NCBI GenBank assembly: GCA_963674965.2
Contig: CAXXFL010000001.1
Coordinates: forward strand, 1,550,739-1,614,738
Direction: 5' to 3'
DNA: 64,000 nucleotides
Origin: a bacterium
Lineage (GTDB): Bacteria; RBG-13-61-14; DATKZS01
A program made the position numbers and the translations under genes. Below are positions 1 through 64,000 of the stretch, one piece after another. Positions within the stretch are counted from its first letter, which is position 1. Every line of letters starts with the position of its first letter. Under the pieces are notes generated by a model that worked only from the letters and a program-made list of their open reading frames with translations, was not told the origin of the DNA and did not search any database.

Positions 1-164
<164 letters not shown>

Positions 165-166
165 AA

Positions 167-1771
167 ATGGAAAAGGGGGGGCTTGCCCGAGGCGGGATGG
201 ATAAAAGGACCGTCATACTCGGCGCCACGCTCTCGCTCGCTTTCATCGCGATACTCGCCCCTTTCCTCGGCTTCGCGATCGACGACGCCTTTATCATATA
301 TCGGTACTCGGAGCACCTGGCCAATGGTCATGGTATCGTTTGGAACGTGGGCTACGGCCCGGAGGAAGGCTACACGTCATTTTTATGGGTGCTCCTGAAC
401 GCGGGCGCCGTCAAGTTTGGGGCCTCTCCCGTTATCTTCTCGAAGGTATTTTCCCTGGCCTGCTCGCTGGCCATCCTTTGGATTCTCGCGTATCGTGCCC
501 GGACTCTAAGTCTTGGCGCCGGAATCATCCTGTCCGGGGCCATCGCCTTCAGCCCGGCCTTTGCCCTTCTCACGGCCCAGGGTCTGGAGACTTCCTTGGC
601 CGCCCTTCTACTGACCCTTCTTGGCGGCGCCGCCATCTCGTCGGCCGGGAAGCCAAACTCGCGCGGGCCGGCTTTTTTCTTCGCGCTGTTCTTTCTCGCC
701 TTCCTGGCCAGGCCGGACGCGGCGGTTTTCGCGAGCGGCGCCGCCGTAACCATGGGAGCGATCTTTCTCGCGAAAAAGGATTACTCCTCGCTTGGTAAGA
801 TGACCCTCGCGGGAGGCGGGGCGCTGTTGCTTTTTCTCGGATACATGGGCTGGCGCTATTTTTATTTCGGACATTTACTTCCCAATCCTTACCTGGTGAA
901 GATCGAGGCTGGACAGGGGCTAATAAAGCCCAGGGCCTTGGCGTCGGTGATCAGCTTCGTTTTCGCCGTGCTTCTTCCCTACCTTATATATTTCGTTTAT
1001 AGCGCGGCGAGGAATTGGGACCGCGCCCGTTTTATCAGCGTCTTGCCCGTATTGGTCGGCTTTGTATTGCATCTTTTATATCTTTTGACGGTCCTTCCCA
1101 TTCAGGCCTATCTTTGGCGCTACGTCTTTCCGGCGTATCCCGCTTTCCTGCTTGCGACCGGTTATTATTTATCCGGCGCGAGGCCCGGCAAGATTAGCGA
1201 ACGGCGATGGCTTAGCCGCGCTCTTTGCGCGATGGTTCTCATTTATTGTCTGGCCACCTTCCCCCTCGCTTTTGAGTACAAGGAAAATAAAAACTCTCAT
1301 GACAGGATCGAGGCGGGCAAGGCCCTTAGCGGACTCGCCGGAGTCATGTTCGTTTCCGAGTCCGGCGCCGTGCCCTATTACTCGGGCTGGAGGGCCATCG
1401 ACCTTATCGGCCTCAACTACCGGCCCATCGCGGAAAAGGGCCTGGACCCGGTCATTCTCGAGGCGATCGACCCCGATCTCGTGCTCATCCATGAGCCCTC
1501 CGGCAAATATTCCCCCCATTTGAAAAACAAAATAGTGGTAAACGAGTACATGATTTCAAACGGCTTCGCGGCGGTGGCCGCCGTCAAAAAGACCGAGGGC
1601 GAGTACCATTTCTATTTCGCCAGGCAAGACTCGCCCCTTTTTAAAAAGATCGCCGTGAGGCTCAACTCGATCGAGTCGGTCGAGTACGGGGACCTTGGCA
1701 AACTTGTGTGGGAAAAAAGAATGCCTATTATAGACGGAAGGTACAGGGCCGCTCCCGGCGGCGGGCACTAA
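167..1771 (+). CDS. Polytopic GT-C-fold membrane glycosyltransferase (AftB/arabinofuranosyltransferase-like)
   Basis: N-terminal DDAFIIYRYSEHLANGHGIVWN...EGYTSFLW motif, GLET and RPD motifs, many TM helices; start at ATG 167 or 197 after the GH1 stop. Confidence 0.7.
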   Translation: MEKGGLARGGMDKRTVILGATLSLAFIAILAPFLGFAIDDAFIIYRYSEHLANGHGIVWNVGYGPEEGYTSFLWVLLNAGAVKFGASPVIFSKVFSLACSLAILWILAYRARTLSLGAGIILSGAIAFSPAFALLTAQGLETSLAALLLTLLGGAAISSAGKPNSRGPAFFFALFFLAFLARPDAAVFASGAAVTMGAIFLAKKDYSSLGKMTLAGGGALLLFLGYMGWRYFYFGHLLPNPYLVKIEAGQGLIKPRALASVISFVFAVLLPYLIYFVYSAARNWDRARFISVLPVLVGFVLHLLYLLTVLPIQAYLWRYVFPAYPAFLLATGYYLSGARPGKISERRWLSRALCAMVLIYCLATFPLAFEYKENKNSHDRIEAGKALSGLAGVMFVSESGAVPYYSGWRAIDLIGLNYRPIAEKGLDPVILEAIDPDLVLIHEPSGKYSPHLKNKIVVNEYMISNGFAAVAAVKKTEGEYHFYFARQDSPLFKKIAVRLNSIESVEYGDLGKLVWEKRMPIIDGRYRAAPGGGH

Positions 1772-1827
1772 TTATGGAAGGCAATCGTTATGCTCTTCCG
1801 CTTGCTTATTCTAAAGTGAGGCGCCAG

Positions 1828-3414
1828 ATGAACGTCAGAACGCTAGGATTATTGATGGCCTTGATCGTCTTTTTTTTCTGCTCGGCCGCCGAGGCCATGT
1901 CCCGGCAAATCATAGCCAAGACCGAGGCCGGGCTGGCCAAGGGTTACGTCACCGAGGACGGGGCCGTCTTCTACTGGCTCGGAATCCCCTACGCGGCTCC
2001 GCCCACGGGAGACCTGAGATGGAAAAGACCCGCCCCCCATCCTGGGTGGGAAGGCGCGCGCCCCGCCGACGAATACGGCGAGAAATGCGTTCAGCTAAGC
2101 GCCCTCGGGGGCAAGGGCCTGAAAATGCATGGGAGCGAGGACTGCCTTTTCCTCAACGTCTGGCGTCCCGCCAAGAGCGGCAAGTTTCCCGTCATGGTCT
2201 GGATACACGGCGGCAGCCTGATGATGGGCGGCTCCGACTCTCCACTTTACGTTGGCGAGCGTTTCGCTCGCGAGCATGACGTGGTGGTGGTGTCCTTCAA
2301 CTACCGCCTGGGCGTCCTGGGTTTTCTCGCTCACCCCGACCTACAAAAGGAGGACCCCGACGCCTCGGTGGGCGGCTATGGGATGATGGACCAGATAGCC
2401 GCGCTCGAATGGGTCCAAAACAACATCGAGAGCTTTGGCGGAGACCCCTCCAACGTGACCATCTTCGGCGAGAGCGCCGGAGGCTGGAGCGTGTGCGCGC
2501 TTATGGCCTCGCCCGCGGCCAAGGGCCTTTTCCACCGGGCCATCCAGGAAAGCGGCGGATGCAGGCGGTCCGTGACTCTCGATCAGGGGTTCGACTTCGG
2601 CAATTCCTTCGCCAAGGAACTCGGCTGCGACGCGGGAAACGTCGCCGAATGCATGAGGGAGGTCCCCGCCTCGAGGGTCATGAAACTGGCGCCCTGGGAC
2701 CCCACGGGCCGGACCGTTCCCTTCAAGCCCAACGAGGACGGATACCTGCTGAAGAAAAAACCCATTGACCACGTAAGGAGCGGCGACTACAACCACGTTC
2801 CTTACATGGCCGGGTCCAACCGCGACGAGTATAAAATACTCGCCCTCGTGCAATGGGACGTAAGAACAATGGACCGCGAGGCGTACGAGAAAAAAATCCG
2901 GGAGGAACACGGGCAGTGGGCCGACCGTTTCCTGGCCCTGTACGATCCCTCCGATTTCGACTCGCCCTCCGAGGCCTACCTGGCCAAGGAAGCCGACGGC
3001 CGACCCGGCTGCGGAGGCCTGGACGCGGTCATGGCCATGAGCGCCCACCAGCAGGAAGTCTACTATTACCGGTTCGACTTCGACGATATCCCCTTCTCGA
3101 AAAAACTGGGGGCTTTTCACGGGCTCGAGATACCGCTGGTGTTCGGTACCTACCAGGACCCTCCGGTGAAATCCATTCTGGGCAAAAAGAACGTCGCGGC
3201 CGCGGCGCCGCTATCCGGGAAGATGCAGGCATATTGGGCCAACTTCGCCAAGACCGGCAATCCCAATGGGGAGGACCTTCCTGAATGGCCGGCCTTCGAG
3301 GGTGAGCAAAGGCAAAGGATCGTGTTCGACTCGAGCCGGACGGAGGTCATAACTCAGCCCGAAATCCAGCTCGAGCGCTGCCGGCTCTGGGAGGAATTTT
3401 CGGCCGGCGATTGA
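1828..3414 (+). CDS. Secreted type-B carboxylesterase/lipase
   Basis: Signal peptide (AAEA cleavage), GIPYAAPP, SEDCLFLNVW, WIHGG, nucleophile GESAG, catalytic His in FHGLEI. Confidence 0.92.
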   Translation: MNVRTLGLLMALIVFFFCSAAEAMSRQIIAKTEAGLAKGYVTEDGAVFYWLGIPYAAPPTGDLRWKRPAPHPGWEGARPADEYGEKCVQLSALGGKGLKMHGSEDCLFLNVWRPAKSGKFPVMVWIHGGSLMMGGSDSPLYVGERFAREHDVVVVSFNYRLGVLGFLAHPDLQKEDPDASVGGYGMMDQIAALEWVQNNIESFGGDPSNVTIFGESAGGWSVCALMASPAAKGLFHRAIQESGGCRRSVTLDQGFDFGNSFAKELGCDAGNVAECMREVPASRVMKLAPWDPTGRTVPFKPNEDGYLLKKKPIDHVRSGDYNHVPYMAGSNRDEYKILALVQWDVRTMDREAYEKKIREEHGQWADRFLALYDPSDFDSPSEAYLAKEADGRPGCGGLDAVMAMSAHQQEVYYYRFDFDDIPFSKKLGAFHGLEIPLVFGTYQDPPVKSILGKKNVAAAAPLSGKMQAYWANFAKTGNPNGEDLPEWPAFEGEQRQRIVFDSSRTEVITQPEIQLERCRLWEEFSAGD

Positions 3415-3432
3415 GGAAAACCGAGGAGATGA

Positions 3433-4806
3433 TCAGTTCTTGAGGCTTTGCAGGGGCGCGGGTATCCTTCCCCCGTGACGCACGAACTCGCTCGCGCTTC
3501 CCACGTTTCTGACCGGCATGATCACGCTCTCGCCAAAGAGGCCCCCGAACACGGCCTTGTCTCCCGCCTTCTTGCCCGGCACGGGTATGAGCCTGAGGGC
3601 GGTGGTCTTCGAGTTGACCACTCCAATGGCGGCCTCATCGGCGATGATGGCGGACAGCGTGTCGGCGTCCACGTCGCCGGGAATGGCGATCATGTCCAGT
3701 CCCACCGAGCACACGCTGGTCATGGCCTCGAGCTTCTCGAGGGTCAGGGTCCCGTTCGCCACCGCCGCCGCGAGGGTGCTGTCCTCACAAACCGGGATGA
3801 AGGCGCCCGACAAGCCGCCCACCGAGCTCGAGGCGAACAGGCCGCCCTTTTTTACCGCGTCGTTTAAAAGGGCCAGGGCCGCCGTGCTGCCGGGCCCGCC
3901 GATCTTGGATATGCCCATGGCCTGGAAAATCTCTCCCACCGAGTCTCCCACCTTGGGGGTGGGCGCGAGCGACAGATCGACTATCCCGAAGCTCACGCCC
4001 AACTCGGCCGCGACTTCCCTGCCGATAAGCTCGCCCACGCGGGTCACGCGAAAGGACGTGATCTTCACCCGCTCGGCCACGTCGCCAAGGGTGGCCTGGG
4101 GGCTGGACTCCCGCAAGCGGTCCAGGGCCCTTTTGACCACGCCCGGACCGCTGACGCCGATGTTGACGACGCACTCGGGCTCGCCAGCTCCCAGGTAGGC
4201 CCCGGCCATAAAGGGGTTGTCCTCCGGGACGTTGGCGAACACGACCAGTTTGGCGCAGCCGAAGCCGTCGCGGTCCCGGGTCTTGTCCGCGATCTTCAAA
4301 ATGGTCTCGCCCAGAAGGAGGATGGCGTCCATGTTGATTCCCGCGGCCGTCGAGGCCACGTTGACCGACGCGCAGACGCGCTTGGTGCGGGACAAGGCCT
4401 CGGGCAGGGACTCGATCAGGTTTCGCTCCCCCGGGGTCATGCCCTTTTGGACCAGGGCGGAGTAGCCGCCCACCAGGTCGACGCAAACCTCGCCGGCCGC
4501 GTCGTCGATGGCCTTGGCCATTTTGAGCGTTCCCGCCGGGCCGTGGGCCTCCGCCAGGGCGCTGACGGGGGAAAGGGCCAGCCTCTTGTTAACCACGGGT
4601 ATGCCGTACTTGGCTCCGATTTCCTCGCAAACCGAGGCCAGACGCCCGGCCTTGGAGACGATCTTGCGGTGGATTTTTTCGCATACCTGGTCGATCTCGG
4701 GACCGGCGCACTCGAGCAGGTTAAGGCCAAGGGTCACGGTCCTTACGTCCAGGTTCTCCTTTTGGAGCATCCGTATGGTGGTTATTATGTCCTCGGTCCT
4801 GAGCAT
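3433..4806 (-). CDS. DUF711/UPF0210 (PFL-like) family protein
   Basis: ENLDVRTVTLG, GIPVVNKR, NVPEDNPFMAGA, GVSGPGVV, VGGLSGAFIPV, GGRIPAPLQSLKN; true start MLRTED at 4806. Confidence 0.9.
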   Translation of the reverse strand: MLRTEDIITTIRMLQKENLDVRTVTLGLNLLECAGPEIDQVCEKIHRKIVSKAGRLASVCEEIGAKYGIPVVNKRLALSPVSALAEAHGPAGTLKMAKAIDDAAGEVCVDLVGGYSALVQKGMTPGERNLIESLPEALSRTKRVCASVNVASTAAGINMDAILLLGETILKIADKTRDRDGFGCAKLVVFANVPEDNPFMAGAYLGAGEPECVVNIGVSGPGVVKRALDRLRESSPQATLGDVAERVKITSFRVTRVGELIGREVAAELGVSFGIVDLSLAPTPKVGDSVGEIFQAMGISKIGGPGSTAALALLNDAVKKGGLFASSSVGGLSGAFIPVCEDSTLAAAVANGTLTLEKLEAMTSVCSVGLDMIAIPGDVDADTLSAIIADEAAIGVVNSKTTALRLIPVPGKKAGDKAVFGGLFGESVIMPVRNVGSASEFVRHGGRIPAPLQSLKN

Positions 4807-4808
4807 GG

Positions 4809-5381
4809 CTAATTCTCGCCTCCCCGGAAGTCGACCTTTTGAGTGGCCAGGAAGATGTTCTCGTGCTGGAGATGAACCACCATCCCCTTGCCCTTGTATA
4901 GCCCCTCGATGTCTATCTGAAGCTGCCTTACGTCCTTGGCACGAGGGACCCGAAGCTGGCTGATGAATATGAACTTGCCGTCGTCGACATAGGCGTAAAG
5001 GTCCTCGATGTTGATATTGCGGCTGGCCAGAAAACCGCATATCTTGGCGATGATGCCGGGGGAGTCCTCCCCCATGATGGAGAGCACGAACTGGTCGCAG
5101 ACCTCGCAATATGGCTCGGCCGCCGAGGATTCCCAAGGCTTGATGGAAACGCTCAATTCTCCCGGGTCGCCCGACGCCTCGATCCGGGCCCGGGCCTTCT
5201 CCATGTCGGTCCCCTCTGGAAAGGAAGCCGTGATTATGATAGTGAAATAGCCGCGCATGACCGTTTGGCTCATGGCGTCGATATTGCCGCCCAGGTCCCT
5301 TATGGCCGCCGATACGCCCGCCACGATGCCGACCCGGTCGCGGCTCATGATGGACACCACGTATTCAAGTCTTTGGGTCAT
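4809..5381 (-). CDS. Tandem ACT-domain protein (GcvR-like), usual partner of DUF711
   Basis: Two ACT repeats (SRDRVGIVAGVS...GGNI; GEDSPGIIAKIC...NINI); adjacent to DUF711. Confidence 0.85.
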   Translation of the reverse strand: MTQRLEYVVSIMSRDRVGIVAGVSAAIRDLGGNIDAMSQTVMRGYFTIIITASFPEGTDMEKARARIEASGDPGELSVSIKPWESSAAEPYCEVCDQFVLSIMGEDSPGIIAKICGFLASRNINIEDLYAYVDDGKFIFISQLRVPRAKDVRQLQIDIEGLYKGKGMVVHLQHENIFLATQKVDFRGGEN

Positions 5382-5747
5382 GAATTCGCCTTTCGGACCG
5401 GAAGAATCCGGCCATGGCCGAATATGATATCACGGTTGGCCGGATTAATCAGGATTATTAGTTGAATCGCAAAGTCATTCCGGGCGAAATTTATTTACTC
5501 ACGTCGAACTCTCGATCAAGTTTTTGGTGTCATGAGAAATAAAAAAATGCTCTTAAAGAAAAAATAAGGAATGACATAAAAACTTCGTAACCGATAGACT
5601 TGCTTTTGACTCTTTATAACTGAGCGCCATTACTCAAGGCCCTTTGAAAACAACCGTATAATTTTCTTATGCTCCTTTATAAGATTAATGGCGTTCGATT
5701 GTTTTCGGGGGGCCTTTTTCTTATTATCTTATTATCGAGAATTTACC

Positions 5748-6488
5748 TTGAGACTTAAATACCAATTGGCCATCGCCCTTTCGGCGACCGCTGTAATACT
5801 TTGCCTTTGCATGTGGCACATCCTGAACGTCAAGGAGCCCATGACCTTTTTCGATTACTTCGTGCTGGATATTGCCACAATTCCCGTTCAGGTGATACTG
5901 GTGGGCGTCATCATCGAGCGTCTTTTACACGAGCGGGAAAAGAGGGCCATGATCAAGAAGCTCAACATGGTGGTGGGCGCCTTTTTTTCCGATACAGGCT
6001 ACGAGCTTCTGCGGAGGATATCCTCTTTTTGTCCCGAGACCCCGGAGTTTTACGAGAAACTGGCCCTGGGTCTCGACTGGAAGGAAAAGGATTTCCGGGA
6101 GGCCTTAAAAACCTGCCAGGCCAGGAAGTCCAAGCCGGAGGCCTCGGCCGAGGACCTGGAGGGCCTGAAAGTTTTCATGGCCGAGAAGATGACCTTTATC
6201 CTTCGCCTGCTCCAGAACCCGAACCTTCTGGAGCACGACCGGTTCACCGATCTTTTGTGGGCCGTGACTCACATGACCGAGGAACTCATGGCGAGGGACG
6301 ATCTTCTCCATGCTCCCCCGTCCGACCTGTCCCATTTATCTGGCGACGTCTCCCGGGCATACACGCTGCTAATCCGTGAGTGGCTCTCTTACATGAGACA
6401 CCTTAAGACGGAGTACCCCTATATCTATTCTTTGTCCGTTCGGACCAATCCCTTTAAGAAGGACGCCAGGGCCGCTATCGAGGAATAA
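5748..6488 (+). CDS. Conserved hypothetical membrane protein
   Basis: Two N-terminal TM helices followed by a soluble domain (KLNMVVGAFFS, LLQNPNLLEHDRFTDLLWAV, WLSYMRHLK.EYPY); start uncertain (TTG 5748 or ATG 5688). Confidence 0.7.
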   Translation: MRLKYQLAIALSATAVILCLCMWHILNVKEPMTFFDYFVLDIATIPVQVILVGVIIERLLHEREKRAMIKKLNMVVGAFFSDTGYELLRRISSFCPETPEFYEKLALGLDWKEKDFREALKTCQARKSKPEASAEDLEGLKVFMAEKMTFILRLLQNPNLLEHDRFTDLLWAVTHMTEELMARDDLLHAPPSDLSHLSGDVSRAYTLLIREWLSYMRHLKTEYPYIYSLSVRTNPFKKDARAAIEE

Positions 6489-6597
6489 GCCGGACTTGTT
6501 AGGACTCTCGTCCTCATGCTAATCTTGGATAGTAACTTCCGGACCCGGGGCAGCCGGAAGCTTTCAATCACCATCTATATCAAAGGAGACGGTATTA

Positions 6598-7512
6598 ATG
6601 GAAGGCGGCGTTCTGACCGATTATATAATACCTTCTTGCCTGGCCCTGATGATGGTCGGCTTGGGCATGACCCTGACGATCGATGATTTCAAGCGCGTGG
6701 CCGTCTACCCGAAAGCGACGGCCTTGGGCGTGGTCTTTCAGATAATCTGCCTGCCCCTGGTCGGGTTCGCCCTGGCGTCCGTTTTCCCGCTTACGCAGGA
6801 GTTGGCCGTGGGGGTGATGCTCCTGGCAGCCTGCCCCGGGGGAGTGGCCTCGAACATCATTACCCACCTGGCCAAGGGAGACACGGCCCTGGCCGTGACC
6901 CTGACCATCATCAGCAGCGCCATATCGCTTATCACCATCCCGCTTATCGTCAGCCTCAGCCTTACTCGCTTTATGGGAGTTAACTCGGAGGTTTCCCTTC
7001 CCATCCTGGACACCATCCTCAAGGTTTTCGCCCTGACCGTTCCCACGGTGATCACGGGCATGATCATCAAGGCCAAGGCCGAGAACTTCGCCGCGAAAAC
7101 GGAGCGGATAGTTAATCTGGGCGGCCTTTTTTTCCTGATCTTCCTGATCGTGGGCGTCGCCATAAGCGAAAGGGAGACCATATTCGGAGAGGCGCTCAAC
7201 GTGGGTCCCGTGACGCTGACCCTTTGCGTCCTTACCACCATCCTTTCCTACCTGGGAGCGAGGGCCTTTTCCATCTCCGTCGCGGGGAGCGTCTCGGTGG
7301 CCATCTGCACGGGCTTCCAGAACAGCGCCCTGGCCCTGGTGATCGCAACCAGCTTCCTCAAAAACGCCCAGATAGCCATAGCCCCAGCCGTTTACACGGT
7401 GGTCATGTACGCGACGGCCGGGGCCATCGTGGGTTATATGAACTTGAGAGGGCCCTTGGAAGACCGGGATGATGAGCCTTCCGTCCTGGACGTGGAGTTG
7501 GATGAGGGGTAA
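6598..7512 (+). CDS. Bile acid:sodium symporter (BASS/SBF) family transporter
   Basis: MMVGLGMTLT, ACPGGVASN, LAKGDTALAV, GFQNSALA; RBS AAGGAG upstream. Confidence 0.92.
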   Translation: MEGGVLTDYIIPSCLALMMVGLGMTLTIDDFKRVAVYPKATALGVVFQIICLPLVGFALASVFPLTQELAVGVMLLAACPGGVASNIITHLAKGDTALAVTLTIISSAISLITIPLIVSLSLTRFMGVNSEVSLPILDTILKVFALTVPTVITGMIIKAKAENFAAKTERIVNLGGLFFLIFLIVGVAISERETIFGEALNVGPVTLTLCVLTTILSYLGARAFSISVAGSVSVAICTGFQNSALALVIATSFLKNAQIAIAPAVYTVVMYATAGAIVGYMNLRGPLEDRDDEPSVLDVELDEG

Positions 7513-7539
7513 GGAGGGCCGAGCGCCGCCCGCCCGCGA

Positions 7540-8619
7540 TCACTTTTTGTAGAACTTGTCCTTTTTGCCGACCACGCCCAGACCCGGCATTTCGATTTTT
7601 CTTTCCGGGTCGCTCACGGCCTTTCCGATGGTCCAGGACTCGAGTCCGTGCTCCTTGAAGATCGATGCCACCTTGTCCGCCTCGCCGGGAGCGCACACCA
7701 CGCACATGCCCACGCCGAGGTTATAAGTGTTGGCCATCTCAGCGTTGGATACTCCGCCTTCTTTCTGGATCAGCTTAAAAATTGCCGGCCACTCGGGCAT
7801 GTCGTCCAGCACGAAGCCCACCTTGGAGCGGACCCGCTGGAGGTTCCTGAAGCCCTCGCCCGTTATATGGATCAGGGCCTTGACCGTCTTGGTTTTTTTC
7901 AGGATTTCCAGCACGGGTTTTACGTAGATCACGGTGGGCTCGAGAAGGGCCTCGCCCGCGGTGACGCCAAGCTCATCCACGCGCTCGTCCACTTTCCACT
8001 TGCCGAGTATGACCTTGCGGGCCAGGGTGTAGCCGTTCGAGTGGAGGCCCGAGCTGGACGCGCCCACCACCACGTCTCCGGCCAGAATGTTCTCGCCCAC
8101 GATCATGTCGCAAAGGCTGACCACGCCGAAGGCCGTGCCCACCAGGTCGAAGCCCTTGCCCGGGCGCGTTCCCTTGATCATCTCCCGAAGCTGGGCCACC
8201 TCGCCCGCCGGGATGGATATGCCCGCCTGGAGCGCGCCATCGTAAAGGCCCTTGCCGATCTCGCCCAATATGGGGCCCTCGGCGTCCTCGACCGCGATAT
8301 AATCGAGCATGGCCAGGGGCTTGGCCCCCACGCAAATAAGGTCGTTCACGTTCATGGCCACGCAGTCGATGCCCACCGTGTCGTAGCGGCCCATCATCTC
8401 CGCCACCAGGAGCTTGGTCCCCACCCCGTCCGTGCTCATGGCTATGCCCAGGCCGTGGCCCACGTCGATCACGGTGGCGTAAAGGCCGACCTCGGCCACT
8501 ACCTCGGGATGGCCCTCCATGCTTTTGTTCACCCAGTGGAGAAGGGTCTTGAAGGACCCCTCCTCGCCGATGCTGATCACGCCCGAGTCCTTATATGTCA
8601 TTCCCTTGTCGTCGCTCAT
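7540..8619 (-). CDS. purM: Phosphoribosylformylglycinamidine cyclo-ligase (AIR synthetase)
   Basis: STDGVGTK, GIDCVAMNVND, SSGLHSNGYTLARK, HITGEG, TYNLGVGM. Confidence 0.95.
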   Translation of the reverse strand: MSDDKGMTYKDSGVISIGEEGSFKTLLHWVNKSMEGHPEVVAEVGLYATVIDVGHGLGIAMSTDGVGTKLLVAEMMGRYDTVGIDCVAMNVNDLICVGAKPLAMLDYIAVEDAEGPILGEIGKGLYDGALQAGISIPAGEVAQLREMIKGTRPGKGFDLVGTAFGVVSLCDMIVGENILAGDVVVGASSSGLHSNGYTLARKVILGKWKVDERVDELGVTAGEALLEPTVIYVKPVLEILKKTKTVKALIHITGEGFRNLQRVRSKVGFVLDDMPEWPAIFKLIQKEGGVSNAEMANTYNLGVGMCVVCAPGEADKVASIFKEHGLESWTIGKAVSDPERKIEMPGLGVVGKKDKFYKK

Positions 8620-8732
8620 GTAAATCCCTCCAGGAAGTCAGGGTACTTGTTGCCTTCCAGGCGCGGCGAAATCCTTGCCCGCCAACTGCAATGATTATAA
8701 CCCACGATCCAAAAAGGCCAAGCGCTACCACG

Positions 8733-10439
8733 TCAGCGAGGCTCTTCCGCTTTATATTTGCCGTAATCGATCTTGAAAATTATCGTTCTTCCCCGCGAGA
8801 AGACAGGCTCGAAAACTCCAGGAAGACCGCTCGTGATTTCCAGGAACAACCGGGCAACGCCCGGGGAGGTCTCGTCGATTAACGCGTGAGTCGCTCCCAT
8901 TTCCCGTAACGCCGCCATGAACTTCTCGGGTCTCATCTCGGCGGGAAACTGCAAGGCCATGCCGCCGGAATAATAAGCCACCAAGCGCGGCTTCCTGGCC
9001 AGAACCACGGACTCCTTGGGCAGGTTGCCTCCCATCCATATGGACGCGGCGATCAATTTATGGTTTTTCATGGCGGGCCCGGCCGGGTCGGAGGAGGCCA
9101 GCCAGTCGGGATACTGATACCACCTGCCCCAATTAATATCACCGTCCGGGGAACGGCCCGCTTCTATGGAACTCCCCTCACCCTCGCCGAGGATATCCAT
9201 GACGATGGTAGTGGTGGGAGCTTTATAAACCAGAGAAAGGTCCGACGCGAAAATAAATAGATTAAAAATAAGCGCCGAACCCAGAAGAAAAAACGGCGCC
9301 AATCGCGTCCCGCGTGAGCCCGTGATCTCGGCGTCATCATGGCTGGAGGGCAAGGCAGCCGAAAAAGCAAAAATAATCGCCAAAGGGACAAGGGGAACGA
9401 GATATCTTGAATAGTGGCTCTGCCACGCGCAGATGATAAGCATATAGAAAAGAAAGTAACATTCCATCGGCCCCCTCTCCCTTGGAAGTCGCCGGGCAAA
9501 TCCGATGGCGACGGGAATAAGGAAGAGGGCGGCCAGGCCCAGTTTTACCGGCCCAGGAGTGAGAGACTCGCCCATGTCCAGGATTATTGCCGATGATTCC
9601 CGAAAATAAGCCCCGCCTCCCTTTAAGGCGCGTCGAGCCAGGCCGGCAATCCCGAGCGATCCGGCAAAGGGGTCCGACTCCCGGGCCATGAAAAGCTTTT
9701 GCGCGTGAGAGGCGTCAACATCGCCGGCCACTAGTACGTTGCGGACCGACCAGGACCCCGCAAATAATAAGAACCCGGCAAGCAGCCAAGCGGCCGCCTT
9801 GCCCTTGTCCTTGAGACTCATTCCTTTGGCCAGGAAAATGGCCATTATCCCCGCCGAGGGAAGGGCGAGCGCCACGTGTCGGAATAGAAAGGCCCCTCCC
9901 GCCGCCATTCCGGCCAATAGCCATGGACGAGCTTTTATAGGTACATCACGACGGAAAGCGTATAGATTCAGGCAAAGCGCGGCCAAGGACATTGCCGTAT
10001 AGGGAAGGTCCGATAATATTAAATTCGAGAACCGGGCCAGATGGGGCGTTGAAGCCGCAATAAGAGCCGCCGCCGCGGCCCATCCGGCGGACAAACCCGG
10101 CAAGGCCAGGCGCGCCAGGCGATAAGTAAGAATAACCAAGGCGAAAAGCGAGACGATGCCGATCCATTTATAATTCCCGGCCTCAAGCGGTCCTCCTCCC
10201 GGGGTCATGGCCAGCAGGGCTGGAAGGGCGGGTCCATACTCGGTATGAGGCGGAGCTCCGGGCTTTTCGATCTCGGCGAAACCATTGCCCTCGGACAGCG
10301 CCTCGCCTAAAAGGAGGAACCTGGCCGAATCTCCCGATAGGTCAGCCATATCGTCGGACAAGAAAAAAAGTGAAAATATAAAGCCGACGGCGAAGGCTGC
10401 CGCCAGGATTAAACGATGTATGTTTGGACGACGAATCAT
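8733..10439 (-). CDS. ArnT/PMT-like (GT-C) membrane glycosyltransferase
   Basis: N-terminal TM then GDSARFLLLGEALSEG.GF...PHTEYGP, ILSDLPY, RYLVPLVP, multiple TMs, C-terminal periplasmic domain. Confidence 0.65.
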   Translation of the reverse strand: MIRRPNIHRLILAAAFAVGFIFSLFFLSDDMADLSGDSARFLLLGEALSEGNGFAEIEKPGAPPHTEYGPALPALLAMTPGGGPLEAGNYKWIGIVSLFALVILTYRLARLALPGLSAGWAAAAALIAASTPHLARFSNLILSDLPYTAMSLAALCLNLYAFRRDVPIKARPWLLAGMAAGGAFLFRHVALALPSAGIMAIFLAKGMSLKDKGKAAAWLLAGFLLFAGSWSVRNVLVAGDVDASHAQKLFMARESDPFAGSLGIAGLARRALKGGGAYFRESSAIILDMGESLTPGPVKLGLAALFLIPVAIGFARRLPRERGPMECYFLFYMLIICAWQSHYSRYLVPLVPLAIIFAFSAALPSSHDDAEITGSRGTRLAPFFLLGSALIFNLFIFASDLSLVYKAPTTTIVMDILGEGEGSSIEAGRSPDGDINWGRWYQYPDWLASSDPAGPAMKNHKLIAASIWMGGNLPKESVVLARKPRLVAYYSGGMALQFPAEMRPEKFMAALREMGATHALIDETSPGVARLFLEITSGLPGVFEPVFSRGRTIIFKIDYGKYKAEEPR

Positions 10440-10745
10440 ATTTTCGGCGCCTTGCGGCTTGCCCCAACTCGAGCGTTATGATGAAATCTATCAGTGGCTA
10501 TCTCGCCAGTCAATCTCCGTGGATTTCTTCCGCCCTTTCTTTTGCGCCAATATAGGATTCGGCGTCAAGACTATGGGCGTGGATTACAAGCCGCGCTATC
10601 CGGACGCGTCAATCGTCAAGCAAGGCCCGGGACTCGGCCTGGCCCTTGTTTCGCTTAATGAAAAATGAATAATTTTAGGTTATCATCCTTAAATAAGATT
10701 TCGCCCCTTGGCGTTTAGCTATTAGCTCCCGCGGCGGATATCTTT

Positions 10746-10751
10746 TAACTA
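10746..10751. repeat. Target-site duplication TAACTA (left copy; right copy at 12516-12521)
   Basis: Identical 6-mer directly outside both inverted repeats. Confidence 0.85.
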
Positions 10752-12515
10752 GTTTCTGTTGCACAACTGCTTAATGGCTTTCATTATGCGGTGCGGAGAG
10801 GATATGGACATGCAGATTTTCAGGGCGTCCATAAAGGACGGAAAAGATTTTAACGCTTTCAGGCGAGTTGAATGCCTGAGCCGGCCCTTTTCTATCCTTT
10901 CAAAAAACACCTCTCCTTTTGCTGTTTTTCATTTCCGTTTTTCATTGCCCCCACAGGGGCGCGCCCGGCGGCGGCTAAGTCAGCAGCGCGAGTTTTCGAA
11001 GGTTCCAGGCAAAGAACGAAAGACCCACCCAGGACTTGAAGCTCTCGAAACCTCTCCACAGGCATCGGCTCAGACCGAAGCCGCGAAGAAGGGCGGAAAG
11101 GCCGCCCTCGATCCCGGCCCGGAAGCGAAGAAGCTTCTTGAACCAGCGCTGACGCTCGTGCTCGATCCGCTCCGAACTCCTTTTGCCGGGCTTGGGAATG
11201 GCCAGGCGCTCGATATAATAAGGACCTTCGGTCGCAAGCTTCTCATTGTCCTCATGATAGAAGCGGCGGTCGCCGGTAAACTCGCGTGGAGCCTTGCCGA
11301 ACAGGCGGACGTGTTTTTGCAAAATGTCCTCGAAAAGGTCGGCGTCGGAAGGGTTGCCCTCGCACACTTTATATTGAAGCACAATCCCCGACCTTCCCGT
11401 CGCCGCCATCACCTTGTGACCGAACTCGGTCGGGCTCATGGTCTTGCCTCTCCGGATGATATCAACGTGCGGCTCGAAAACGGAAACCACCTTCTCTTGC
11501 GCGGGAACCTTCTCGCCTTTTATAACCCGCCGCTCGCACTGCTCGACGCACTGCTCAGAAAGCGGCAGGTAATGATCGAGTTCGCTCTTGATCATGGTTG
11601 CCAGGCCCGCATCGCTGAAATAAAGCTCTCCGCCTTTAAGGGCCTCGTCCAGCGCCTCCCGCGCCGAGCGGGCCATGGCCAAGATTTCCGCCGAAACCTT
11701 GAGAAGGTCCCGGTACCAGACCGCCCGTTTCTTCTCGATCCCTTTGCCTTTGCCCATGGCGATCTGGTAAGCGCGCTTCTTGGCCCGCCGAGTCCGGTCA
11801 TGATATTCGAACCCGAGACCCGGCAGCTCCTTCCGCGCTCCTTTCATCAACCGGTCCAATACACGGATGCTGTCAAAAAGAAGCGAAGCGTCGGTCGGAT
11901 AGTGGATGTTGGCCTCGGCCACCGCGGTGTCAGCGCGGACCGCCTCGCCGTCTTCTACTTTTTTTTTAATGGCCAGGGCCACGAGCATTTCGTTGATCCG
12001 CTCCCAGGTCTCGGGGCGGATGCGTTTTATCGCCCGCTCCAGGCTGCTGAAATGGGGAATGTCCCGCCCGAAGAACCTGGTGAACTTGCGGAAATTGTAA
12101 TCGGAACCGAGGCGGTCGCCGAGTTCCCGGTAGGAATAACACTTGAGTTGATAGATGACCGCGCTCCTAAGGACCTGCTCGACGCTCATCCCCTCGGCGC
12201 CGGTCTCCTTGAGTCCGCTTTGGAGATCATCGGCAACAGCTTCCAGAATTTCCTTGGCCTCGTCGAGCGCTATGCTCATCTTCTCAAGCTCAGTGTCTTG
12301 TTTGAAAAGATGGCCCGCTTTCAAAAATTCGTGGTCTTCAATGGTCATTTGCATTTTAATTTTCGGTCGCATTTTTCGCCCCCTTCACAGCATCCCGGCA
12401 AGTCAATCCTTGATTTTTCAAGGAGTTATTGTATCATATCAAGACCAAAAAGGGAAGCGAAAAATGCTTACAGCACATTGTTTTTATTGGCTTTTTCTAG
12501 TTGCGCAACTGGAAC
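10752..12515 (-). mobile_element. Insertion sequence (IS5-like/ISNCY DDE element), 1764 bp, apparently intact
   Basis: Left end GTTTCTGTTGCACAACT (10752-10768) vs reverse complement of right end GTTCCAGTTGCGCAACT (12499-12515), 14/17 identical; direct repeat TAACTA on both sides; single transposase inside. Confidence 0.9.
10975..12372 (-). CDS. DDE transposase (IS5-like/ISNCY)
   Basis: VRADTAVAEANIHYPTDASLL, EKVVSVFEPH..IIRRGK...TEFGHKV, GNPSD, TGDRRF, RFRAGIEGGLS.L.R.FGL.RC. Confidence 0.92.
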   Translation of the reverse strand: MRPKIKMQMTIEDHEFLKAGHLFKQDTELEKMSIALDEAKEILEAVADDLQSGLKETGAEGMSVEQVLRSAVIYQLKCYSYRELGDRLGSDYNFRKFTRFFGRDIPHFSSLERAIKRIRPETWERINEMLVALAIKKKVEDGEAVRADTAVAEANIHYPTDASLLFDSIRVLDRLMKGARKELPGLGFEYHDRTRRAKKRAYQIAMGKGKGIEKKRAVWYRDLLKVSAEILAMARSAREALDEALKGGELYFSDAGLATMIKSELDHYLPLSEQCVEQCERRVIKGEKVPAQEKVVSVFEPHVDIIRRGKTMSPTEFGHKVMAATGRSGIVLQYKVCEGNPSDADLFEDILQKHVRLFGKAPREFTGDRRFYHEDNEKLATEGPYYIERLAIPKPGKRSSERIEHERQRWFKKLLRFRAGIEGGLSALLRGFGLSRCLWRGFESFKSWVGLSFFAWNLRKLALLT

Positions 12516-12570
12516 TAACTAAGTATAAACGCCGATATAAACGGCATATTTCGATAGAGGGAGGATTTGC

Positions 12571-13359
12571 ATGAATTTTATCAAAGGCCGCGCCAATAGG
12601 GCGCCAATCTCGATTTGCCTTGCTTTCCTTGTCTTCTTCGTGGCCGCGTATCCCGCTTTTGCCGAGGGGGTCAACGACGGCAAGAAGCGGGAGTACGTCA
12701 TTCGCCAGGTGGACCAGGGCGCGAAGGACGACAACGCTGACCGAAAATTTTTTAACGTAAACGAGTTTACCACCTGGGTGGAGGAAACGACCTACGAGGG
12801 CCAAAAGGCGTACACCTTTAAAAGGGTGGACAAAACCCTGGAGGGAGACGTCCTGGACTGGACCGTAATCATTTCCGCCTCGGACAACTCCATATATAAA
12901 GTCGAGCGGACCATAACGACGCGGGAGGGAAAGCGTCTCGAGTCCCGGCAGGAGTATTACTCGAACCATTTCCATAAGTACGCGGGCAAGAGTTTTCCAC
13001 CCGTCATGCTTCCCTTCGTCATGCAGTACCTGGACCTGACGGAGGGAGCCTCTCACGAGTGCAGCTTCGTTTTCAGTCCTGAATGGGACGGCTGGCCCAT
13101 GTACCTTCACGTGGAGGGCCGGGAAACCATTACCGTGCCCGCGGGGACTTTCGATTGCATCAAGGTCAGGATCGAGTATAAAAAGGACAACCTGCCCGGC
13201 ATTTTCAAGTATATTCCCAGCTTCATGGCCAAGCGCCTGATTTCCGATCTTTACATGTGGGTGGACGCCGATTCCCCCCACGCCATGGTGAAGCTACAGG
13301 GAAAGATCGAGGGGTTCGCCTCCCCGGAAAAGGTCCAGGAGCTTACAAAGGTCTACTGA
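12571..13359 (+). CDS. Exported protein, DUF3108-like
   Basis: Signal peptide (AFA), C-terminal VEGRETITVPAGTFDCIKV and W(VD)...VKL motifs; RBS GGAGGA. Confidence 0.65.
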   Translation: MNFIKGRANRAPISICLAFLVFFVAAYPAFAEGVNDGKKREYVIRQVDQGAKDDNADRKFFNVNEFTTWVEETTYEGQKAYTFKRVDKTLEGDVLDWTVIISASDNSIYKVERTITTREGKRLESRQEYYSNHFHKYAGKSFPPVMLPFVMQYLDLTEGASHECSFVFSPEWDGWPMYLHVEGRETITVPAGTFDCIKVRIEYKKDNLPGIFKYIPSFMAKRLISDLYMWVDADSPHAMVKLQGKIEGFASPEKVQELTKVY

Positions 13360-13405
13360 AGGGTCTCGCCGGCCCGGGCGACGCGGCCGGGCCGGCTTCT
13401 AAACG

Positions 13406-14023
13406 TCAGTTTCCCAGTTCCTCGTCCACGATTATCACCGTGGTCTGGGTAAGGACCGGACGGCGGTGAAGGATGACCTCGGCCCGGCAGATGCGGACCG
13501 GAGAGTTGCAGTCCGTGCATTTTCCCGTCTCGGCGCAGGGGGTCTTGGCATCGAGTTCCTTGGCCCGGATGGGGGCCGCCACCTTCTTGATCCGCTCCCG
13601 CGCCGCCTCGAGGTCGGGGGCGATCTTGTTCCTGCCCACGATGAAGACGACCTTGCCCGGCCCGAAGATGGTGGGAGACACGCGGTTGCCGAACCCGTCC
13701 ATGTTGACTATCTCGCCGGTCATGGACACGGCGTTGGCCGAGGTCACCACCGCGTCGGCCGTGATCTGCTTTTTCCTTACCATCATGACCTCACCGGGAC
13801 TCAGGCCCTCGTCCCAGTGGTCGAGGACCTCGTTGCCCCTTTCCTTCAGCGCCTCGACTACGCCGATGGCCCGGGCCGAGGCCGAGCCCGGCAGGGAGAC
13901 GCTTCCTTTTTTCGGAATCTCCTTCAAGGCTATCTCGAGCGCCTCGGCCTTGTCCTTGGCGTACTCGGCCTTGAAGCCGTGCTTCTTGAGATTGTCCATC
14001 GTCTTCTGGATTACTTCTTCCAT
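13406..14023 (-). CDS. LUD-domain (LutC/YkgG-like) lactate-utilisation family protein
   Basis: TSANAVSMTGEIVNMDGFGNRV, FGPGKV.FIVGRNKI, TPCAETGKCTDCNSPVRIC. Confidence 0.88.
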   Translation of the reverse strand: MEEVIQKTMDNLKKHGFKAEYAKDKAEALEIALKEIPKKGSVSLPGSASARAIGVVEALKERGNEVLDHWDEGLSPGEVMMVRKKQITADAVVTSANAVSMTGEIVNMDGFGNRVSPTIFGPGKVVFIVGRNKIAPDLEAARERIKKVAAPIRAKELDAKTPCAETGKCTDCNSPVRICRAEVILHRRPVLTQTTVIIVDEELGN

Positions 14024-14152
14024 ACCTGACCCCTCCTTCATCGAGATTACATTTATATATCACGCCCGGCCCCGCTTGGGAAGAAGAAAAAAGCCGCCCC
14101 GGCCATCTTTAGAAAGGCGGAGCGGCCCCCGTGGCCGGTTTATACCCGCGCG

Positions 14153-16162
14153 TCAATGCTCGTAGAGCGACTCGATCTCCCGCTTGTACTTGACGTTTAT
14201 AACGCGGCGCTTGATCTTCTGGGTTGGCGTCAACTCCCCCGTCTCCTCGGCGAAGGGCGCGGGGAGGAGCCTGTAATATTTTATCTGCTCGTAGCGGGCG
14301 AGCTGCTCGTTCACCTTCTTTACCTTCTCGTCGAACATCTCGATCGTCTCGGGCCTGGCGAGCAGTTCCTCCATGCTCGAGTACTTTATGCCCTTGTCCC
14401 TGGCCCATCGCTCGAGCAGCTCGAACTGAGGCACCAAAAGGGCCGAAAGATATTTCCTGGCGTCTCCTATCACGCAGGCCTGCTCGATCATGGTGTCAAG
14501 GGCAAGGAGCATCTCGATGGGATGGGGCGCTATGTTCTTGCCGCCGGCCGTTACGATAAGTTCCTTTTTTCTGTCCGTGATCCTGAGGAACCCGTCCTCG
14601 TCGAACTCTCCTATATCGCCGGTCAGGAAGTAGCCCTCCTCGTTAAAGGCCTCATCCGTCATCTCCGGCTTGTTGAAGTATCCCTTTTCCCTTTTGAATA
14701 TCTGGGGTCCCTTCACCAGTATCTCGCCGTCCTCGGCCAGTTTAATCTCCGTGTTCTTGCAGGGACGGCCGACCGTTCCCGGCTTTTGCACCAGCCGGTG
14801 GACGACGAGGTTGGTGGCCACGAGCAGCTTGAATATGCCCACGGGATGGGCGAAGGGGTTGGTCCCCTGGCTCTGCATGACGACCATGGTGTCGATCAGG
14901 TAATCGAGGGCCTTGGCGTAAAGCCAGTTGTCGGGGATTTTCTCGATGAACTCGAGGCTGTTCCAGGACACGGCGCTGCAGGTCTCGGTCAGGCCGTAGC
15001 CCTCCCCTATCTGGAGGTTCATGGCGCGGAAGAAACGGTTGATTTCCTCGGGAAGGGCCCCGCCCCCGCTGGTGGCGAAGACCAGCCGGTCCAGGCCCGC
15101 CTCTTTTCTGACCTTGTCGTAGACCAGCGTGCCGGCCAGGGCGAACTGGATCGCCAGCCAGGGAGGAAGACGCTTGCCGCTGGACATGCAGTCCACCACC
15201 CTGGCCCCAACCCTGAGGCTCCAGTCCAGGATGGTTTTCCTCGCGCCCGTCATCCTCGAGGAGGTGACGAGGACCATCTCGTAAACCTTCTCGTAAAGGC
15301 GGGGAATGGTGATGAGCATCTGCGGCCGGACCTCGCGGAGGTTCCGGGGCACGGCCTGGTAACTTTCGGCGAAATATATCTGGCCGCCCATGGCCATCAG
15401 CACGTGATACTCGGCGGTGCGGCCGTAGATATGGCAAAGGGGAAGATGGCAAAGCGATAAGAGCCTTATGCCTTGCTCGACCATCTTGTTGGTAATGGTC
15501 GAGTCAAGAAGCATTTCCGTCTCGGCCATGAAATTCGATTGAGTGAGAATAGCTCCCTTGGGCTCGCCCGTGGTACCCGAGGTATAGATTATAGCCGCGT
15601 CGTCATCTGCTGAAAGGTCCGCCCTTCTCGCCTCGAGCTCGGCCGCGGCCGTCGAGGACGACCCGCCTTTTTTCAGGGCGTCGTCATAAGAGATAACCGA
15701 CTCCCCGGCTTTTTCCTTGAGAGGGAACAGGGCCACTATGCAATCCAGAGCGGGAGCGTCGCCCTTTACGTCAAGGACCTGCTGGAGGAGTTTCTCGTCC
15801 CCCACCATGACCATCCTGGCGCCGCAGTCTTTAAGAATATAGCCAAGCTGCTGGTTGGTGCTGGTCGGGTAAATGGGCACGCCCAGGCCACCGGCGGCCT
15901 GAATGGCCTGGTCCGATATCATCCAGCGGGGACCGTTTTGGGAGAAGATAGCCGCCCTGTCGCCCTTGCAAAGGCCCAACTCGATAAGGGCCGCGCCCAG
16001 GGCCTTGACCTGCCGAGCGGTCTCTTCCCAGGAGATGGACTCGTACTTGTCCGTTTTTACTCCGTTTGGCTCTTTGCTCCAGAGGAAGGGGTCCCCTTTA
16101 AATTTTTCCGCTTGTTTAAAAAACAGTCCGCTCAAGGTCCTTTCGGTCAAGTAAGCGTGCAA
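14153..16162 (-). CDS. Long-chain fatty acid--CoA ligase (AMP-forming)
   Basis: IIYTSGTTGEPKG, GEGYGLTET, FLTGDIG, ITDRKKELIVTAGGKNIAP, ELTPTQKIKR; TTG start 7 nt after GGAGGA. Confidence 0.92.
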   Translation of the reverse strand: MHAYLTERTLSGLFFKQAEKFKGDPFLWSKEPNGVKTDKYESISWEETARQVKALGAALIELGLCKGDRAAIFSQNGPRWMISDQAIQAAGGLGVPIYPTSTNQQLGYILKDCGARMVMVGDEKLLQQVLDVKGDAPALDCIVALFPLKEKAGESVISYDDALKKGGSSSTAAAELEARRADLSADDDAAIIYTSGTTGEPKGAILTQSNFMAETEMLLDSTITNKMVEQGIRLLSLCHLPLCHIYGRTAEYHVLMAMGGQIYFAESYQAVPRNLREVRPQMLITIPRLYEKVYEMVLVTSSRMTGARKTILDWSLRVGARVVDCMSSGKRLPPWLAIQFALAGTLVYDKVRKEAGLDRLVFATSGGGALPEEINRFFRAMNLQIGEGYGLTETCSAVSWNSLEFIEKIPDNWLYAKALDYLIDTMVVMQSQGTNPFAHPVGIFKLLVATNLVVHRLVQKPGTVGRPCKNTEIKLAEDGEILVKGPQIFKREKGYFNKPEMTDEAFNEEGYFLTGDIGEFDEDGFLRITDRKKELIVTAGGKNIAPHPIEMLLALDTMIEQACVIGDARKYLSALLVPQFELLERWARDKGIKYSSMEELLARPETIEMFDEKVKKVNEQLARYEQIKYYRLLPAPFAEETGELTPTQKIKRRVINVKYKREIESLYEH

Positions 16163-16535
16163 CTTCTCATCCTCCTTTTACGCCGGGGTGTACTGAAATT
16201 GTAATATTGGGACCGGCTTTTTCAAAACGGACGTTAAAATCCAGCGCGGCCCGGGGCACAGCGGCTTTTCAGGGCAAGGGAAGATTATGGGATAATCCGC
16301 GCGCGGCGAAAATCAAGATGTTATTTTGGTCCCTTTCCGTCCAGTTCGATTATATCCGAATTGGCCGGCAAAAGCATAATCCAAAAATAGAACATGACTT
16401 GCCGCCGGTTCAACCGATGGTGAAAGCTTAATAACAAAAGACCATAACCTTGGATGACGGCCCGCGAACATGCCAATGGCCGCCCCGGTTTCAGGAGGGA
16501 ATCGAAACCGGGACGGCTCGGCCAATAGGAGCGGA

Positions 16536-17813
16536 TTACTTTTTGATTATCTCGATGAACGCCTCGACCCTGGTCTTGAGGACCTGCATGTCCTCCATGC
16601 TGTAGTCGGTCTCGATCTTGAGCATGGGAACGCCCGCGTCTTTAAGGGCTTTTTCCACCTTGAAGGCCTCGCTGGTATAAGGCGCGCAAAACTGGAGGGC
16701 GTAGTGAATCACCCCGTCCACCTCGAGGTCTTTGGCCATTTCGACTATATGCTCGAGCCTTTCATGGTTGGGCGTAAAGCAGGCGCAGTCGATTTTCATG
16801 TACCGGTCGGCGATGGCGTCAATCATGCCGTCAAGAGTCGAGCCCGACTCGTCGACCAGGTCGCGGGTATTCCTGGTACCGATGCACGATTCCTCGCCCA
16901 CGATAACGGCGCCGCTGGACTCGATCACGAAGGGCATCTTCCAGTTGGGCACGGCCATGGGACAACCGGCGAGCATGAGGCGAGGCGTGTCCTTGGCCGC
17001 CACTCCCTCGCCCCTCGAGATTCTTCCCTCGATCTCGTCGCAAAGCTCGTTCATCTTTTGAATGAACCTTGGCGGGTCGTCGTAAAAGGATATCTGGTTG
17101 ATCAAAAGCGCGTCCCTTCCCGAAATGGGGACGGGCAAGGACTTGCGAAGGCGGTTAAGGCGCTGGAGAACCCGGCGCTTGTCGTTGACCAGCTTGATTC
17201 CGGCGGCCAGCTTTTCCGCGGTTATTTTTTTGCCCGAGAGTTCCTCCATCTTTTTGATGAAGCGCTCGATCTCGGACCTCCACATGACCCTGTCCCTCTC
17301 CTCCTTCATGTGGGGAACTTCCATGACGTAAGTTGGGCAGATATCGCTCAGGGCCTCGTAGGCCTTCTTCTTGCCGTCGCAGGTCGTTTCTCCCACCACC
17401 AGGTCGCTGGACTCGATGTAAGGGCAGAGCCCGGCCATCTTGAAGCCCATAAAGGACTTGATCAGCGCGCAGGTGTTTCGAGGCAGCACCTCCTCGGCCT
17501 TGTCCATGCCCGCCTCGGCCCCGGCGCAAAGACCAACGCACACGCCGTCCGCCGCCACTATTATCTCCTCGGGAACGAAAACGCAGAACGTGCCCACCAC
17601 TTTACGGCCGGCTTTCTTCGCCTCCATAAGCTCCTGGATACGAAGACCATGGACCTCGGAAAGCACGAAGTCCAGATACTCGGCCCCTTTCAGACGGCCG
17701 GTCTGAGAAAGATAGATGTCCCCGTAAAACTGGCCCAGCACGGCCAGAAGCCCGTCGTGAGCGGGGATATCAAGGTTCAACTCCTTCCACATCGCCTCGT
17801 AATTTGCACTCAT
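16536..17813 (-). CDS. Double-cubane-cluster-type protein / 2-hydroxyacyl-CoA dehydratase (HgdB/FldB) family
   Basis: MWKELNLD..HD.LL, EVHGLRIQEL, GTFCVFVPEE, GLCAG, PRNTCALIKS, GETTCDGKKK, EESCIGTR, IDCACFTPN, LQFCAPY, IETDYS..D...LKTRVEAF. Confidence 0.85.
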   Translation of the reverse strand: MSANYEAMWKELNLDIPAHDGLLAVLGQFYGDIYLSQTGRLKGAEYLDFVLSEVHGLRIQELMEAKKAGRKVVGTFCVFVPEEIIVAADGVCVGLCAGAEAGMDKAEEVLPRNTCALIKSFMGFKMAGLCPYIESSDLVVGETTCDGKKKAYEALSDICPTYVMEVPHMKEERDRVMWRSEIERFIKKMEELSGKKITAEKLAAGIKLVNDKRRVLQRLNRLRKSLPVPISGRDALLINQISFYDDPPRFIQKMNELCDEIEGRISRGEGVAAKDTPRLMLAGCPMAVPNWKMPFVIESSGAVIVGEESCIGTRNTRDLVDESGSTLDGMIDAIADRYMKIDCACFTPNHERLEHIVEMAKDLEVDGVIHYALQFCAPYTSEAFKVEKALKDAGVPMLKIETDYSMEDMQVLKTRVEAFIEIIKK

Positions 17814-18158
17814 TTTTTCTCTCCTTTCGATTACTAAAGCCGGGAAGTCTCCGGCTGATAAGCGTTTTTCGCCTGGAGAGAATGACTTGATCAGTTAATT
17901 ACGACGGTTTCGATGGACGAGGAGAACAAATTACATGAAGGGCGAACGGTCCTGGCGGAGCGCGGGTTCAATTGGCGTTTAGTCTTCCAGGAAGAACGCT
18001 GGTAATCGTCTCGTCGCGAGATTTTGCTCATGGCAAAATACTCGCCGCCAACGAAACCGGCCATCCTTCCAGGACGACTTGAATTATTCTAGGTCAAACT
18101 CGGCTCCTTTCTTCGACTTTTACATATTATCTCGGAATCCGGGAGCTTTCAAATCGGG

Positions 18159-19826
18159 CTATCCGCCGAGGCATTTTTTCGGCGGGTCTTCCTTTTCCTT
18201 TCTTCGGCGAAGTATCCTTTCGTAAACAAGGGCCATGCATACAAGGCCGAAAACGATCCAGGCGAAGACGTCTCCTATCCTGGTGTAAATGGAATGAATC
18301 GACGAGGTCTTGACGCTCCCGTTAAAAGAGGCTTTTTCATAGATGGGCGTGGAGACGATTATCCTTCCCACCGGGTCCACTATGGAGGACACGCCCGTGT
18401 TGGCGGCCCTGGCGTAATAAACGCGGTTCTCGACGGCGCGGAAGACAACGGCCGCGTGGTGCTGGTAAGGCGCGCCGGTCTTGCCGAACCAGGCGTCGTT
18501 GGTAATGGTGGTCATGAAGACGGCGCCTTTATTGACCAGCTTGCGGTTTATGTCGGGGAAGATGACCTCATAGCAGATAACGCAACCGAAGTAGCCGTCG
18601 GGCAGGGGAAATATTTTAAGTTCCTCCCCCGGCGTGGTGCTTCCCGTGTTGCCCTGGGCGATGGCGTCGGCGAAGAAAAAGAGACTGGCGTAGGGAACGT
18701 ACTCCCCGAACGGCACCAGGTGAGTTTTGTCGTACCTTCCCAGGTTTTCCCTCGCGAAGGGAGAAAGCAGATAGGCGCTGTTATAGCCGTATCTTTTCTC
18801 TCCCTCCCGTCTTACGCTGAGAGAGCCCGTCAGCAGGTAGGCGTCTATCCCCGAGATATAGTCGATGAGAAAGCTTCGCCTCTCCCAGTGCTCGTTGAAA
18901 TTTCCCACCGTAATAGCGGCCTCCGGCCAGATTACAAGGCGCGGGCGCCCGGCCATGAGCCCGCGCGTTAAGTCCAGGTGGTCGTCAAGGGACTTGTAGA
19001 AGTTGTCCCGCTCCCACTTCACGGCCTGGTCCACGTTGGCCTGGACCACGCCTATCTTGATCTCGGGCCGCCCGGCGAAGGCGGCGTCCACCGATTTGAT
19101 ACGGACCTGCCCATAGGCGAGCGCCAGAAGAAAAAGAAGGAGCGCGGGAGCCGCGGGAAGGAGGGCGGCCTTAAGGCTTTTGGCCTTGCCCGGGGCCGGG
19201 GAGGGGACCCGCGCCTCAAGGCCGGGAACGGCGGAGCCTACTCTTATCGAACCCTCGAGTCCCATGCCCCGCGCCAACAGGTGGGCCAGGGACGCGTTGA
19301 CGAGAACGATTAAAAAAGTCAATCCATATACGCCGAAAACGTCGGTCATCTGGATGATGGGAAGGAATTTATACTGGGAATGGGCCAGGAACGCCCAGGG
19401 GAAACCGCCGAAGGGGACATGGCCGCGCAAAAGCTCGATCGCGGTCCAGGCCGCCGGGGCCGAAAGTAGCGGAGGGACTCCAAGACCGTTCTCCAGCTTG
19501 TAACGGATAATGCCGAACAGGCCCAGAAAAGCCGACAGGGTAAGCGCCATGGCGAAAAGAACGAAGATGGAAATACCGTAGCCCATGCCGGCGTAAACGT
19601 GAAAGGTGTGAATGAGCCAATGGAAGGTCGTCGGGTATCCGGTAAGGCCCAGACAGCCGGAGATGAGAGCGGCGTGACCGGCCGAGCGGGCTTCCCGCAG
19701 TCCGAAGAAAAGCGGAACCATGAAAAGCCACGCCAGCGGCCAAAGGTGGACACCCAAAATATTGGGAAAAAGGAAAAAATAAAGGACCCCGCTGAGTCCC
19801 GCGAGCAGATAGGGCTTGAACCTCAA
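18159..19826 (-). CDS. lnt: Apolipoprotein N-acyltransferase
   Basis: GGFPW, VIWPEAA, YDKTHLVPFGEYVP, ICYEVIFP, ITNDAWFG, RAVENR, RAANTGVS. Confidence 0.95.
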   Translation of the reverse strand: MRFKPYLLAGLSGVLYFFLFPNILGVHLWPLAWLFMVPLFFGLREARSAGHAALISGCLGLTGYPTTFHWLIHTFHVYAGMGYGISIFVLFAMALTLSAFLGLFGIIRYKLENGLGVPPLLSAPAAWTAIELLRGHVPFGGFPWAFLAHSQYKFLPIIQMTDVFGVYGLTFLIVLVNASLAHLLARGMGLEGSIRVGSAVPGLEARVPSPAPGKAKSLKAALLPAAPALLLFLLALAYGQVRIKSVDAAFAGRPEIKIGVVQANVDQAVKWERDNFYKSLDDHLDLTRGLMAGRPRLVIWPEAAITVGNFNEHWERRSFLIDYISGIDAYLLTGSLSVRREGEKRYGYNSAYLLSPFARENLGRYDKTHLVPFGEYVPYASLFFFADAIAQGNTGSTTPGEELKIFPLPDGYFGCVICYEVIFPDINRKLVNKGAVFMTTITNDAWFGKTGAPYQHHAAVVFRAVENRVYYARAANTGVSSIVDPVGRIIVSTPIYEKASFNGSVKTSSIHSIYTRIGDVFAWIVFGLVCMALVYERILRRRKEKEDPPKKCLGG

Positions 19827-20272
19827 GAATCTTCCTCCATTCTCGCCAGCTCGGCCAGGATCGAGCGCTCCTTCTTTTTCATCTTGGCGGATTGCGCTCC
19901 GCCGCGTACATGATCGTATCCGAGGAGGTGGAGCACGCCATGGACCAACAGGGCGTCGATTTCCGCCTCGAGGGTATGGCCAATTTTATCGGCTTGCCTC
20001 TTGGCGGCGTCCAGTGAAATAACCACGTCTCCGATGAAGTCGGTTGGAAACCTCTCCCCCTCGAGTTGGCTGAAGGACAAAACGTCGGTGGGGGCGTCCA
20101 CGTGGCGCCACTCGAGGTTGAGTTTCCTGATGGTTTCGTCGTCCGTAAGCAGGAGGCTGACTGATCGGTCTTCACATTCCAAGACGCTTAATATGGTCTT
20201 CAGGCTCTTCCGAATCCTTCTTACGCTCGTCCTTGCCCTCGGCTTTCCCTCTTTCCTTATTTCCAGCCCCAT
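19823..20272 (-). CDS. ybeY: rRNA maturation endoribonuclease YbeY
   Basis: PTDVLSF, GDVVIS, LLVHGVLHLLGYDH. Confidence 0.95.
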   Translation of the reverse strand: MGLEIRKEGKPRARTSVRRIRKSLKTILSVLECEDRSVSLLLTDDETIRKLNLEWRHVDAPTDVLSFSQLEGERFPTDFIGDVVISLDAAKRQADKIGHTLEAEIDALLVHGVLHLLGYDHVRGGAQSAKMKKKERSILAELARMEEDS

Positions 20273-22700
20273 CTTGTTCCGCCTTTTTCTTTTTTTCCTG
20301 GGCCACCTTCGCCGCGGGCTGGGGGTAATCGGGCCTTTGATGGTATATGGCCCCCAGCGTCGTGTTGAAAGACCTGGCGATCTCGTGCAGGTTCTTAAGG
20401 GACAGGTCGCACTCGTCGAGCTGGCCGTCGATAAAAAACCGGTTGATCTGTTTTTGTACCAGTCCCTGCAACTGCGCCGCGTTCGGGTTCCGCAGGGTCC
20501 GGGCCGCCGACTCGACCACGTCGGCCAGCATCAGGATGGCCGTCTCCCTGGTTTGGGGCTTGGGTCCGGGATACCGGAAATCGGTTTCCTCCACCGGCAC
20601 GCCCGTCTCGTTCAGTTCCTTGGCCTTCTCGTAAAAGAAATTCAAAAGCCCGGTCCCGTGGTGCTCGCGAATGGCGCTTATCACCATCTCGGGAAGGTTG
20701 TGGTTCTCGCCCATTTCCACTCCGTCCTTGACGTGGGAGTGGATGATCAGGGTGGACATGGAGGGCGAAAGACGGTCGTGGGCGTTGCTTCCGTCCCATT
20801 GGTTCTCGGCGAAGTACAAGGGCTTGTTCATTTTGCCGATGTCGTGGTACATGGCGCAGACCCTGGCCAGTAGTGGGTTGGCCCCGATCGACTTGGCCGC
20901 GGCCTCGGCCAGGTTGGCCACCATCAGGCTATGCTGGTGCGTTCCCGGGGCCCTGAGCGAGAGGTCCTTTAACAGGGGATGGTCCTGGTTCAATAGCTCC
21001 AGGAGCTTGATGTCGGTGGCGTAACCGAAAAGGCTCTCGGCCACCGGGACCAGCCCCGTAACGATTATGGCCGTGAAAACGCCTCCCGCCAGGCCGAAGA
21101 CGCCGTTTAAAATGATCACGTTAATAAGCGCGCCGTCCAGGTTGAGGAGCTTCACGTTGATCATGCTGATCACGAGGATGAGGAGGAAATTGACCAGGCC
21201 CAGCTTGACGCCCGCCGTGATAATGGCGGACCTTTGCCTGCATTGTCTTACCTCGCCCGCGGCCACGGTGGCCCCGATCATGGTATAAAGGGCGAAGGTC
21301 ACGCTGTTGTCGGCCACCATTCCCCCCAGGGCCGACAGGATCACGGCGAAGATAAGGGAAACCTCGGAGTTGAGCACCATCCTCACCAGCATGGCCGCGG
21401 CGGCGAGAGGAACAAGATAGAAAAAGTTTACGCCCTCGCCCAGGTCGTAAAGCTCCTTGATGGCCGGACCGCCGAAGAGCTCCGTCAGCTTAAGCGCGCC
21501 AAGGGCCAGCACCATGGTCAGGCCGAGAAAAATAAAGTCCTTGGGCTCGAGGAAGAATTTCCTGATGTTTTTCCTCGAGAATGAAACCAGGGAGGCGTTA
21601 AATAAAATGATCAGTGATACCAGCCCGAATTCCTCGAAGCCCCGCGTGGTCGGGCTGGTCCGCGCCGCCAGTATAATGTCGATTTTCTTTTTCTTTTCCT
21701 CGGTGATCCGGTCCCCGGAGCGGGCGATTACCTCGCCCTTGGTAAACTTGTAGTAAATGGGTTTAACCGACTCCCGGGCCTCGGCCTTGGCCTCCTCCGT
21801 CTTGTCCTTGTTAAAGGTGAGGTTGGGGTCGAGAAGGCCCTTGGCCATCCGAGCGACCAGGTCTTTTTCCTCGGCGCTGAGCTTTTCAATATCCTTGGTT
21901 ACCGACTTCTCCACCATCTCCTGGCCGATCCCGAGGTCTATTACCTGCTCGAGGTTGGCTATCTTGACGGACGGCTTGTCCGCCGGCGCGTTGATGGTCC
22001 GAGCCAGGATGCCCTTTTCCCTGTCCTTGAGCAGGAGTTCCCTGTTGGGCACCACGTATCTTTTCGAGCCCGGCTCGCCCGCGTAGACCACGTCGATGAG
22101 CTTGAGCGTGGCTTTTTCCAGGTCGGGGGAGAAGTGATATTTCTTAAGCGCCTCGAGGTCGTCCGTCGAGAGGGCCAGGCCCAGGGACTTGAGAAGTTCC
22201 TGTTCCTTTTCCGGCCTGAAGGCGGGAGGAACGGCGATGGGGGTTTCCGGCTCGAGGACCGTGTCGCCTTCCAGGATTTCGGGTATTTCCGGCTCGGGCG
22301 GATAAAGCTCTCGAAAGCCGTTGTAAAACTGGGAAACGCTCGACTTGATCGCGTCAGACACGGCCGGGTCCCAGTCATAAACGCTAAGCGTCCTGGCCTC
22401 GGCCTCGGCCCTGTTCTTTTCGGTTCCCTCCTCGTCGATCACCTCCTGATCGCGGGGGATTTTAAAGTCGCGCAGGGCAATGGGAGGATCGGAGTTGGAA
22501 TAAACGGCGCGGTCGATTTTTTCCCTGGGATGGCTGATGATGAAAAGGATGGCCATGGCGCAAAGGACGTTAATGATCCAGGCGACGGTAATGGGCCGGA
22601 AAAGGGCCAAGGCCCTTCTAAGCCTGTGGCGGGGACGCCTGGACTCGCCGGACAGCTCCAACGAGGAAAGCTTCCCGGCCTTATCACCGTTCTTGGCCAT
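20172..22700 (-). CDS. 7TM-HDIG membrane phosphohydrolase (PgpH-like; possible c-di-AMP phosphodiesterase)
   Basis: Extracellular domain, 7TM region, APGTHQHSLMVANLAE, YHDIGKM, EHHGT, FRYPGPKPQTRE, MLADVVE; phoH-HD-ybeY-lnt synteny. Confidence 0.9.
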   Translation of the reverse strand: MAKNGDKAGKLSSLELSGESRRPRHRLRRALALFRPITVAWIINVLCAMAILFIISHPREKIDRAVYSNSDPPIALRDFKIPRDQEVIDEEGTEKNRAEAEARTLSVYDWDPAVSDAIKSSVSQFYNGFRELYPPEPEIPEILEGDTVLEPETPIAVPPAFRPEKEQELLKSLGLALSTDDLEALKKYHFSPDLEKATLKLIDVVYAGEPGSKRYVVPNRELLLKDREKGILARTINAPADKPSVKIANLEQVIDLGIGQEMVEKSVTKDIEKLSAEEKDLVARMAKGLLDPNLTFNKDKTEEAKAEARESVKPIYYKFTKGEVIARSGDRITEEKKKKIDIILAARTSPTTRGFEEFGLVSLIILFNASLVSFSRKNIRKFFLEPKDFIFLGLTMVLALGALKLTELFGGPAIKELYDLGEGVNFFYLVPLAAAAMLVRMVLNSEVSLIFAVILSALGGMVADNSVTFALYTMIGATVAAGEVRQCRQRSAIITAGVKLGLVNFLLILVISMINVKLLNLDGALINVIILNGVFGLAGGVFTAIIVTGLVPVAESLFGYATDIKLLELLNQDHPLLKDLSLRAPGTHQHSLMVANLAEAAAKSIGANPLLARVCAMYHDIGKMNKPLYFAENQWDGSNAHDRLSPSMSTLIIHSHVKDGVEMGENHNLPEMVISAIREHHGTGLLNFFYEKAKELNETGVPVEETDFRYPGPKPQTRETAILMLADVVESAARTLRNPNAAQLQGLVQKQINRFFIDGQLDECDLSLKNLHEIARSFNTTLGAIYHQRPDYPQPAAKVAQEKKKKAEQDGAGNKERGKAEGKDERKKDSEEPEDHIKRLGM

Positions 22701-23685
22701 CTCCCTCCTCCTCGACTACCTCTTCGTCGGATTTCTTGTCCTCATCCTCGTAGGCCCGGATGATCTTTTGTACCAGGGGGTGTCTTACCACGTCCTTTTC
22801 CGTGAACTCCACGAAGTTAATGCCCTCGATGCCCGAGAGGATTACCTTGGCGTGTTTGAGACCCGACCTGGCTCCGCGGGGAAGGTCGATCTGGGTCACG
22901 TCTCCCGTCACCACCGCCATCGAGTCGAACCCCAGCCGGGTAAGAAACATTTTCATCTGGGCCCGCGTGGTGTTCTGCGCCTCGTCGAGGATAACGAAGG
23001 CCTTGTTCAGACTCCTTCCCCGCATGAAGGCGAGAGGCGCGACTTCTATGACTCCCCTTTCCATCAGCATGGTCGCCTTTTCAATATCTATCATATCATA
23101 AAGAGCGTCATAAAGCGGCCTTAAATAGGGCGAGACCTTTTCCACCATGTCGCCGGGAAGAAATCCCAGCCGCTCGCCGGCCTCGACCGCCGGCCGGGTC
23201 AGGATGATCCTGGCCACCTGGCCGTTCATCAGGGCCTGGACCGCCATGGCCATGGCAAGATAGGTCTTGCCCGTCCCGGCCGGACCGATGGCGAAGACCA
23301 CGTCGTTTGTCTCGATGGCCTCGATAAAACGTTTTTGCGCGACCCCTTTAGCCACGATGGGCTTCCTGGTCCCGCCCAAGGAAACTCCCTTTTGGTAAAG
23401 CCGGTCCAGCCTTACCTTCGGGTCGCCCTCCACCAGGCGGAAGGCCGGCTCGATGTCGGAGAGCTCGATGTGGTACCCACGTTTAATCAGCCGGGAAAGT
23501 TCTCTTATCAGCCTCTCGACCGTGACGACCTGGTTTTCCTGGCCAAGAACGTCCACCACGTTTCCTCTCGCGCGTATATCGACGGAGGACAAATCCTCGA
23601 TTCTCTTCAAGTGTTTGTGATGCTCTCCGAAAAGAGAGCGAGCCAACTCGTTGTCCTCCAGCACTATCCGTCTAGTCGTTTCCAT
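22684..23685 (-). CDS. phoH: PhoH family ATPase (YbeZ/PhoH-like)
   Basis: GPAGTGKTYLA, RPAVEAGERLGFLPG, APLAFMRGR, ILDEAQN, GDVTQIDLP, DVVRHPLV. Confidence 0.95.
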   Translation of the reverse strand: METTRRIVLEDNELARSLFGEHHKHLKRIEDLSSVDIRARGNVVDVLGQENQVVTVERLIRELSRLIKRGYHIELSDIEPAFRLVEGDPKVRLDRLYQKGVSLGGTRKPIVAKGVAQKRFIEAIETNDVVFAIGPAGTGKTYLAMAMAVQALMNGQVARIILTRPAVEAGERLGFLPGDMVEKVSPYLRPLYDALYDMIDIEKATMLMERGVIEVAPLAFMRGRSLNKAFVILDEAQNTTRAQMKMFLTRLGFDSMAVVTGDVTQIDLPRGARSGLKHAKVILSGIEGINFVEFTEKDVVRHPLVQKIIRAYEDEDKKSDEEVVEEEGDGQER

Positions 23686-23747
23686 GCGTATGGTTTTTTC
23701 TACCCCCAGGTCCGCTCGGCCGCCCGGCCGTAAGCTTTGCGCCGCGC

Positions 23748-24851
23748 CTATTCGGGTTCGCTTTTTCGCTCGCCCTCTGGAATCGGCGCTATAAGCCGCG
23801 CTCTTTTTCCGTCCTCATCCACCTCGTATTCCATGTCTCCCCAGGCGGTCTTGACGTCCTTTTCGCTTATTTTGCCTTCCTCTACCAGTCGCTGAAGCGT
23901 TTCCGGGTAAAAACCGCGCTCGGCCGCGTATTCCGACAGGGCTTCTCCTACCACGTCCTTTTTATAAAGGGTCCACAGGGTCTCCACTGCCGCGTTTCCT
24001 GGCTCCTCTATGTCTGGATGAAAGGTCCTTTCGAGCATCCGGTAAGAGCCCGTTCCCAAAGCCGCCAAACCGACGATAATGATGATAACCGAAGCGGCCG
24101 TCATCGCCAGGGCTACCATATCTCTTTGTTTTTCCTCGCTCTCCGCGGCTACCAGCTTGACCCGGCCCTCCTCGATCAACTCCTTTAGTATCTTGAGGGT
24201 TTCGAACCTGCCCATGCGGGTCAGGAAAACGACGTCGTCGGCCGAGCGGGAACCGTTAATGAGCCTGTAAACCTGATTGGACTCCTCGCTCAGCCTGCTT
24301 TCCGGGCCGAATTCCCCCGGGACCTTGGCCAGGGCGGTGAGGGGGTTGGGGATGGCCTTCTCGATCAGGGGCCATTCGTCCTTTATGCGGTAGCCGTCCA
24401 TGAGGACCTGCTCGGAGGCAATGGGGGTGGTCCATTGCTGAGGGTAAGTAACCGGACCCGACTCGAACGAATAGTTGCCTTCGGTCCATAAAAAAAGGCT
24501 GTAGATGGTCTCGAGGTTGGCCAGGGTTACCATCCTGGTCAACTCGTCTATCTCGATTTCGCCCGAGTTGAGAAGTACCTGCTCGAGGGGTTTAAGACTA
24601 TGCTGGGCCTCCTTGCGGGCCGCGTTCATCTTTTCCTCCGGAATCATGCCCGACCTTGCCAGCATGGTCGCCAGGTCGAAAGATTCCTTGAAGGGGTCGT
24701 GACGGGCGAGCACGATGTTGCCCTGGTCTATCAGTATCTCGACCTTCCTCGACTTGTCCTCCACGAGAAGGACCCCGCTTTTCTTCTGGTGACCGATCAT
24801 CTGAAGAATCTCGGAAATGCCGAAGTCCCTCACGCTGCCCGTTAAAGCCAA
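23748..24851 (-). CDS. DUF4388 (PatA-N) domain membrane protein
   Basis: MALTGSVRDFGISEILQMIGHQKKSGVL, LFLWTEGNYSF, LMDGYRIKDEW, winged-helix-like segment, one TM near the C-terminus. Confidence 0.8.
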   Translation of the reverse strand: MALTGSVRDFGISEILQMIGHQKKSGVLLVEDKSRKVEILIDQGNIVLARHDPFKESFDLATMLARSGMIPEEKMNAARKEAQHSLKPLEQVLLNSGEIEIDELTRMVTLANLETIYSLFLWTEGNYSFESGPVTYPQQWTTPIASEQVLMDGYRIKDEWPLIEKAIPNPLTALAKVPGEFGPESRLSEESNQVYRLINGSRSADDVVFLTRMGRFETLKILKELIEEGRVKLVAAESEEKQRDMVALAMTAASVIIIIVGLAALGTGSYRMLERTFHPDIEEPGNAAVETLWTLYKKDVVGEALSEYAAERGFYPETLQRLVEEGKISEKDVKTAWGDMEYEVDEDGKRARLIAPIPEGERKSEPE

Positions 24852-24854
24852 AAG

Positions 24855-26768
24855 CTACCTCCAGACGTCCAGCTTGGGCCGAAGCATTAACAAGGACAAA
24901 ATGGACAGGATAATGTAACCCGCGACCATGACTATTAATGGCCCGGAAACGCCGCCCTGATATTGGGCTGGAGGACCGGGCCAGGTAAGAAATCTCGTGA
25001 GCCACGCGGCGGGCAGGGACAAGGACAACGCCATGAGAAGGGAACCGACGCCAGCGTATCCCAGCGCGATATGGCCTGACCCGGGCACGAGTAAAGACAG
25101 TACCATGGCCGCTCTTGACCAGTTGTCGCGGTAACGCTGGGCCTCGGAGCGTTTTTGCATTTTTACTTTCAGGTCCACGCCGCTTTGCCCCCTGAAAACG
25201 TAATAGCAGGGCGAGCATATGGAGGGGTCCTTGGCCTGGGGCTCGCAACGAAGACAGATGGGTTTGCCGCAGGATGCGCACCGGTGGCTGATCTGCCATT
25301 TTTTACTCAGTATTTTTATGATAAAGACCAGGGCGAACAGCGCCGCCGCCGAGGCGGCAAAGGTCAGGCCCGGGGGCGGCCCCATCCATTTATGCCAAAG
25401 GGCCGGGCCCGCGGCTCCCGCCATGGCCGATCCCCTGACGCTCCTTTCCCAGACCAGCGAATGGGGAGCGGGCAGATTGGCCATGATCCGGTTGAGCTTT
25501 CTTTGCTGGGCCCTGTATCTTAAAAACTCGAGTCGGGGCTCGTCTATGCTCTGGGCCCTCGAGTATTCCTCTTCATACCTCAGCATTTCCTCGGCTTCAT
25601 TGTGATACTGCGCCAGATTGAAAACCACCTCGACCACGCTCTCGCCCTTGGACTCGGCCAGCGACAAGGCCCGGTAAACGCTCTCGAGGTCGCCGTTGGC
25701 CAGGTATATCTCCGCCAGGTTGTTATAGGCGGCCTGGCCAGCGGCCGGGTCCTCCGACAGGGCCCCCTTGTAGATATCGGCCGCCCGGTTGAACTGGCCC
25801 CTCCTCTGAAGGAACTGGGCCAGACTGAACTGGACGAGGGCGTCGTCGGGGTCCTTTTCAAGGGCCTTTTCCAGTATCTCCATTTCTTCATCGTCGGCGA
25901 CCCCGTTCCTTATCTCGAGAGCCGCCGAAAGTACGTCGTCGGAAACGTTGGCCGCCAGGACGGCGTATTTTTCCATGAGAAGAGGCGTCGGTACAAGCGC
26001 TAAAAGGAAGAGGTACACTATGACCCTTTCCGAGCGTTTCATGTAAATGGATAGAAGTAAGAACCACCAGGCGATAAGGTATTGCCAGGAAAGGGACGCG
26101 GCCAGGGGAAGCATGAAAGCCACGCCGCCCAGAGGTATCGCCGGCCAGTGGGGCACTCTTTTACGGGGCAGGAAATCCCCGAAATCGTGCATAAAAAGAA
26201 CGCCGTACCTGGCGATCATGACCAGTCCGAAAAGCATGCCGAACAGGAACAAAAAGGCCAAGGGAAAGGAAAGGGCCCTGGCCATTCCGCGATAAAGGAT
26301 GGGGAAGTCGTCGGCAAGGGCTCCGACCGCGTCCATGTACGAGCCGATCGCCTCTCCCGGTTTTATCTGACCTCCGCCCAGATTATATCGGGCCAGGGAC
26401 AAATGCACCATAACCGAACTCGGAGACAACTCCGCCGATTTCTCGATCAAAAAGGCGGCCGTCTCGTGATCTCCCTGCTTTTTTAACCTCTCGGCCCAGC
26501 GAAGGAGAACGATGGAATACTCGGGAAGGTCTCCAAGCGCCCCGTCATATTTATCGTCCAGGGCCTCGGCCAAGTCGTTTTTGGCGTCTCCGTATTTTTC
26601 CTTTTCCATATGGAGAAGGAAATCGTCCCATTTGTCCAGGAACCTGCTCCAGGCCATTCCGGGAGTAACCAGCTTGATGGGCGCCATCTCCGACTTCGCT
26701 CGAGCGGGAGCGAAGAAAAGAGAAAAGAGCATCCCCAAAAGAATGACAAATAACCGTCCCCGTCCCAT
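24855..26768 (-). CDS. Membrane protein with TPR repeats and a Cys-rich zinc-ribbon-like motif
   Basis: TPR-like repeats (AAYNNLAEIYL, VVFNLAQY), several TMs, CASCGKPICLRC...CSPC, SLLVPGSGHI; start uncertain. Confidence 0.72.
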   Translation of the reverse strand: MGRGRLFVILLGMLFSLFFAPARAKSEMAPIKLVTPGMAWSRFLDKWDDFLLHMEKEKYGDAKNDLAEALDDKYDGALGDLPEYSIVLLRWAERLKKQGDHETAAFLIEKSAELSPSSVMVHLSLARYNLGGGQIKPGEAIGSYMDAVGALADDFPILYRGMARALSFPLAFLFLFGMLFGLVMIARYGVLFMHDFGDFLPRKRVPHWPAIPLGGVAFMLPLAASLSWQYLIAWWFLLLSIYMKRSERVIVYLFLLALVPTPLLMEKYAVLAANVSDDVLSAALEIRNGVADDEEMEILEKALEKDPDDALVQFSLAQFLQRRGQFNRAADIYKGALSEDPAAGQAAYNNLAEIYLANGDLESVYRALSLAESKGESVVEVVFNLAQYHNEAEEMLRYEEEYSRAQSIDEPRLEFLRYRAQQRKLNRIMANLPAPHSLVWERSVRGSAMAGAAGPALWHKWMGPPPGLTFAASAAALFALVFIIKILSKKWQISHRCASCGKPICLRCEPQAKDPSICSPCYYVFRGQSGVDLKVKMQKRSEAQRYRDNWSRAAMVLSLLVPGSGHIALGYAGVGSLLMALSLSLPAAWLTRFLTWPGPPAQYQGGVSGPLIVMVAGYIILSILSLLMLRPKLDVWR

Positions 26769-27002
26769 TGCCCGGATTTGGCGGCCCTCCCTCAATAAAA
26801 TAGCCGGATCGAGTATCGAGGACCAGCCGCGCAAAAGCGCTCGGCTAAGACCCGGTAAAACCCAATCCGAGAAAATCTCCCTAGAGATATCATAATCGGA
26901 CCAAGATGGCAATACCTGAAAGCCATTGAAGGCGCGCGAGGCAAAAAAAGGGCCCCCCTATTTCGTCCAATCAGTCCGGGTTGGCCAAAAAGGCCGGGGG
27001 CG

Positions 27003-27031
27003 TTGACAAATCAAAACCAATCCTTTATATT
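27003..27031 (+). promoter_or_regulatory. Sigma70-type promoter for the slt-pgsA genes
   Basis: TTGACA (27003-27008), 17-nt spacer, TATATT (27026-27031). Confidence 0.6.
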
Positions 27032-27086
27032 AATCATATATTTAAACGTTGAAAAGCGGCTTAGCGAGGCGGCTGGGGGGTTGATT

Positions 27087-27719
27087 ATGCGAATGCTCAA
27101 GCGAAGGCTGGTTTGGTCCGTTCTTCTTTTTTTACTCTTCTTGTCTTACGCGGCCGGCGAGGCGGCGGTATATTTCTACGTCGACGAAAACGGCGTAACT
27201 CATTTTACCAACCGTCCGGCCGGTCCTGAATACTCGGTGCTAGATATCTGGGAAGACGGCGGTGGAGACCCCACCGTCATCCACCTTGACCCCTATTATA
27301 ATGAAATTATCCAGGATGCCTGCGCTTATTACAAGGTGGACCCGCTTTTGGTCAAGGCCATGATCAAGGTCGAGAGCAATTTCAACCGCTGGGCCGTCTC
27401 GAGGGCCGGGGCCCAGGGACTTATGCAGCTAATGCCGGCCACGGCCCGAAGATTCAACGTGAACGACCCGTTCCATCCGGTGGAGAACATCTGGGCGGGC
27501 GTTTACTACGTCAAGTATTTAATGGTGCTTTTCAACTACGATATCGACCTGGTGCTGGCCGGGTACAACGCCGGCGAGGGAGCGGTAAAGAAATACGGGG
27601 GCATTCCACCTTACCGCGAAACCCAAGGATACGTGAAAAAGGTGAATTATTACTACCGCCTTTATCAGAAAAAAGCGCCCAGGTTCGAGGCCCCCGCCAA
27701 GACCGGGGCCAAAAAATAA
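27087..27719 (+). CDS. Lytic transglycosylase (SLT domain) with N-terminal DUF4124
   Basis: YFYVDENGVTHFTN, AMIKVESNFN, AVSRAGAQGLMQLMP, AGYNAGEGAV, PPYRETQGYV. Confidence 0.92.
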   Translation: MRMLKRRLVWSVLLFLLFLSYAAGEAAVYFYVDENGVTHFTNRPAGPEYSVLDIWEDGGGDPTVIHLDPYYNEIIQDACAYYKVDPLLVKAMIKVESNFNRWAVSRAGAQGLMQLMPATARRFNVNDPFHPVENIWAGVYYVKYLMVLFNYDIDLVLAGYNAGEGAVKKYGGIPPYRETQGYVKKVNYYYRLYQKKAPRFEAPAKTGAKK

Positions 27720-27826
27720 TCTGGGTCTCCAGGTCAAGGTCGCGGCTCTATTCCCGGTAGGGGCAAACAAACTCGCGGAACCCGGCCGCGGCAAAGCCGT
27801 CTTAGTAATGGCCGTCGGAAAATATC

Positions 27827-28468
27827 ATGAATGACGAACAGAAAAAAACCCCCATTTGGAACATAGCCAACTACCTGACCATGGCCAGGATCGTGGCTAT
27901 CCCCACCTTTATTGTACTGCTGCTTCTTGTCGAGCCGGAGAAAAGCCACAAGGGAGAATGGCTCAACCTGATTCCTCCCTCTCCCGTCGGGAACAATCTG
28001 GCCTATTGCTTCCTGGCGGCCCTGCTTTTTACGGCCGCCAGTATAACCGACTACCTGGACGGATACCTGGCCAGAAAGTACGACCTGGTGACCAACCTGG
28101 GAAAGCTGCTCGATCCCCTGGCCGACAAGCTCCTGGTTATCGGGGCCATGATAATGCTGGTCGAGCTTCACCGACTGCCCGGATGGATGGCCCTGGTGGT
28201 CATCAGCCGCGAGATAGGAATTACCGCGTTGCGTGGAATAGCCACGGAGCAGGGAGTGGTCATCGCCGCGTCGCAACTTGGAAAATACAAGACCGCAACC
28301 ACCCTTTCCGCCCTGGTGGCCATGATACTCTACTATAAGTTCCCGATTTTCATTTTCGCCGAGGTCAACAGCTACGCCGTGGGCATGGCCCTCATGACGG
28401 TGGCCGTGGGACTGACCGTATGGTCGGGTCTTGACTACTTCATGAAGTTCTGGAAGCACATGGTCTGA
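27827..28468 (+). CDS. pgsA: CDP-diacylglycerol--glycerol-3-phosphate 3-phosphatidyltransferase
   Basis: NIANYLTMARI, TDYLDGYLARK...TNLGKLLDPLADKLL, SREIGITALR, GKYKT. Confidence 0.93.
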   Translation: MNDEQKKTPIWNIANYLTMARIVAIPTFIVLLLLVEPEKSHKGEWLNLIPPSPVGNNLAYCFLAALLFTAASITDYLDGYLARKYDLVTNLGKLLDPLADKLLVIGAMIMLVELHRLPGWMALVVISREIGITALRGIATEQGVVIAASQLGKYKTATTLSALVAMILYYKFPIFIFAEVNSYAVGMALMTVAVGLTVWSGLDYFMKFWKHMV

Positions 28469-28593
28469 CCGGGGATACCGCGACGCGGGGCGCGGCCCTG
28501 ATTATTCTGCTATACTTTCTATAAAGCGCGCCGGAGAGGGCGCGTTTTTGTTAAACCACTCGTCCGATCTTCGCGGGCGCAAGGGGAGAGAAA

Positions 28594-29373
28594 ATGTCTT
28601 ATAACCCCCGAGGAAGGGGACCGGGAGGCTTCGGCGGCTTCCAGGGCGGAGGTTTTGGAGGCGGCTACGGCGGCCCGCAAATTCAGTTCGGGTTCGCGCC
28701 CATGACCCCCACGGTCAAGTATCTTATCATCGCCAACGTGGCGGTATTTTTCGTAACCTTTGTTTTTCGCAAATTGGCCCTTCCCTTCGTGCTCGTGCCC
28801 GCGGCCGTTTTTCCCGGCCTCCAGGTCTGGAGGGTGGTTTCATACATGTTCCTGCACGTGGGCGGGTGGCACCTCTTTTTCAATATGTTCGCCCTTTACA
28901 TGTTCGGAAGCGCCCTCGAGCAGATTTGGGGAAGAAACAGGTTCCTCACCTTCTACTTCCTCTGCGGGATCGGGGCCGGCGTCATTTGCGTTCCCTTTTA
29001 CATTCTGGCGGGAGAACCTCTCGCCGTCATCCTGGGCGCCTCGGGCGCGATATACGGCGTGTTCGTGGCCTTTGGCCTGATATATCCGAACGCTCGGGTG
29101 CTTTTCATGTTCCTTATTCCCATCAAGGTCAAACATCTTATTATCATCCTTATGGCCGTCGAGTTCGCCACCACGGCGTCCTACGCCCAGGGCAACACGG
29201 CCGTCACCGTCGCCAGCGTGGCCCACTTGTCCGGCGCCGCCATCGGCTATTTCCATCTGCGGGGCCTGATGGATTTAAAGGCCTATTGGCAAAAGCTGAA
29301 AACGGGAAGAAAGAAAAAGGCCTATCGCGTGATCGACTCGGACGACGAGGAGCGGGGACGCTGGCTGCACTGA
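28594..29373 (+). CDS. Rhomboid family intramembrane serine protease
   Basis: WR..SYMFLH...HLFFNM, catalytic GASGA, AHLSG; Gly-rich N-terminus. Confidence 0.92.
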   Translation: MSYNPRGRGPGGFGGFQGGGFGGGYGGPQIQFGFAPMTPTVKYLIIANVAVFFVTFVFRKLALPFVLVPAAVFPGLQVWRVVSYMFLHVGGWHLFFNMFALYMFGSALEQIWGRNRFLTFYFLCGIGAGVICVPFYILAGEPLAVILGASGAIYGVFVAFGLIYPNARVLFMFLIPIKVKHLIIILMAVEFATTASYAQGNTAVTVASVAHLSGAAIGYFHLRGLMDLKAYWQKLKTGRKKKAYRVIDSDDEERGRWLH

Positions 29374-30228
29374 TTACTCATCGCACTCCTGAGTGTCGTC
29401 GGGACCGTAAACGTGGTAGTAATCGGCGTCGTCCACGCGGTCGACCCACATGTCCAACTCCGCCATGTTGCCGACCTTATAGGTCACCAGGCGCGGCTTT
29501 TGAAAGACCGCGTCCTCGAAGGGAGTGGTTACGCTTATCTGGAAGTTGGCCATGTAGCCCTCGCCATCCCCTTGAACGAGGTTGAGCTCGGCGCTCTCGA
29601 GACGATCGTCGTTCGTCACGTAATTGAAGCTGTCCGAGCCCAGCCGCCACCGGATTTCATCCTCCGACAACTTGCCCGTCTTCTCCGAGTCCAGCTTGCC
29701 GCCAAAGCTGAAAGTGACGGTGCCGTAGCCGTACTCGTCGTAATGTATTACCGAGTCCGTTCCACCCCGCCGGTTCCTTTTCGCCTGCATGGAGGGACGT
29801 TGGCCGAGGTCATCGAAAACGTCGGAGGCGTCGATCTGCCAGACGGGGTAGGAATACTTCTGCATCTCGAAGCTGGATATGTCCACGTCCACCCCGCTCC
29901 ATTTCGCCTGGTCCGTCGTCTGGTAGATATCAAGCCTGTCCATGCCCTCATAGCCCGGGACCTTGACGTTGAACTCGACCACGTCCGAGGAACCGGGGTC
30001 GATAAAGTACTCGGCAATACCGCAGCGCGGGCCGCCAGCCGAGCGGCCCGGCTTTTTGTCTTCCACGTTGACGGGCTTGGCCTCGAGCGTGTCGCCGGCG
30101 ATATTCGAGGCCCCCGCGTCGTCGTAGTCGTACTCGCCCGGCGACTCGGGCCAGGTAAGAAGCTGATACGTAATCGTGCCCAATAAGGCTATGGCTATAA
30201 CGATAAGGGGTATCCATCTTTTATCCAT
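29374..30228 (-). CDS. Hypothetical membrane-anchored exported protein (paralog of the next gene)
   Basis: N-terminal TM anchor, acidic soluble domain, RBS GGAGG before ATG 30228; colinear similarity to 30286-31173. Confidence 0.75.
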   Translation of the reverse strand: MDKRWIPLIVIAIALLGTITYQLLTWPESPGEYDYDDAGASNIAGDTLEAKPVNVEDKKPGRSAGGPRCGIAEYFIDPGSSDVVEFNVKVPGYEGMDRLDIYQTTDQAKWSGVDVDISSFEMQKYSYPVWQIDASDVFDDLGQRPSMQAKRNRRGGTDSVIHYDEYGYGTVTFSFGGKLDSEKTGKLSEDEIRWRLGSDSFNYVTNDDRLESAELNLVQGDGEGYMANFQISVTTPFEDAVFQKPRLVTYKVGNMAELDMWVDRVDDADYYHVYGPDDTQECDE

Positions 30229-30285
30229 TGCCCTTGCCTCCAATGGGGCCGCAACGATAGCGTCCGCCCGGCCGCCGCCAAAAAA

Positions 30286-31173
30286 TCAGCGTTCCTCGCA
30301 ATCCGAGCGATAATCGGGACCAAGCACGCTGAACTGGCTCCCGCTCACCGCCCGCCGGATGAAAATTTTCAGCTCGATGGCCTTGTCCGCGGCGAAGATC
30401 ATAATCCTTTCCTCGCCTTCCTCGAGGTCGGAGAGCTCGGCCGGGGTCTCAAGGTCCACCTCGAAGTAGCCGATGAAACCTTCGCCCGTTCCCTTTTCGA
30501 ATTTCACCTCCAGGCCGTCAACCGCCGAGGGATCGCTCAAATCCCGCGAGGTGTCGAAAAGAAAATCGTCCTCGATTTTCTCCCGGACCTCCTCCTCGGA
30601 GAGCGCCCCCGCCCTTTCAGCCGAAAGCTCGCCGCCGACCAGAAGCTCGACCGGACCCACCCCCCGCTCGTTGAACTCGACCCGGCCCGAGACCTCGCCC
30701 ATTTCGTTACTGATCGAGTAAATCCTGGGAGGCTCGTCAAGCAGCCCGAAGACCTTGCCCGCGTCCATGATCCAGATGGGACTCCAGTAGGGCTCGTAGT
30801 TGACGTTGCCCAGCCGGGCCTGGCCGCCAGCCTCGGCCGCGTCGTTGCGGACCAGCCTGAAATTAAGACTCGAGGGATCGGCCGCCGCCGGCAGCTTCAT
30901 GTTAAAAAGGAGCTTCTCCTTGCCGCCGGGGGAAACCAGGTACTCATGGCCCACGCAGGGCTCGCCCACGTCACGGGTCGGCTCCGCCTCGGACCTCGCG
31001 GGCGTCTTGTCCGCCGTATCCGCCGCTCGCGATGGATGCTCCGTGCCCGCGTTTATGGGCGCGCCGCCGGTCTTTCCATTTTTATTCTTGCAGCCCATCG
31101 CCGGGGCCGCGAGGATAATCATCGCCGCGACCGATATCCCCAGGAAACGCGTATTGAATGATTTATTTCGCAA
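30286..31173 (-). CDS. Hypothetical lipoprotein (paralog of the previous gene)
   Basis: Hydrophobic stretch ending AMGC (lipobox-like), low-complexity linker, domain similar to 29374-30228; start uncertain (TTG 31173). Confidence 0.7.
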   Translation of the reverse strand: MRNKSFNTRFLGISVAAMIILAAPAMGCKNKNGKTGGAPINAGTEHPSRAADTADKTPARSEAEPTRDVGEPCVGHEYLVSPGGKEKLLFNMKLPAAADPSSLNFRLVRNDAAEAGGQARLGNVNYEPYWSPIWIMDAGKVFGLLDEPPRIYSISNEMGEVSGRVEFNERGVGPVELLVGGELSAERAGALSEEEVREKIEDDFLFDTSRDLSDPSAVDGLEVKFEKGTGEGFIGYFEVDLETPAELSDLEEGEERIMIFAADKAIELKIFIRRAVSGSQFSVLGPDYRSDCEER

Positions 31174-31373
31174 CGTAAATCCATGGCCTCCATCAATTAG
31201 GGTATCAAAGGGCAAGGGCCGTGTAAATACTCTTTTTCTTTTAAACGGAAAAACCAGGCCCATGTTCCAAGGGCTGAGGATTATTTCGCGGGGGCCGGCT
31301 CGTAAAAAAAAATCTTATGCATTAAGATATATCCTTAACTGATCGGGCGCTTCCGGCGTCCGATCGGGGGGAG

Positions 31374-32123
31374 GTGAAAATGACGGAAGGCGCGAAGGAC
31401 ATGTTGATTTTTCCTCTTGACGTTGACGGCCTTGACGAGGCCAGGGACTGGGTAAAGGAACTCAAGGACCACGTCGGCGCGTTCAAGATAGGCTTTGAGC
31501 TTTTTCTCCGGGAGGGCCCGAGGGCGGTCGAGATGGTCCGCGAGGAGGGTCGCCGGGTTTTTCTCGATCTCAAGTTCCACGATATTCCCAACACGGTGGC
31601 CAGGGCCTCGGCCCAGGCCGTCAAGATGGGCGTCTTCATGTTCAACGTCCACGCCTCGGGCGGAACGGAGATGATGAAGGCGGCGGCCCGCGCCGCGAGC
31701 GAGGAGGCCGCCGGGGCCGGCGTCGAGACTCCCCTTTTGATCGCGGTCACGGTCCTTACCAGCCTGGACGGCGAGGCCCTCAAGAAGGCTGGCTTTATTG
31801 ACGCGCCGGAAAAGCAGGTGGAAAGGCTTTGCCTCTTGGCCCGGGACTCGGGCCTGGCCGGGGTGGTTTCATCGGCGAGGGAAGCCACAAGGATACGCGA
31901 GCTGGCCGGGCCGGAGTTCAAAATCGTCTGCCCGGGCGTGCGTCCGGCCGGCGCGGAGGCGGGAGACCAGAAACGGGTGGCCACGCCTCGGGAGGCCGCG
32001 GCGGCGGGGGCGGACTTCCTGGTTATCGGACGTCCTATCCGGGAAGCCCGGGACCCGAGGGAGGCGGCGCGACGGATTCTGGAGGACGCCGAGGCCGGTC
32101 TCAATGAAAGAGCGAAGGCCTGA
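31374..32123 (+). CDS. pyrF: Orotidine-5'-phosphate decarboxylase
   Basis: FKIG, FLDLKFHDIPNTV, NVHASGG, AVTVLTS, PGVRP, GDQKRVATP, VIGRPI. Confidence 0.96.
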   Translation: MKMTEGAKDMLIFPLDVDGLDEARDWVKELKDHVGAFKIGFELFLREGPRAVEMVREEGRRVFLDLKFHDIPNTVARASAQAVKMGVFMFNVHASGGTEMMKAAARAASEEAAGAGVETPLLIAVTVLTSLDGEALKKAGFIDAPEKQVERLCLLARDSGLAGVVSSAREATRIRELAGPEFKIVCPGVRPAGAEAGDQKRVATPREAAAAGADFLVIGRPIREARDPREAARRILEDAEAGLNERAKA

Positions 32124-32127
32124 GGAC

Positions 32128-32790
32128 ATGCCCGATAAGGCGGACCGGATACAGGTCAGGGTCACCGAGATATATCCGGCCATTATCGGGGAAAGCTCGA
32201 TGACCGGTTTCCCCTGTACCCTGATAAGGCTTACCGGTTGCTCACTCCGCTGTCGGTATTGCGACACCAGATACGCCGTCACCGGGGGAAGGATGACCCC
32301 TATCGGCGAGATAGTGAGGGCGGCCCAAAAATTCGGCCATCAAAAGGCGCTGGTCACGGGAGGGGAACCCCTCGAGCAGCCCGATTCCATTTTTTTGCTC
32401 CGGGCGCTGGTAAGGGCAAGGCTCGAGCCGGTCCTCGAGACCAACGGCGCCCAGGACCTGAAGCCCGTGCCCGAGCACGTCCACGTCGTGATGGACCTGA
32501 AAACCCCGGGCAGCCAAATGGAAAAACACAACCGGATGGAAAACCTCTCCCACCTCAGCAGGAAGGACGAGATCAAAATAGTGCTCATGGATAAAAAGGA
32601 CTACCAATGGGCCAAAGGCCTGATCAAGGCCGAAGACCTGGCCGCCAAATTTTCCGTTACCCTCTCCCCCGCCTATGGCAGGCTGGACCCCAAGGCCCTG
32701 TCGGAATGGATTTTAAAGGACGCCCTACCCGTGAGGCTTGGCCTTCAGATGCACAAGTACATCCACGGACCCGAGGCGAGGGGCGTGTGA
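32128..32790 (+). CDS. queE: Radical SAM 7-carboxy-7-deazaguanine synthase
   Basis: EIY..I.GES...G, IRLTGCSLRCRYCDT, VTGGEPL, ETNG, MDLKTPGS, LQMHKYI. Confidence 0.85.
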   Translation: MPDKADRIQVRVTEIYPAIIGESSMTGFPCTLIRLTGCSLRCRYCDTRYAVTGGRMTPIGEIVRAAQKFGHQKALVTGGEPLEQPDSIFLLRALVRARLEPVLETNGAQDLKPVPEHVHVVMDLKTPGSQMEKHNRMENLSHLSRKDEIKIVLMDKKDYQWAKGLIKAEDLAAKFSVTLSPAYGRLDPKALSEWILKDALPVRLGLQMHKYIHGPEARGV

Positions 32791-32982
32791 TCGGCGGCCC
32801 TAGCGGACCAGGGGTAACGGCCGCGGCCGGCCCGCCTTTTGCCAGCTAAATAGCATAAGCGGGTATTGACGAGGCGGCCTCGGACGGGGGACGGCGCGCT
32901 CGGACAAGCAAACTACCCCGCCGGGGCCGATGGGTTTTTAAATATCTATCCCGGCTATTACCGTCCAATTTGCATTCATACT

Positions 32983-33123
32983 TTAAATTGGACGAACAGT
33001 TATATCCTCCGTGATCAGATCAGGAACGTTTCCACGGACCGATTGAAAGACCTTTGGGGCGCCGTAATTGATGACACAATGCTGAAAGTCGAAAAAAGAG
33101 TGCGCCAATTACTTGGTTTGTAG
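32983..33123 (+). pseudogene. Remnant of a PemK/MazF-family toxin gene (C-terminal third)
   Basis: SYILRDQIRNVSTDRLKDLWGAVIDDTMLKVEKRVRQLLGL* resembles the MazF C-terminus; no N-terminal RP motif and no antitoxin; lower GC than the flanks. Confidence 0.65.
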
Positions 33124-33328
33124 ATCAGGCTGATTTCTATTGATTTATATGAATTGGGGAATCTCGCCGCTTCTAATGCAATTTTAATCTTCTCTGGCGC
33201 GGCGCTTCGTTTTCTGGTACAATCCTTATGTTGGCGTGCGTTTGGGGGGGCGCGTCCTAACCGGCCCCAATCATTTGGCAATTCGTATCGTCAAACCCGC
33301 GCGACGTAAGAGAGGTGCAGATCGGGAA

Positions 33329-35137
33329 ATGTCCAGAATACTAGGTATTGATCTTGGTACGTCCACGACTTGCGCGGCCGTGGTCATCGACGGAGAACCG
33401 GTAGTTATACCGGGCATTCGAGGCAGCAGGGTCACCCCTTCTTACGTGTACGTCATCGAGGACGGGCGCATACTCATCGGCGAGAACGCCAAGTCCGAGG
33501 CGATAGCCGACCCTTACAACACCATCTGGGCCACCAAGCGTCTTATCGGAAGACGCTTTAACGACCCCAGCGTGCAGCAGTGCATCGAGCGGCTGTCCTA
33601 TAAAATCCTTCCCTCCAAGCAGGGGGACATCCTCGTCCAGGGCAGGAACAAGCTCTTCACTCCCGTAAACGTGGCCTCGCTGATCCTCAAGTTCGCCACC
33701 CGTCTCGCGGTCAAGCACGCGAACGAGAACTTCGAGAAAGCCGTCATCACCGTGCCCGCGTCTTTTAACGACCTCCAACGCAAGGCCACCAAAATGGCGG
33801 GAGAAAACATCGGGCTCGAGGTGGTCCGGCTGGTGAACGAGCCGACGGCCGCGGCCCTGGCCTGGGGATACCACGAGGAGTCGGACAAGACCATCGCCGT
33901 CTACGACCTGGGAGGCGGGACTTTCGACGTCTCGATCCTGGCCGTGGGCAAGGGCGTCTACGAGGTCCTGGCCACGCGGGGCAACTCCTGGCTGGGCGGC
34001 GAGGACTTCGACAACCGCCTGGTGGCGCACGTGGCGGCCAAGTTCAGGGACCAGTACGGCATTAACGTGTTCAACGACAAGATGGCCCACCAGCGGGTCA
34101 AGACGGCCTCGGAGAAGGCCAAGATCGAGCTCAGCGTCAAGGAAACCTCTCGCATGTACGTGCCCGAGCCCTGCCCGGACGTCAGCCGCGTGGCCGATAT
34201 CGATTACGATATCACCAGGACGGAGTTCAACGGGCTGATCGAGGACCTGGTAGATCAGACGGTCTTGACTTTCCAGGACGCCCTTCGGGACGCGGAGCTG
34301 GACATCGACGAGGTTGATAACGTCATCCTGGTGGGAGGAATGACTCGGGTCCCCCTCGTGCGCGATAAGATCGAGGCCTTCATCGGCAGGAAGTCCGACC
34401 AGTCCATCGACCCGGACGAGGCGGTGGCCAAGGGCGCGGCCATCCACGCGGCCGCCTTGGCCGGGGTCGAGGTCCTTTTACCCGCGGCCGTGTCAACCAG
34501 AAAAAAACAACCACCATCGCCGCCGCAGGAGCCGGGAGCGGAATGGGAGCCGTCCTCCGAGCGCGGACCGGGCGGCGGCCGGGAGACGACCCTCGATAAT
34601 ACGGGCTCGGTTTCGGCGAGCGAGGCCAACCAGGAATGGGAGGACCGGGAAACCCCCATCGAGATGCCGGAGGCGGGCCCCGAGGCCCCGGAGGAGGAGA
34701 AGTGGCGGCCCGTCGGCAAACCGGAGGAGGAAGAGGCCCCGGCCGAGGGCCTCGAGACCGAGCGCCGGTCGGCCAAGGCCCCTCTTCTTATCGACGTCGT
34801 GTCCCAGTCGGTGGGCATAGCGGACATGGCCGGTCTTTTCGTGCCGCTTATAAAGCACAACTCCAAACTCCCGGCCAAGGTCAGCCAGGTGGTGACCACC
34901 TGCGTCGACCAGCAGATGGCCATCCGCATCTCCGTCTACCAGGGCGAGGAAAAATACGTGAGGGACAAGGTCATGCTGGGAGAGTTCGTCCTGCAAGGGA
35001 TCGAGAAGGCGCCGAGGGGAACGGCGCAAATCCTGGTGACCTTTAACATAGACCAAAGCGGGCTTTTCACGGTGAGCGCCCGCGACCTAAAAACCAACGC
35101 CGCCAAGGAGATCAGGGTCGAGGGACTGAACCTGTAG
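33329..35137 (+). CDS. Atypical Hsp70/DnaK-family protein (acidic insert, no lid)
   Basis: GIDLGT, TVPASFND.QR, NEPTAAALA, YDLGGGTFDVSIL, LGGEDFD, LVGGMTRVP, DPDEAVAKGAA, LLIDV, FNIDQSG. Confidence 0.92.
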   Translation: MSRILGIDLGTSTTCAAVVIDGEPVVIPGIRGSRVTPSYVYVIEDGRILIGENAKSEAIADPYNTIWATKRLIGRRFNDPSVQQCIERLSYKILPSKQGDILVQGRNKLFTPVNVASLILKFATRLAVKHANENFEKAVITVPASFNDLQRKATKMAGENIGLEVVRLVNEPTAAALAWGYHEESDKTIAVYDLGGGTFDVSILAVGKGVYEVLATRGNSWLGGEDFDNRLVAHVAAKFRDQYGINVFNDKMAHQRVKTASEKAKIELSVKETSRMYVPEPCPDVSRVADIDYDITRTEFNGLIEDLVDQTVLTFQDALRDAELDIDEVDNVILVGGMTRVPLVRDKIEAFIGRKSDQSIDPDEAVAKGAAIHAAALAGVEVLLPAAVSTRKKQPPSPPQEPGAEWEPSSERGPGGGRETTLDNTGSVSASEANQEWEDRETPIEMPEAGPEAPEEEKWRPVGKPEEEEAPAEGLETERRSAKAPLLIDVVSQSVGIADMAGLFVPLIKHNSKLPAKVSQVVTTCVDQQMAIRISVYQGEEKYVRDKVMLGEFVLQGIEKAPRGTAQILVTFNIDQSGLFTVSARDLKTNAAKEIRVEGLNL

Positions 35138-35157
35138 GCCCCGGCCGATAACTTCAC

Positions 35158-36735
35158 ATGGACGAAAAGGAACACCTTTCCGTGCCGGTATTGACTCAGT
35201 CCGAGGAAGAGGAGGCTGAGGAGGAAAAATACCGGCTCGAGCTTAACTACCTCGAGTGGATAGTGGTGGTCAACCTCTCGTCCTCGGGCGACCCCGAGGC
35301 CGTCTCCGATATCGTTTCCAAGACTCAGCTTGATCCCGACGAGCTCGAGAACGTTCTCGAGGGTCTCCGGCTCAGGGGCGTTATCTCCAGGGTCGGGGCC
35401 AACGGGGCCTCGGCCGAGGAGGATAATGACGAGATTTTCGACGAGACCGACTTCGCCCGGATAACCGGAAGGCCCGTGAACGGCTACGCGGCCGAGGAAA
35501 ATGCGCTTTCCACCGCCGAACAAGCGGAGGAGGAAGAGGGTTCCGAGGTCGAGTCGATCGAGATGACTCTTCCCGCCAGGGAAAAAACCGCGGCCCCCGC
35601 TACCGAGAAGGCGCCACAAGAGGGGGACGATAAAGAAGGCGTCTCCGGCGAGACCGTCGCCTCTTCGGATTCTGATGCCGGCGAGACCCAGGAGGGACCC
35701 CCAAAAGTTGAAGTACCGGAAGAAGCCCGTCCCGAGGAGGCGGCGGTTTTTCAGTTCACCGAGGGCGTGGCCCGGACCCAGGTGGAAGTCGAGAGCGAGA
35801 CGGCCCAGGATAAGCGGGAAAGGCCCGAAAAGGAAGACAAGCAAGACGAGGCGGTCCTGGACGCGGAGGGCCTCTCGAGATATCTCCAGTCGTTAAAGGA
35901 CAAACATTACTACGACATGCTGGGCGTCTCGCCCTCGGCGGAACGGGTCGAGATCAGGGGCGCTTACTACGATCTCGTGTCCAGGTTCCATCCCGATCAG
36001 AACCGGAACGTGGAGGACAAAAAGGTCCAGGAAATACTGGCCGACGTTTTCGGGATTCTGACCAAGGCCTACGAGACCCTCTACCGAAAAAAGGAGAGAC
36101 TGAAATACGACCGGACGATCCCCAAGGTGACGGGCGCTCAGGAAAGCGAGGAGGACGAGGCCCTGGCCATGTTGTTCGATGAGTCCAGCGCCTACCTTCC
36201 GGCCGCCAAAAAGGACTCGAAGCCGGCGGGATGGTCCTTTTACGAGGCGGCCGTCGAGGCCTTCCAGGCGGGCGACTATAACGCGGCCGACCTCAACTTC
36301 AAGCTGGCCGCGGGCATGGAGCCGGGCCGGGCCGAGTACGTCGAGGGCCTGGAGAAGACCCGGGAGATAATCAACAAGAGCCGCCTGACGGAACTGAAAA
36401 GGGAGGGCAAGTGGCAGGAGGACCAGCGGCGATACCATGAAGCCATCGCCTGTTTCAGTCAGGCCGTAGACCTGGACCCCACGGACCCGGACCTTCGTTA
36501 CGCGCTGGCCAGAATCAGGTTCCTCAAGACCATGGACCGTATTCGGGCTGAGGAGGATATAAGCTGGGCCATTTCCCTTGACCCCGACCACGTGGAGGGG
36601 CTTTTGCTTCTCGGCAGAATCCAGGCCTGGAAAGGAAATTTTGAGGCGGCCATCGAGGCCTTTAAAAAGGTCCTAGCCATTCAGCCGGGACATAAAAAGG
36701 CCCACCAGGCCCTCGAGCTGTTCGCCAGCCATTAG
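35158..36735 (+). CDS. J-domain (HPD) co-chaperone with acidic linker and C-terminal TPRs
   Basis: YYDMLGVS...IRGAYYDLVSRFHPD...KAYETL; TPR-like repeats after it; N-terminal winged-helix-like segment. Confidence 0.88.
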   Translation: MDEKEHLSVPVLTQSEEEEAEEEKYRLELNYLEWIVVVNLSSSGDPEAVSDIVSKTQLDPDELENVLEGLRLRGVISRVGANGASAEEDNDEIFDETDFARITGRPVNGYAAEENALSTAEQAEEEEGSEVESIEMTLPAREKTAAPATEKAPQEGDDKEGVSGETVASSDSDAGETQEGPPKVEVPEEARPEEAAVFQFTEGVARTQVEVESETAQDKRERPEKEDKQDEAVLDAEGLSRYLQSLKDKHYYDMLGVSPSAERVEIRGAYYDLVSRFHPDQNRNVEDKKVQEILADVFGILTKAYETLYRKKERLKYDRTIPKVTGAQESEEDEALAMLFDESSAYLPAAKKDSKPAGWSFYEAAVEAFQAGDYNAADLNFKLAAGMEPGRAEYVEGLEKTREIINKSRLTELKREGKWQEDQRRYHEAIACFSQAVDLDPTDPDLRYALARIRFLKTMDRIRAEEDISWAISLDPDHVEGLLLLGRIQAWKGNFEAAIEAFKKVLAIQPGHKKAHQALELFASH

Positions 36736-36800
36736 CTCCTTTCGCCAAAACTTTACCTTCGCTCTTGCCCGCTCACCCCCGCTCGACTTATGCTGGAGAC

Positions 36801-38330
36801 ATGCCGAACCTTGAACCGCAAGTAAATCCTCTCGTCAGGATGAAAGGAATTGAAAAGTCCTTTCCCGGCATCCACGCTCTAAGGGGGGTGGACCTGGAAC
36901 TGTTTCCCGGCGAGGTCCACGTCCTTCTGGGAGAGAACGGCGCGGGCAAGTCCACCTTGATGAAGGTGCTGGCCGGCGTGTACCAGGCCGACTCGGGCGG
37001 GATCGAGATGGAAGGACGCCCGGTTAGGCCGCGCTCGACCCTCGAGGCCCGGGGCCTGGGCGTCGTCATGGTGATGCAGGAGTTCAACCTTATCCCCGAC
37101 CTGTCGGTGGCCGAGAACCTGGTGCTCATCAACCGGCCGGAAGGCCGCCTCTCGGGCCTGGTAAACAAGAAAAACATGGAGGCAAAGGCCCGGGACATAT
37201 TGGAGAGGCTTGGAATAAACGTGGCCCCCGGACGCGTCGTCCGGCGTCTGTCCGTGGCGGAAAAGCAGCTCGTCGAGATAGCCAAGGCGGCCGGGCTATC
37301 GGCTCGCGTGCTCGTTCTGGACGAGCCTACCGCCGCCCTTTCCGAGGCCGAGGTGGGAAGGCTGTTCCGGCTGATAAGGGACTTGAAGGCACGGGGCGCG
37401 GCCATCGTTTATATCAGCCACCGCTTCGAGGAGATTTACGAGATCGGCGACAGGGTGACTGTCCTCCGTGACGGCGAGCGGGTCGGGTCCCATTTGATCG
37501 ACTCCGTGGGCGAGCGGGAATTGATATGTGAAATGGCCGGCCGGGAGCTGGCCGATCTATATCCAAGGCGTCGCGTCGCCCCCGGCGAGGAGGCCCTGGC
37601 CGTCCGCGGTATTTCGGTCGGAGACGAGGTGAAAAGCGTAAGCTTCACCCTGCGGCGCGGCGAGATACTGGGCCTGGGCGGGCTTATGGGCGCTGGACGC
37701 ACGGCCCTGGCCAAGGCCATAATCGGGGCGGTCTTCGCCAGGGAGGGCGAGGTGTCGGTCTTTGGCCGGCGGGCGTGGTTTTCCTCTCCCCGCGCCGCCC
37801 TCGAGGCCGGGGTGGCCTACCTGACCGAGGACCGCAAGGACGAGGGGTTATTCCTGGGCAAGAGTCTGGCCTGGAACCTTTCCATATCCGATCTCGCGGG
37901 AGTCGTCAGAAGGGGCATAATCGACTTTCAAGCGGAGAAAGAGCGCGCCCGAGAGTATATCGGGAAGCTCAGGATTTCTCCGCCCGACCCGGACAAGGCG
38001 GCGGGGACCTTTTCCGGCGGCGGCCAGCAGAAGATTCTTCTGGCCAGGTGGCTGGCCTCGGGTCCGGGTATATTGATTCTTGACGAGCCCACCCGCGGGG
38101 TTGACGTGGGGGCCAAGGCGGAAATCTACTCGATCATGGACGGCTTCGTGGGACAAGGCGGCGCCGTTCTTCTGATAAGCTCAGACCTTCCCGAGCTTCT
38201 GGCCATGTCCGACAGGATCGCGGTCATGCGGGAAGGGGCCATCCAAGGCGAACTCGAGTTTGGCCGGTTCGACCAGGAAAGAGTAGTGGCCATGGCCGCC
38301 GGCGTGGACCCTTCCTCCATATCCGACTGA
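36801..38330 (+). CDS. Sugar ABC transporter ATP-binding protein (RbsA/MglA-type, two ABC domains)
   Basis: GENGAGKST, LVLDEPT, YISHR, GLMGAGRT, FSGGGQQK, LDEPTRGVDVGAK, SSDLPEL. Confidence 0.93.
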   Translation: MPNLEPQVNPLVRMKGIEKSFPGIHALRGVDLELFPGEVHVLLGENGAGKSTLMKVLAGVYQADSGGIEMEGRPVRPRSTLEARGLGVVMVMQEFNLIPDLSVAENLVLINRPEGRLSGLVNKKNMEAKARDILERLGINVAPGRVVRRLSVAEKQLVEIAKAAGLSARVLVLDEPTAALSEAEVGRLFRLIRDLKARGAAIVYISHRFEEIYEIGDRVTVLRDGERVGSHLIDSVGERELICEMAGRELADLYPRRRVAPGEEALAVRGISVGDEVKSVSFTLRRGEILGLGGLMGAGRTALAKAIIGAVFAREGEVSVFGRRAWFSSPRAALEAGVAYLTEDRKDEGLFLGKSLAWNLSISDLAGVVRRGIIDFQAEKERAREYIGKLRISPPDPDKAAGTFSGGGQQKILLARWLASGPGILILDEPTRGVDVGAKAEIYSIMDGFVGQGGAVLLISSDLPELLAMSDRIAVMREGAIQGELEFGRFDQERVVAMAAGVDPSSISD

Positions 38331-38433
38331 CCATACCTATTCTTGCATTTTATTACCCCGCCCAAAGCGGCGGCGTAACCTTTCGCCCTCTCCGGCGTCT
38401 TTAGCCATTAAAAGACGTAGAGGAGAAAACAGG

Positions 38434-38628
38434 ATGTCCATAATGGTTGACGAAAACAGGTGTCCCCAAAACCACCGCTGCCCGGCGATCGGGACTTGCA
38501 AGTTCGAGGCCCTTTCCCAAAAGGGTAACGACGCCCCTAAGGTGGACGAGGAAAAATGTACCGAGTGCGGCAAGTGCGTCAGGTTCTGCCCAATGGGAGC
38601 GCTTCAAAAAGCCGACTCGCTGCATTGA
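38434..38628 (+). CDS. Small 4Fe-4S ferredoxin-like protein
   Basis: CPQNHRCPAIGTC and CTECGKCVRFCP; RBS AGGAG. Confidence 0.88.
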   Translation: MSIMVDENRCPQNHRCPAIGTCKFEALSQKGNDAPKVDEEKCTECGKCVRFCPMGALQKADSLH

Positions 38629-38691
38629 CAAAGTCGCTGGAAGCGCGCTAATGCGCCCTCCCGGGAAAAAGCGGGGCACATGGCAGCATTA

Positions 38692-38815
38692 CCTAACGGC
38701 CAGATTCATCGGGCTTCCGAGCGAGCTTTAGCCACGCGAGCCAATAGGCCCGCGCTTCAGCGCGGGTTACTCGGCGACCCGCGTTTTGGACGAGGGCGTT
38801 TTAACGTCCTTCTCG
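38692..38815 (+). repeat. REP-like multi-hairpin unit, copy 1 (124 bp)
   Basis: Near-identical to 39528-39651; contains hairpins with TTCA/TTTA loops such as GCCCGCGC-TTCA-GCGCGGGT. Confidence 0.9.
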
Positions 38816-38834
38816 CTATGGACGCTTCAGCGAC

Positions 38835-39260
38835 CTATTCCTCCTCCGCGTCGATCCGCTCCAACCGATCGCTAACCTTGCCCGAGCCATGTCGTTCCTT
38901 CTGCCCTTCAATGTATTCCTTTACGAAATCCAAATTATTCCTGCCAAACGAAACGACGCCGTACCCGGCCTGCCATTGCAGCGCCTTTCTACCAAGCCGC
39001 TTGTTCATGAAAAACGAACTTGCCCCCTTCAACTCGCCGATCAAATCGGAAATCAAAACCGATGGCGCGACCGAAACGCAAAGATGGACGTGATCTTCGG
39101 TACCCCCGATGCAATGGCAAAACACTCCCGCCGCCTCGGCGCATTTATGCCGGATGAATTTGTACAACGCCTCCTCCATCTCGGACTTGATCAAGGGCCG
39201 TCCGTCCTTGGCGCGCCAAACCGCGTGCAGGTAAATCTCGGAATATACGTTTCGCGACAT
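38835..39260 (-). CDS. tnpA: IS200/IS605-family Y1 HUH transposase
   Basis: LH.VW.AK...LI, HUH motif DHVHL, LKGASS, WQAGY...S, catalytic Tyr in YIEGQ; start MSRNVY at 39260. Confidence 0.9.
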   Translation of the reverse strand: MSRNVYSEIYLHAVWRAKDGRPLIKSEMEEALYKFIRHKCAEAAGVFCHCIGGTEDHVHLCVSVAPSVLISDLIGELKGASSFFMNKRLGRKALQWQAGYGVVSFGRNNLDFVKEYIEGQKERHGSGKVSDRLERIDAEEE

Positions 39261-39289
39261 TGTCCTCTCCTCGGATAAATCCATTGTTT

Positions 39290-39395
39290 CGAGAAGCACG
39301 CTAAAGCGCCCTCCCGGAAATATCGGGGCCACCGACAACCCGCGCTGAAGCACGGGCCTGGAACTCGCTACGCTCGGAAGGCCGTTGAAACGGCC
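39290..39395 (-). repeat. REP-like multi-hairpin unit, inverted diverged copy
   Basis: Reverse complement reads GGCCGT-TTCA-ACGGCC TTCCGAGCG..AGGCCCGTGCTTCAGCGCGGGTT..GAGGGCGC-TTTA-GCGTGCTTCTCG, colinear with the 124-bp unit; a partial inverted copy also lies at 38641-38679. Confidence 0.85.
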
Positions 39396-39527
39396 AAGGC
39401 GTCGGCGGGATTCAGGTTACGTACACCGGTCCGCCAAGTTGGACTACCAGTCGCCCGTCATTATACGGACTCGTCAGCCGTTATTTCAATTACCGTTTTC
39501 CCCGCGCGCCTCACCGTCCCAATAATC

Positions 39528-39651
39528 CCTAACGGCCCGATTCATCGGGCTTCCGAGCGAGCTTTAGCGAAGCGAGCCAATAAGCCCGTGCTTCAGCGCG
39601 GGTTACTCGGCGACCCGCGTTTTGATCAAGGGCGTTTTAACGTCCTTCTCG
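39528..39651 (+). repeat. REP-like multi-hairpin unit, copy 2 (124 bp)
   Basis: Direct repeat of 38692-38815 with scattered substitutions. Confidence 0.9.
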
Positions 39652-39817
39652 TTTCGACCCTCCTCGATGCGAAAAAAAACCTTATATTGATTAGATATAC
39701 TACTTGGCCGTTATATGTCAAGCGGAAAAAAAGAACGCGTCCGGGTTATGGAACGCGCTCCCCGACATGCGCCGGGCGAGAGTCCGGCTATCCGGCGGAG
39801 GATTGGCGCAAGCGCCT

Positions 39818-42346
39818 TTACTCCCTCTCTATTTTTCCTTTTACTCCGAAATAGCTGTACTCCGCCTTGGGGGGACGGGAGGTCATCAGGCTGGCCGCGT
39901 AGCCGATGATGACGCAGGAGAGGAAGCCGGTGAAGGTGTAGAAGAGGAGGTGGACGGGGAGGTATTCCTGGACCGCGTACTGGATAAGGCCGCTGCCGAT
40001 AAGGCCGGCGATGGCGCCGGGGCCGTTGGCTCGTTTCGACAATAATCCGAGCAGGAACAGGCCGCCCAGGCCGCCGGCGAGGAGTCCGATCCACTTCTGG
40101 AACTCGTTGAGCAGGGACCCGATCCTCTCCGATGAGGCCGCCATTAAAAGGGCCACGGCCGTGCCGACGATACCGACCGCGGCGGTGGCGATCTTGGCGA
40201 AGCGAAGGGCCTTTGCCTCGGAGGCGTCCTTTTTAAAGCGGCGATAATAATCGGTGGTGGCCACGGCGGCGACCGAGTTCATGGCGCTGTCCAGGCTGGA
40301 CATGGCGGCGGCGAATAGGCCGGCCACGATCAGACCGGCCGCTCCGGCGGGGAGCTGGGTCATGATGTACCAGGGAAAGACGGCGTCGAAGTTCTGGTTG
40401 GCGGGGCTTAGCGCCTCGGGCCTGTCCTTGAAGAACACGTAAAGGGCCGTGCCCATGCCATAGAAGACGAAGGCCGCGGGTATGGTCAGGACGCCGAAGG
40501 TCCACAGGCTCCGGGCCGCGTCCTTTTCGCCGGCCGTGGTCTGATACCTTTGCACGTAAGTCTGGTCGCTGCCAGCGTTGATCATGGTATAGGCGAAGCC
40601 CCCGAGCACGGTGACCAGGAGCGTGGGAGGGGCGAGGCTGAGGCGGGAATCGATCATGTGGAGCTTGCCGTCCCGCCAGGCCACCTGGGCCAGTTCCATG
40701 GCCCCTCCGTCAAGCTTCATGATGATAAGGAAAAAGCAAAGGAAGGCCCCCCCGAGGAGGGCGATGACCTGGAGCACGTCAGTCCAGATGACCGCCTCGA
40801 TGCCGCCCATTACCGTGTAGACGATGGCGATGGCGCCGATGATCAGGATGCAGCCCACCTCGCTTATCCCGGTCACGAGGGACAGGGTGAAGGCGGGGAT
40901 ATAAAGGACTATGGCGAAGCGGGCGAGTTGGAACGTGACGAAGGCGGCGGACCCGATGATCCGGGAGGGCAGGTTGAAGCGCGTCTCGAGGTACTCGTAG
41001 GAGGTGGTAATTTTCAGCCTCCTGAACACGGGGATATAGAAGGCCACCACCACGGGTATGGCCAGGAACTGGGCGAAGCTCATGGGCATATAGGTCAGGT
41101 CCGAGGCGAAGGTCATGGCGGGAAGAGAGATGAAGGTGATGACCGACAGCCCGGTACCGAATATGGACATGCCCGCCGCCCACCAGGGAACGCGGCCGCC
41201 GGCCTTGAAAAAGTCGTCCGTCGATTTTTCCCGCCTCGCGAAATAAACGCCCATCCCCAAAAGAACGATAAGGTATACTCCGAGCACGGCGTAGTTGGCG
41301 GCCCCGAACCCGGACCGCGAAAGGGGACTCATCTTCCAGACGGCGTCTCGCGGTCCGCCGCGGCCCGGCTCGAAAGTCAAAAAATTCCCTGCGTCCAGGG
41401 GCAATATAATGGACGCGGCCTCGATCTCGGGGGGCGGCGCATCCGAGGTGGACCAGGCGTTGGTCACCACGTTAAAGGCAAGCAGCGCGTCTCCCTTTCC
41501 CTCCAGGTTCAGGAATAACAGATGATAAGGCCCGGAAGGAAAGCCCCGGCCAACGGGCGCGCCGGTTGGGAAGTCATCCGGAAGGCGAACGTCCTCGAGG
41601 GGCTTCCAGCCAGGGTCCTCGAAGTCGAAGATCGAAACGGAGGATGCCTCCGGCCCCGCCTTAAAGAGAAGCACTTTATTCTGATGGTTGGTCTCCCTGG
41701 CGGCCATGACCGCTTCCGGGCCGGGATTCATCTCGGATGATCCCAACTCGCGCCAGGCGAAGTCCGGCTTATCCCGCTCGGACAGGTCAAGCGAGTACAA
41801 GGTGGACGCTTTATCGTGGGAAACCCTTGGGGGGCTTTTAGTCAAGACGAAGATTTTCTCGCCCATCGAGGTCCCGATCACGCTTTGGGTTTCCCCGGTA
41901 AGGGGAGGGAGCTTTTCGATGGCAAAGGAATTATCCTCGGGCTTGTAGGTAATAATGGACGCGGATAAAGACGCGCCCGATGGAGTTTGGCCATCAAGGC
42001 ATAAAAAGCCCTTCTCCATGGGCAAGACAAGACGGCATTCCAGGGGAAGCGAAAAAGAAAGCCCGGGTTCCTCTATCCAGGCAAAGCCCTTTTCATCCTC
42101 CTCGATAACGAGGAGTTTTTCATATATTTCAGAGGCATGGGAGGATCCGTCAGGTTTTTCCCGCTTGGCGGCCAGTATCCACGCGCCCTTTTGGCCTCCC
42201 AAAAACACGAGGTCTTGATCACCAATACCGACCGGAGGCGCGGGCAGGGGAGTGTTTTCCCAGGCGAAGTAATTGGCGGACCATGCGCTGGATGGTCCCC
42301 CTACCACAAAAATAAGGGCGGCAAAGATGGCGGATAAATATTTCAA
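39818..42346 (-). CDS. Sodium:solute symporter (SSS, SiaT-like) fused to an N-terminal exported Kelch/beta-propeller-like domain
   Basis: Signal peptide, ~320-aa soluble domain, then DFFKAGGRVPWWAAGMSIF, YEYLETRF, GGIEAVIWTD, DQTYVQRY, FAAAMSSLDS. Confidence 0.88.
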   Translation of the reverse strand: MKYLSAIFAALIFVVGGPSSAWSANYFAWENTPLPAPPVGIGDQDLVFLGGQKGAWILAAKREKPDGSSHASEIYEKLLVIEEDEKGFAWIEEPGLSFSLPLECRLVLPMEKGFLCLDGQTPSGASLSASIITYKPEDNSFAIEKLPPLTGETQSVIGTSMGEKIFVLTKSPPRVSHDKASTLYSLDLSERDKPDFAWRELGSSEMNPGPEAVMAARETNHQNKVLLFKAGPEASSVSIFDFEDPGWKPLEDVRLPDDFPTGAPVGRGFPSGPYHLLFLNLEGKGDALLAFNVVTNAWSTSDAPPPEIEAASIILPLDAGNFLTFEPGRGGPRDAVWKMSPLSRSGFGAANYAVLGVYLIVLLGMGVYFARREKSTDDFFKAGGRVPWWAAGMSIFGTGLSVITFISLPAMTFASDLTYMPMSFAQFLAIPVVVAFYIPVFRRLKITTSYEYLETRFNLPSRIIGSAAFVTFQLARFAIVLYIPAFTLSLVTGISEVGCILIIGAIAIVYTVMGGIEAVIWTDVLQVIALLGGAFLCFFLIIMKLDGGAMELAQVAWRDGKLHMIDSRLSLAPPTLLVTVLGGFAYTMINAGSDQTYVQRYQTTAGEKDAARSLWTFGVLTIPAAFVFYGMGTALYVFFKDRPEALSPANQNFDAVFPWYIMTQLPAGAAGLIVAGLFAAAMSSLDSAMNSVAAVATTDYYRRFKKDASEAKALRFAKIATAAVGIVGTAVALLMAASSERIGSLLNEFQKWIGLLAGGLGGLFLLGLLSKRANGPGAIAGLIGSGLIQYAVQEYLPVHLLFYTFTGFLSCVIIGYAASLMTSRPPKAEYSYFGVKGKIERE

Positions 42347-42439
42347 CGGCGCTGGTCCCGCTATTTGGGAAGCAGCTTGAGTAAAACACGAGGCGAGGGA
42401 GGGGTCAAGTTTTACGAGGGAAGAGCGAATCAGCCCCCC

Positions 42440-42469
42440 AAAAAAAAGCCCCCCGAAAAGGAGGGCTTT
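42440..42469 (-). terminator. Rho-independent terminator of rplM-rpsI
   Basis: On the minus strand AAGCCCTCC-TTTTC-GGGGGGCTT followed by a T run. Confidence 0.75.
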
Positions 42470-42488
42470 GAAGCTCGGATGATAGCGA

Positions 42489-42881
42489 TTAACGCTTGGA
42501 ATACTGGTACCTGGCCCTGGCGGACTTTTGTCCGTATTTCTTCCTTTCCTTGGCCCGGGGGTCTCTTCTTACGAAGCCCGCTTTCTTGAGCACGCCGCGC
42601 AGGTCGGGGTCGTATTCGATAAGGGCCCGCGTAATGCCGTGCTTGACCGCTCCGGCCTGTCCGGACATTCCTCCACCCTTGACGTTGACGAAAATGTCGA
42701 ACTTGCCGTCGTTGCTGGTCAGCACCAGGGGCTGCTTAACGATGAGACGGGAGGTCTTCCGGTCGAAGTAGTCCTCGAAATCTCTTTTGTTTACAACTAT
42801 TTTACCGGAACCCGGTTTAAGCCTGATCCTTGCGACGGACGTTTTCCTTCTTCCCGTCGCCCAGAAGATATCTTCCTGCAT
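42489..42881 (-). CDS. rpsI: 30S ribosomal protein S9
   Basis: [39 protein letters not shown]. Confidence 0.98.
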
Positions 42882-42899
42882 TGCCCTTAGACTCCTTGA

Positions 42900-43328
42900 C
42901 TAAATCTTGAGCGGTTCCGGGCACTGCGCCTTGTGGGGGTGCTCGGGTCCGGCGTAAATTTTAAGCTTGTTGATGATCTTGCGGTTAAGCTTGTTTTTGG
43001 GAAGCATGCCCTTGACGGCGGTCCGGATGATGAAATCCGGCTTGGTGTCGATCAGTTCCTTGGCCGTCGCCTTCCTGATCCCGGAGGGGTATCCCGTGTT
43101 CCGGTAGTAGGTTTTCTGCTCGAGTTTGTTTCCCGTAAGTTTGATCTTTTCCGCGTTGACCACGATAACGAAATCGCCCGTGTCCACGTGGGGCGTATAA
43201 GACGGTTTATGCTTTCCACGCAGCACGTCGGCGATCCTGGTGGCCAGCCGGCCAAGGACCAGGTCCTCGGCGTCTACCACGTACCAGTTCCTGGTTACCT
43301 CACCAGGTTTTGCGCTTTTAGTATACAT
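42900..43328 (-). CDS. rplM: 50S ribosomal protein L13
   Basis: WYVVDA...[38 protein letters not shown]. Confidence 0.98.
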
Positions 43329-43539
43329 TTTTCACTCCCTTGCCTGGAAAAGACAGGATAACTCCATTATTCGGTTTTGTCAAGGAGTCAAGCGCGAAAA
43401 ACAAAGGACGGGCTACGCATGAATCGCCATGCTTTGGCTCCCGATACAATGACTATTCTCCCGGGGCCTCTTTTTTTCCGCAAGCTCGATGGAAAAGATT
43501 CGATTCTCGGTCAACCGTAATCGATAAGTCTCCAATATT

Positions 43540-44205
43540 TCAGGTGCTTTGCTTGAGGTTGAATATCCGCTCTATGTCTTCCACGTCGCCCAGGATGATC
43601 AGAAGATGACTCTCCTTTATCTTGGTGTTGGCCTCGGGGATGAAGGTCTTATCTTCCGGCACCTTGTCTTTTATGGCCAGAATCTGGCAGTGATATTTTC
43701 TTCTGAAGTCCAGTTCCTCGAGTGTCCTTCCCACCATTTCCTTAAGGGGGATCATCTCCACGATCGAGAGGTCCGAGCCCAGGTAAAGACAGTCGGCAAT
43801 GTTGGTTCCGGCCAGGCTCGAGGCCACCCTGATGCCGGTGTCCCTCTCGGGGAATACGATCTGGTTGACTCCGATCACCTCGAGGATTTTGGCGTGGTCC
43901 TCCGAGGTGGCCTTGGCCACGATCCTCTTGATGCCCAGTTCCTTGAGGTGCATGGCGGCCAGAACGGACGACTCGAGCTTGTCGCCCAGGCTGAGGACGA
44001 CCGCGTCCAGACGGTGGAGGGACATCTTCTCCAGGACCCGCTTGTCCGTGGCGTCGGCGATAATGGCCTTGGCCACCTTGGACTTGATCTTATCGACCAT
44101 GGACTCCTCGCGGTCTATGACCAGGACCTCGTTCCCGAGCTCGGAAAGCCTGAGGGCCAGGTAATAACCGAAACTGCTCATGCCGATAACCGCTATCTGT
44201 TTCAT
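43540..44205 (-). CDS. KtrA/TrkA-family K+ uptake regulatory subunit (RCK_N + RCK_C)
   Basis: IAVIGMSSFG, IADATD, IVAKA...HAKIL..IG...VFPERD.G. Confidence 0.92.
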   Translation of the reverse strand: MKQIAVIGMSSFGYYLALRLSELGNEVLVIDREESMVDKIKSKVAKAIIADATDKRVLEKMSLHRLDAVVLSLGDKLESSVLAAMHLKELGIKRIVAKATSEDHAKILEVIGVNQIVFPERDTGIRVASSLAGTNIADCLYLGSDLSIVEMIPLKEMVGRTLEELDFRRKYHCQILAIKDKVPEDKTFIPEANTKIKESHLLIILGDVEDIERIFNLKQST

Positions 44206-44223
44206 TCAGGGTCCTCCTCCAAG

Positions 44224-45600
44224 TCATCCAATGAGGATTTCCTCCTCCGGGTATCTGTAAGCCGCCCGCTCCAAGCGCCTCTCCATGGCGAAAATCAGGG
44301 TGATCGGGCCCAGCCGGCCCGTAAACATCATGATCGTGATAAGGACCTTTCCAGCCACGCTTAGCTGGGGCGTGACCCCGGTGCTCAGGCCCACCGTGCC
44401 AAAGGCCGAGACGGCCTCGAAAAGAAGCTCGATAAACATGCCTCGGCTGTCAACGTGAGAGGCCCCGCCCAGCTCGGTCATGAGCAGCACCATGGTCATA
44501 AAGCCGATGATGGTCCCGGAAATAATCAGCAGGGAAAGGGCCTGCTCGAGGTTGGCGCGGGTGATCGAACGGCCGAAAAGACCCGGCGCCTTCATGCCCC
44601 GAAGCCTCGAGATAATGACGACCAGGATCACTCCCACCGTGGTGACCTTCACCCCACCGGCCATCGAGCCCGGAGCGCCACCTATATACATAAGGACGAT
44701 GATAAGGAATAGACTCGAGTTGGCAAGATGTTGCACGTCTAAAGTATTGAAGCCCGCCGTGCGGGTGGTAACGCTCTGGAAAAGAGACCTCATCAGGGCT
44801 TGGCCAAAGGAAAGGCCCGCAAGGTTGTGGTTCCTCTCGATGCCGTAAAAAACCATGGTCCCGCCCACGATCAGTATGACCGTCATCATAAGCACGATCC
44901 GGGCGTGAAAGCTTATGCGATTGCCGTAATGGCTCTTTCTGGCGATGAGCCCGTACCAGACGTCGGCCATGAGAAAAAAACCGATCCCACCGAACACGAT
45001 CAACATAATGAGGGCAAAATTTATCACCGGGCTTCCCGCGTAGCGTACTAGACTGTCGGGGAAGAGGGAGAAGCCCGCGTTGCAGAAAGCCGAAACAGAG
45101 TGAAAGACGGACAGCCAAAGGGCCCGGCCGAAGGAATATTCTCCTATCCATTGCGTGAAGAGGATGACGGCCCCGGCCGTCTCGAAGGCAAAGGTCACGC
45201 CCACGGCCATGCCCAAAAGCTTGGCCAGGCTGAAACTGCGAAACTCGAGGAACTGGCCGCTCACGGAGTCGCGCAGGGTGAAGGAGGTCCGGCGTCCGAG
45301 TATGACCAGGATAAAGGTCGAGAGCATCATGATGCCGAAGCCGCCGATCTGGATCATGGTAAGGATAACGGCCTGGCCGAAGCCCGTGAACTTGCCGCCC
45401 GTGTCCGCCACGGTCAAACCCGTGACGCAAGTGGCGGAAGTGGCGGTAAAAATCGCGTCCACAAACCCAAGGGACTCGCCCTTAGTCGAAATGGGAAGCA
45501 TCAGCAAAAGAGCGCCGATAAAAATGATGGCGGCGAAACCAAAAACCGCGAACTGGGCCGCGTTCATTCGTCCGGCTATTTTATTAATCCAGGAATTCAT
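44224..45600 (-). CDS. KtrB/TrkH-family K+ uptake membrane subunit
   Basis: FTATSATCVTGL, SVSAFCNAGFSL, SVTTRTAGFNT, SAFGTVGLSTG, GRLGP; start approximate. Confidence 0.93.
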   Translation of the reverse strand: MNSWINKIAGRMNAAQFAVFGFAAIIFIGALLLMLPISTKGESLGFVDAIFTATSATCVTGLTVADTGGKFTGFGQAVILTMIQIGGFGIMMLSTFILVILGRRTSFTLRDSVSGQFLEFRSFSLAKLLGMAVGVTFAFETAGAVILFTQWIGEYSFGRALWLSVFHSVSAFCNAGFSLFPDSLVRYAGSPVINFALIMLIVFGGIGFFLMADVWYGLIARKSHYGNRISFHARIVLMMTVILIVGGTMVFYGIERNHNLAGLSFGQALMRSLFQSVTTRTAGFNTLDVQHLANSSLFLIIVLMYIGGAPGSMAGGVKVTTVGVILVVIISRLRGMKAPGLFGRSITRANLEQALSLLIISGTIIGFMTMVLLMTELGGASHVDSRGMFIELLFEAVSAFGTVGLSTGVTPQLSVAGKVLITIMMFTGRLGPITLIFAMERRLERAAYRYPEEEILIG

Positions 45601-45932
45601 GAACGAAAACCTTTGTAAATTAAAGGATTTTAAGTGCCTTCCCACCGTCGCCCGGCGGCCCTTTTGGGAAATTACATTTAAAAACCCACGCTTATAATAG
45701 CATATCCGGCGGTCGCGGGCGGCTCGAGCTTGCTGACAAGCGCCCTCCATTGTAAGCGCTGGCGTTATTATCCACCCCCCGATTAATAAGTCAAATATCA
45801 AGATACATTTGTAAAAGTCCCGATTTGCATGAGGTCCCATGCGAAAGGGAGAAGACGACCCGTCGGCGAGGTCACGGAAAGCCGGGTTGAACGGCAGCTC
45901 TCGGCCTTATACAATATGCTCGTCAATTACCC

Positions 45933-47090
45933 ATGAATGAAATCTCCATCAGGCAAAGATCGAAAATCACCCTGATCCATACGGCCGACGCGCATCTGGG
46001 AAGGGCCTTCCACGACCTAGGTCCCACTGGACGTCATTTACGCCGGGCCGTTGAAAAGGCTTTCGCCCGCGTGGTGGACGCGGCCCTCTCGAGAAAGGCC
46101 GACCTTTTCCTGGTGGCGGGTGACCTGTTCGACTCGGCCAGGCCGCCCCGCGCCTCTTTAGCGCTTGTGGATTCCTGCCTGACCCGCCTGGCCAAGGCCG
46201 GGGTAAGGACAATAATTATTCCGGGCACTCACGACCCTTCGGGGTCGTCTCCCTTTTCCTCGCCGACGTTCTCCTCGCGGGGCGGGAGGGTGTTCGTGCT
46301 GACGCCTCGAAATCCGGCCGTATATATAGAGGAACTGGCCCTGGCCGCCGCGGCCTGGATGCCGGGGGCCGGCGGTAAGGACGCCTGGATCGGGCCTCCC
46401 ACCGGCTGGGACCGGGACGCTCGTTTTCGCGTCGGCCTGGCCCACGGCAGCAACGTGGACTGGATCGAGGGCGGAGAGCCGGAGGACCTCCTGCCGGCCG
46501 AGTTGCTAAAAGGCGCGGGCCTGGATTACCTGGCCCTGGGTCATCACCACGGAGCGGGGCCGATCGAGGGATCGGACGGCGCGGCCTGGTACTCGGGCTC
46601 GCCCGAGATACTGGCGTCCGACCAGACGGGCGCGGGCCACGCGCTTTTCGTCACCCTCGAGGCTACGGGGACCGGCGTGGAAAGGACGGTCGAGAAGATC
46701 GAGGTGGGGCGACTTTCAACTCGAAAGATTGAGGTGGATATTTCCGCGGCCTCGGACCAAAACCTCGAGGCCGAGATAGCGGCCCTGGCCCATGAGGACC
46801 TCTACCTTGACGTAGTGCTAAGAGGAATCCTGCCCGCTGACGCCGATCCGGCCGACGTGAGAGGCGTCATGGAAAGGAGGGCTCAAGACTTCTTCCGCCT
46901 CCGAATTCTGGATAAGCTGGAAAGGACGCCCGCCGCGGCCTCGGTCGAGGATTTCCCCTCCCAGTCGGTGGCCGCCGAGTTCATTAAAAGGACGCGCGAA
47001 AAGATCGAGGCCGCCGAACTCGAGGAGCGCGGAGAATGGGAAGAGGCCCTGCGGCTCGGGCTTGCCTTTTTGACGGGCGGTGAGTCTTGA
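45933..47090 (+). CDS. SbcD/Mre11-like metallophosphoesterase (YhaO-like DNA repair nuclease)
   Basis: HTADAHLG, AGDLFD, PGTHD, AHG, YLALGHHH, YSGSPE. Confidence 0.88.
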   Translation: MNEISIRQRSKITLIHTADAHLGRAFHDLGPTGRHLRRAVEKAFARVVDAALSRKADLFLVAGDLFDSARPPRASLALVDSCLTRLAKAGVRTIIIPGTHDPSGSSPFSSPTFSSRGGRVFVLTPRNPAVYIEELALAAAAWMPGAGGKDAWIGPPTGWDRDARFRVGLAHGSNVDWIEGGEPEDLLPAELLKGAGLDYLALGHHHGAGPIEGSDGAAWYSGSPEILASDQTGAGHALFVTLEATGTGVERTVEKIEVGRLSTRKIEVDISAASDQNLEAEIAALAHEDLYLDVVLRGILPADADPADVRGVMERRAQDFFRLRILDKLERTPAAASVEDFPSQSVAAEFIKRTREKIEAAELEERGEWEEALRLGLAFLTGGES

Positions 47091-49183
47091 CCGTTATCTT
47101 GAAAAAAATCGAGGTCAGGCGCTTTAAGGGTCTCGCCGAGCTGGACCTCGAGTTGGGACCGGGACTCAACGTCGCGCGCGGGCCTAACGAGTCGGGCAAG
47201 AGCACGATCATCGAGGCTATATTGGCCGCGTTTTATTCGAGCCCTACCTCGAGGTCCCAGGCCTCGATCGAGATGATCTCATGGGGGCAGGAACAAGCGC
47301 CCTTTTTAGCCCTGGACCTCGAGGTGGATGGAAAACCCGCTCGCCTGGAAAAAGACTTCTCCAAACGTGACGTGGCCATTTTTGAGGACGGCCAGACAAT
47401 AAAAACGGCCAAGGCGGTAAAGGAATGGACGGCCCATAATCTCGGTCCCGCCACCAGGGAGCTTTTCGTCGCCACCGCCTGCCTCACGGAGGAAAGCTTC
47501 GCCATCCCCAGGATCACGGGCCAGGACCCGCGCGGCCGGGAGATTATGGACAGACTTCAGGCCACGCTGACGGGCGCTCCCGGCGGCAGCCCGGCCCAGG
47601 TCATAAAGCGCCTCAGGGAAAGACATCGGGCCATCGGCAAGAAGCCCGGGGTTAACGACCGGCAAGGAGGCCCTCTCACGGCGGCGAGAAACGAGATCGG
47701 GGAGGCCGATCGAAAAATCCAGGCGCTGCGCCTAAACCTCGAGGAATACGAAAAGGCTGAGGACCGCTTGACGGGAGTGGCCGAGAGGCTTTCGGCCCTC
47801 GAGACCAGGATGGGCGACCTTGACTCGGCGCTGCAAAACCACCTGGCCTTGATCGAGTCGGAAGACAGGATCACTGAAATCAAGGCCGCTCTCGATCGGC
47901 TCCTTAAAGCCGAGGCCCTGGCCGGCGAGCTGAAGCAAATGGAGGAGGAGATGAAGGCCTTCCCCGGCTTCGACGACCTGGGACCGGCGGCAAAGAGGCT
48001 GGCTGAAATCGTAGCCCTCCTGGATGAAATGGATAAGCATATCTCGAGCCTCGAGTACGAGAAAATCCAGGCCGCTATAAAACCTCCCGCCTATAACCCG
48101 ATCCTCGCCGCCGCTGCCTTGATCCTCTTGGCGTCCGGAACGGTGGCGGCGCTCTCGCTTAAGTCGGCCTGGCCGCTTCTAGCCGCGGGAGCGGCTTTGC
48201 CCCTTGCCGGGCTGGCGGCCTATTTCAAGTTTTCCTCCTCGTCGCGGGAGAGTAAAAGGCTGGCGGCCATTGCCCAGGAGATGGAAAGTCTGGTTTCCCG
48301 TCGTGATGAGATGGAGCGTGAGCAAAGGAGTATCGAGGAACGCTTTGGCAAAAGAGGCGCCAGGGAGTGCCTCGAGTCGTGGTCAACGTTCCATGAAATG
48401 AGACGCCGGATGGACTCTCTTATCGAAAGGATATCGGACCTGGCCGGCCCGGACGGGCTGAATAAGGGGATAACCGACTTGTCCTTGGCGGTAAGGACCG
48501 AGATGGAGCGGGCCAAGTCACTCGAGCCCTACCGGGTCAAGGACCCCTCGAGGCTGGCGGCCCTCGAGCGGGAGGCCCGGGAGGCGCGGGAGGAAATCGG
48601 GCGCCTGCGTGAGGACCGGGTCCGGACCGAGGCGCGGAAAACATCCCTGGACTTCGACCCCGAGGAGTTGATCGAGCTGGAGGAGGGCAGGGCCGAGCTG
48701 TCCCGCCGCGTTGAATATTGGGAGAGGACCGAGAGGGTCCACGCCAAGGCCCTGGCCATGATGGAGGAATCGGTCGAGGCGGTCCTGGCCAGGGCGGGCG
48801 AACTGATCGAGAAGGAGATGAATCCGCTCATGGCGGCGGTTACATCCGGACGCTACGAAAAGGTCAGGGCCGGCCATGACCTGGCCCTGTCCGTACTTGA
48901 CGGGAAAAGCGGACGCTGGGTGGATGAAAGGTTCCTCAGTCTGGCCACGCGGGAGCAGCTTCACCTGGCGGCGCGGCTGTCGCTGGTCAACCTCATCCTG
49001 GGAAAAGCGCGTCCGCCCGTGATCCTGGACGACCCCTTCGCCCATTACGACGATGAAAGGGCAAAAAAGGCGCTGGCCGTCATCAAGGAGTTCGCCAGGG
49101 GCCGGCAGGTGATACTCTTTACGCCAAGCCGCCGCCGCGAGGTCGCGGCGGACCTGGTGGCCAGGCTTGAGAGGATCGAGTAA
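47087..49183 (+). CDS. SMC/Rad50-like coiled-coil ATPase (YhaN/SbcE-like) with central TM hairpin
   Basis: Walker A GPNESGKST, long coiled coils, LSLATREQL.LA.RL, Walker B ILDDPF..YD..R; start overlaps the nuclease stop. Confidence 0.87.
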   Translation: MTVILKKIEVRRFKGLAELDLELGPGLNVARGPNESGKSTIIEAILAAFYSSPTSRSQASIEMISWGQEQAPFLALDLEVDGKPARLEKDFSKRDVAIFEDGQTIKTAKAVKEWTAHNLGPATRELFVATACLTEESFAIPRITGQDPRGREIMDRLQATLTGAPGGSPAQVIKRLRERHRAIGKKPGVNDRQGGPLTAARNEIGEADRKIQALRLNLEEYEKAEDRLTGVAERLSALETRMGDLDSALQNHLALIESEDRITEIKAALDRLLKAEALAGELKQMEEEMKAFPGFDDLGPAAKRLAEIVALLDEMDKHISSLEYEKIQAAIKPPAYNPILAAAALILLASGTVAALSLKSAWPLLAAGAALPLAGLAAYFKFSSSSRESKRLAAIAQEMESLVSRRDEMEREQRSIEERFGKRGARECLESWSTFHEMRRRMDSLIERISDLAGPDGLNKGITDLSLAVRTEMERAKSLEPYRVKDPSRLAALEREAREAREEIGRLREDRVRTEARKTSLDFDPEELIELEEGRAELSRRVEYWERTERVHAKALAMMEESVEAVLARAGELIEKEMNPLMAAVTSGRYEKVRAGHDLALSVLDGKSGRWVDERFLSLATREQLHLAARLSLVNLILGKARPPVILDDPFAHYDDERAKKALAVIKEFARGRQVILFTPSRRREVAADLVARLERIE

Positions 49184-49279
49184 GGATTGCCAAAGTCCGA
49201 AGGGCCTTTGCGGATATAGGGGCGTCGCGTTTGGCTGGGCGCCCGGACTTCAGGATTCTTGTAAGGGGGCTGACCTTTC

Positions 49280-49309
49280 TTGACAGGCGCGGGAGTTAGG
49301 AGTTATCAT
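49280..49309 (+). promoter_or_regulatory. Candidate sigma70 promoter of the hdr-nuo-met operon
   Basis: TTGACA (49280-49285), 18-nt spacer, TATCAT (49304-49309). Confidence 0.45.
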
Positions 49310-49646
49310 TAAATAAAGGCGGGAAGGGGTCGATATTCCGACGCGAGATCATTTCCCATGCAGTACCTCTTAATCCCATTCGGGAGCAGCCTTTTCGTCC
49401 GGCCAGGAAGTATGGCCGAGGAGGTCTTGGAAGTATAGCCGCGGGTCCAGTAATAAGCAGAAAAGTACGATCGGGTGAGGGTCATTAAGTCTCTCCGACT
49501 GACCTCAGCGTAAGAATTATTTCATCAACCGGTCCCCATCGCGAAGGCGCCGCCGTCCGGCCGGCGCTGGGGCGGCAAGGAGCGGGCGCAATTAAAAGGG
49601 GCGCTCGTTTCTCGGGGCCTGAAAAGAATCAAGGAGCGAAAAGATA

Positions 49647-50270
49647 ATGACGGCGCCAGTCCTTGAATTCAAACCGGAAAGCGCCAACGCCTTCGCCAGG
49701 GAGGTGATGGAGCGGTCCGGCCAGAACGTGTTCGCCTGCTATCAGTGCAGGCGCTGCGCCGCCGGTTGTCCGGTGGCTGAAGAAACGGGCTTCATAACCC
49801 CGGACCGCCTCGTCCGCATGGTCGTGCTCGGCGACAAGGGCGCGGCGCTGGAGAACGATCTGGTCTGGCGTTGCGTTTCCTGTTACACCTGCGGGACCCG
49901 TTGTCCCAACGACATCATGACGGGCAGGATCACGGAGACGCTCAAGAAGATGGCCAAGGAGGAGCACCGGGAGATACTTCGGCCTCGGGTGGCCCATTTC
50001 CACGACTCCTTTATGGGAAGCGCCCTTCGCTGGGGCAGGGTCAACGAGCTCGAGATGATGGGCTTCTACGAGATGAAGAACTTCTTCTCCGACGTCAAGC
50101 GCGGCGCGTACAAGGCCATCGTGGACGAGCTCATTTCCCAGGCCAAGAACTTCGGTCTTCCCATGCTCAAGGCCAAGCGCATGCACGTGGGTTTCGCCAG
50201 GTCCAAGGGGACCTCGGAGATAAAGGGCCTGATGAAAAAGGCCGAGCAAAAGAAAAAAGCCCACAAGTAA
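49647..50270 (+). CDS. hdrC: Heterodisulfide reductase subunit C-like 2x[4Fe-4S] protein
   Basis: CYQCRRCAAGCP and WRCVSCYTCGTRCP, F..S....GRVNE. Confidence 0.9.
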   Translation: MTAPVLEFKPESANAFAREVMERSGQNVFACYQCRRCAAGCPVAEETGFITPDRLVRMVVLGDKGAALENDLVWRCVSCYTCGTRCPNDIMTGRITETLKKMAKEEHREILRPRVAHFHDSFMGSALRWGRVNELEMMGFYEMKNFFSDVKRGAYKAIVDELISQAKNFGLPMLKAKRMHVGFARSKGTSEIKGLMKKAEQKKKAHK

Positions 50271-50300
50271 GGGCCGAATAATCCACCTCGGGAGCGAAAC

Positions 50301-51176
50301 ATGGATATAGCGTACTATCCCGGCTGCTCGTTGCAGGCGTCCCATAAGCTCTACGACTCGCAGAGCCATAAAATACTCGGGGCGCTCGACGTGAAACTTA
50401 TCGAGCTGGACGACTGGAACTGCTGCGGGGCGACCTCCGCGGGCAAGACCGACGACTTCCTCGCCGTGGCCCTGCCCGCCAGGAACATCGGAATAGCCGA
50501 GGCCTCGGGCCTGAAGGAGTTGGTCATCCCCTGCTCGGCCTGTTATTCCCGGACCCTGGTGGCCCAGTACAAGATGGAAAAAGACCCGTCCCTCAAGGAC
50601 GAGATCAACGGCGAGCTGAAAAAGAAGGTCGCCAAGGGCATAAAGGTCTCGACCATACTCGAGGTCATCCTGCCCCGCGTCGAGGCCGGCTACATGAACG
50701 ACAAGATTCAAAAGCCCCTCGCCGGCCTGAAGCCCGCCTGCTACTACGGATGCATGCTCACCCGCTTTCCCGTGGGCGTGGCCGCCTCGGACGACGTGGA
50801 GAACCCCAGGGGCATGGAAAAGATCATGGCCAAGCTCGGGGCCGAGCCCATCGACTGGAGCTACAAGACCGACTGTTGCGGCGCCTCGGCGGCGGTTAAC
50901 GACCAGGAGGCGGCCTTCAACATGATGGGCCGGATTATGAAGGACGCCGCGGCCAGGGGCGCCAACTGCTTCGTCACCACCTGCCCCATGTGCCAGATGA
51001 ACCTGGACATTAACCAGGAGCAATACTGCGACAGGGTCGGGGTCTGCGAGAGGCTTCCGGTCTACTTCATTACCGAGATGATGGGCGTCGCCATGGGCAT
51101 GAGCCCCAGGGACCTCGAGATAGACAAACATTTCACGGAAAGCATTAACCTCTTAAAGGAGCTTAGTCTGGCATGA
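50301..51176 (+). CDS. hdrB: Heterodisulfide reductase subunit B-like (two CCG domains)
   Basis: YYPGC, DWNCCGA, PCSAC, YYGCML, TDCCGA, TCPMCQMNLD. Confidence 0.93.
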   Translation: MDIAYYPGCSLQASHKLYDSQSHKILGALDVKLIELDDWNCCGATSAGKTDDFLAVALPARNIGIAEASGLKELVIPCSACYSRTLVAQYKMEKDPSLKDEINGELKKKVAKGIKVSTILEVILPRVEAGYMNDKIQKPLAGLKPACYYGCMLTRFPVGVAASDDVENPRGMEKIMAKLGAEPIDWSYKTDCCGASAAVNDQEAAFNMMGRIMKDAAARGANCFVTTCPMCQMNLDINQEQYCDRVGVCERLPVYFITEMMGVAMGMSPRDLEIDKHFTESINLLKELSLA

Positions 51177-52057
51177 GCGACAATAACGACGGCGGCGGAA
51201 AGAAACGCGGCTCGGTCCTTATCGCGGGCGGCGGCATCGGAGGAATGCAGGCCGCGCTCGATCTGGGCGACAGCGGATTCAAGGTTCACATGGTCCAAAG
51301 AGACGCGTCGATCGGCGGGACCATGGTCAAGCTGGACAAGACCTTTCCAACCGGCGACTGCGCCATGTGCATGATCTCGCCCAAAATGGTCGAGGTGGGA
51401 AGGCATCCGAACGTCAATATCATTAGCATGGCCGAGATCATCGACGTGGGCGGCGTGCCCGGCGACTTCAAGGTCAAGATTCGGCAGAAGGCCAGGAGCG
51501 TCAACCCCGACCTTTGCACCGGATGCGGCGCCTGCACCCGGGCCTGCCCGGTGAGAAACGTCATCGACGTCCCCCGGCCCGCGGCCCCGCCCCCCCTCGA
51601 GGCGGAAATGGAGACGGCCCTGACCGAGATAGTCGAGGCCCACGACGGCGACAAGGCCGCCCTTATCACCATACTCCAGGACGTCAACGAGAAGTTCAAA
51701 TACCTGCCCCAGGAGATGCTGGCCCACCTGGCCGTGAGGCTCGGCATTCCCGAGACGCATATACTTTCGGTGGCCACCTTTTACAACGCCTTCAGCCTCA
51801 TTCCCGTGGGAAGGCACATCATCGAGCTTTGCTCGGGCACGGCCTGCCACGTCAAGGGCGCGGGCCGTCTTCTGGACCGCCTGCGGGAGCAACTGAAAGT
51901 CGAGGCGGGCCAGACCACGGCCGACCAGAGGTTCACGCTCCGCACCGTCAACTGCATAGGCTGCTGCGCCCTGGCCCCCGCCATGAGGGTGGACGGCGAG
52001 GTCTACGGATACGTTAAGGTCTCCGAGCTGCCGGCCATACTCAAAGACCATCCCTGA
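51173..52057 (+). CDS. Fusion: HdrA N-terminal FAD-binding segment + NuoE/HydC-type [2Fe-2S] domain
   Basis: Residues ~13-128: GGGIGGMQAALDL, IGGTMVKLDKTFPTGDCAMC, HPNV, CTGCGACTRACP (HdrA). Residues ~145-294: LITILQDV...YLP, VATFYNAF, CSGTACHVKG, VNCIGCCALAP (NuoE). Confidence 0.9.
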   Translation: MSDNNDGGGKKRGSVLIAGGGIGGMQAALDLGDSGFKVHMVQRDASIGGTMVKLDKTFPTGDCAMCMISPKMVEVGRHPNVNIISMAEIIDVGGVPGDFKVKIRQKARSVNPDLCTGCGACTRACPVRNVIDVPRPAAPPPLEAEMETALTEIVEAHDGDKAALITILQDVNEKFKYLPQEMLAHLAVRLGIPETHILSVATFYNAFSLIPVGRHIIELCSGTACHVKGAGRLLDRLREQLKVEAGQTTADQRFTLRTVNCIGCCALAPAMRVDGEVYGYVKVSELPAILKDHP

Positions 52058-52070
52058 GGAGGACGCCCGA

Positions 52071-53945
52071 ATGGAACCTATAAAGAACCTGGAGGAGTTA
52101 CAGTCCCTTCGCGACCGCATCGTCGCCGGCAGGGACGAGAACCAGCTTCTCATTACCGTGTGCGCCGGCACCGGCTGCCTCTCGAACGGCTCGGCCAAGG
52201 TGGCCGCGGCCCTGAAAGAGGAGCTTGACGCCGCCGGACTTAAGGGAAGGGTCGAGCTTAAGACCACCGGCTGCCACGGGTTCTGCGAGCGCGGGCCCAT
52301 AGTGGTCGTCGAGCCCGCGGGCATCCTGTACCAGGCGGTGGGCAGGAAGAAGCTGGAAAAGGACGTGAAGGAAATCGTCGAGTCGCTGGCCGAGGGGGCC
52401 GAGCCGGTCGAGAGGCTCTTCTACAAGGACCCCGAGACCAAGAAGTCCATCAGGGGATACGAGGAGATACCCTTTTACGCCAAGCAAAAACGGGTCGCCC
52501 TTCGTAACAACGGGATCATCGATCCCACCAGGATCGAGGACTTCATAGCACGGGGCGGCTACGGGGCGCTGGCCAAGGCCCTTCAGATGACGCCCGAGGA
52601 AATCATCGCCACCCTCAAGGAGTCGACCCTGCGCGGACGAGGGGGGGCCGGCTTTTTGACCGGACAGAAATGGGAGTTCTGCCGCCGGGCCGAGGGTTTC
52701 CCCAAGTACATTATCTGTAACGCCGACGAGGGAGACCCGGGCGCGTTCATGGACCGCTCGATCATGGAGGGGGACCCCCACTCGGTCATCGAGGGAATGC
52801 TCATCGGCGCCTACGCCATCGCCGGAGGGCAGGGGCCCATCCAGGGTTACGTTTACGTCCGGGCCGAGTACCCGCTGGCGGTCCAGAACCTGACCACGGC
52901 TTTGAAGCAGGCCAAGGAGTACGGGTTCCTGGGCGAGAATATTTTGGGGACCGACTTCAGCTTCGATATTAAGCTCAACAAGGGCGCCGGCGCCTTCGTG
53001 TGCGGCGAGGAAACGGCCCTTATGGCCTCGGTGGAGGGCCGGCCGGGACTTCCCCGGACCAGGCCTCCCTTCCCCGCCAACAAGGGACTCTTCGGCAAGC
53101 CCAGCAATATAAACAACGTCGAGACCTTCGCGGCCGTTCCCGTCATTGTCGACCGGGGACCGGACTGGTTCAAGAGCGTGGGCGTGGACAGGAACGGGGG
53201 CACCAAGGTTTTCAGCCTGGTGGGCAAGGTCAACAACACGGGCCTGGTCGAGGTGCCCATGGGCACGAGCATCAGGGAGGTCGTCTTCGGCATCGGGGGC
53301 GGCATCCAGGGGGGCAAGAAGTTCAAGGCCGTGCAGACCGGCGGTCCCTCCGGCGGCTGCATACCCGAGTCGCTCATCGACCTTCCCCTTACCTACGAGG
53401 GCCTGATGGAGGCCGGGTCGATCATGGGCTCGGGCGGCATGATCGTGGTGGACGAGGAAACCTGCATGGTGGACGTGGCCCGCTACTTCCTCAAGTTCGT
53501 CACCGAGGAGTCCTGCGGGAAATGCGTTCCCTGCCGGGAGGGCACCAAGCACATGCATGAAATCCTCGAGCGCATCTGCGCGGGCGAGGGAAAAGAGGGC
53601 GACATCGAGACCCTCGAGAGGCTGGGCAAGGCCATCGCGGCCACGTCGCTTTGCGGCCTGGGCCAGACGGCCCCCAACCCCACGCTCTCGACCATCAAGT
53701 ATTTCCGCGACGAGTACGAGGCCCACATCAAGGACAAGAGATGTCCGGGCGGCGTATGCAAGGCGCTCATAACCTATCGGATAGACCCGGATGCCTGCAC
53801 GGGCTGCGGAGTTTGCGCCCGTAACTGCCCGGTCGAGGCCATCTCGGGAGAGAAGAAACAGCCGCACCAGCTTGACGCCTCGAAGTGCGTCAAGTGCGGG
53901 GCTTGCCGCGAGAAGTGCAAGTTCGGCGCCGTGATCATCGACTAA
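52071..53945 (+). CDS. NuoF/HydB-type FMN- and NAD(H)-binding subunit with N-terminal [2Fe-2S] and C-terminal 2x[4Fe-4S] domains
   Basis: CAGTGC...GCHGFCERGP, LRGRGGAGF, CNADEGDPGAFMDR, GAGAFVCGEETAL, ESCGKCVPCREG, SLCGLG, CTGCGVCARNCP, CVKCGACREKC. Confidence 0.95.
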   Translation: MEPIKNLEELQSLRDRIVAGRDENQLLITVCAGTGCLSNGSAKVAAALKEELDAAGLKGRVELKTTGCHGFCERGPIVVVEPAGILYQAVGRKKLEKDVKEIVESLAEGAEPVERLFYKDPETKKSIRGYEEIPFYAKQKRVALRNNGIIDPTRIEDFIARGGYGALAKALQMTPEEIIATLKESTLRGRGGAGFLTGQKWEFCRRAEGFPKYIICNADEGDPGAFMDRSIMEGDPHSVIEGMLIGAYAIAGGQGPIQGYVYVRAEYPLAVQNLTTALKQAKEYGFLGENILGTDFSFDIKLNKGAGAFVCGEETALMASVEGRPGLPRTRPPFPANKGLFGKPSNINNVETFAAVPVIVDRGPDWFKSVGVDRNGGTKVFSLVGKVNNTGLVEVPMGTSIREVVFGIGGGIQGGKKFKAVQTGGPSGGCIPESLIDLPLTYEGLMEAGSIMGSGGMIVVDEETCMVDVARYFLKFVTEESCGKCVPCREGTKHMHEILERICAGEGKEGDIETLERLGKAIAATSLCGLGQTAPNPTLSTIKYFRDEYEAHIKDKRCPGGVCKALITYRIDPDACTGCGVCARNCPVEAISGEKKQPHQLDASKCVKCGACREKCKFGAVIID

Positions 53946-53961
53946 GATAAAGGAGCCTTCC

Positions 53962-56900
53962 ATGAGTGAAGAGACCGTTACTTTCACCATCAACGACGAG
54001 GAGGTCGTCGCCAAAAAGGGCGCCACCATCCTCGACGTGGCCCGGGAAAAGAACATCTGGATACCGACCCTTTGTTTCCACGAGTCGATGGAGCCCGAGG
54101 GTTCCTGCCGCTTGTGCCTGGTCGAGGTCGAGGCCTTCGGCCGGCGGCGCATGGTCACGAGCTGCGGCTACCCCGTCGAGGACGGGATCAAGGTCTATAC
54201 CGACACCGAGCAAGTGGTCGAGAGCCGCAAGGTGGTGGCCGAGCTGCTTTTGGCCCGGTGCAGCGAGAACGAAAAGATAATCGAAATCGCCGCCAAGCTG
54301 GGAGTCGATACCACGCCTTTCACCAAGAAAACGGAAGACTGCATGCTTTGCGGCCTTTGCGTCCAGATGTGCCATCAGAAGATGAAGATCGGGGCCATCG
54401 GGTTCGTGGGAAGGGGAAGCGAGCGCAAGGTCACGACCCCCTACGACAAGTACTCCCAGACGTGCATCAACTGCGGCGCCTGCGAGTTGATCTGCCCCAC
54501 CAACGCCATCACCGCCTTCGGCAACTCGGGCAAGAAGCCCGTTCCCCACGGCAAGGAGTTCGAGGAGAACCTGGCCACCCGCGGAAACATAGACATACCA
54601 TTCCCCTCGGCCGTGCCGCTTTTGCCCAGCATCGACCGCGAGAACTGCGTCAGGTTCCAGGTGGGTGGAGACGCCTGCGGCGTGTGTTCGGAGACCTGTC
54701 CCGCCGGGGCCATCGACTTCGCCCAGGGCGACGTCGAGAGGGAACTGGACGTGGGCGCCCTTATCCTCTGCCCGGGCCTGGACCGCTACGACGCCAGGGC
54801 AAGGGGAGAACTCGGGTTCGGACGCTGGCCCAACGTGATCAGCTCGATCCAGTTCGAGCGCATACTGTCGGCCTCGGGGCCCTACCAGGGGCACGTCACC
54901 AGGCCGGGAGACGGAAAACATCCCCGGAAAATCGCCTGGATTCAGTGCGTGGGATCGCGTGACAACCATAACGCCAACCCCTGGTGCTCCTCCGTTTGCT
55001 GCATGTACGCCACCAAGCAGACGGTCATCGCCAGGGAGCACGACTCGAACATCGAGCCCACCATCTTCTACATGGAGATGAGGGCCTTCGGAAAAGAGTT
55101 CGACCGATACGTGGACCGGGCCAAGAACGAGTACGGCGTCCGCTACCAGCGGGCCATGGTCAGCGCCATCCGCGAGGAGCCGGGAACGGGGAACCTCGTT
55201 CTTCGCTATTCCAAGGAGAACGGCGAGGTCCTGGACGAGGTGTTCGAGATGGTGGTCCTGTCCGTAGGGTTCCAGCCCCATGAGGACGCCAAGGAGTTCG
55301 CCAAGATAGCGGGGATCGAAACCAACGAATACCTATTCCCCAAGACCTCCCAGTTCAAGCCCGTCGAGTCGAGCCGTCCCGGCGTGTTCGTGACCGGCAT
55401 CTACCAGGGGCCCAAGGACATCCCCGAGACGGTGATGCAGGGAAGCGCGGTGGCGGGCGGGGCCATGGCCCTTCTCGGCGAGGCCCGGGGAACGGAGATA
55501 ATTGAAAAGGAACTTCCGCCGGAAAAGGACATCGTGGGCGAGGACCCGAGGGTCGGCGTTTTCGTGTGTCATTGCGGCATCAACATCGCCTCCACGGTGG
55601 ACGTGGCCCGGGTGGTCGAGAACGTAAAGGACGAGCCCGGCGTTTGCCACTGCGAGAACGTGCTTTACGCCTGCTCGCAGGACACGCAGGAGAAGATCAA
55701 GGCCATCATCGAGGAGAAGAAACTCAACCGGGTCCTGGTCGCCTCGTGCACGCCCCGCACGCATACTCCTCTTTTCCAGGAGACCCTGCGCGACGCCGGG
55801 CTTAACAAGTACCTTTTCGAGTTGGCCGACATCCGGGAGCAGTGCTCGTGGTGCCACATGGGCAAGAGGGAGGAGGCCACGAAAAAGGCCACCACCATCG
55901 TCAAGATGACCCTGGCCAAGGTCAATAACCTCCAGCCCGTGCGGACCGACTCGGTGCAGGTGACCCCCGCGGCCATGATCATCGGCGGCGGAATAGCGGG
56001 CATGACCACCTCCCTGGCCCTGGCCGACCAGGGCTACGACGTCCATATCGTCGAGCAGGCGGGCAAGCTGGGCGGCCTGGCGCTGGGCGTTTACCGGACC
56101 CTTGACGGAAGCGACGTGCAGGCCTTCGTTAAGTCCCGGATCGCCGAGGTCGAGGCCCATCCAAGGATCAAGGTCCACCTGGGCGTCCAGGTGAAGAACA
56201 CGGACGGGTTCGTGGGCAACTTCAAGACCACCCTGACCGACGGCTCGAGCTTCGAGCACGGAGCCATCGTCGTGGCCTCGGGCGGCGTCGAGTACGAGCC
56301 CACCGAGTATTGTTATAATGACAGCGACAAGATCATAACCCAGCGGGAGTTGGAGAAGAGGCTCGAGAGCGAGCCGGCCAAATCGGGCGAAAGCTACGTT
56401 ATGATCCAGTGCGTGGGCAGCCGCGAGGAGCCGGCCAATTACTGCTCCCGCGTGTGCTGTCAGGACGCGATCAAGAACGCCATCCGGATCAAGGAGAACG
56501 CTCCCGGCGCTCAGGTGACGATCCTCTATCGGGACATCCGGACCTACGGCCTGCGGGAGGATTATTACAAGAGGGCCAGGGACCTCGGCGTTTTCTTCAT
56601 CCGCTACGACGTGGACAAGAAGCCGGAGGTCGAGGTCTCGGGCGACAAGATCAAGATCAAGACCTTCGATTACATGCTCGACCGCGAGATATCCATGGCG
56701 GCCGACCACCTGGTGCTCTCGACCGGGCTTCGGCCTCATCCGCTAACCGACAAGATAGGCAAGCAGTACAAGCTCACGCGCAACGCCGACGTGTACTTCC
56801 TGGAGGCCCACCCCAAGCTTCGGCCGGTGGACTTCGCCTCGGAGGGTCTTTTCATGGCCGGCCTCGCCCACGCTCCCAAGAACCTGGACGAGACGGTGAG

Positions 56901-57210
56901 CCAGGCCCTGGCCGCCGCGGGCCGGGCGGGCGTGCTTTTATCGCACGTGAGCCTGGCGGTGTCGGGCGTGATCTCGAAGCACAACCGGGACATCTGCATG
57001 AGTTGCCTGTCCTGTTTCCGTATCTGTCCTTTCGACTCGCCTTATATCGACGAGGACGGCAAGGTCAGTCACAACGAGGTAAAATGCATGGGCTGCGGAC
57101 TTTGCGCGGGCATCTGCCCGGCCAAGGCCTTCCAGGTGAACTATTTCCGCGACGACCAGATACTGGCCATGGTGGACGCCTATGGAGACGAGATATGTCC
57201 GCTTCCGTGA
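53962..57210 (+). CDS. Fusion: short NuoG/HydA-N-type FeS domain + remainder of a tandem (two-FAD-module) HdrA
   Basis: IPTLC...GSCRLCLVEV...TSC, CMLCGLCVQMC, CINCGACELICP, then HdrA motifs IPFPSAVP, FERILSASGP, IQCVGSRD, CSSVCCMYATK, GPKDIPETV, VGVFVCHCGINIA, IIGGGIAGM, second IQCVGSR/CSRVCC, EAHPKLRPV and terminal ferredoxin motifs. Confidence 0.92.
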   Translation: MSEETVTFTINDEEVVAKKGATILDVAREKNIWIPTLCFHESMEPEGSCRLCLVEVEAFGRRRMVTSCGYPVEDGIKVYTDTEQVVESRKVVAELLLARCSENEKIIEIAAKLGVDTTPFTKKTEDCMLCGLCVQMCHQKMKIGAIGFVGRGSERKVTTPYDKYSQTCINCGACELICPTNAITAFGNSGKKPVPHGKEFEENLATRGNIDIPFPSAVPLLPSIDRENCVRFQVGGDACGVCSETCPAGAIDFAQGDVERELDVGALILCPGLDRYDARARGELGFGRWPNVISSIQFERILSASGPYQGHVTRPGDGKHPRKIAWIQCVGSRDNHNANPWCSSVCCMYATKQTVIAREHDSNIEPTIFYMEMRAFGKEFDRYVDRAKNEYGVRYQRAMVSAIREEPGTGNLVLRYSKENGEVLDEVFEMVVLSVGFQPHEDAKEFAKIAGIETNEYLFPKTSQFKPVESSRPGVFVTGIYQGPKDIPETVMQGSAVAGGAMALLGEARGTEIIEKELPPEKDIVGEDPRVGVFVCHCGINIASTVDVARVVENVKDEPGVCHCENVLYACSQDTQEKIKAIIEEKKLNRVLVASCTPRTHTPLFQETLRDAGLNKYLFELADIREQCSWCHMGKREEATKKATTIVKMTLAKVNNLQPVRTDSVQVTPAAMIIGGGIAGMTTSLALADQGYDVHIVEQAGKLGGLALGVYRTLDGSDVQAFVKSRIAEVEAHPRIKVHLGVQVKNTDGFVGNFKTTLTDGSSFEHGAIVVASGGVEYEPTEYCYNDSDKIITQRELEKRLESEPAKSGESYVMIQCVGSREEPANYCSRVCCQDAIKNAIRIKENAPGAQVTILYRDIRTYGLREDYYKRARDLGVFFIRYDVDKKPEVEVSGDKIKIKTFDYMLDREISMAADHLVLSTGLRPHPLTDKIGKQYKLTRNADVYFLEAHPKLRPVDFASEGLFMAGLAHAPKNLDETVSQALAAAGRAGVLLSHVSLAVSGVISKHNRDICMSCLSCFRICPFDSPYIDEDGKVSHNEVKCMGCGLCAGICPAKAFQVNYFRDDQILAMVDAYGDEICPLP

Positions 57211-57282
57211 GGAATATAACGTCGGATTTGCGATCGGACGTAAGGAACCAACTTTTCGAATACAAGGAGGGAGGATCGGGTA

Positions 57283-57786
57283 ATGGTTGAAGAAGCCCAG
57301 GCCGCGGCCGCCGAGGAGGTGTCCTCGATCGAGCCGCCGCGGGAAATCCCGCCGGATTGGGAACCCAACATTCTGGCTTTCGCTTGCCACTACTGCGCCT
57401 TTTCCGCGGCGGACCTGGCCGGAGTGATGCGGTTGTCCTACCCGACAAGCGTGAAGATCATCCGGCTGCCATGCACCGGGAAACTGGACCATATCTACGC
57501 CCTCAGGGCGCTGGAAAAGGGGGTGGACGGCGTTTTCGCCGCCGGGTGACTGCCCGGGCAATGTCATTTCCTGGAAGGAAATACGCACGCGAGAAAAAGG
57601 GTCGAGCGCCTGAAAACTCTCTTGCCCTCGGTCGGACTGGACCCGGGCAGAGTGGAAATGTACAACCTGTCGGCCGCCGAGGGTCCGAGGTGGGCCGCCA
57701 TTTGCACCGAGTTTACCCAGAGAATCAAAAAACTCGGTCCGTCCCCCGTATATCTGGCCAAATGCCGGAATGCCAAGAAGGAGTAA
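57283..57786 (+). CDS. mvhD: MvhD-like [2Fe-2S] subunit, selenoprotein (UGA at 57547-57549)
   Basis: FACHYCAFSAADLAG, IRLPCTGK, GVDGVFAAG-U-LPGQCHFLEGN..A.KRV...VGLDPGRVEMYNLSA...IKKLGPSP; the UGA occupies the conserved Cys position; real stop TAA at 57784-57786. Confidence 0.92.
57566..57582 (+). promoter_or_regulatory. Bacterial SECIS-like hairpin
   Basis: ATTTCCT-GGA-AGGAAAT perfect stem with a G-first apical loop 23 nt downstream of the UGA. Confidence 0.7.
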
Positions 57787-57792
57787 GGGAAT

Positions 57793-58491
57793 ATGATTGT
57801 CGGCAAACAAAAACCTCTTGACGAGATCTGGGAGATGATCAAGGGCTATAAAAAAGTCCTGGTCTTCGGATGCAACACCTGCGTGGCCGTCTGCCATGAG
57901 GGCGGGAACAAGGAAGCCGAAATCCTGGCGTCCCTCCTCCGGATGAAGGCCACGCAAGAGGGCGTTGAGATACAAATCAACGACAGCGGCATCGAGCGGC
58001 AATGCGAGCACGAGTACTTCGAGAAGGCCCGCGAGATCATCGGCGAACACGACGCCGTGTTAAGCATTGCCTGCGGGGCCGGGATACAGTTTTTAGGCGA
58101 GAAGTTCCCCGAGACCATTATCCTGCCCGGGCTCAACACCACCTTCATCGGGGTGGTCGACGCCCCCGGCGAGTTCACCGAGAGATGCCTCATGTGCGGC
58201 GACTGCATACTCCATCTTACCGGCGGCATCTGCCCCATCGCCCGCTGCTCGAAGTCCATCATGAACGGACCCTGCGGCGGCAGCGAGAACGGGGTGTGCG
58301 AGGTCAACCCGGAGGTCCCCTGCGGCTGGCAGCTCATTTACGACCGGCTGAAGGGGCAGGGAAGGCTCGAGCTTCTCGATCAGGTTATTCCCGCCAAGAA
58401 CTGGATCACCTCCCGCGACGGGGGACCGAGAAAGCAGGTGCGCGCGGACCTGGCGGACATCAAGGAGGCCACCGATGGCGGAGCAGACTAA
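57793..58491 (+). CDS. metV: Methylene-THF reductase small FeS/Zn subunit MetV
   Basis: GCNTCVAVC..GG, ERQC, ACGAGIQ, ERCLMCGDC.L..TGGICPIARCSKSIMNGPCGG...G.CEV....PCGWQLIYDRL. Confidence 0.92.
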   Translation: MIVGKQKPLDEIWEMIKGYKKVLVFGCNTCVAVCHEGGNKEAEILASLLRMKATQEGVEIQINDSGIERQCEHEYFEKAREIIGEHDAVLSIACGAGIQFLGEKFPETIILPGLNTTFIGVVDAPGEFTERCLMCGDCILHLTGGICPIARCSKSIMNGPCGGSENGVCEVNPEVPCGWQLIYDRLKGQGRLELLDQVIPAKNWITSRDGGPRKQVRADLADIKEATDGGAD

Positions 58492-59437
58492 TCTCGAAAG
58501 GGTCTTTAACGAGGGCAAGTTCGCCGTAACCGGCGAGCTGGGACCGAAGCGGGGCGTTGACGTCGAGCATCTTCTCAAGATGGCCGAGATGATGAAGCCC
58601 TTTTGCGACGCCTTCAACATCACCGACAACCAGACGGCCGTGGTGCGGCAGTCGTCCATTGGAACGGGCATCCTCATCAAGAGCAAACTCGACATGGACC
58701 CCGTCGTCCAGATCGTGTCCCGCGACAGGAACCGGCTGGCCATCCAGGCCGACGTGCTGGGCGCCGCGGCCCACGGCCTGGGCAACGTGCTCTGCCTTTC
58801 CGGTGATCACCAGACCCTGGGCAACCATCCCGGCGCCAAGAACGTGCACGACATCGACTCGATCCAGATGCTGGCCGGGCTCAAGGGGATGACGGAGGGC
58901 AAGTTCATGAACGGCGACGACATCGAGGGCGAGCCGCCTCACCTCTTCCTCGGGGCCGCCATCAACCCCTTCGGGCACCCCATGGAATTCAGGGTGACCA
59001 GGCTGGCCAAGAAGGCGGCCGCCGGCGCCCAGTTCGTGCAGAGCCAGCCGGTCTTCGCCATGGACGTCTTCAAAAAGTACATGGCCGACGTGGTCAACAG
59101 GGGAATAAACGAGAAGTGCCACGTCATGGCGGGCATCATCCCCATGAAGAGCATCATGATGGGCAAGTACATGCGGGACAAGGTCGCCGGAGTCATGGTC
59201 CCCGACGAAAAAATCGAGAGGCTGCAAAAGGCCGCCGACCAGTTCACCGAGAAGGCCGACCGAATCAAGGCGGTCAGGGAAGAGGCGGTGAAGATATCGG
59301 TCGAGGAGATCAGGCAGTGCATCGAGATACCCGGCGTTCACGGCGTGCACATCATGGCCGTGGCCTGGGAGGAGATCATCCCCGAGATAGTCAAGCGGGC
59401 CGAGCTGGACAAGTCCAGGCCCGACTACAAGAAATAA
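58475..59437 (+). CDS. metF: Methylenetetrahydrofolate reductase MetF (MetV-associated type)
   Basis: FAVTGELGP, NITDNQTAVVR, RDRNRLAIQAD.LGA, LCLSGDH, KKAAAGAQF.QSQ, GVHGVHIMA. Confidence 0.93.
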   Translation: MAEQTNLERVFNEGKFAVTGELGPKRGVDVEHLLKMAEMMKPFCDAFNITDNQTAVVRQSSIGTGILIKSKLDMDPVVQIVSRDRNRLAIQADVLGAAAHGLGNVLCLSGDHQTLGNHPGAKNVHDIDSIQMLAGLKGMTEGKFMNGDDIEGEPPHLFLGAAINPFGHPMEFRVTRLAKKAAAGAQFVQSQPVFAMDVFKKYMADVVNRGINEKCHVMAGIIPMKSIMMGKYMRDKVAGVMVPDEKIERLQKAADQFTEKADRIKAVREEAVKISVEEIRQCIEIPGVHGVHIMAVAWEEIIPEIVKRAELDKSRPDYKK

Positions 59438-59457
59438 TATTATCCGGTATTGACTCG

Positions 59458-59492
59458 AACGCGCCGTCCTTTTTTCGGGCGGCGCGTTTTTT
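59458..59492 (+). terminator. Rho-independent terminator after metF
   Basis: AACGCGCCGTCC-loop-GGGCGGCGCGTT followed by TTTT. Confidence 0.8.
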
Positions 59493-59519
59493 CGATGGAT
59501 ATGCGGACGCCCGCGCGGG

Positions 59520-59897
59520 TCATGGAATGCCCAAGAGGCTTTTGGCCGTGTCCAGCACGTGTCCGGCCTGGATGGGCTTGGTGATATAGGCGTCGGCCCC
59601 GAGGGTGAGCGCCCTCTCCCTGTCCTCGGCCGCTCCCTCGGTGGTGATGATCATGATGGGAATATTCCTGTAGCTCACGTCGCGTCTCACGATGCCGATC
59701 AGCTTCAGGCCGTCCATGACGGGCATGTTGATGTCGGTTATGATAAGGTCGAAGGAGTCGGAGTTGATTTTTTTCAGTCCCTCCACTCCGTCCCCCGCCT
59801 CGACGATTTCCGCCCCAGGCAGCCTTTTGAGAGCGAACGCTATTAGTTGACGCATTGTGGGGGAATCCTCAACCACGAGAATTTTTACCGGGGCCAT
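59520..59897 (-). CDS. Single-domain CheY-like response regulator
   Basis: ILVVEDS, IITDINMPVMDG, IITTEG, YITKP. Confidence 0.93.
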   Translation of the reverse strand: MAPVKILVVEDSPTMRQLIAFALKRLPGAEIVEAGDGVEGLKKINSDSFDLIITDINMPVMDGLKLIGIVRRDVSYRNIPIMIITTEGAAEDRERALTLGADAYITKPIQAGHVLDTAKSLLGIP

Positions 59898-59920
59898 TTC
59901 AATATTTACCTCACCGCCTG

Positions 59921-60796
59921 TTATTTCGTGGACTTCAACATCTCCATGAAGCCCTCGATCGTCTCAAGCTTGCGCCTGGCGTCGGAGTAGAGCTTGGTGG
60001 AGAAGATGGCCGTCGCCGCGTGTCCGGCCAAAAGCGTGAAAAGCTCGTAATCGACGTGAGCGAATTGAGTCTTCTGGGGTAAAAGCTTGTAAAGAACGAT
60101 CACGCCGATCACGCTTTCCTTGATTTTCAGGGGTATGCAGACCAGGGGATTTCCGGGAGGCCGCTTCTGGTTGATGAGCGCCGTCTCGATGCTGGGATCG
60201 AAGTAATTCTCCCCGCTTTTAAAGGTCTTGCCGATAATGCCTTCCCCGACTCGAACGTCCCCCACCTCCTCCTTGGACATGCCCTCCATGGCGACCGTTT
60301 TCAAAGTGTAGGTCTTTTCGTCCAGGAGCATGATCCCGAAGTCCTCGGCCCCGATGAGGTTGATGACGATCTCCATGATGATCTGGATGACCTCGTCGAA
60401 GTCGAGGGTCGAGTGAAGCTGGAAGGAGCAGACGTACAAGTTGGTAAGGTTGTTGTTTTCCTCCTCGATCTCGACGTAGCGGGCGGCGTAGGTCTTGTTG
60501 TTTTCCTCGACGCCCTGGTACTCCGAGAGGAGACGGTTTTTTTCAAGCTCGAGCTCGGTTATCTGACGCTTGAGCACCTCGGCCCGGCCTCCCCGCCCGG
60601 TGGCCGCGAAAAGGCTCCGGTTCTCCTCCTGAAGCTGGACCATCCGGTAGCGAAGCTTCTCGTTCTCCTCCATCAACTCCTTGATGAAGGACATGGACCT
60701 GTCCATGAGCTGGAGGATTTCCTCGGGACGCGGGAAGTCCCTCGGGTCCATTTTAGGGTCCGGCTTGTCGCCGCGCCGTATGTCGTCGTCATTCAC
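59921..60796 (-). CDS. Coiled-coil + GAF domain protein of the chemosensory cluster
   Basis: N-terminal heptad region, EEENNNLTNLYVCSFQLHSTLDF, GEGIIG, CIPLKI...IGVI, DYELFTLLAGHAATAI. Confidence 0.85.
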   Translation of the reverse strand: MNDDDIRRGDKPDPKMDPRDFPRPEEILQLMDRSMSFIKELMEENEKLRYRMVQLQEENRSLFAATGRGGRAEVLKRQITELELEKNRLLSEYQGVEENNKTYAARYVEIEEENNNLTNLYVCSFQLHSTLDFDEVIQIIMEIVINLIGAEDFGIMLLDEKTYTLKTVAMEGMSKEEVGDVRVGEGIIGKTFKSGENYFDPSIETALINQKRPPGNPLVCIPLKIKESVIGVIVLYKLLPQKTQFAHVDYELFTLLAGHAATAIFSTKLYSDARRKLETIEGFMEMLKSTK

Positions 60797-60811
60797 GGTG
60801 TTTTCTCCCGC

Positions 60812-61879
60812 CTACCTCGAGCGGCATCTGGACATGATGGCGGCCGGGATGTCCTCAAGGTTAAGTATCTCGTCCACCATTTTCGTGTTGATAACTTCCC
60901 GGGGCATGCCGAAGACGATCGAGGTCTTTTCCGACTCGGCAATGATGGACCCGCCCGCTTCCTTGATGATTTTAGCGCCGTCCGAGCCGTCATTGCCCAT
61001 ACCCGTTAATACCACGGCCAGGCACCTTTCTGCAAACGTCTCCGCCGCCGAGCCGAACATGGCGTTGACGGAGGGAACGTACTTGTCCTCCTCGCTCTTC
61101 TCGACCACCGCCGCCACCGCCCTGTCGCCCTTCTTACGCGCCAGGAGGTTCATGCCGCCGGGGGCCACCAAAACCGTGCCTATCTCGATGGGGTCCCCGT
61201 CCTCCGCCTCCTTGACCCGAAGGTTCGAGTTCTTGTCCAGGCGCTCGGAAAAGGCCCTCGTAAAGCCCTGGGGCATATGCTGACTGATAAGCACCGCCGC
61301 GTCAAGCTTCTGGGGCAAGGAACCCAGGACCGACTGGATGGCCGACGGCCCGCCGGTGGAGGCCCCGATCACCACCACGTCGGCCTTGGGTTTTCCCTCT
61401 TCGCGGACGGCCCCGGCGGCCATCCTCGAGGTGGGGGCGGTGAGAGCGCTGATCCTTCTTTGCACGTTCCGGAACTTGAGTTCCCTCACCACCTTGAGCT
61501 TGGAGGCCAACTCCATTTGCAGGGTCTCGGGCGATCTCAGATGGTTGCTGGGCTTGGCCAGGAAGTCGATGGCGCCCAGCTCGAGGGCCTTGAACACGTT
61601 TTTGTTCTCGCTCCGGGAGGAAATGACCAGCACCGGAGTGGGAAGGCTTTTCATGATAATCCGGAGAAAGGTAAAGCCGTCCATCCTGGGCATCTCCAGG
61701 TCGAGGGTGATAAGGTCGGGCTTGGAGTCGAAGGCCTTTTTGATGCCCTCCTCACCGTCGCGAGCCACGCCCACGACCTTGCCCAATCCCGAGTTGTCCA
61801 CGATCTCGGATATGGTCCTCCTGTTGAAGGCCGAGTCGTCAACCACGAGCACCCGTATCAAATGGTCACTCACGGCCAC
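60812..61879 (-). CDS. cheB: Chemotaxis response regulator protein-glutamate methylesterase
   Basis: REC domain (VVDDS, TLDLEMP), IGASTGGP, QHMP, PSVNAMF, VLTGMGNDG, FGMP. Confidence 0.95.
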   Translation of the reverse strand: MAVSDHLIRVLVVDDSAFNRRTISEIVDNSGLGKVVGVARDGEEGIKKAFDSKPDLITLDLEMPRMDGFTFLRIIMKSLPTPVLVISSRSENKNVFKALELGAIDFLAKPSNHLRSPETLQMELASKLKVVRELKFRNVQRRISALTAPTSRMAAGAVREEGKPKADVVVIGASTGGPSAIQSVLGSLPQKLDAAVLISQHMPQGFTRAFSERLDKNSNLRVKEAEDGDPIEIGTVLVAPGGMNLLARKKGDRAVAAVVEKSEEDKYVPSVNAMFGSAAETFAERCLAVVLTGMGNDGSDGAKIIKEAGGSIIAESEKTSIVFGMPREVINTKMVDEILNLEDIPAAIMSRCRSR

Positions 61880-63797
61880 GCCTCCTGATCGGCTTGCGAT
61901 AGACGAGGTCGTTCTTTAAATGAACGAGCTCGAACTGGGTCGAGATGCTCATAAGCGACTCCGAATGCCCCAAAAGAAGATACCCCCCCGGATTGAGAAG
62001 CTGGTAGAACTGATCCACCACTTGTTTTTTCGCCTCCTGGTTGAAGTAAATGATCACGTTGCGGCAGAAGATTACGTCTATGTTTTTCAGCCTCGGGTTG
62101 TCCTTGGCCTCCAGGATGTTGGTGGTGTCGAAGCTCACCATTTTCCTGATTTGGTCGATAAGCCTGAACCGGTTGTTCTCCTGAACGAAGTAAGTCGATT
62201 TATAGTAGTCGGTCGTCGCGCGGAAACTGGAGAGCCCGTATTCCGCCTTCCTCGCCTGGGCGACAATCTGGTCGTTGATGTCGGAGCCGACCACGTCGAA
62301 CTTGAAATGCTCGGTCCCCGGCGTTTCCTGGATAAGGATGGCGATGGTATAGGGCTCCTCGCCGGAGGAGCAGCCGGCGCTCCATACCCTGATCCGATCG
62401 TCGCGGGACTTTCTCTTCTGCTCCATCAAAGCGGGAAGTATTTCCTGGTGGAAAGCCCTGAGTTGAAAGTCCTCGCGGAAAAAGTAGGTCTCGTTGGTGG
62501 AAAGGGAGTTGATCAGCCGCCTTCTTTCCGTCTGGCCCCGCTCGTCGCGGCCCTCCACCAGGCGGACGTACTCCTCGTACGAGTCCAGACCCACGTCCTC
62601 CATTCGGCGCTGGACCCTGCGCTCGAGAAGGTACTTAAGGTCATGCTCGTAATGGAGGCCGCTGACCCGCGTAACCAAGTCCCTGACCTTCTCGAAATGC
62701 GCCATCGACATGGGGCCAAGCACCTTGGGCGGGGGACGGGGGTCCCGGATGGACTTGAAGAACTCCTTGCCGAGAACGGGCTTTTTCTCCTTCTCCACCT
62801 TGTCCACCACGGAGGGCGCGATCTTGTTGATGCGGGAGATGGCGTCGTCAACGTCAGCCTGGACGCTGTCGTCGCTCGAGAACTTGAGCAGTATGTCAAG
62901 GGCCGAGGGCGATCCTATCATGGAAAGCAGCTTGATGGCCGCCAGCTTGTACTCCCGGTTGTCGGCGTCGATGAACTCTCCAAAGTAATCGATGTTTTCA
63001 TCGGCCAGGGCATCCTTGACCTTTTGCTCGACGAAGTCTCCAAGGCCGGGCTCCCGGGCCAGGATGTAAAGGGACCGAACCGCCGCCTGGCGGGCGCTCT
63101 TGGTCGACTCCCTTATACCATCGACGATGAGCTCGACCGCCTCCTTGCTGCGGGTGCGGCCAAGGGCGTCGTAGATGGCCCGCCGCAGGATTTTCTTGTC
63201 CAGGAGCGGCCTCAACCCGTCCACTGGAATGGGCTTGCCAATCTTGCCCAGCGAGTGAAGCAGGCTGAATTGAAGAGACAAGTCGCCGGTGGGCAAAAGA
63301 TCGAGGATCAGGTCGAATGCCTTGTCGCCTCCGATGGCGCCGAGGGCCTCGACCGCGGCCAGCCGGATATTGTCGGAGGAGTGCCTGACCAGGGGGGCCA
63401 GAGAATCGACCGCCGCCGGGTCGCCGATGTCTCCCAATATATCGACGATGAACTTCCGGACGTCCAGGTCGGGATGGTTGACGTTGGCCAAGAGGTAGGG
63501 AACCGCGTCCTGGGCCATGGCCGCGAGACCCTCCATGGCCGCCGTCCGGCGTCCCGCGTTCTCCTCGTCTCCCAGGGCCTTGATGAAGACGCCCGCGGCC
63601 GTTTCCCGGTCCGGGTGCTCCCGAATTACCTCGACGGCCGCCTTGCGCACGCGCCAGTTGTCGTCTCCCAGCGCGTTCTCCACCAGGGGCAGGGCCCACG
63701 GCTCGACCGTCTCCCTGAGCGAGGCGACCGCGGACCTTCTGACCTCCTCGTCCGGGCTTATAAGCGCCGCCTTTAAGTTGTCAAAACCGATCGTCAA
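61866..63797 (-). CDS. cheR: HEAT-repeat domain fused to CheR methyltransferase
   Basis: ~340 aa of HEAT/PBS repeats (DEEVRRSAV, DNWRVRKAAV, DLDVRKFIVDILG) then TNETYFFRE, WSAGCSSGEEPYTIA, DVIFCRNVIIYF, LNPGGYLLLGHSESL. Confidence 0.92.
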   Translation of the reverse strand: MTIGFDNLKAALISPDEEVRRSAVASLRETVEPWALPLVENALGDDNWRVRKAAVEVIREHPDRETAAGVFIKALGDEENAGRRTAAMEGLAAMAQDAVPYLLANVNHPDLDVRKFIVDILGDIGDPAAVDSLAPLVRHSSDNIRLAAVEALGAIGGDKAFDLILDLLPTGDLSLQFSLLHSLGKIGKPIPVDGLRPLLDKKILRRAIYDALGRTRSKEAVELIVDGIRESTKSARQAAVRSLYILAREPGLGDFVEQKVKDALADENIDYFGEFIDADNREYKLAAIKLLSMIGSPSALDILLKFSSDDSVQADVDDAISRINKIAPSVVDKVEKEKKPVLGKEFFKSIRDPRPPPKVLGPMSMAHFEKVRDLVTRVSGLHYEHDLKYLLERRVQRRMEDVGLDSYEEYVRLVEGRDERGQTERRRLINSLSTNETYFFREDFQLRAFHQEILPALMEQKRKSRDDRIRVWSAGCSSGEEPYTIAILIQETPGTEHFKFDVVGSDINDQIVAQARKAEYGLSSFRATTDYYKSTYFVQENNRFRLIDQIRKMVSFDTTNILEAKDNPRLKNIDVIFCRNVIIYFNQEAKKQVVDQFYQLLNPGGYLLLGHSESLMSISTQFELVHLKNDLVYRKPIRRRGRE

Positions 63798-63812
63798 CCT
63801 GAGCGTTCTCCC

Positions 63813-64000
63813 TTAAGCCAAGCCCAGCTTTTGCTTTTTCTTCCGGATAAGGTTTTCCATGGCCTCTTTGAAGTAGTCCCTTTGGGACCTGATTTCCTCG
63901 GAAACCCTCGAGTTGTAATGCTTGAGTCCGTCACCTATGTCCTTGGCCAGGAGGTCGTAAAGGTTTCCTTCCTTGACCCCCCGGTCCACCAGGTCGGTGT
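63813..64000 (-). CDS. C-terminal part of an uncharacterised protein of the chemosensory operon (runs off window end)
   Basis: Open frame ...TDLVDRGVKEGNLYDLLAKDIGDGLKHYNSRVSEEIRSQRDYFKEAMENLIRKKKQKLGLA*, stop 16 nt before the cheR start. Confidence 0.65.
   Translation of the reverse strand, partial: TDLVDRGVKEGNLYDLLAKDIGDGLKHYNSRVSEEIRSQRDYFKEAMENLIRKKKQKLGLA

Follow-up and report, generated by a model that had tools for sequence, protein, structure and literature searches.

The window, a 64,000-nucleotide stretch of bacterial DNA, holds eight forward-strand genes (49647-59437). ORF calls and Pfam assignments bear out the single operon proposed in the initial annotation, in the order hdrC, hdrB, HdrA1(N)::BfuC(NuoE), BfuB(NuoF/HydB type), BfuA(NuoG N-part)::HdrA1(C)::HdrA2, mvhD(Sec), metV, metF (Table 1). 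To judge from the sequence, the operon encodes a Hdr-type methylene-tetrahydrofolate (methylene-THF) reductase (MTHFR; MetF-MetV-MvhD-HdrABC). The host appears to be a sulfate-reducer-type bacterium whose folate-pathway reductase operon carries an HdrA cut in two.

Table 1. Coordinates of the genes, gene parts and candidate signals of the operon.
Feature	Position	Strand	Basis or remark
Promoter-like TTGACA-18-TATCAT (11 of 12)	49280..49309	+	~340 nt 5' of hdrC
hdrC, 207 aa, 4Fe-4S dicluster	49647..50270	+	Pfam Fer4_8/Fer4_17
hdrB, 291 aa, two CCG domains	50301..51176	+	Pfam CCG, 2 stretches, E 9e-21
HdrA1(N)::BfuC, 294-aa fusion gene	51173-52057	+	FAD_oxidored 15-52, Fer4 110-127, 2Fe-2S_thioredx 151-292
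HdrA1 N-piece, residues 1-134	51173..51574	+	aligns to solved HdrA 5ODC_A
BfuC/NuoE/HydC-like [2Fe-2S] part, residues 147-294	51611..52057	+	Pfam 2Fe-2S_thioredx, E 5e-46
bfuB, HydB/NuoF-type FMN/NAD(H) subunit, 624 aa	52071..53945	+	Pfam and alignments to solved chains
1082-aa fusion gene	53962-57210	+	Pfam Fer2_4 4-82, Fer4 motifs, Pyr_redox_2 672-932, C-terminal dicluster
BfuA/NuoG N-part, residues 1-190	53962..54531	+	Pfam Fer2_4; residues 18-187 = 9mqx_A 17-187
HdrA1 C-piece, residues ~195-520	54544..55521	+	5ODC_A alignment, invariant columns
HdrA2 module, from residue 527 of the 1082-aa protein	55540..57210	+	5ODC_A alignments
mvhD, 167 aa, in-frame TGA read as Sec	57283..57786 (TGA 57547-57549)	+	translation
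metV, 232 aa	57793..58491	+	Pfam DUF5981 / MTHFR C-terminal, E 5e-37
metF, 320 aa, 17-nt overlap with metV	58475..59437	+	Pfam MTHFR, E 5.5e-29
Terminator-like hairpin (imperfect GC stem), then T-run	59458..59493	+	read by eye, 3' of metF stop

All three junction features cited earlier against a frameshift were seen: ATGA at 51173-51176, where the hdrB stop overlaps the start of the 294-aa fusion gene; GGAGGA, 8 nt 5' of the bfuB ATG at 52071; and AAGGAG, 6 nt 5' of the ATG at 53962 that opens the 1082-aa gene. With respect to mis-assembly, contigs from two public runs (X1 and X2) span each of the three junctions without a single difference; these runs are possibly the window's own source sample, and the contigs do not count as independent support. 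Short metatranscriptome contigs from one dataset map to the operon, for which DNA carry-over is a possible source. The proposed terminator corresponds to a G+C-rich hairpin and T-run that the consensus scan did not list. The promoter scan returned 5 sites where shuffles gave an expectation of 2.5, and the site upstream of hdrC is only a weak hint. Selenocysteine in MvhD, also proposed initially, agrees with the in-frame TGA at the same position in two same-family genomes (G001 and G002), with Cys in its place in 7 other homologues, and with a selB in the genome (378 bits; cut-off 242).

HdrA was annotated as starting in the 294-aa fusion and resuming at about residue 195 of the 1082-aa protein, and domain mapping and alignment to the solved HdrA agree. 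In phmmer, the 294-aa protein matches 5ODC_A 146-259 over its residues 15-132 (E 5e-40), and the 1082-aa protein matches 5ODC_A 256-511 over its residues 178-453 (205 bits); HdrA1 therefore resumes where its first piece stopped, and in these alignments the two pieces are exact end-to-end complements. The N-piece holds the FAD Rossmann start (GGGIGG) and the DKTFPTGDC63AMC66 motif, together with C115-C125-P, the first of the two Cys motifs in the inserted ferredoxin domain. The C-piece holds the second such motif (C229, C239, C242, C246) and the remainder of the thioredoxin-reductase-like FAD domain (E299, K352, CSSVCC). The cut falls between the two Cys motifs, at the canonical low-potential electron exit of HdrA, a position that constrains the wiring more than the first reading said. 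Every Cys in the two ferredoxin motifs and in the FAD-proximal motifs is conserved without exception, in 27/27 rows of the 294-aa family and 32/32 rows of the 1082-aa family, and K352 and E299 are kept in all 32 of the latter.

Reading the 1082-aa protein as NuoG joined to the rest of HdrA proved correct for HdrA1 and incomplete beyond it, as a second HdrA module follows, with residues 527-758 matching 5ODC_A 2-234 and residues 939-1072 matching 511-647. HdrA is thus a fused pseudo-heterodimer of complementary modules, HdrA1 and HdrA2. K838, the HdrA2 counterpart of K352, is present in only 25/32 rows. This complementarity is the pattern described for fused HdrA, involving Cys197 and the N-terminal domain, in the available text of PMC9012536.

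The proposal that the halves reassemble in trans is supported by the complementary alignments, the invariant Cys and a predicted assembly. In each of three runs the co-fold of the HdrA1 halves reached an ipSAE of 0.89, against 0.00 for the best of three controls. The runs gave 349-367 contacts, of which at least 93% agreed between runs, with a partner pLDDT of at least 86. In the predicted strand pairing, residues 264-270 of the large protein meet two stretches of the small protein, 15-18 and 99-101. The mark used was reached by 116/157 solved complexes and 2/215 mismatched pairs, counts that apply here only approximately, as the co-fold was run on our own alignments. The pass may reflect memory of, or resemblance to, HdrA structures in which the protein is one chain. 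The modelled part of the large protein starts at residue 190, past its C168-C178 motif, and competition between this motif and that of the N-piece for the second ferredoxin motif therefore lies outside the model. BLASTP aligns the first ferredoxin motif of the unsplit G001 HdrA to both of them.

The polypeptides that interrupt HdrA appear to form a complete module of the HydBC/Bfu type, linked to NAD(H) and ferredoxin and built into it. A Pro-rich linker joins the N-piece to BfuC, which over residues 147-291 of the fusion matches 9mqx_C 4-148 and also HydC (8a6t_C); C220, C225 and C265 occur in 27/27 rows and C261 in 25/27. BfuB comprises an N-terminal 2Fe-2S domain, Complex1_51K, SLBB, NADH_4Fe-4S and a C-terminal dicluster/ferredoxin extension, and it also aligns to 9mqx_B, with all cluster Cys aligned. 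The BfuA part carries motifs for one [2Fe-2S] and two [4Fe-4S] clusters (C38/49/52/68, C127/130/133/137 and C168/171/174/178, invariant in 32 rows) and has no His-ligated cluster motif. These comparisons lend computational support to the initial claim of a HydABC-like NAD(H) module tied to MetVF-MvhD-HdrABC, with two potentially bifurcating flavin sites.

The NuoEFG-like proteins could instead be a non-bifurcating diaphorase that confers NADH specificity, with no ferredoxin at Bfu, much like RnfC2 of the Acetobacterium woodii enzyme. NuoEFG genes 5' of metFV were listed by Yi et al. in 2021 as an unstudied "X type" in the available text of PMC8515935, which fits such plain NADH input, as does the NAD(P)H-binding domain that sister operons can carry at the split site instead (see below). 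We nevertheless regard it as unlikely. BfuB retains a [2Fe-2S] domain at its N terminus and a cluster extension at its C terminus, features that the available part of PMC9304861 gives as missing from non-bifurcating homologues, and it matches bifurcating hydrogenase B subunits (7t2r_B, E 1e-245; 7q4v_B; 8a6t_B) end to end, with E from 1e-237 to 1e-245.

The split layout is real and widespread across many phyla; it is common in nature and no artefact. The best 120 matches to the 294-aa fusion all carry PF01257 together with an HdrA-type FAD or 4Fe-4S (Fer4) family, and the best 120 of at least 8000 candidates for the 1082-aa fusion have lengths of 1012-1154 aa and span 99-100% of its residues 1-540. 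The full 294-aa fusion occurs in 21/79 genome loci and 30/79 metagenome loci, 12 of the latter being 65-72% identical to the window fusion. BfuB followed by BfuA::HdrA is present in all 18 fusion genome loci that reach far enough, and metV/metF lie within the locus in 5 of the 21. All four metagenome loci extending past the large gene (L124, L125, L127 and L145) continue with mvhD-metV-metF; these four are the close relatives with long enough contigs, and all keep the operon through metF. The search for the HdrA(N)-NuoE / NuoF / NuoG-HdrA(C) triplet near metVF thus returned both genome and metagenome loci, some with metVF. Our literature searches found no paper on this HdrA split, the nearest being the "X type" MTHFR (2021) and a cryo-EM preprint on class II benzoyl-CoA reductase (BCRII; 2026). 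The initial remark was that no characterised complex with this layout is known; the layout itself is widespread, not singular.

Recurrence bears directly on whether the locus merely co-transcribes two enzymes or holds a decaying or mis-assembled hdrA, with the N-piece a non-assembling remnant. The sole point in favor is the interruption itself. Against it stand the distribution of the arrangement, the bridging contigs (with the caveat above about their source) and the co-fold that passes its controls. In addition, every catalytic and cluster residue of both pieces is unchanged among the diverse homologues compared (27 and 32), and all junctions show translational coupling and ribosome-binding sites. 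We give this reading very little credence, and the layout is not confined to a single genome.

New relative to the initial annotation are same-family operons in which HdrA is unsplit or NfnB-filled at the split position. These orthologous operons are 65-83% identical to the window operon and carry HdrA either unsplit or with an NAD(P)H domain of the NfnB/GltD kind inserted in frame; MetV and MetF of G001 and G002 are 83% and 75% identical to those of the window, and HdrC of G001, G002 and G004 is 62-65% identical. G001 encodes an unsplit HdrA of 1020 aa, in which residues 9-129 are 70% identical to the N-piece and which is 69% identical to large-protein residues 166-1080. The 1476-aa HdrA of G002 has Fer4_20 and Pyr_redox_2 inserted at the site of the window split, and 15/15 further "insert" forms hold a full Pyr_redox_2 domain there. 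An NfnB-like insertion of 500 aa in the same HdrA domain is described for ANME-1 in PMC9012536, as far as its available text goes. On a FastTree phylogeny of the HdrA region after the insert (92 rows), HdrA switches state at least 16 times, and on a smaller quick IQ-TREE phylogeny (37 rows) 7 times. A tree that forces the 22 split rows into one group is worse by 974 lnL units (p-AU 1.3e-39), with the "split" group tested after the first tree was seen. On these trees the split forms are thus not one clade. As genomes carry several HdrA copies, paralogy and gene conversion may have raised the count of changes. The ferredoxin insert domain may accordingly be an evolutionary socket for low-potential partners: in sister operons it would be empty (possibly with free ferredoxin as partner, as in methanogen HdrA) or occupied by the NfnB/GltD-like domain, and here it would hard-wire a HydBC-type module to a Hdr-type MTHFR.

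On balance, we favor a Bfu module wired into the HdrA1 low-potential exit of a Hdr-type MTHFR. The two HdrA1 pieces would rebuild one FAD domain. Both ferredoxin-insert clusters are probably each ligated by Cys of both polypeptides, as are the FAD-proximal cluster and, via C66, the cluster of the HdrA2 N-terminal domain; such sharing would make the assembly obligatory and 1:1. HdrBC would be the high-potential arm, with some thiol/disulfide partner, and the low-potential arm would run from the split insert through BfuA to a BfuBC core that exchanges electrons with NAD(H) and ferredoxin.

A series wiring like that of BCRII is improbable in our estimation. In it, Bfu would confurcate NADH and reduced ferredoxin and serve as a mid-potential donor to the HdrA FAD (like Mvh hydrogenase); the FAD would then bifurcate, sending electrons to methylene-THF on the high-potential branch (MvhD-MetVF) and, through HdrBC, to a second acceptor, with the fusion at the ferredoxin insert a mere tether. 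This order was proposed for BCRII by Schut et al. (PMC9304861) and later shown, from BamGHI confurcation through BamF (MvhD-like) to BamE bifurcation (10.64898/2026.04.10.717634), both according to the available text; the cluster complement of the window BfuA is also like that of the type-2 BfuA/BamI class. However, MvhD is encoded beside metV/metF, and canonical HdrA docks MvhD on its C-terminal ferredoxin domain; Bfu is attached covalently at the other, low-potential arm. The same insert in sister operons holds an NfnB-like NAD(P)H domain, which suggests that this arm itself interacts with pyridine nucleotides. Moreover, the remaining arms, MetVF (about −200 mV) and HdrBC, are both high-potential, which would leave a feed at about −400 mV without a low-potential outlet.

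With Bfu at the low-potential exit, the complex might couple the oxidation of methyl-THF (about −200 mV), or the reverse reduction of methylene-THF, to NAD(H) and ferredoxin, paid for by a higher-potential HdrBC substrate. By our own arithmetic this coupling requires an HdrBC acceptor near 0 mV, and none was identified in the operon, which counts against it. The genome encodes a dsrA (597 bits, above its cut-off), an adjacent weaker paralogous match taken as dsrB (120 bits, below the dsrA cut-off, with only the dsrA model used) and, in an ORF of 743 aa, the CdhC domain of an acetyl-CoA synthase. An organism with dsrAB and acetyl-CoA synthase would, speculatively, provide the physiological context.

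In BCRII, a HydBC-type confurcating module feeds a fused-dimer HdrA-type module (bioRxiv 10.64898/2026.04.10.717634, in its available part). It is the sole characterised enzyme joining both module types, and there the Bfu-type module enters at mid potential via an MvhD-like adaptor. In the window operon, by contrast, Bfu is fused at the ferredoxin insert, a site that alone is no proof of the electron path. The low-potential HdrA arm of methanogens ends at free ferredoxin, whereas here it would enter BfuA.

We aligned the two fusion proteins of the operon to solved chains, taking HdrA of Methanothermococcus thermolithotrophicus (5ODC_A) as the reference. Residues 15-132 of the 294-aa protein correspond to HdrA 146-259, a stretch that opens the FAD domain and contains the DKTFPTxDCxxC motif and, from the inserted ferredoxin domain, the first CxxCxxCxxxCP motif, while residues 147-291 match complete NuoE/HydC-type chains (9mqx_C, 8a6t_C). 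The 1082-aa protein begins with a match to a short NuoG-like BfuA chain (residues 18-187; 9mqx_A), followed by residues 178-453, which align with HdrA 256-511 and pick up exactly where the small protein stops. Both Cys motifs of the inserted ferredoxin domain are therefore present but reside on separate polypeptides, C115-C125 on the small protein and C229-C246 on the large one. The initial annotation described a single split HdrA; the remainder of this module (HdrA1) is indeed on the large protein, but the same chain carries a second module, HdrA2, with residues 527-758 aligning to HdrA 2-234 and residues 939-1072 to HdrA 511-647. HdrA2 has the N- and C-terminal domains but neither the ferredoxin insert nor the DCxxC motif; HdrA1 lacks the terminal domains and has the ferredoxin insert and the equivalent of Cys197 (C66 of the 294-aa protein), the residue that in HdrA completes the N-terminal cluster domain of the partner protomer. 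According to Chadwick et al. (2022, PMC9012536), such complementarity marks a fused or tandem HdrA that serves as its own heterodimer, and the preprint on class II benzoyl-CoA reductase gives its BamE subunit the same fused-heterodimer reading (bioRxiv 10.64898/2026.04.10.717634).

The GxGxxG motif of the thioredoxin-reductase-like FAD domain reads GGGIGG in the N-terminal piece of HdrA1. Farther along, E299 and K352 of HdrA1 align with E356 and K409 of 5ODC_A, which we take to be functional residues of the HdrA FAD domain. Both are kept in all 32 homologues compared, and the HdrA2 counterpart, K838, in 25 of the 32. A Lys at the flavin N5 position is reported for BamE (bioRxiv 10.64898/2026.04.10.717634), and this difference in conservation would fit one bifurcating and one non-bifurcating FAD, as reported for that subunit.

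Eight tightly spaced plus-strand genes lie between a promoter-like site and a hairpin that follows metF (table). The junctions noted in the initial annotation were all found in the sequence, namely the ATGA overlap (51173-51176) and, ahead of the ATG codons at 52071 and 53962, GGAGGA and AAGGAG, respectively. A promoter/terminator scan returned 15 terminator-like matches against 11.1 in shuffled sequences, a number we do not regard as above background, and the same scan missed the post-metF hairpin. An Rfam search of 49100-59600 at E up to 1 gave no riboswitch or SECIS family, the sole match being a chance-level lncRNA. The leader of approximately 340 nt (49310-49646) that separates the best promoter-like site from hdrC likewise matches no Rfam family at this threshold.

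Features of the MetVF-Hdr operon and its putative signals, in window coordinates
Feature	Position	Strand	Basis and remarks
Promoter-like site	49280-49309		consensus scan
hdrC	49647-50270	+	ORF, Pfam
hdrB, two CCG stretches	50301-51176	+	ORF, Pfam
294-aa fusion protein	51173-52057	+	ORF, Pfam
624-aa NuoF/HydB-type protein	52071-53945	+	ORF, Pfam
1082-aa fusion protein	53962-57210	+	ORF, Pfam
mvhD, in-frame TGA at 57547-57549	57283-57786	+	translation
metV	57793-58491	+	PF12225, E 5e-37
metF	58475-59437	+	PF02219, E 5.5e-29; 17-nt overlap with metV
Hairpin and T-run after metF	~59458-59493		read from sequence

Two genomes of the same family share the in-frame TGA in their mvhD orthologues, Cys stands at this position in seven more distant homologues, and the window's genome encodes selB above the curated cut-off. 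Because the TGA is conserved and selB is present, the codon reads as a putative selenocysteine. The RNA after the TGA (57540-57610) folds into small hairpins with a z-score of -0.28. In a split-type operon from Desulfobacteraceae (L020, 6845-7240), the MvhD TGA occupies another Cys position (CCHF*GY) than in the window's family, and selenocysteine may have been placed twice in MvhD. The operon's flanks are unrelated to it: an SbcCD-like nuclease pair and Trk potassium-uptake genes upstream and, on the other strand downstream, a chemotaxis-type signalling cluster. The SbcCD-like pair (45933-49183) consists of a Metallophos nuclease and a 698-aa SMC-like ATPase, with a 460-nt spacer before the operon. 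On the minus strand, 59520-63797 encodes a single-domain response regulator, a GAF protein, a CheB methylesterase and a 643-aa protein in which N-terminal HEAT repeats are fused to CheR.

The 624-aa protein, BfuB, matches the B subunits of bifurcating FeFe and NiFe hydrogenases from end to end (7t2r_B, 7q4v_B, 8a6t_B; E 1e-245 to 1e-237). Every Cys motif is aligned, including those of the N-terminal [2Fe-2S] domain and the C-terminal cluster extension, and Pfam places an FMN/NADH site and N3-type cluster domains in the chain. The C subunit, with its [2Fe-2S] cluster motif, and the cluster-bearing A subunit are both present as domains of the fusion proteins. The BfuA part has one [2Fe-2S] and two [4Fe-4S] motifs and no His-cluster motif; it matches the type-2 Bfu class, which includes BamI and WOR-Bfu (PMC9304861). 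A plain NADH diaphorase is a less likely reading of the module. According to section 5 of Schut et al. (PMC9304861), the N-terminal [2Fe-2S] domain and the C-terminal extension separate bifurcating Bfu proteins from their non-bifurcating NuoF relatives, and both elements favor a Bfu-type module here.

Relatives of the cassette carry additions of their own. In three split-type loci (L011 11310-14399, L015 11329-14397 and L026 10932-14102), the C-terminus of BfuB is fused to Fer4_20 and Pyr_redox_2 domains (GltD/NfnB-like), giving chains of 1022-1056 aa and thus both kinds of pyridine-nucleotide module in one system. In two others (L013 13119-15905 and L017 13148-15914), small genes with CBS, histidine-kinase-like ATPase and PHP domains lie between bfuB and bfuA::hdrA and resemble an insert with a sensory or regulatory role.

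Several lines of evidence bear on whether the two pieces of HdrA1 belong together, as the initial annotation proposed in having them rejoin in trans. Six Cys residues of the 294-aa protein (C63, C66, C115, C118, C121 and C125) are invariant in 27 diverse homologues, and eight of the 1082-aa protein (C229, C239, C242, C246, C329, C342, C346 and C347) are invariant in 32. We also co-folded residues 1-140 of the small protein with residues 190-525 of the large one, a segment that excludes the BfuA part. The ipSAE was 0.89 in all three runs, compared with 0.00 for the best of three controls, and each model contained 349-367 contacts, with at least 93% of contacts shared between runs and a partner pLDDT of at least 86. 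Of solved complexes, 116 of 157 reach the ipSAE mark, as do 2 of 215 mismatched pairs; these counts hold only roughly since our own alignments were supplied. The closest modelled contacts are strand pairings of residues 264-270 of the large protein with residues 15-18 and 99-101 of the small one, as expected of a continuous Rossmann sheet, and the model places the ferredoxin motifs C115-C125 and C229-C246 together. The prediction is in keeping with reassembly in trans as a measure of likeness to HdrA rather than of binding, and it may reflect memory of the HdrA fold, as HdrA has been solved as one chain. A further motif of the large protein, C168-C178, lies outside the modelled segment; we think it would not compete for the second ferredoxin motif, because C127-C137 is its partner in the BfuA fold and none of the four motifs varies.

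The split layout recurs in both genome and metagenome loci and is real rather than an artefact. A search with the small fusion yielded 4665 matches at E <= 0.001, and the best 120 of these, examined for architecture, all combine the NuoE family with HdrA-type FAD or 4Fe-4S (Fer4) domains, mostly in chains of 285-320 aa at 78-100% coverage. Residues 1-540 of the large fusion retrieved at least 8000 candidates, the best 120 of which are 1012-1154 aa long with 99-100% coverage. Among the 79 loci listed from species-representative genomes, 21 contain the full fusion; the taxa with split loci include Spirochaetota, Bacillota, Acidobacteriota, Planctomycetota, Thermodesulfobacteriota, Myxococcota, Cloacimonadota and Thermoplasmata. 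BfuB is followed by BfuA::HdrA in every genome locus that reaches far enough (18/18). Four loci (L023, L024, L026 and L102) have a shorter variant, in which a single HdrA is split. From metagenomes, the fusion is present in 30 of the 79 loci listed, 12 of these at 65-72% identity to that of the window.

A rival reading, in which the operon encodes unrelated enzymes that are merely co-transcribed, is very unlikely given this recurrence. The initial annotation proposed a search for the triplet beside metVF in other genomes, and metV/metF accompany it in 5 of the 21 genome loci (L009, L014, L018, L020 and L082); others adjoin [NiFe]-hydrogenase subunits, Flx-like NAD-binding proteins or an FrhB-like protein. 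All four metagenome loci that extend past the large gene (L124, L125, L127 and L145) continue into mvhD-metV-metF, and L127 holds the entire eight-gene operon at 66-80% identity. Contigs from two public sequencing runs (X1 and X2), which may stem from the window's own sample, cover 49200-53010 and 53462-57138 with 0 differences and bridge every junction. Mis-assembly and pseudogene readings were rejected. Two more runs, X3 and X4, contribute small shares (0.13 and 0.10) in short contigs. Those of X4, a metatranscriptome from another study, are 98-100% identical to several of the genes, with one lying across the bfuB/bfuA junction, and give a weak hint of expression.

Closer relatives present the same operon in other states. 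Of 30 relatives, only two distant ones, sharing no more than the domain, have the full fusion; none of the 4 same-family and 6 same-order genomes yielded it. Two same-family genomes (G001 and G002) encode an orthologous hdrC-hdrB-hdrA-mvhD-metV-metF set in the same order at 62-83% identity. The HdrA of G001 is a single chain of 1020 aa that shares 70% identity with the window's N-terminal piece and 69% with residues 166-1080 of the large protein. In G002, HdrA has 1476 aa and carries in-frame Fer4_20 and Pyr_redox_2 domains (NfnB/GltD-like) right after the first ferredoxin motif. A full-length Pyr_redox_2 is found in the insert of all 15 further insert forms scanned, and many unsplit forms, together with at least 9 of the 16 insert forms checked (including G002), are also linked to mvhD-metV(-metF).

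We built trees on the HdrA region behind this insertion site, scoring each row as split, unsplit or insert. They imply at least 16 state changes on a 92-row FastTree and 7 on a 37-row IQ-TREE quick tree, numbers that come from quick trees in which gain and loss are not distinguishable and paralogues may exchange sequence. The window falls in a well-supported split group nested among unsplit forms that belong to its own family, to Nitrospirota and to Desulfobacterales. A constraint uniting the 22 split rows of the smaller set in a single clade lowered the log-likelihood by 974 units (p-AU 1.3e-39), in a test run after the first tree had been seen. In Desulfocapsaceae, among them the cultured Desulforhopalus singaporensis, hdrA is unsplit in its hdrA-mvhD-metV-metF operon, and a NuoEFG-like set stands on its own at a distance of 3-8 kb (L046 28-1886 and 10001-15221; L037; L029). 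Their NuoF is 62-65% identical to that of the window in L037 and L046, over partial alignments of ~410-445 of 624 residues, which exceeds the identity of any split genome locus, and 52% identical over its full length in L029. This arrangement is a possible unfused intermediate. The ferredoxin-motif sites flanking the cassette share just 12 nt of identical DNA, too short to argue for a recombination mechanism.

With this anatomy, its conservation and three states of one insertion site established, a working scheme can be proposed. As in methanogen HdrA, electrons would enter from MvhD through the C-terminal ferredoxin domain and pass to FAD. Given that MvhD stands beside MetVF in the operon, the methylene/methyl-THF couple (~-200 mV; PMC8515935, PMC5861303) should use this entry, and HdrBC would be retained as the high-potential arm. 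The low-potential arm would be closed to free ferredoxin and, through its fusion to BfuA and BfuC, would lead to an FMN site for NAD(H) and to a ferredoxin site. The strongest argument that this arm would serve the cell's low-potential carriers is that sister operons hold an unrelated NAD(P)H module at the same spot.

The genomic setting is compatible with such a role. The genome encodes dsrA above the cut-off, a dsrB-like paralogue next to it, acetyl-CoA synthase, and two more MTHFR systems (G000:C1:889228-890058 and G000:C1:605635-606381, the latter L112), of which one is an E. coli-type MetF (266 bits) and the other a MetV-MetF pair 36% identical to that of the window, with no Hdr or Nuo genes within 10 kb. 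On these grounds the operon could plausibly serve the Wood-Ljungdahl pathway of a sulfate reducer, in either the oxidative or the reductive direction. Several more long HdrA-like frames of 846-1211 aa, one with an in-frame TGA, occur at G000:C6:509554-517681 and G000:C2:371212-378475, so the operon is one of several Hdr systems in this genome. By our own arithmetic, a cascade from methyl-THF to NADH and reduced ferredoxin requires an HdrBC acceptor near 0 mV. DsrC-type disulfides may be considered as one candidate, suggested by the Flx-Hdr literature.

Taken jointly, these elements suggest a reading that we offer tentatively and consider rather unlikely to hold in full. The HdrA ferredoxin insert would be a general evolutionary socket, into and out of which modules have repeatedly been swapped: nothing, an NfnB-like NAD(P)H domain, or the BfuCBA cassette. 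In the present operon, the Bfu-filled MetVF-Hdr enzyme would run two bifurcations in cascade, from methyl-THF oxidation at ~-200 mV to NADH and reduced ferredoxin, paid for by a high-potential disulfide (e.g., DsrC) at HdrBC. If true, a long-known energetic bottleneck of the oxidative Wood-Ljungdahl pathway would be removed, and the partner "missing" from the Moorella-type enzyme could be assigned to a class.

Together, the domain map, the junctions and the recurrence bear out the original observation of a split HdrA with an embedded NuoEFG-like module, and its interpretation is supported in amended form, with HdrA2 as a second module and a layout that is widespread. The function is predicted from sequence, and the comparative handle lies in the three socket states of operons that are ~70% identical. 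Methylene-THF reduction, or methyl-THF oxidation in reverse, is the Wood-Ljungdahl step with the least understood energy coupling, and the second electron partner of the Hdr-type reductase has been missing since 2014. Across the operon and its sister forms, the low-potential arm is found bare, with an NAD(P)H domain attached, or with a full bifurcating module for NADH and ferredoxin, and the partner question thereby becomes testable by comparing three natural versions of one enzyme. The split design is spread over many uncultured phyla, where it accompanies hydrogenases, Flx-like proteins and MetVF, so how it works would matter for the carbon and hydrogen cycles of anoxic sediments and digesters.

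We compared the operon with published systems. Among Bfu enzymes of type 2 (WOR-Bfu, 9mqx; NiFe-Bfu, 7t2r), BfuB and BfuC of the window align over their full length and BfuA has the same [2Fe-2S] plus two [4Fe-4S] make-up, but no Bfu class listed by Schut et al. (2022, PMC9304861) has A and C subunits fused to HdrA halves. The terms "MetF" and "methylene" are absent from the main text and one supplement of that review, and the supplement also lacks any Hdr term. The literature searched, with bioRxiv supplements outside its scope, gave no description of an HdrA split by a Bfu cassette; the portions covered of PMC5736913, PMC7325909, PMC6305446, PMC10689502, PMC10553843, PMC11237513, PMC8407382, bioRxiv 2020.12.10.419648 and bioRxiv 2024.09.26.615249 have no bearing on an HdrA split. 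An NfnB-like insertion at the socket is already in print: HdrA9-11 of ANME-1 carry a 500-aa insertion at the same site of the same domain, which places a potentially bifurcating, pyridine-nucleotide-linked module on the low-potential arm (Chadwick et al. 2022, PMC9012536). Whereas the ANME-1 HdrA remains a single chain with its module inserted in-frame, the window has three inserted genes, two chains and an unrelated HydBC/NuoEFG-type module; the ANME-1 kind of insert also occurs in the window's own family (G002). Within the literature searched, the Bfu cassette at this site is not in print.

A close methylene-THF reductase is MetFV-HdrABC-MvhD of Moorella thermoacetica ("6S type"), which has the same hdrC, hdrB, hdrA, mvhD, metV and metF set in one operon. 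The second acceptor of the Moorella enzyme is still not known (PMC5861303), and its HdrA is described as having "2 FAD in HdrA" (PMC5861303; Mock et al. 2014, via PMC5861303 and PMC8515935), so that two FAD modules are common to both systems. G001 and many unsplit metagenome orthologues resemble the Moorella type. The window operon shares with Hdr-type enzymes metV-metF, mvhD, hdrB with two CCG stretches and hdrC, but not the six subunits with a single-chain HdrA: its HdrA1 is in two pieces, BfuC, BfuB and BfuA are added at the cut, and eight genes instead of six include an FMN/NAD(H)/ferredoxin module. A second group is the "X type" MTHFR of Yi et al. 2021 (PMC8515935), in which metFV is preceded by NuoEFG homologues; it was noted in Dethiosulfatarculus sandiegensis, Desulfobacterales and Chloroflexi. 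It is said there to be widespread and is speculated to bifurcate, in three sentences without experiment. The X type and the window operon are probably the same operon class, although those sentences mention no Hdr subunits, MvhD, or split or fused HdrA.

A further parallel is Bam[(BC)2DEFGHI]2 of Geobacter metallireducens, in which HydBC-type BamGHI is joined to the fused-dimer HdrA-type BamE, as here (bioRxiv 10.64898/2026.04.10.717634). Bam also has an HdrBC-like subunit and a selenocysteine-containing MvhD-like adaptor, and BamI has three clusters, like the BfuA part. This likeness brings in another rival reading, a series wiring in which Bfu would act as a mid-potential donor, as in benzoyl-CoA reductase. 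In Bam, the subunits are separate polypeptides, HdrA is unsplit and the Bfu-type module docks via the MvhD-like BamF, whereas in the window operon MvhD neighbors MetVF, and the fusion of Bfu lies at the ferredoxin insert. The outputs also differ, a tungsten-containing aromatic-ring reductase in Bam and MetVF here, and no homologue of BamB or BamC (AOR-type) is found among the eight operon products (Pfam; mvhD by translation). The split form would force 1:1 assembly of two different bifurcating machines; this would be, besides the benzoyl-CoA reductase described in 2026, the only known kind of enzyme that chains both.
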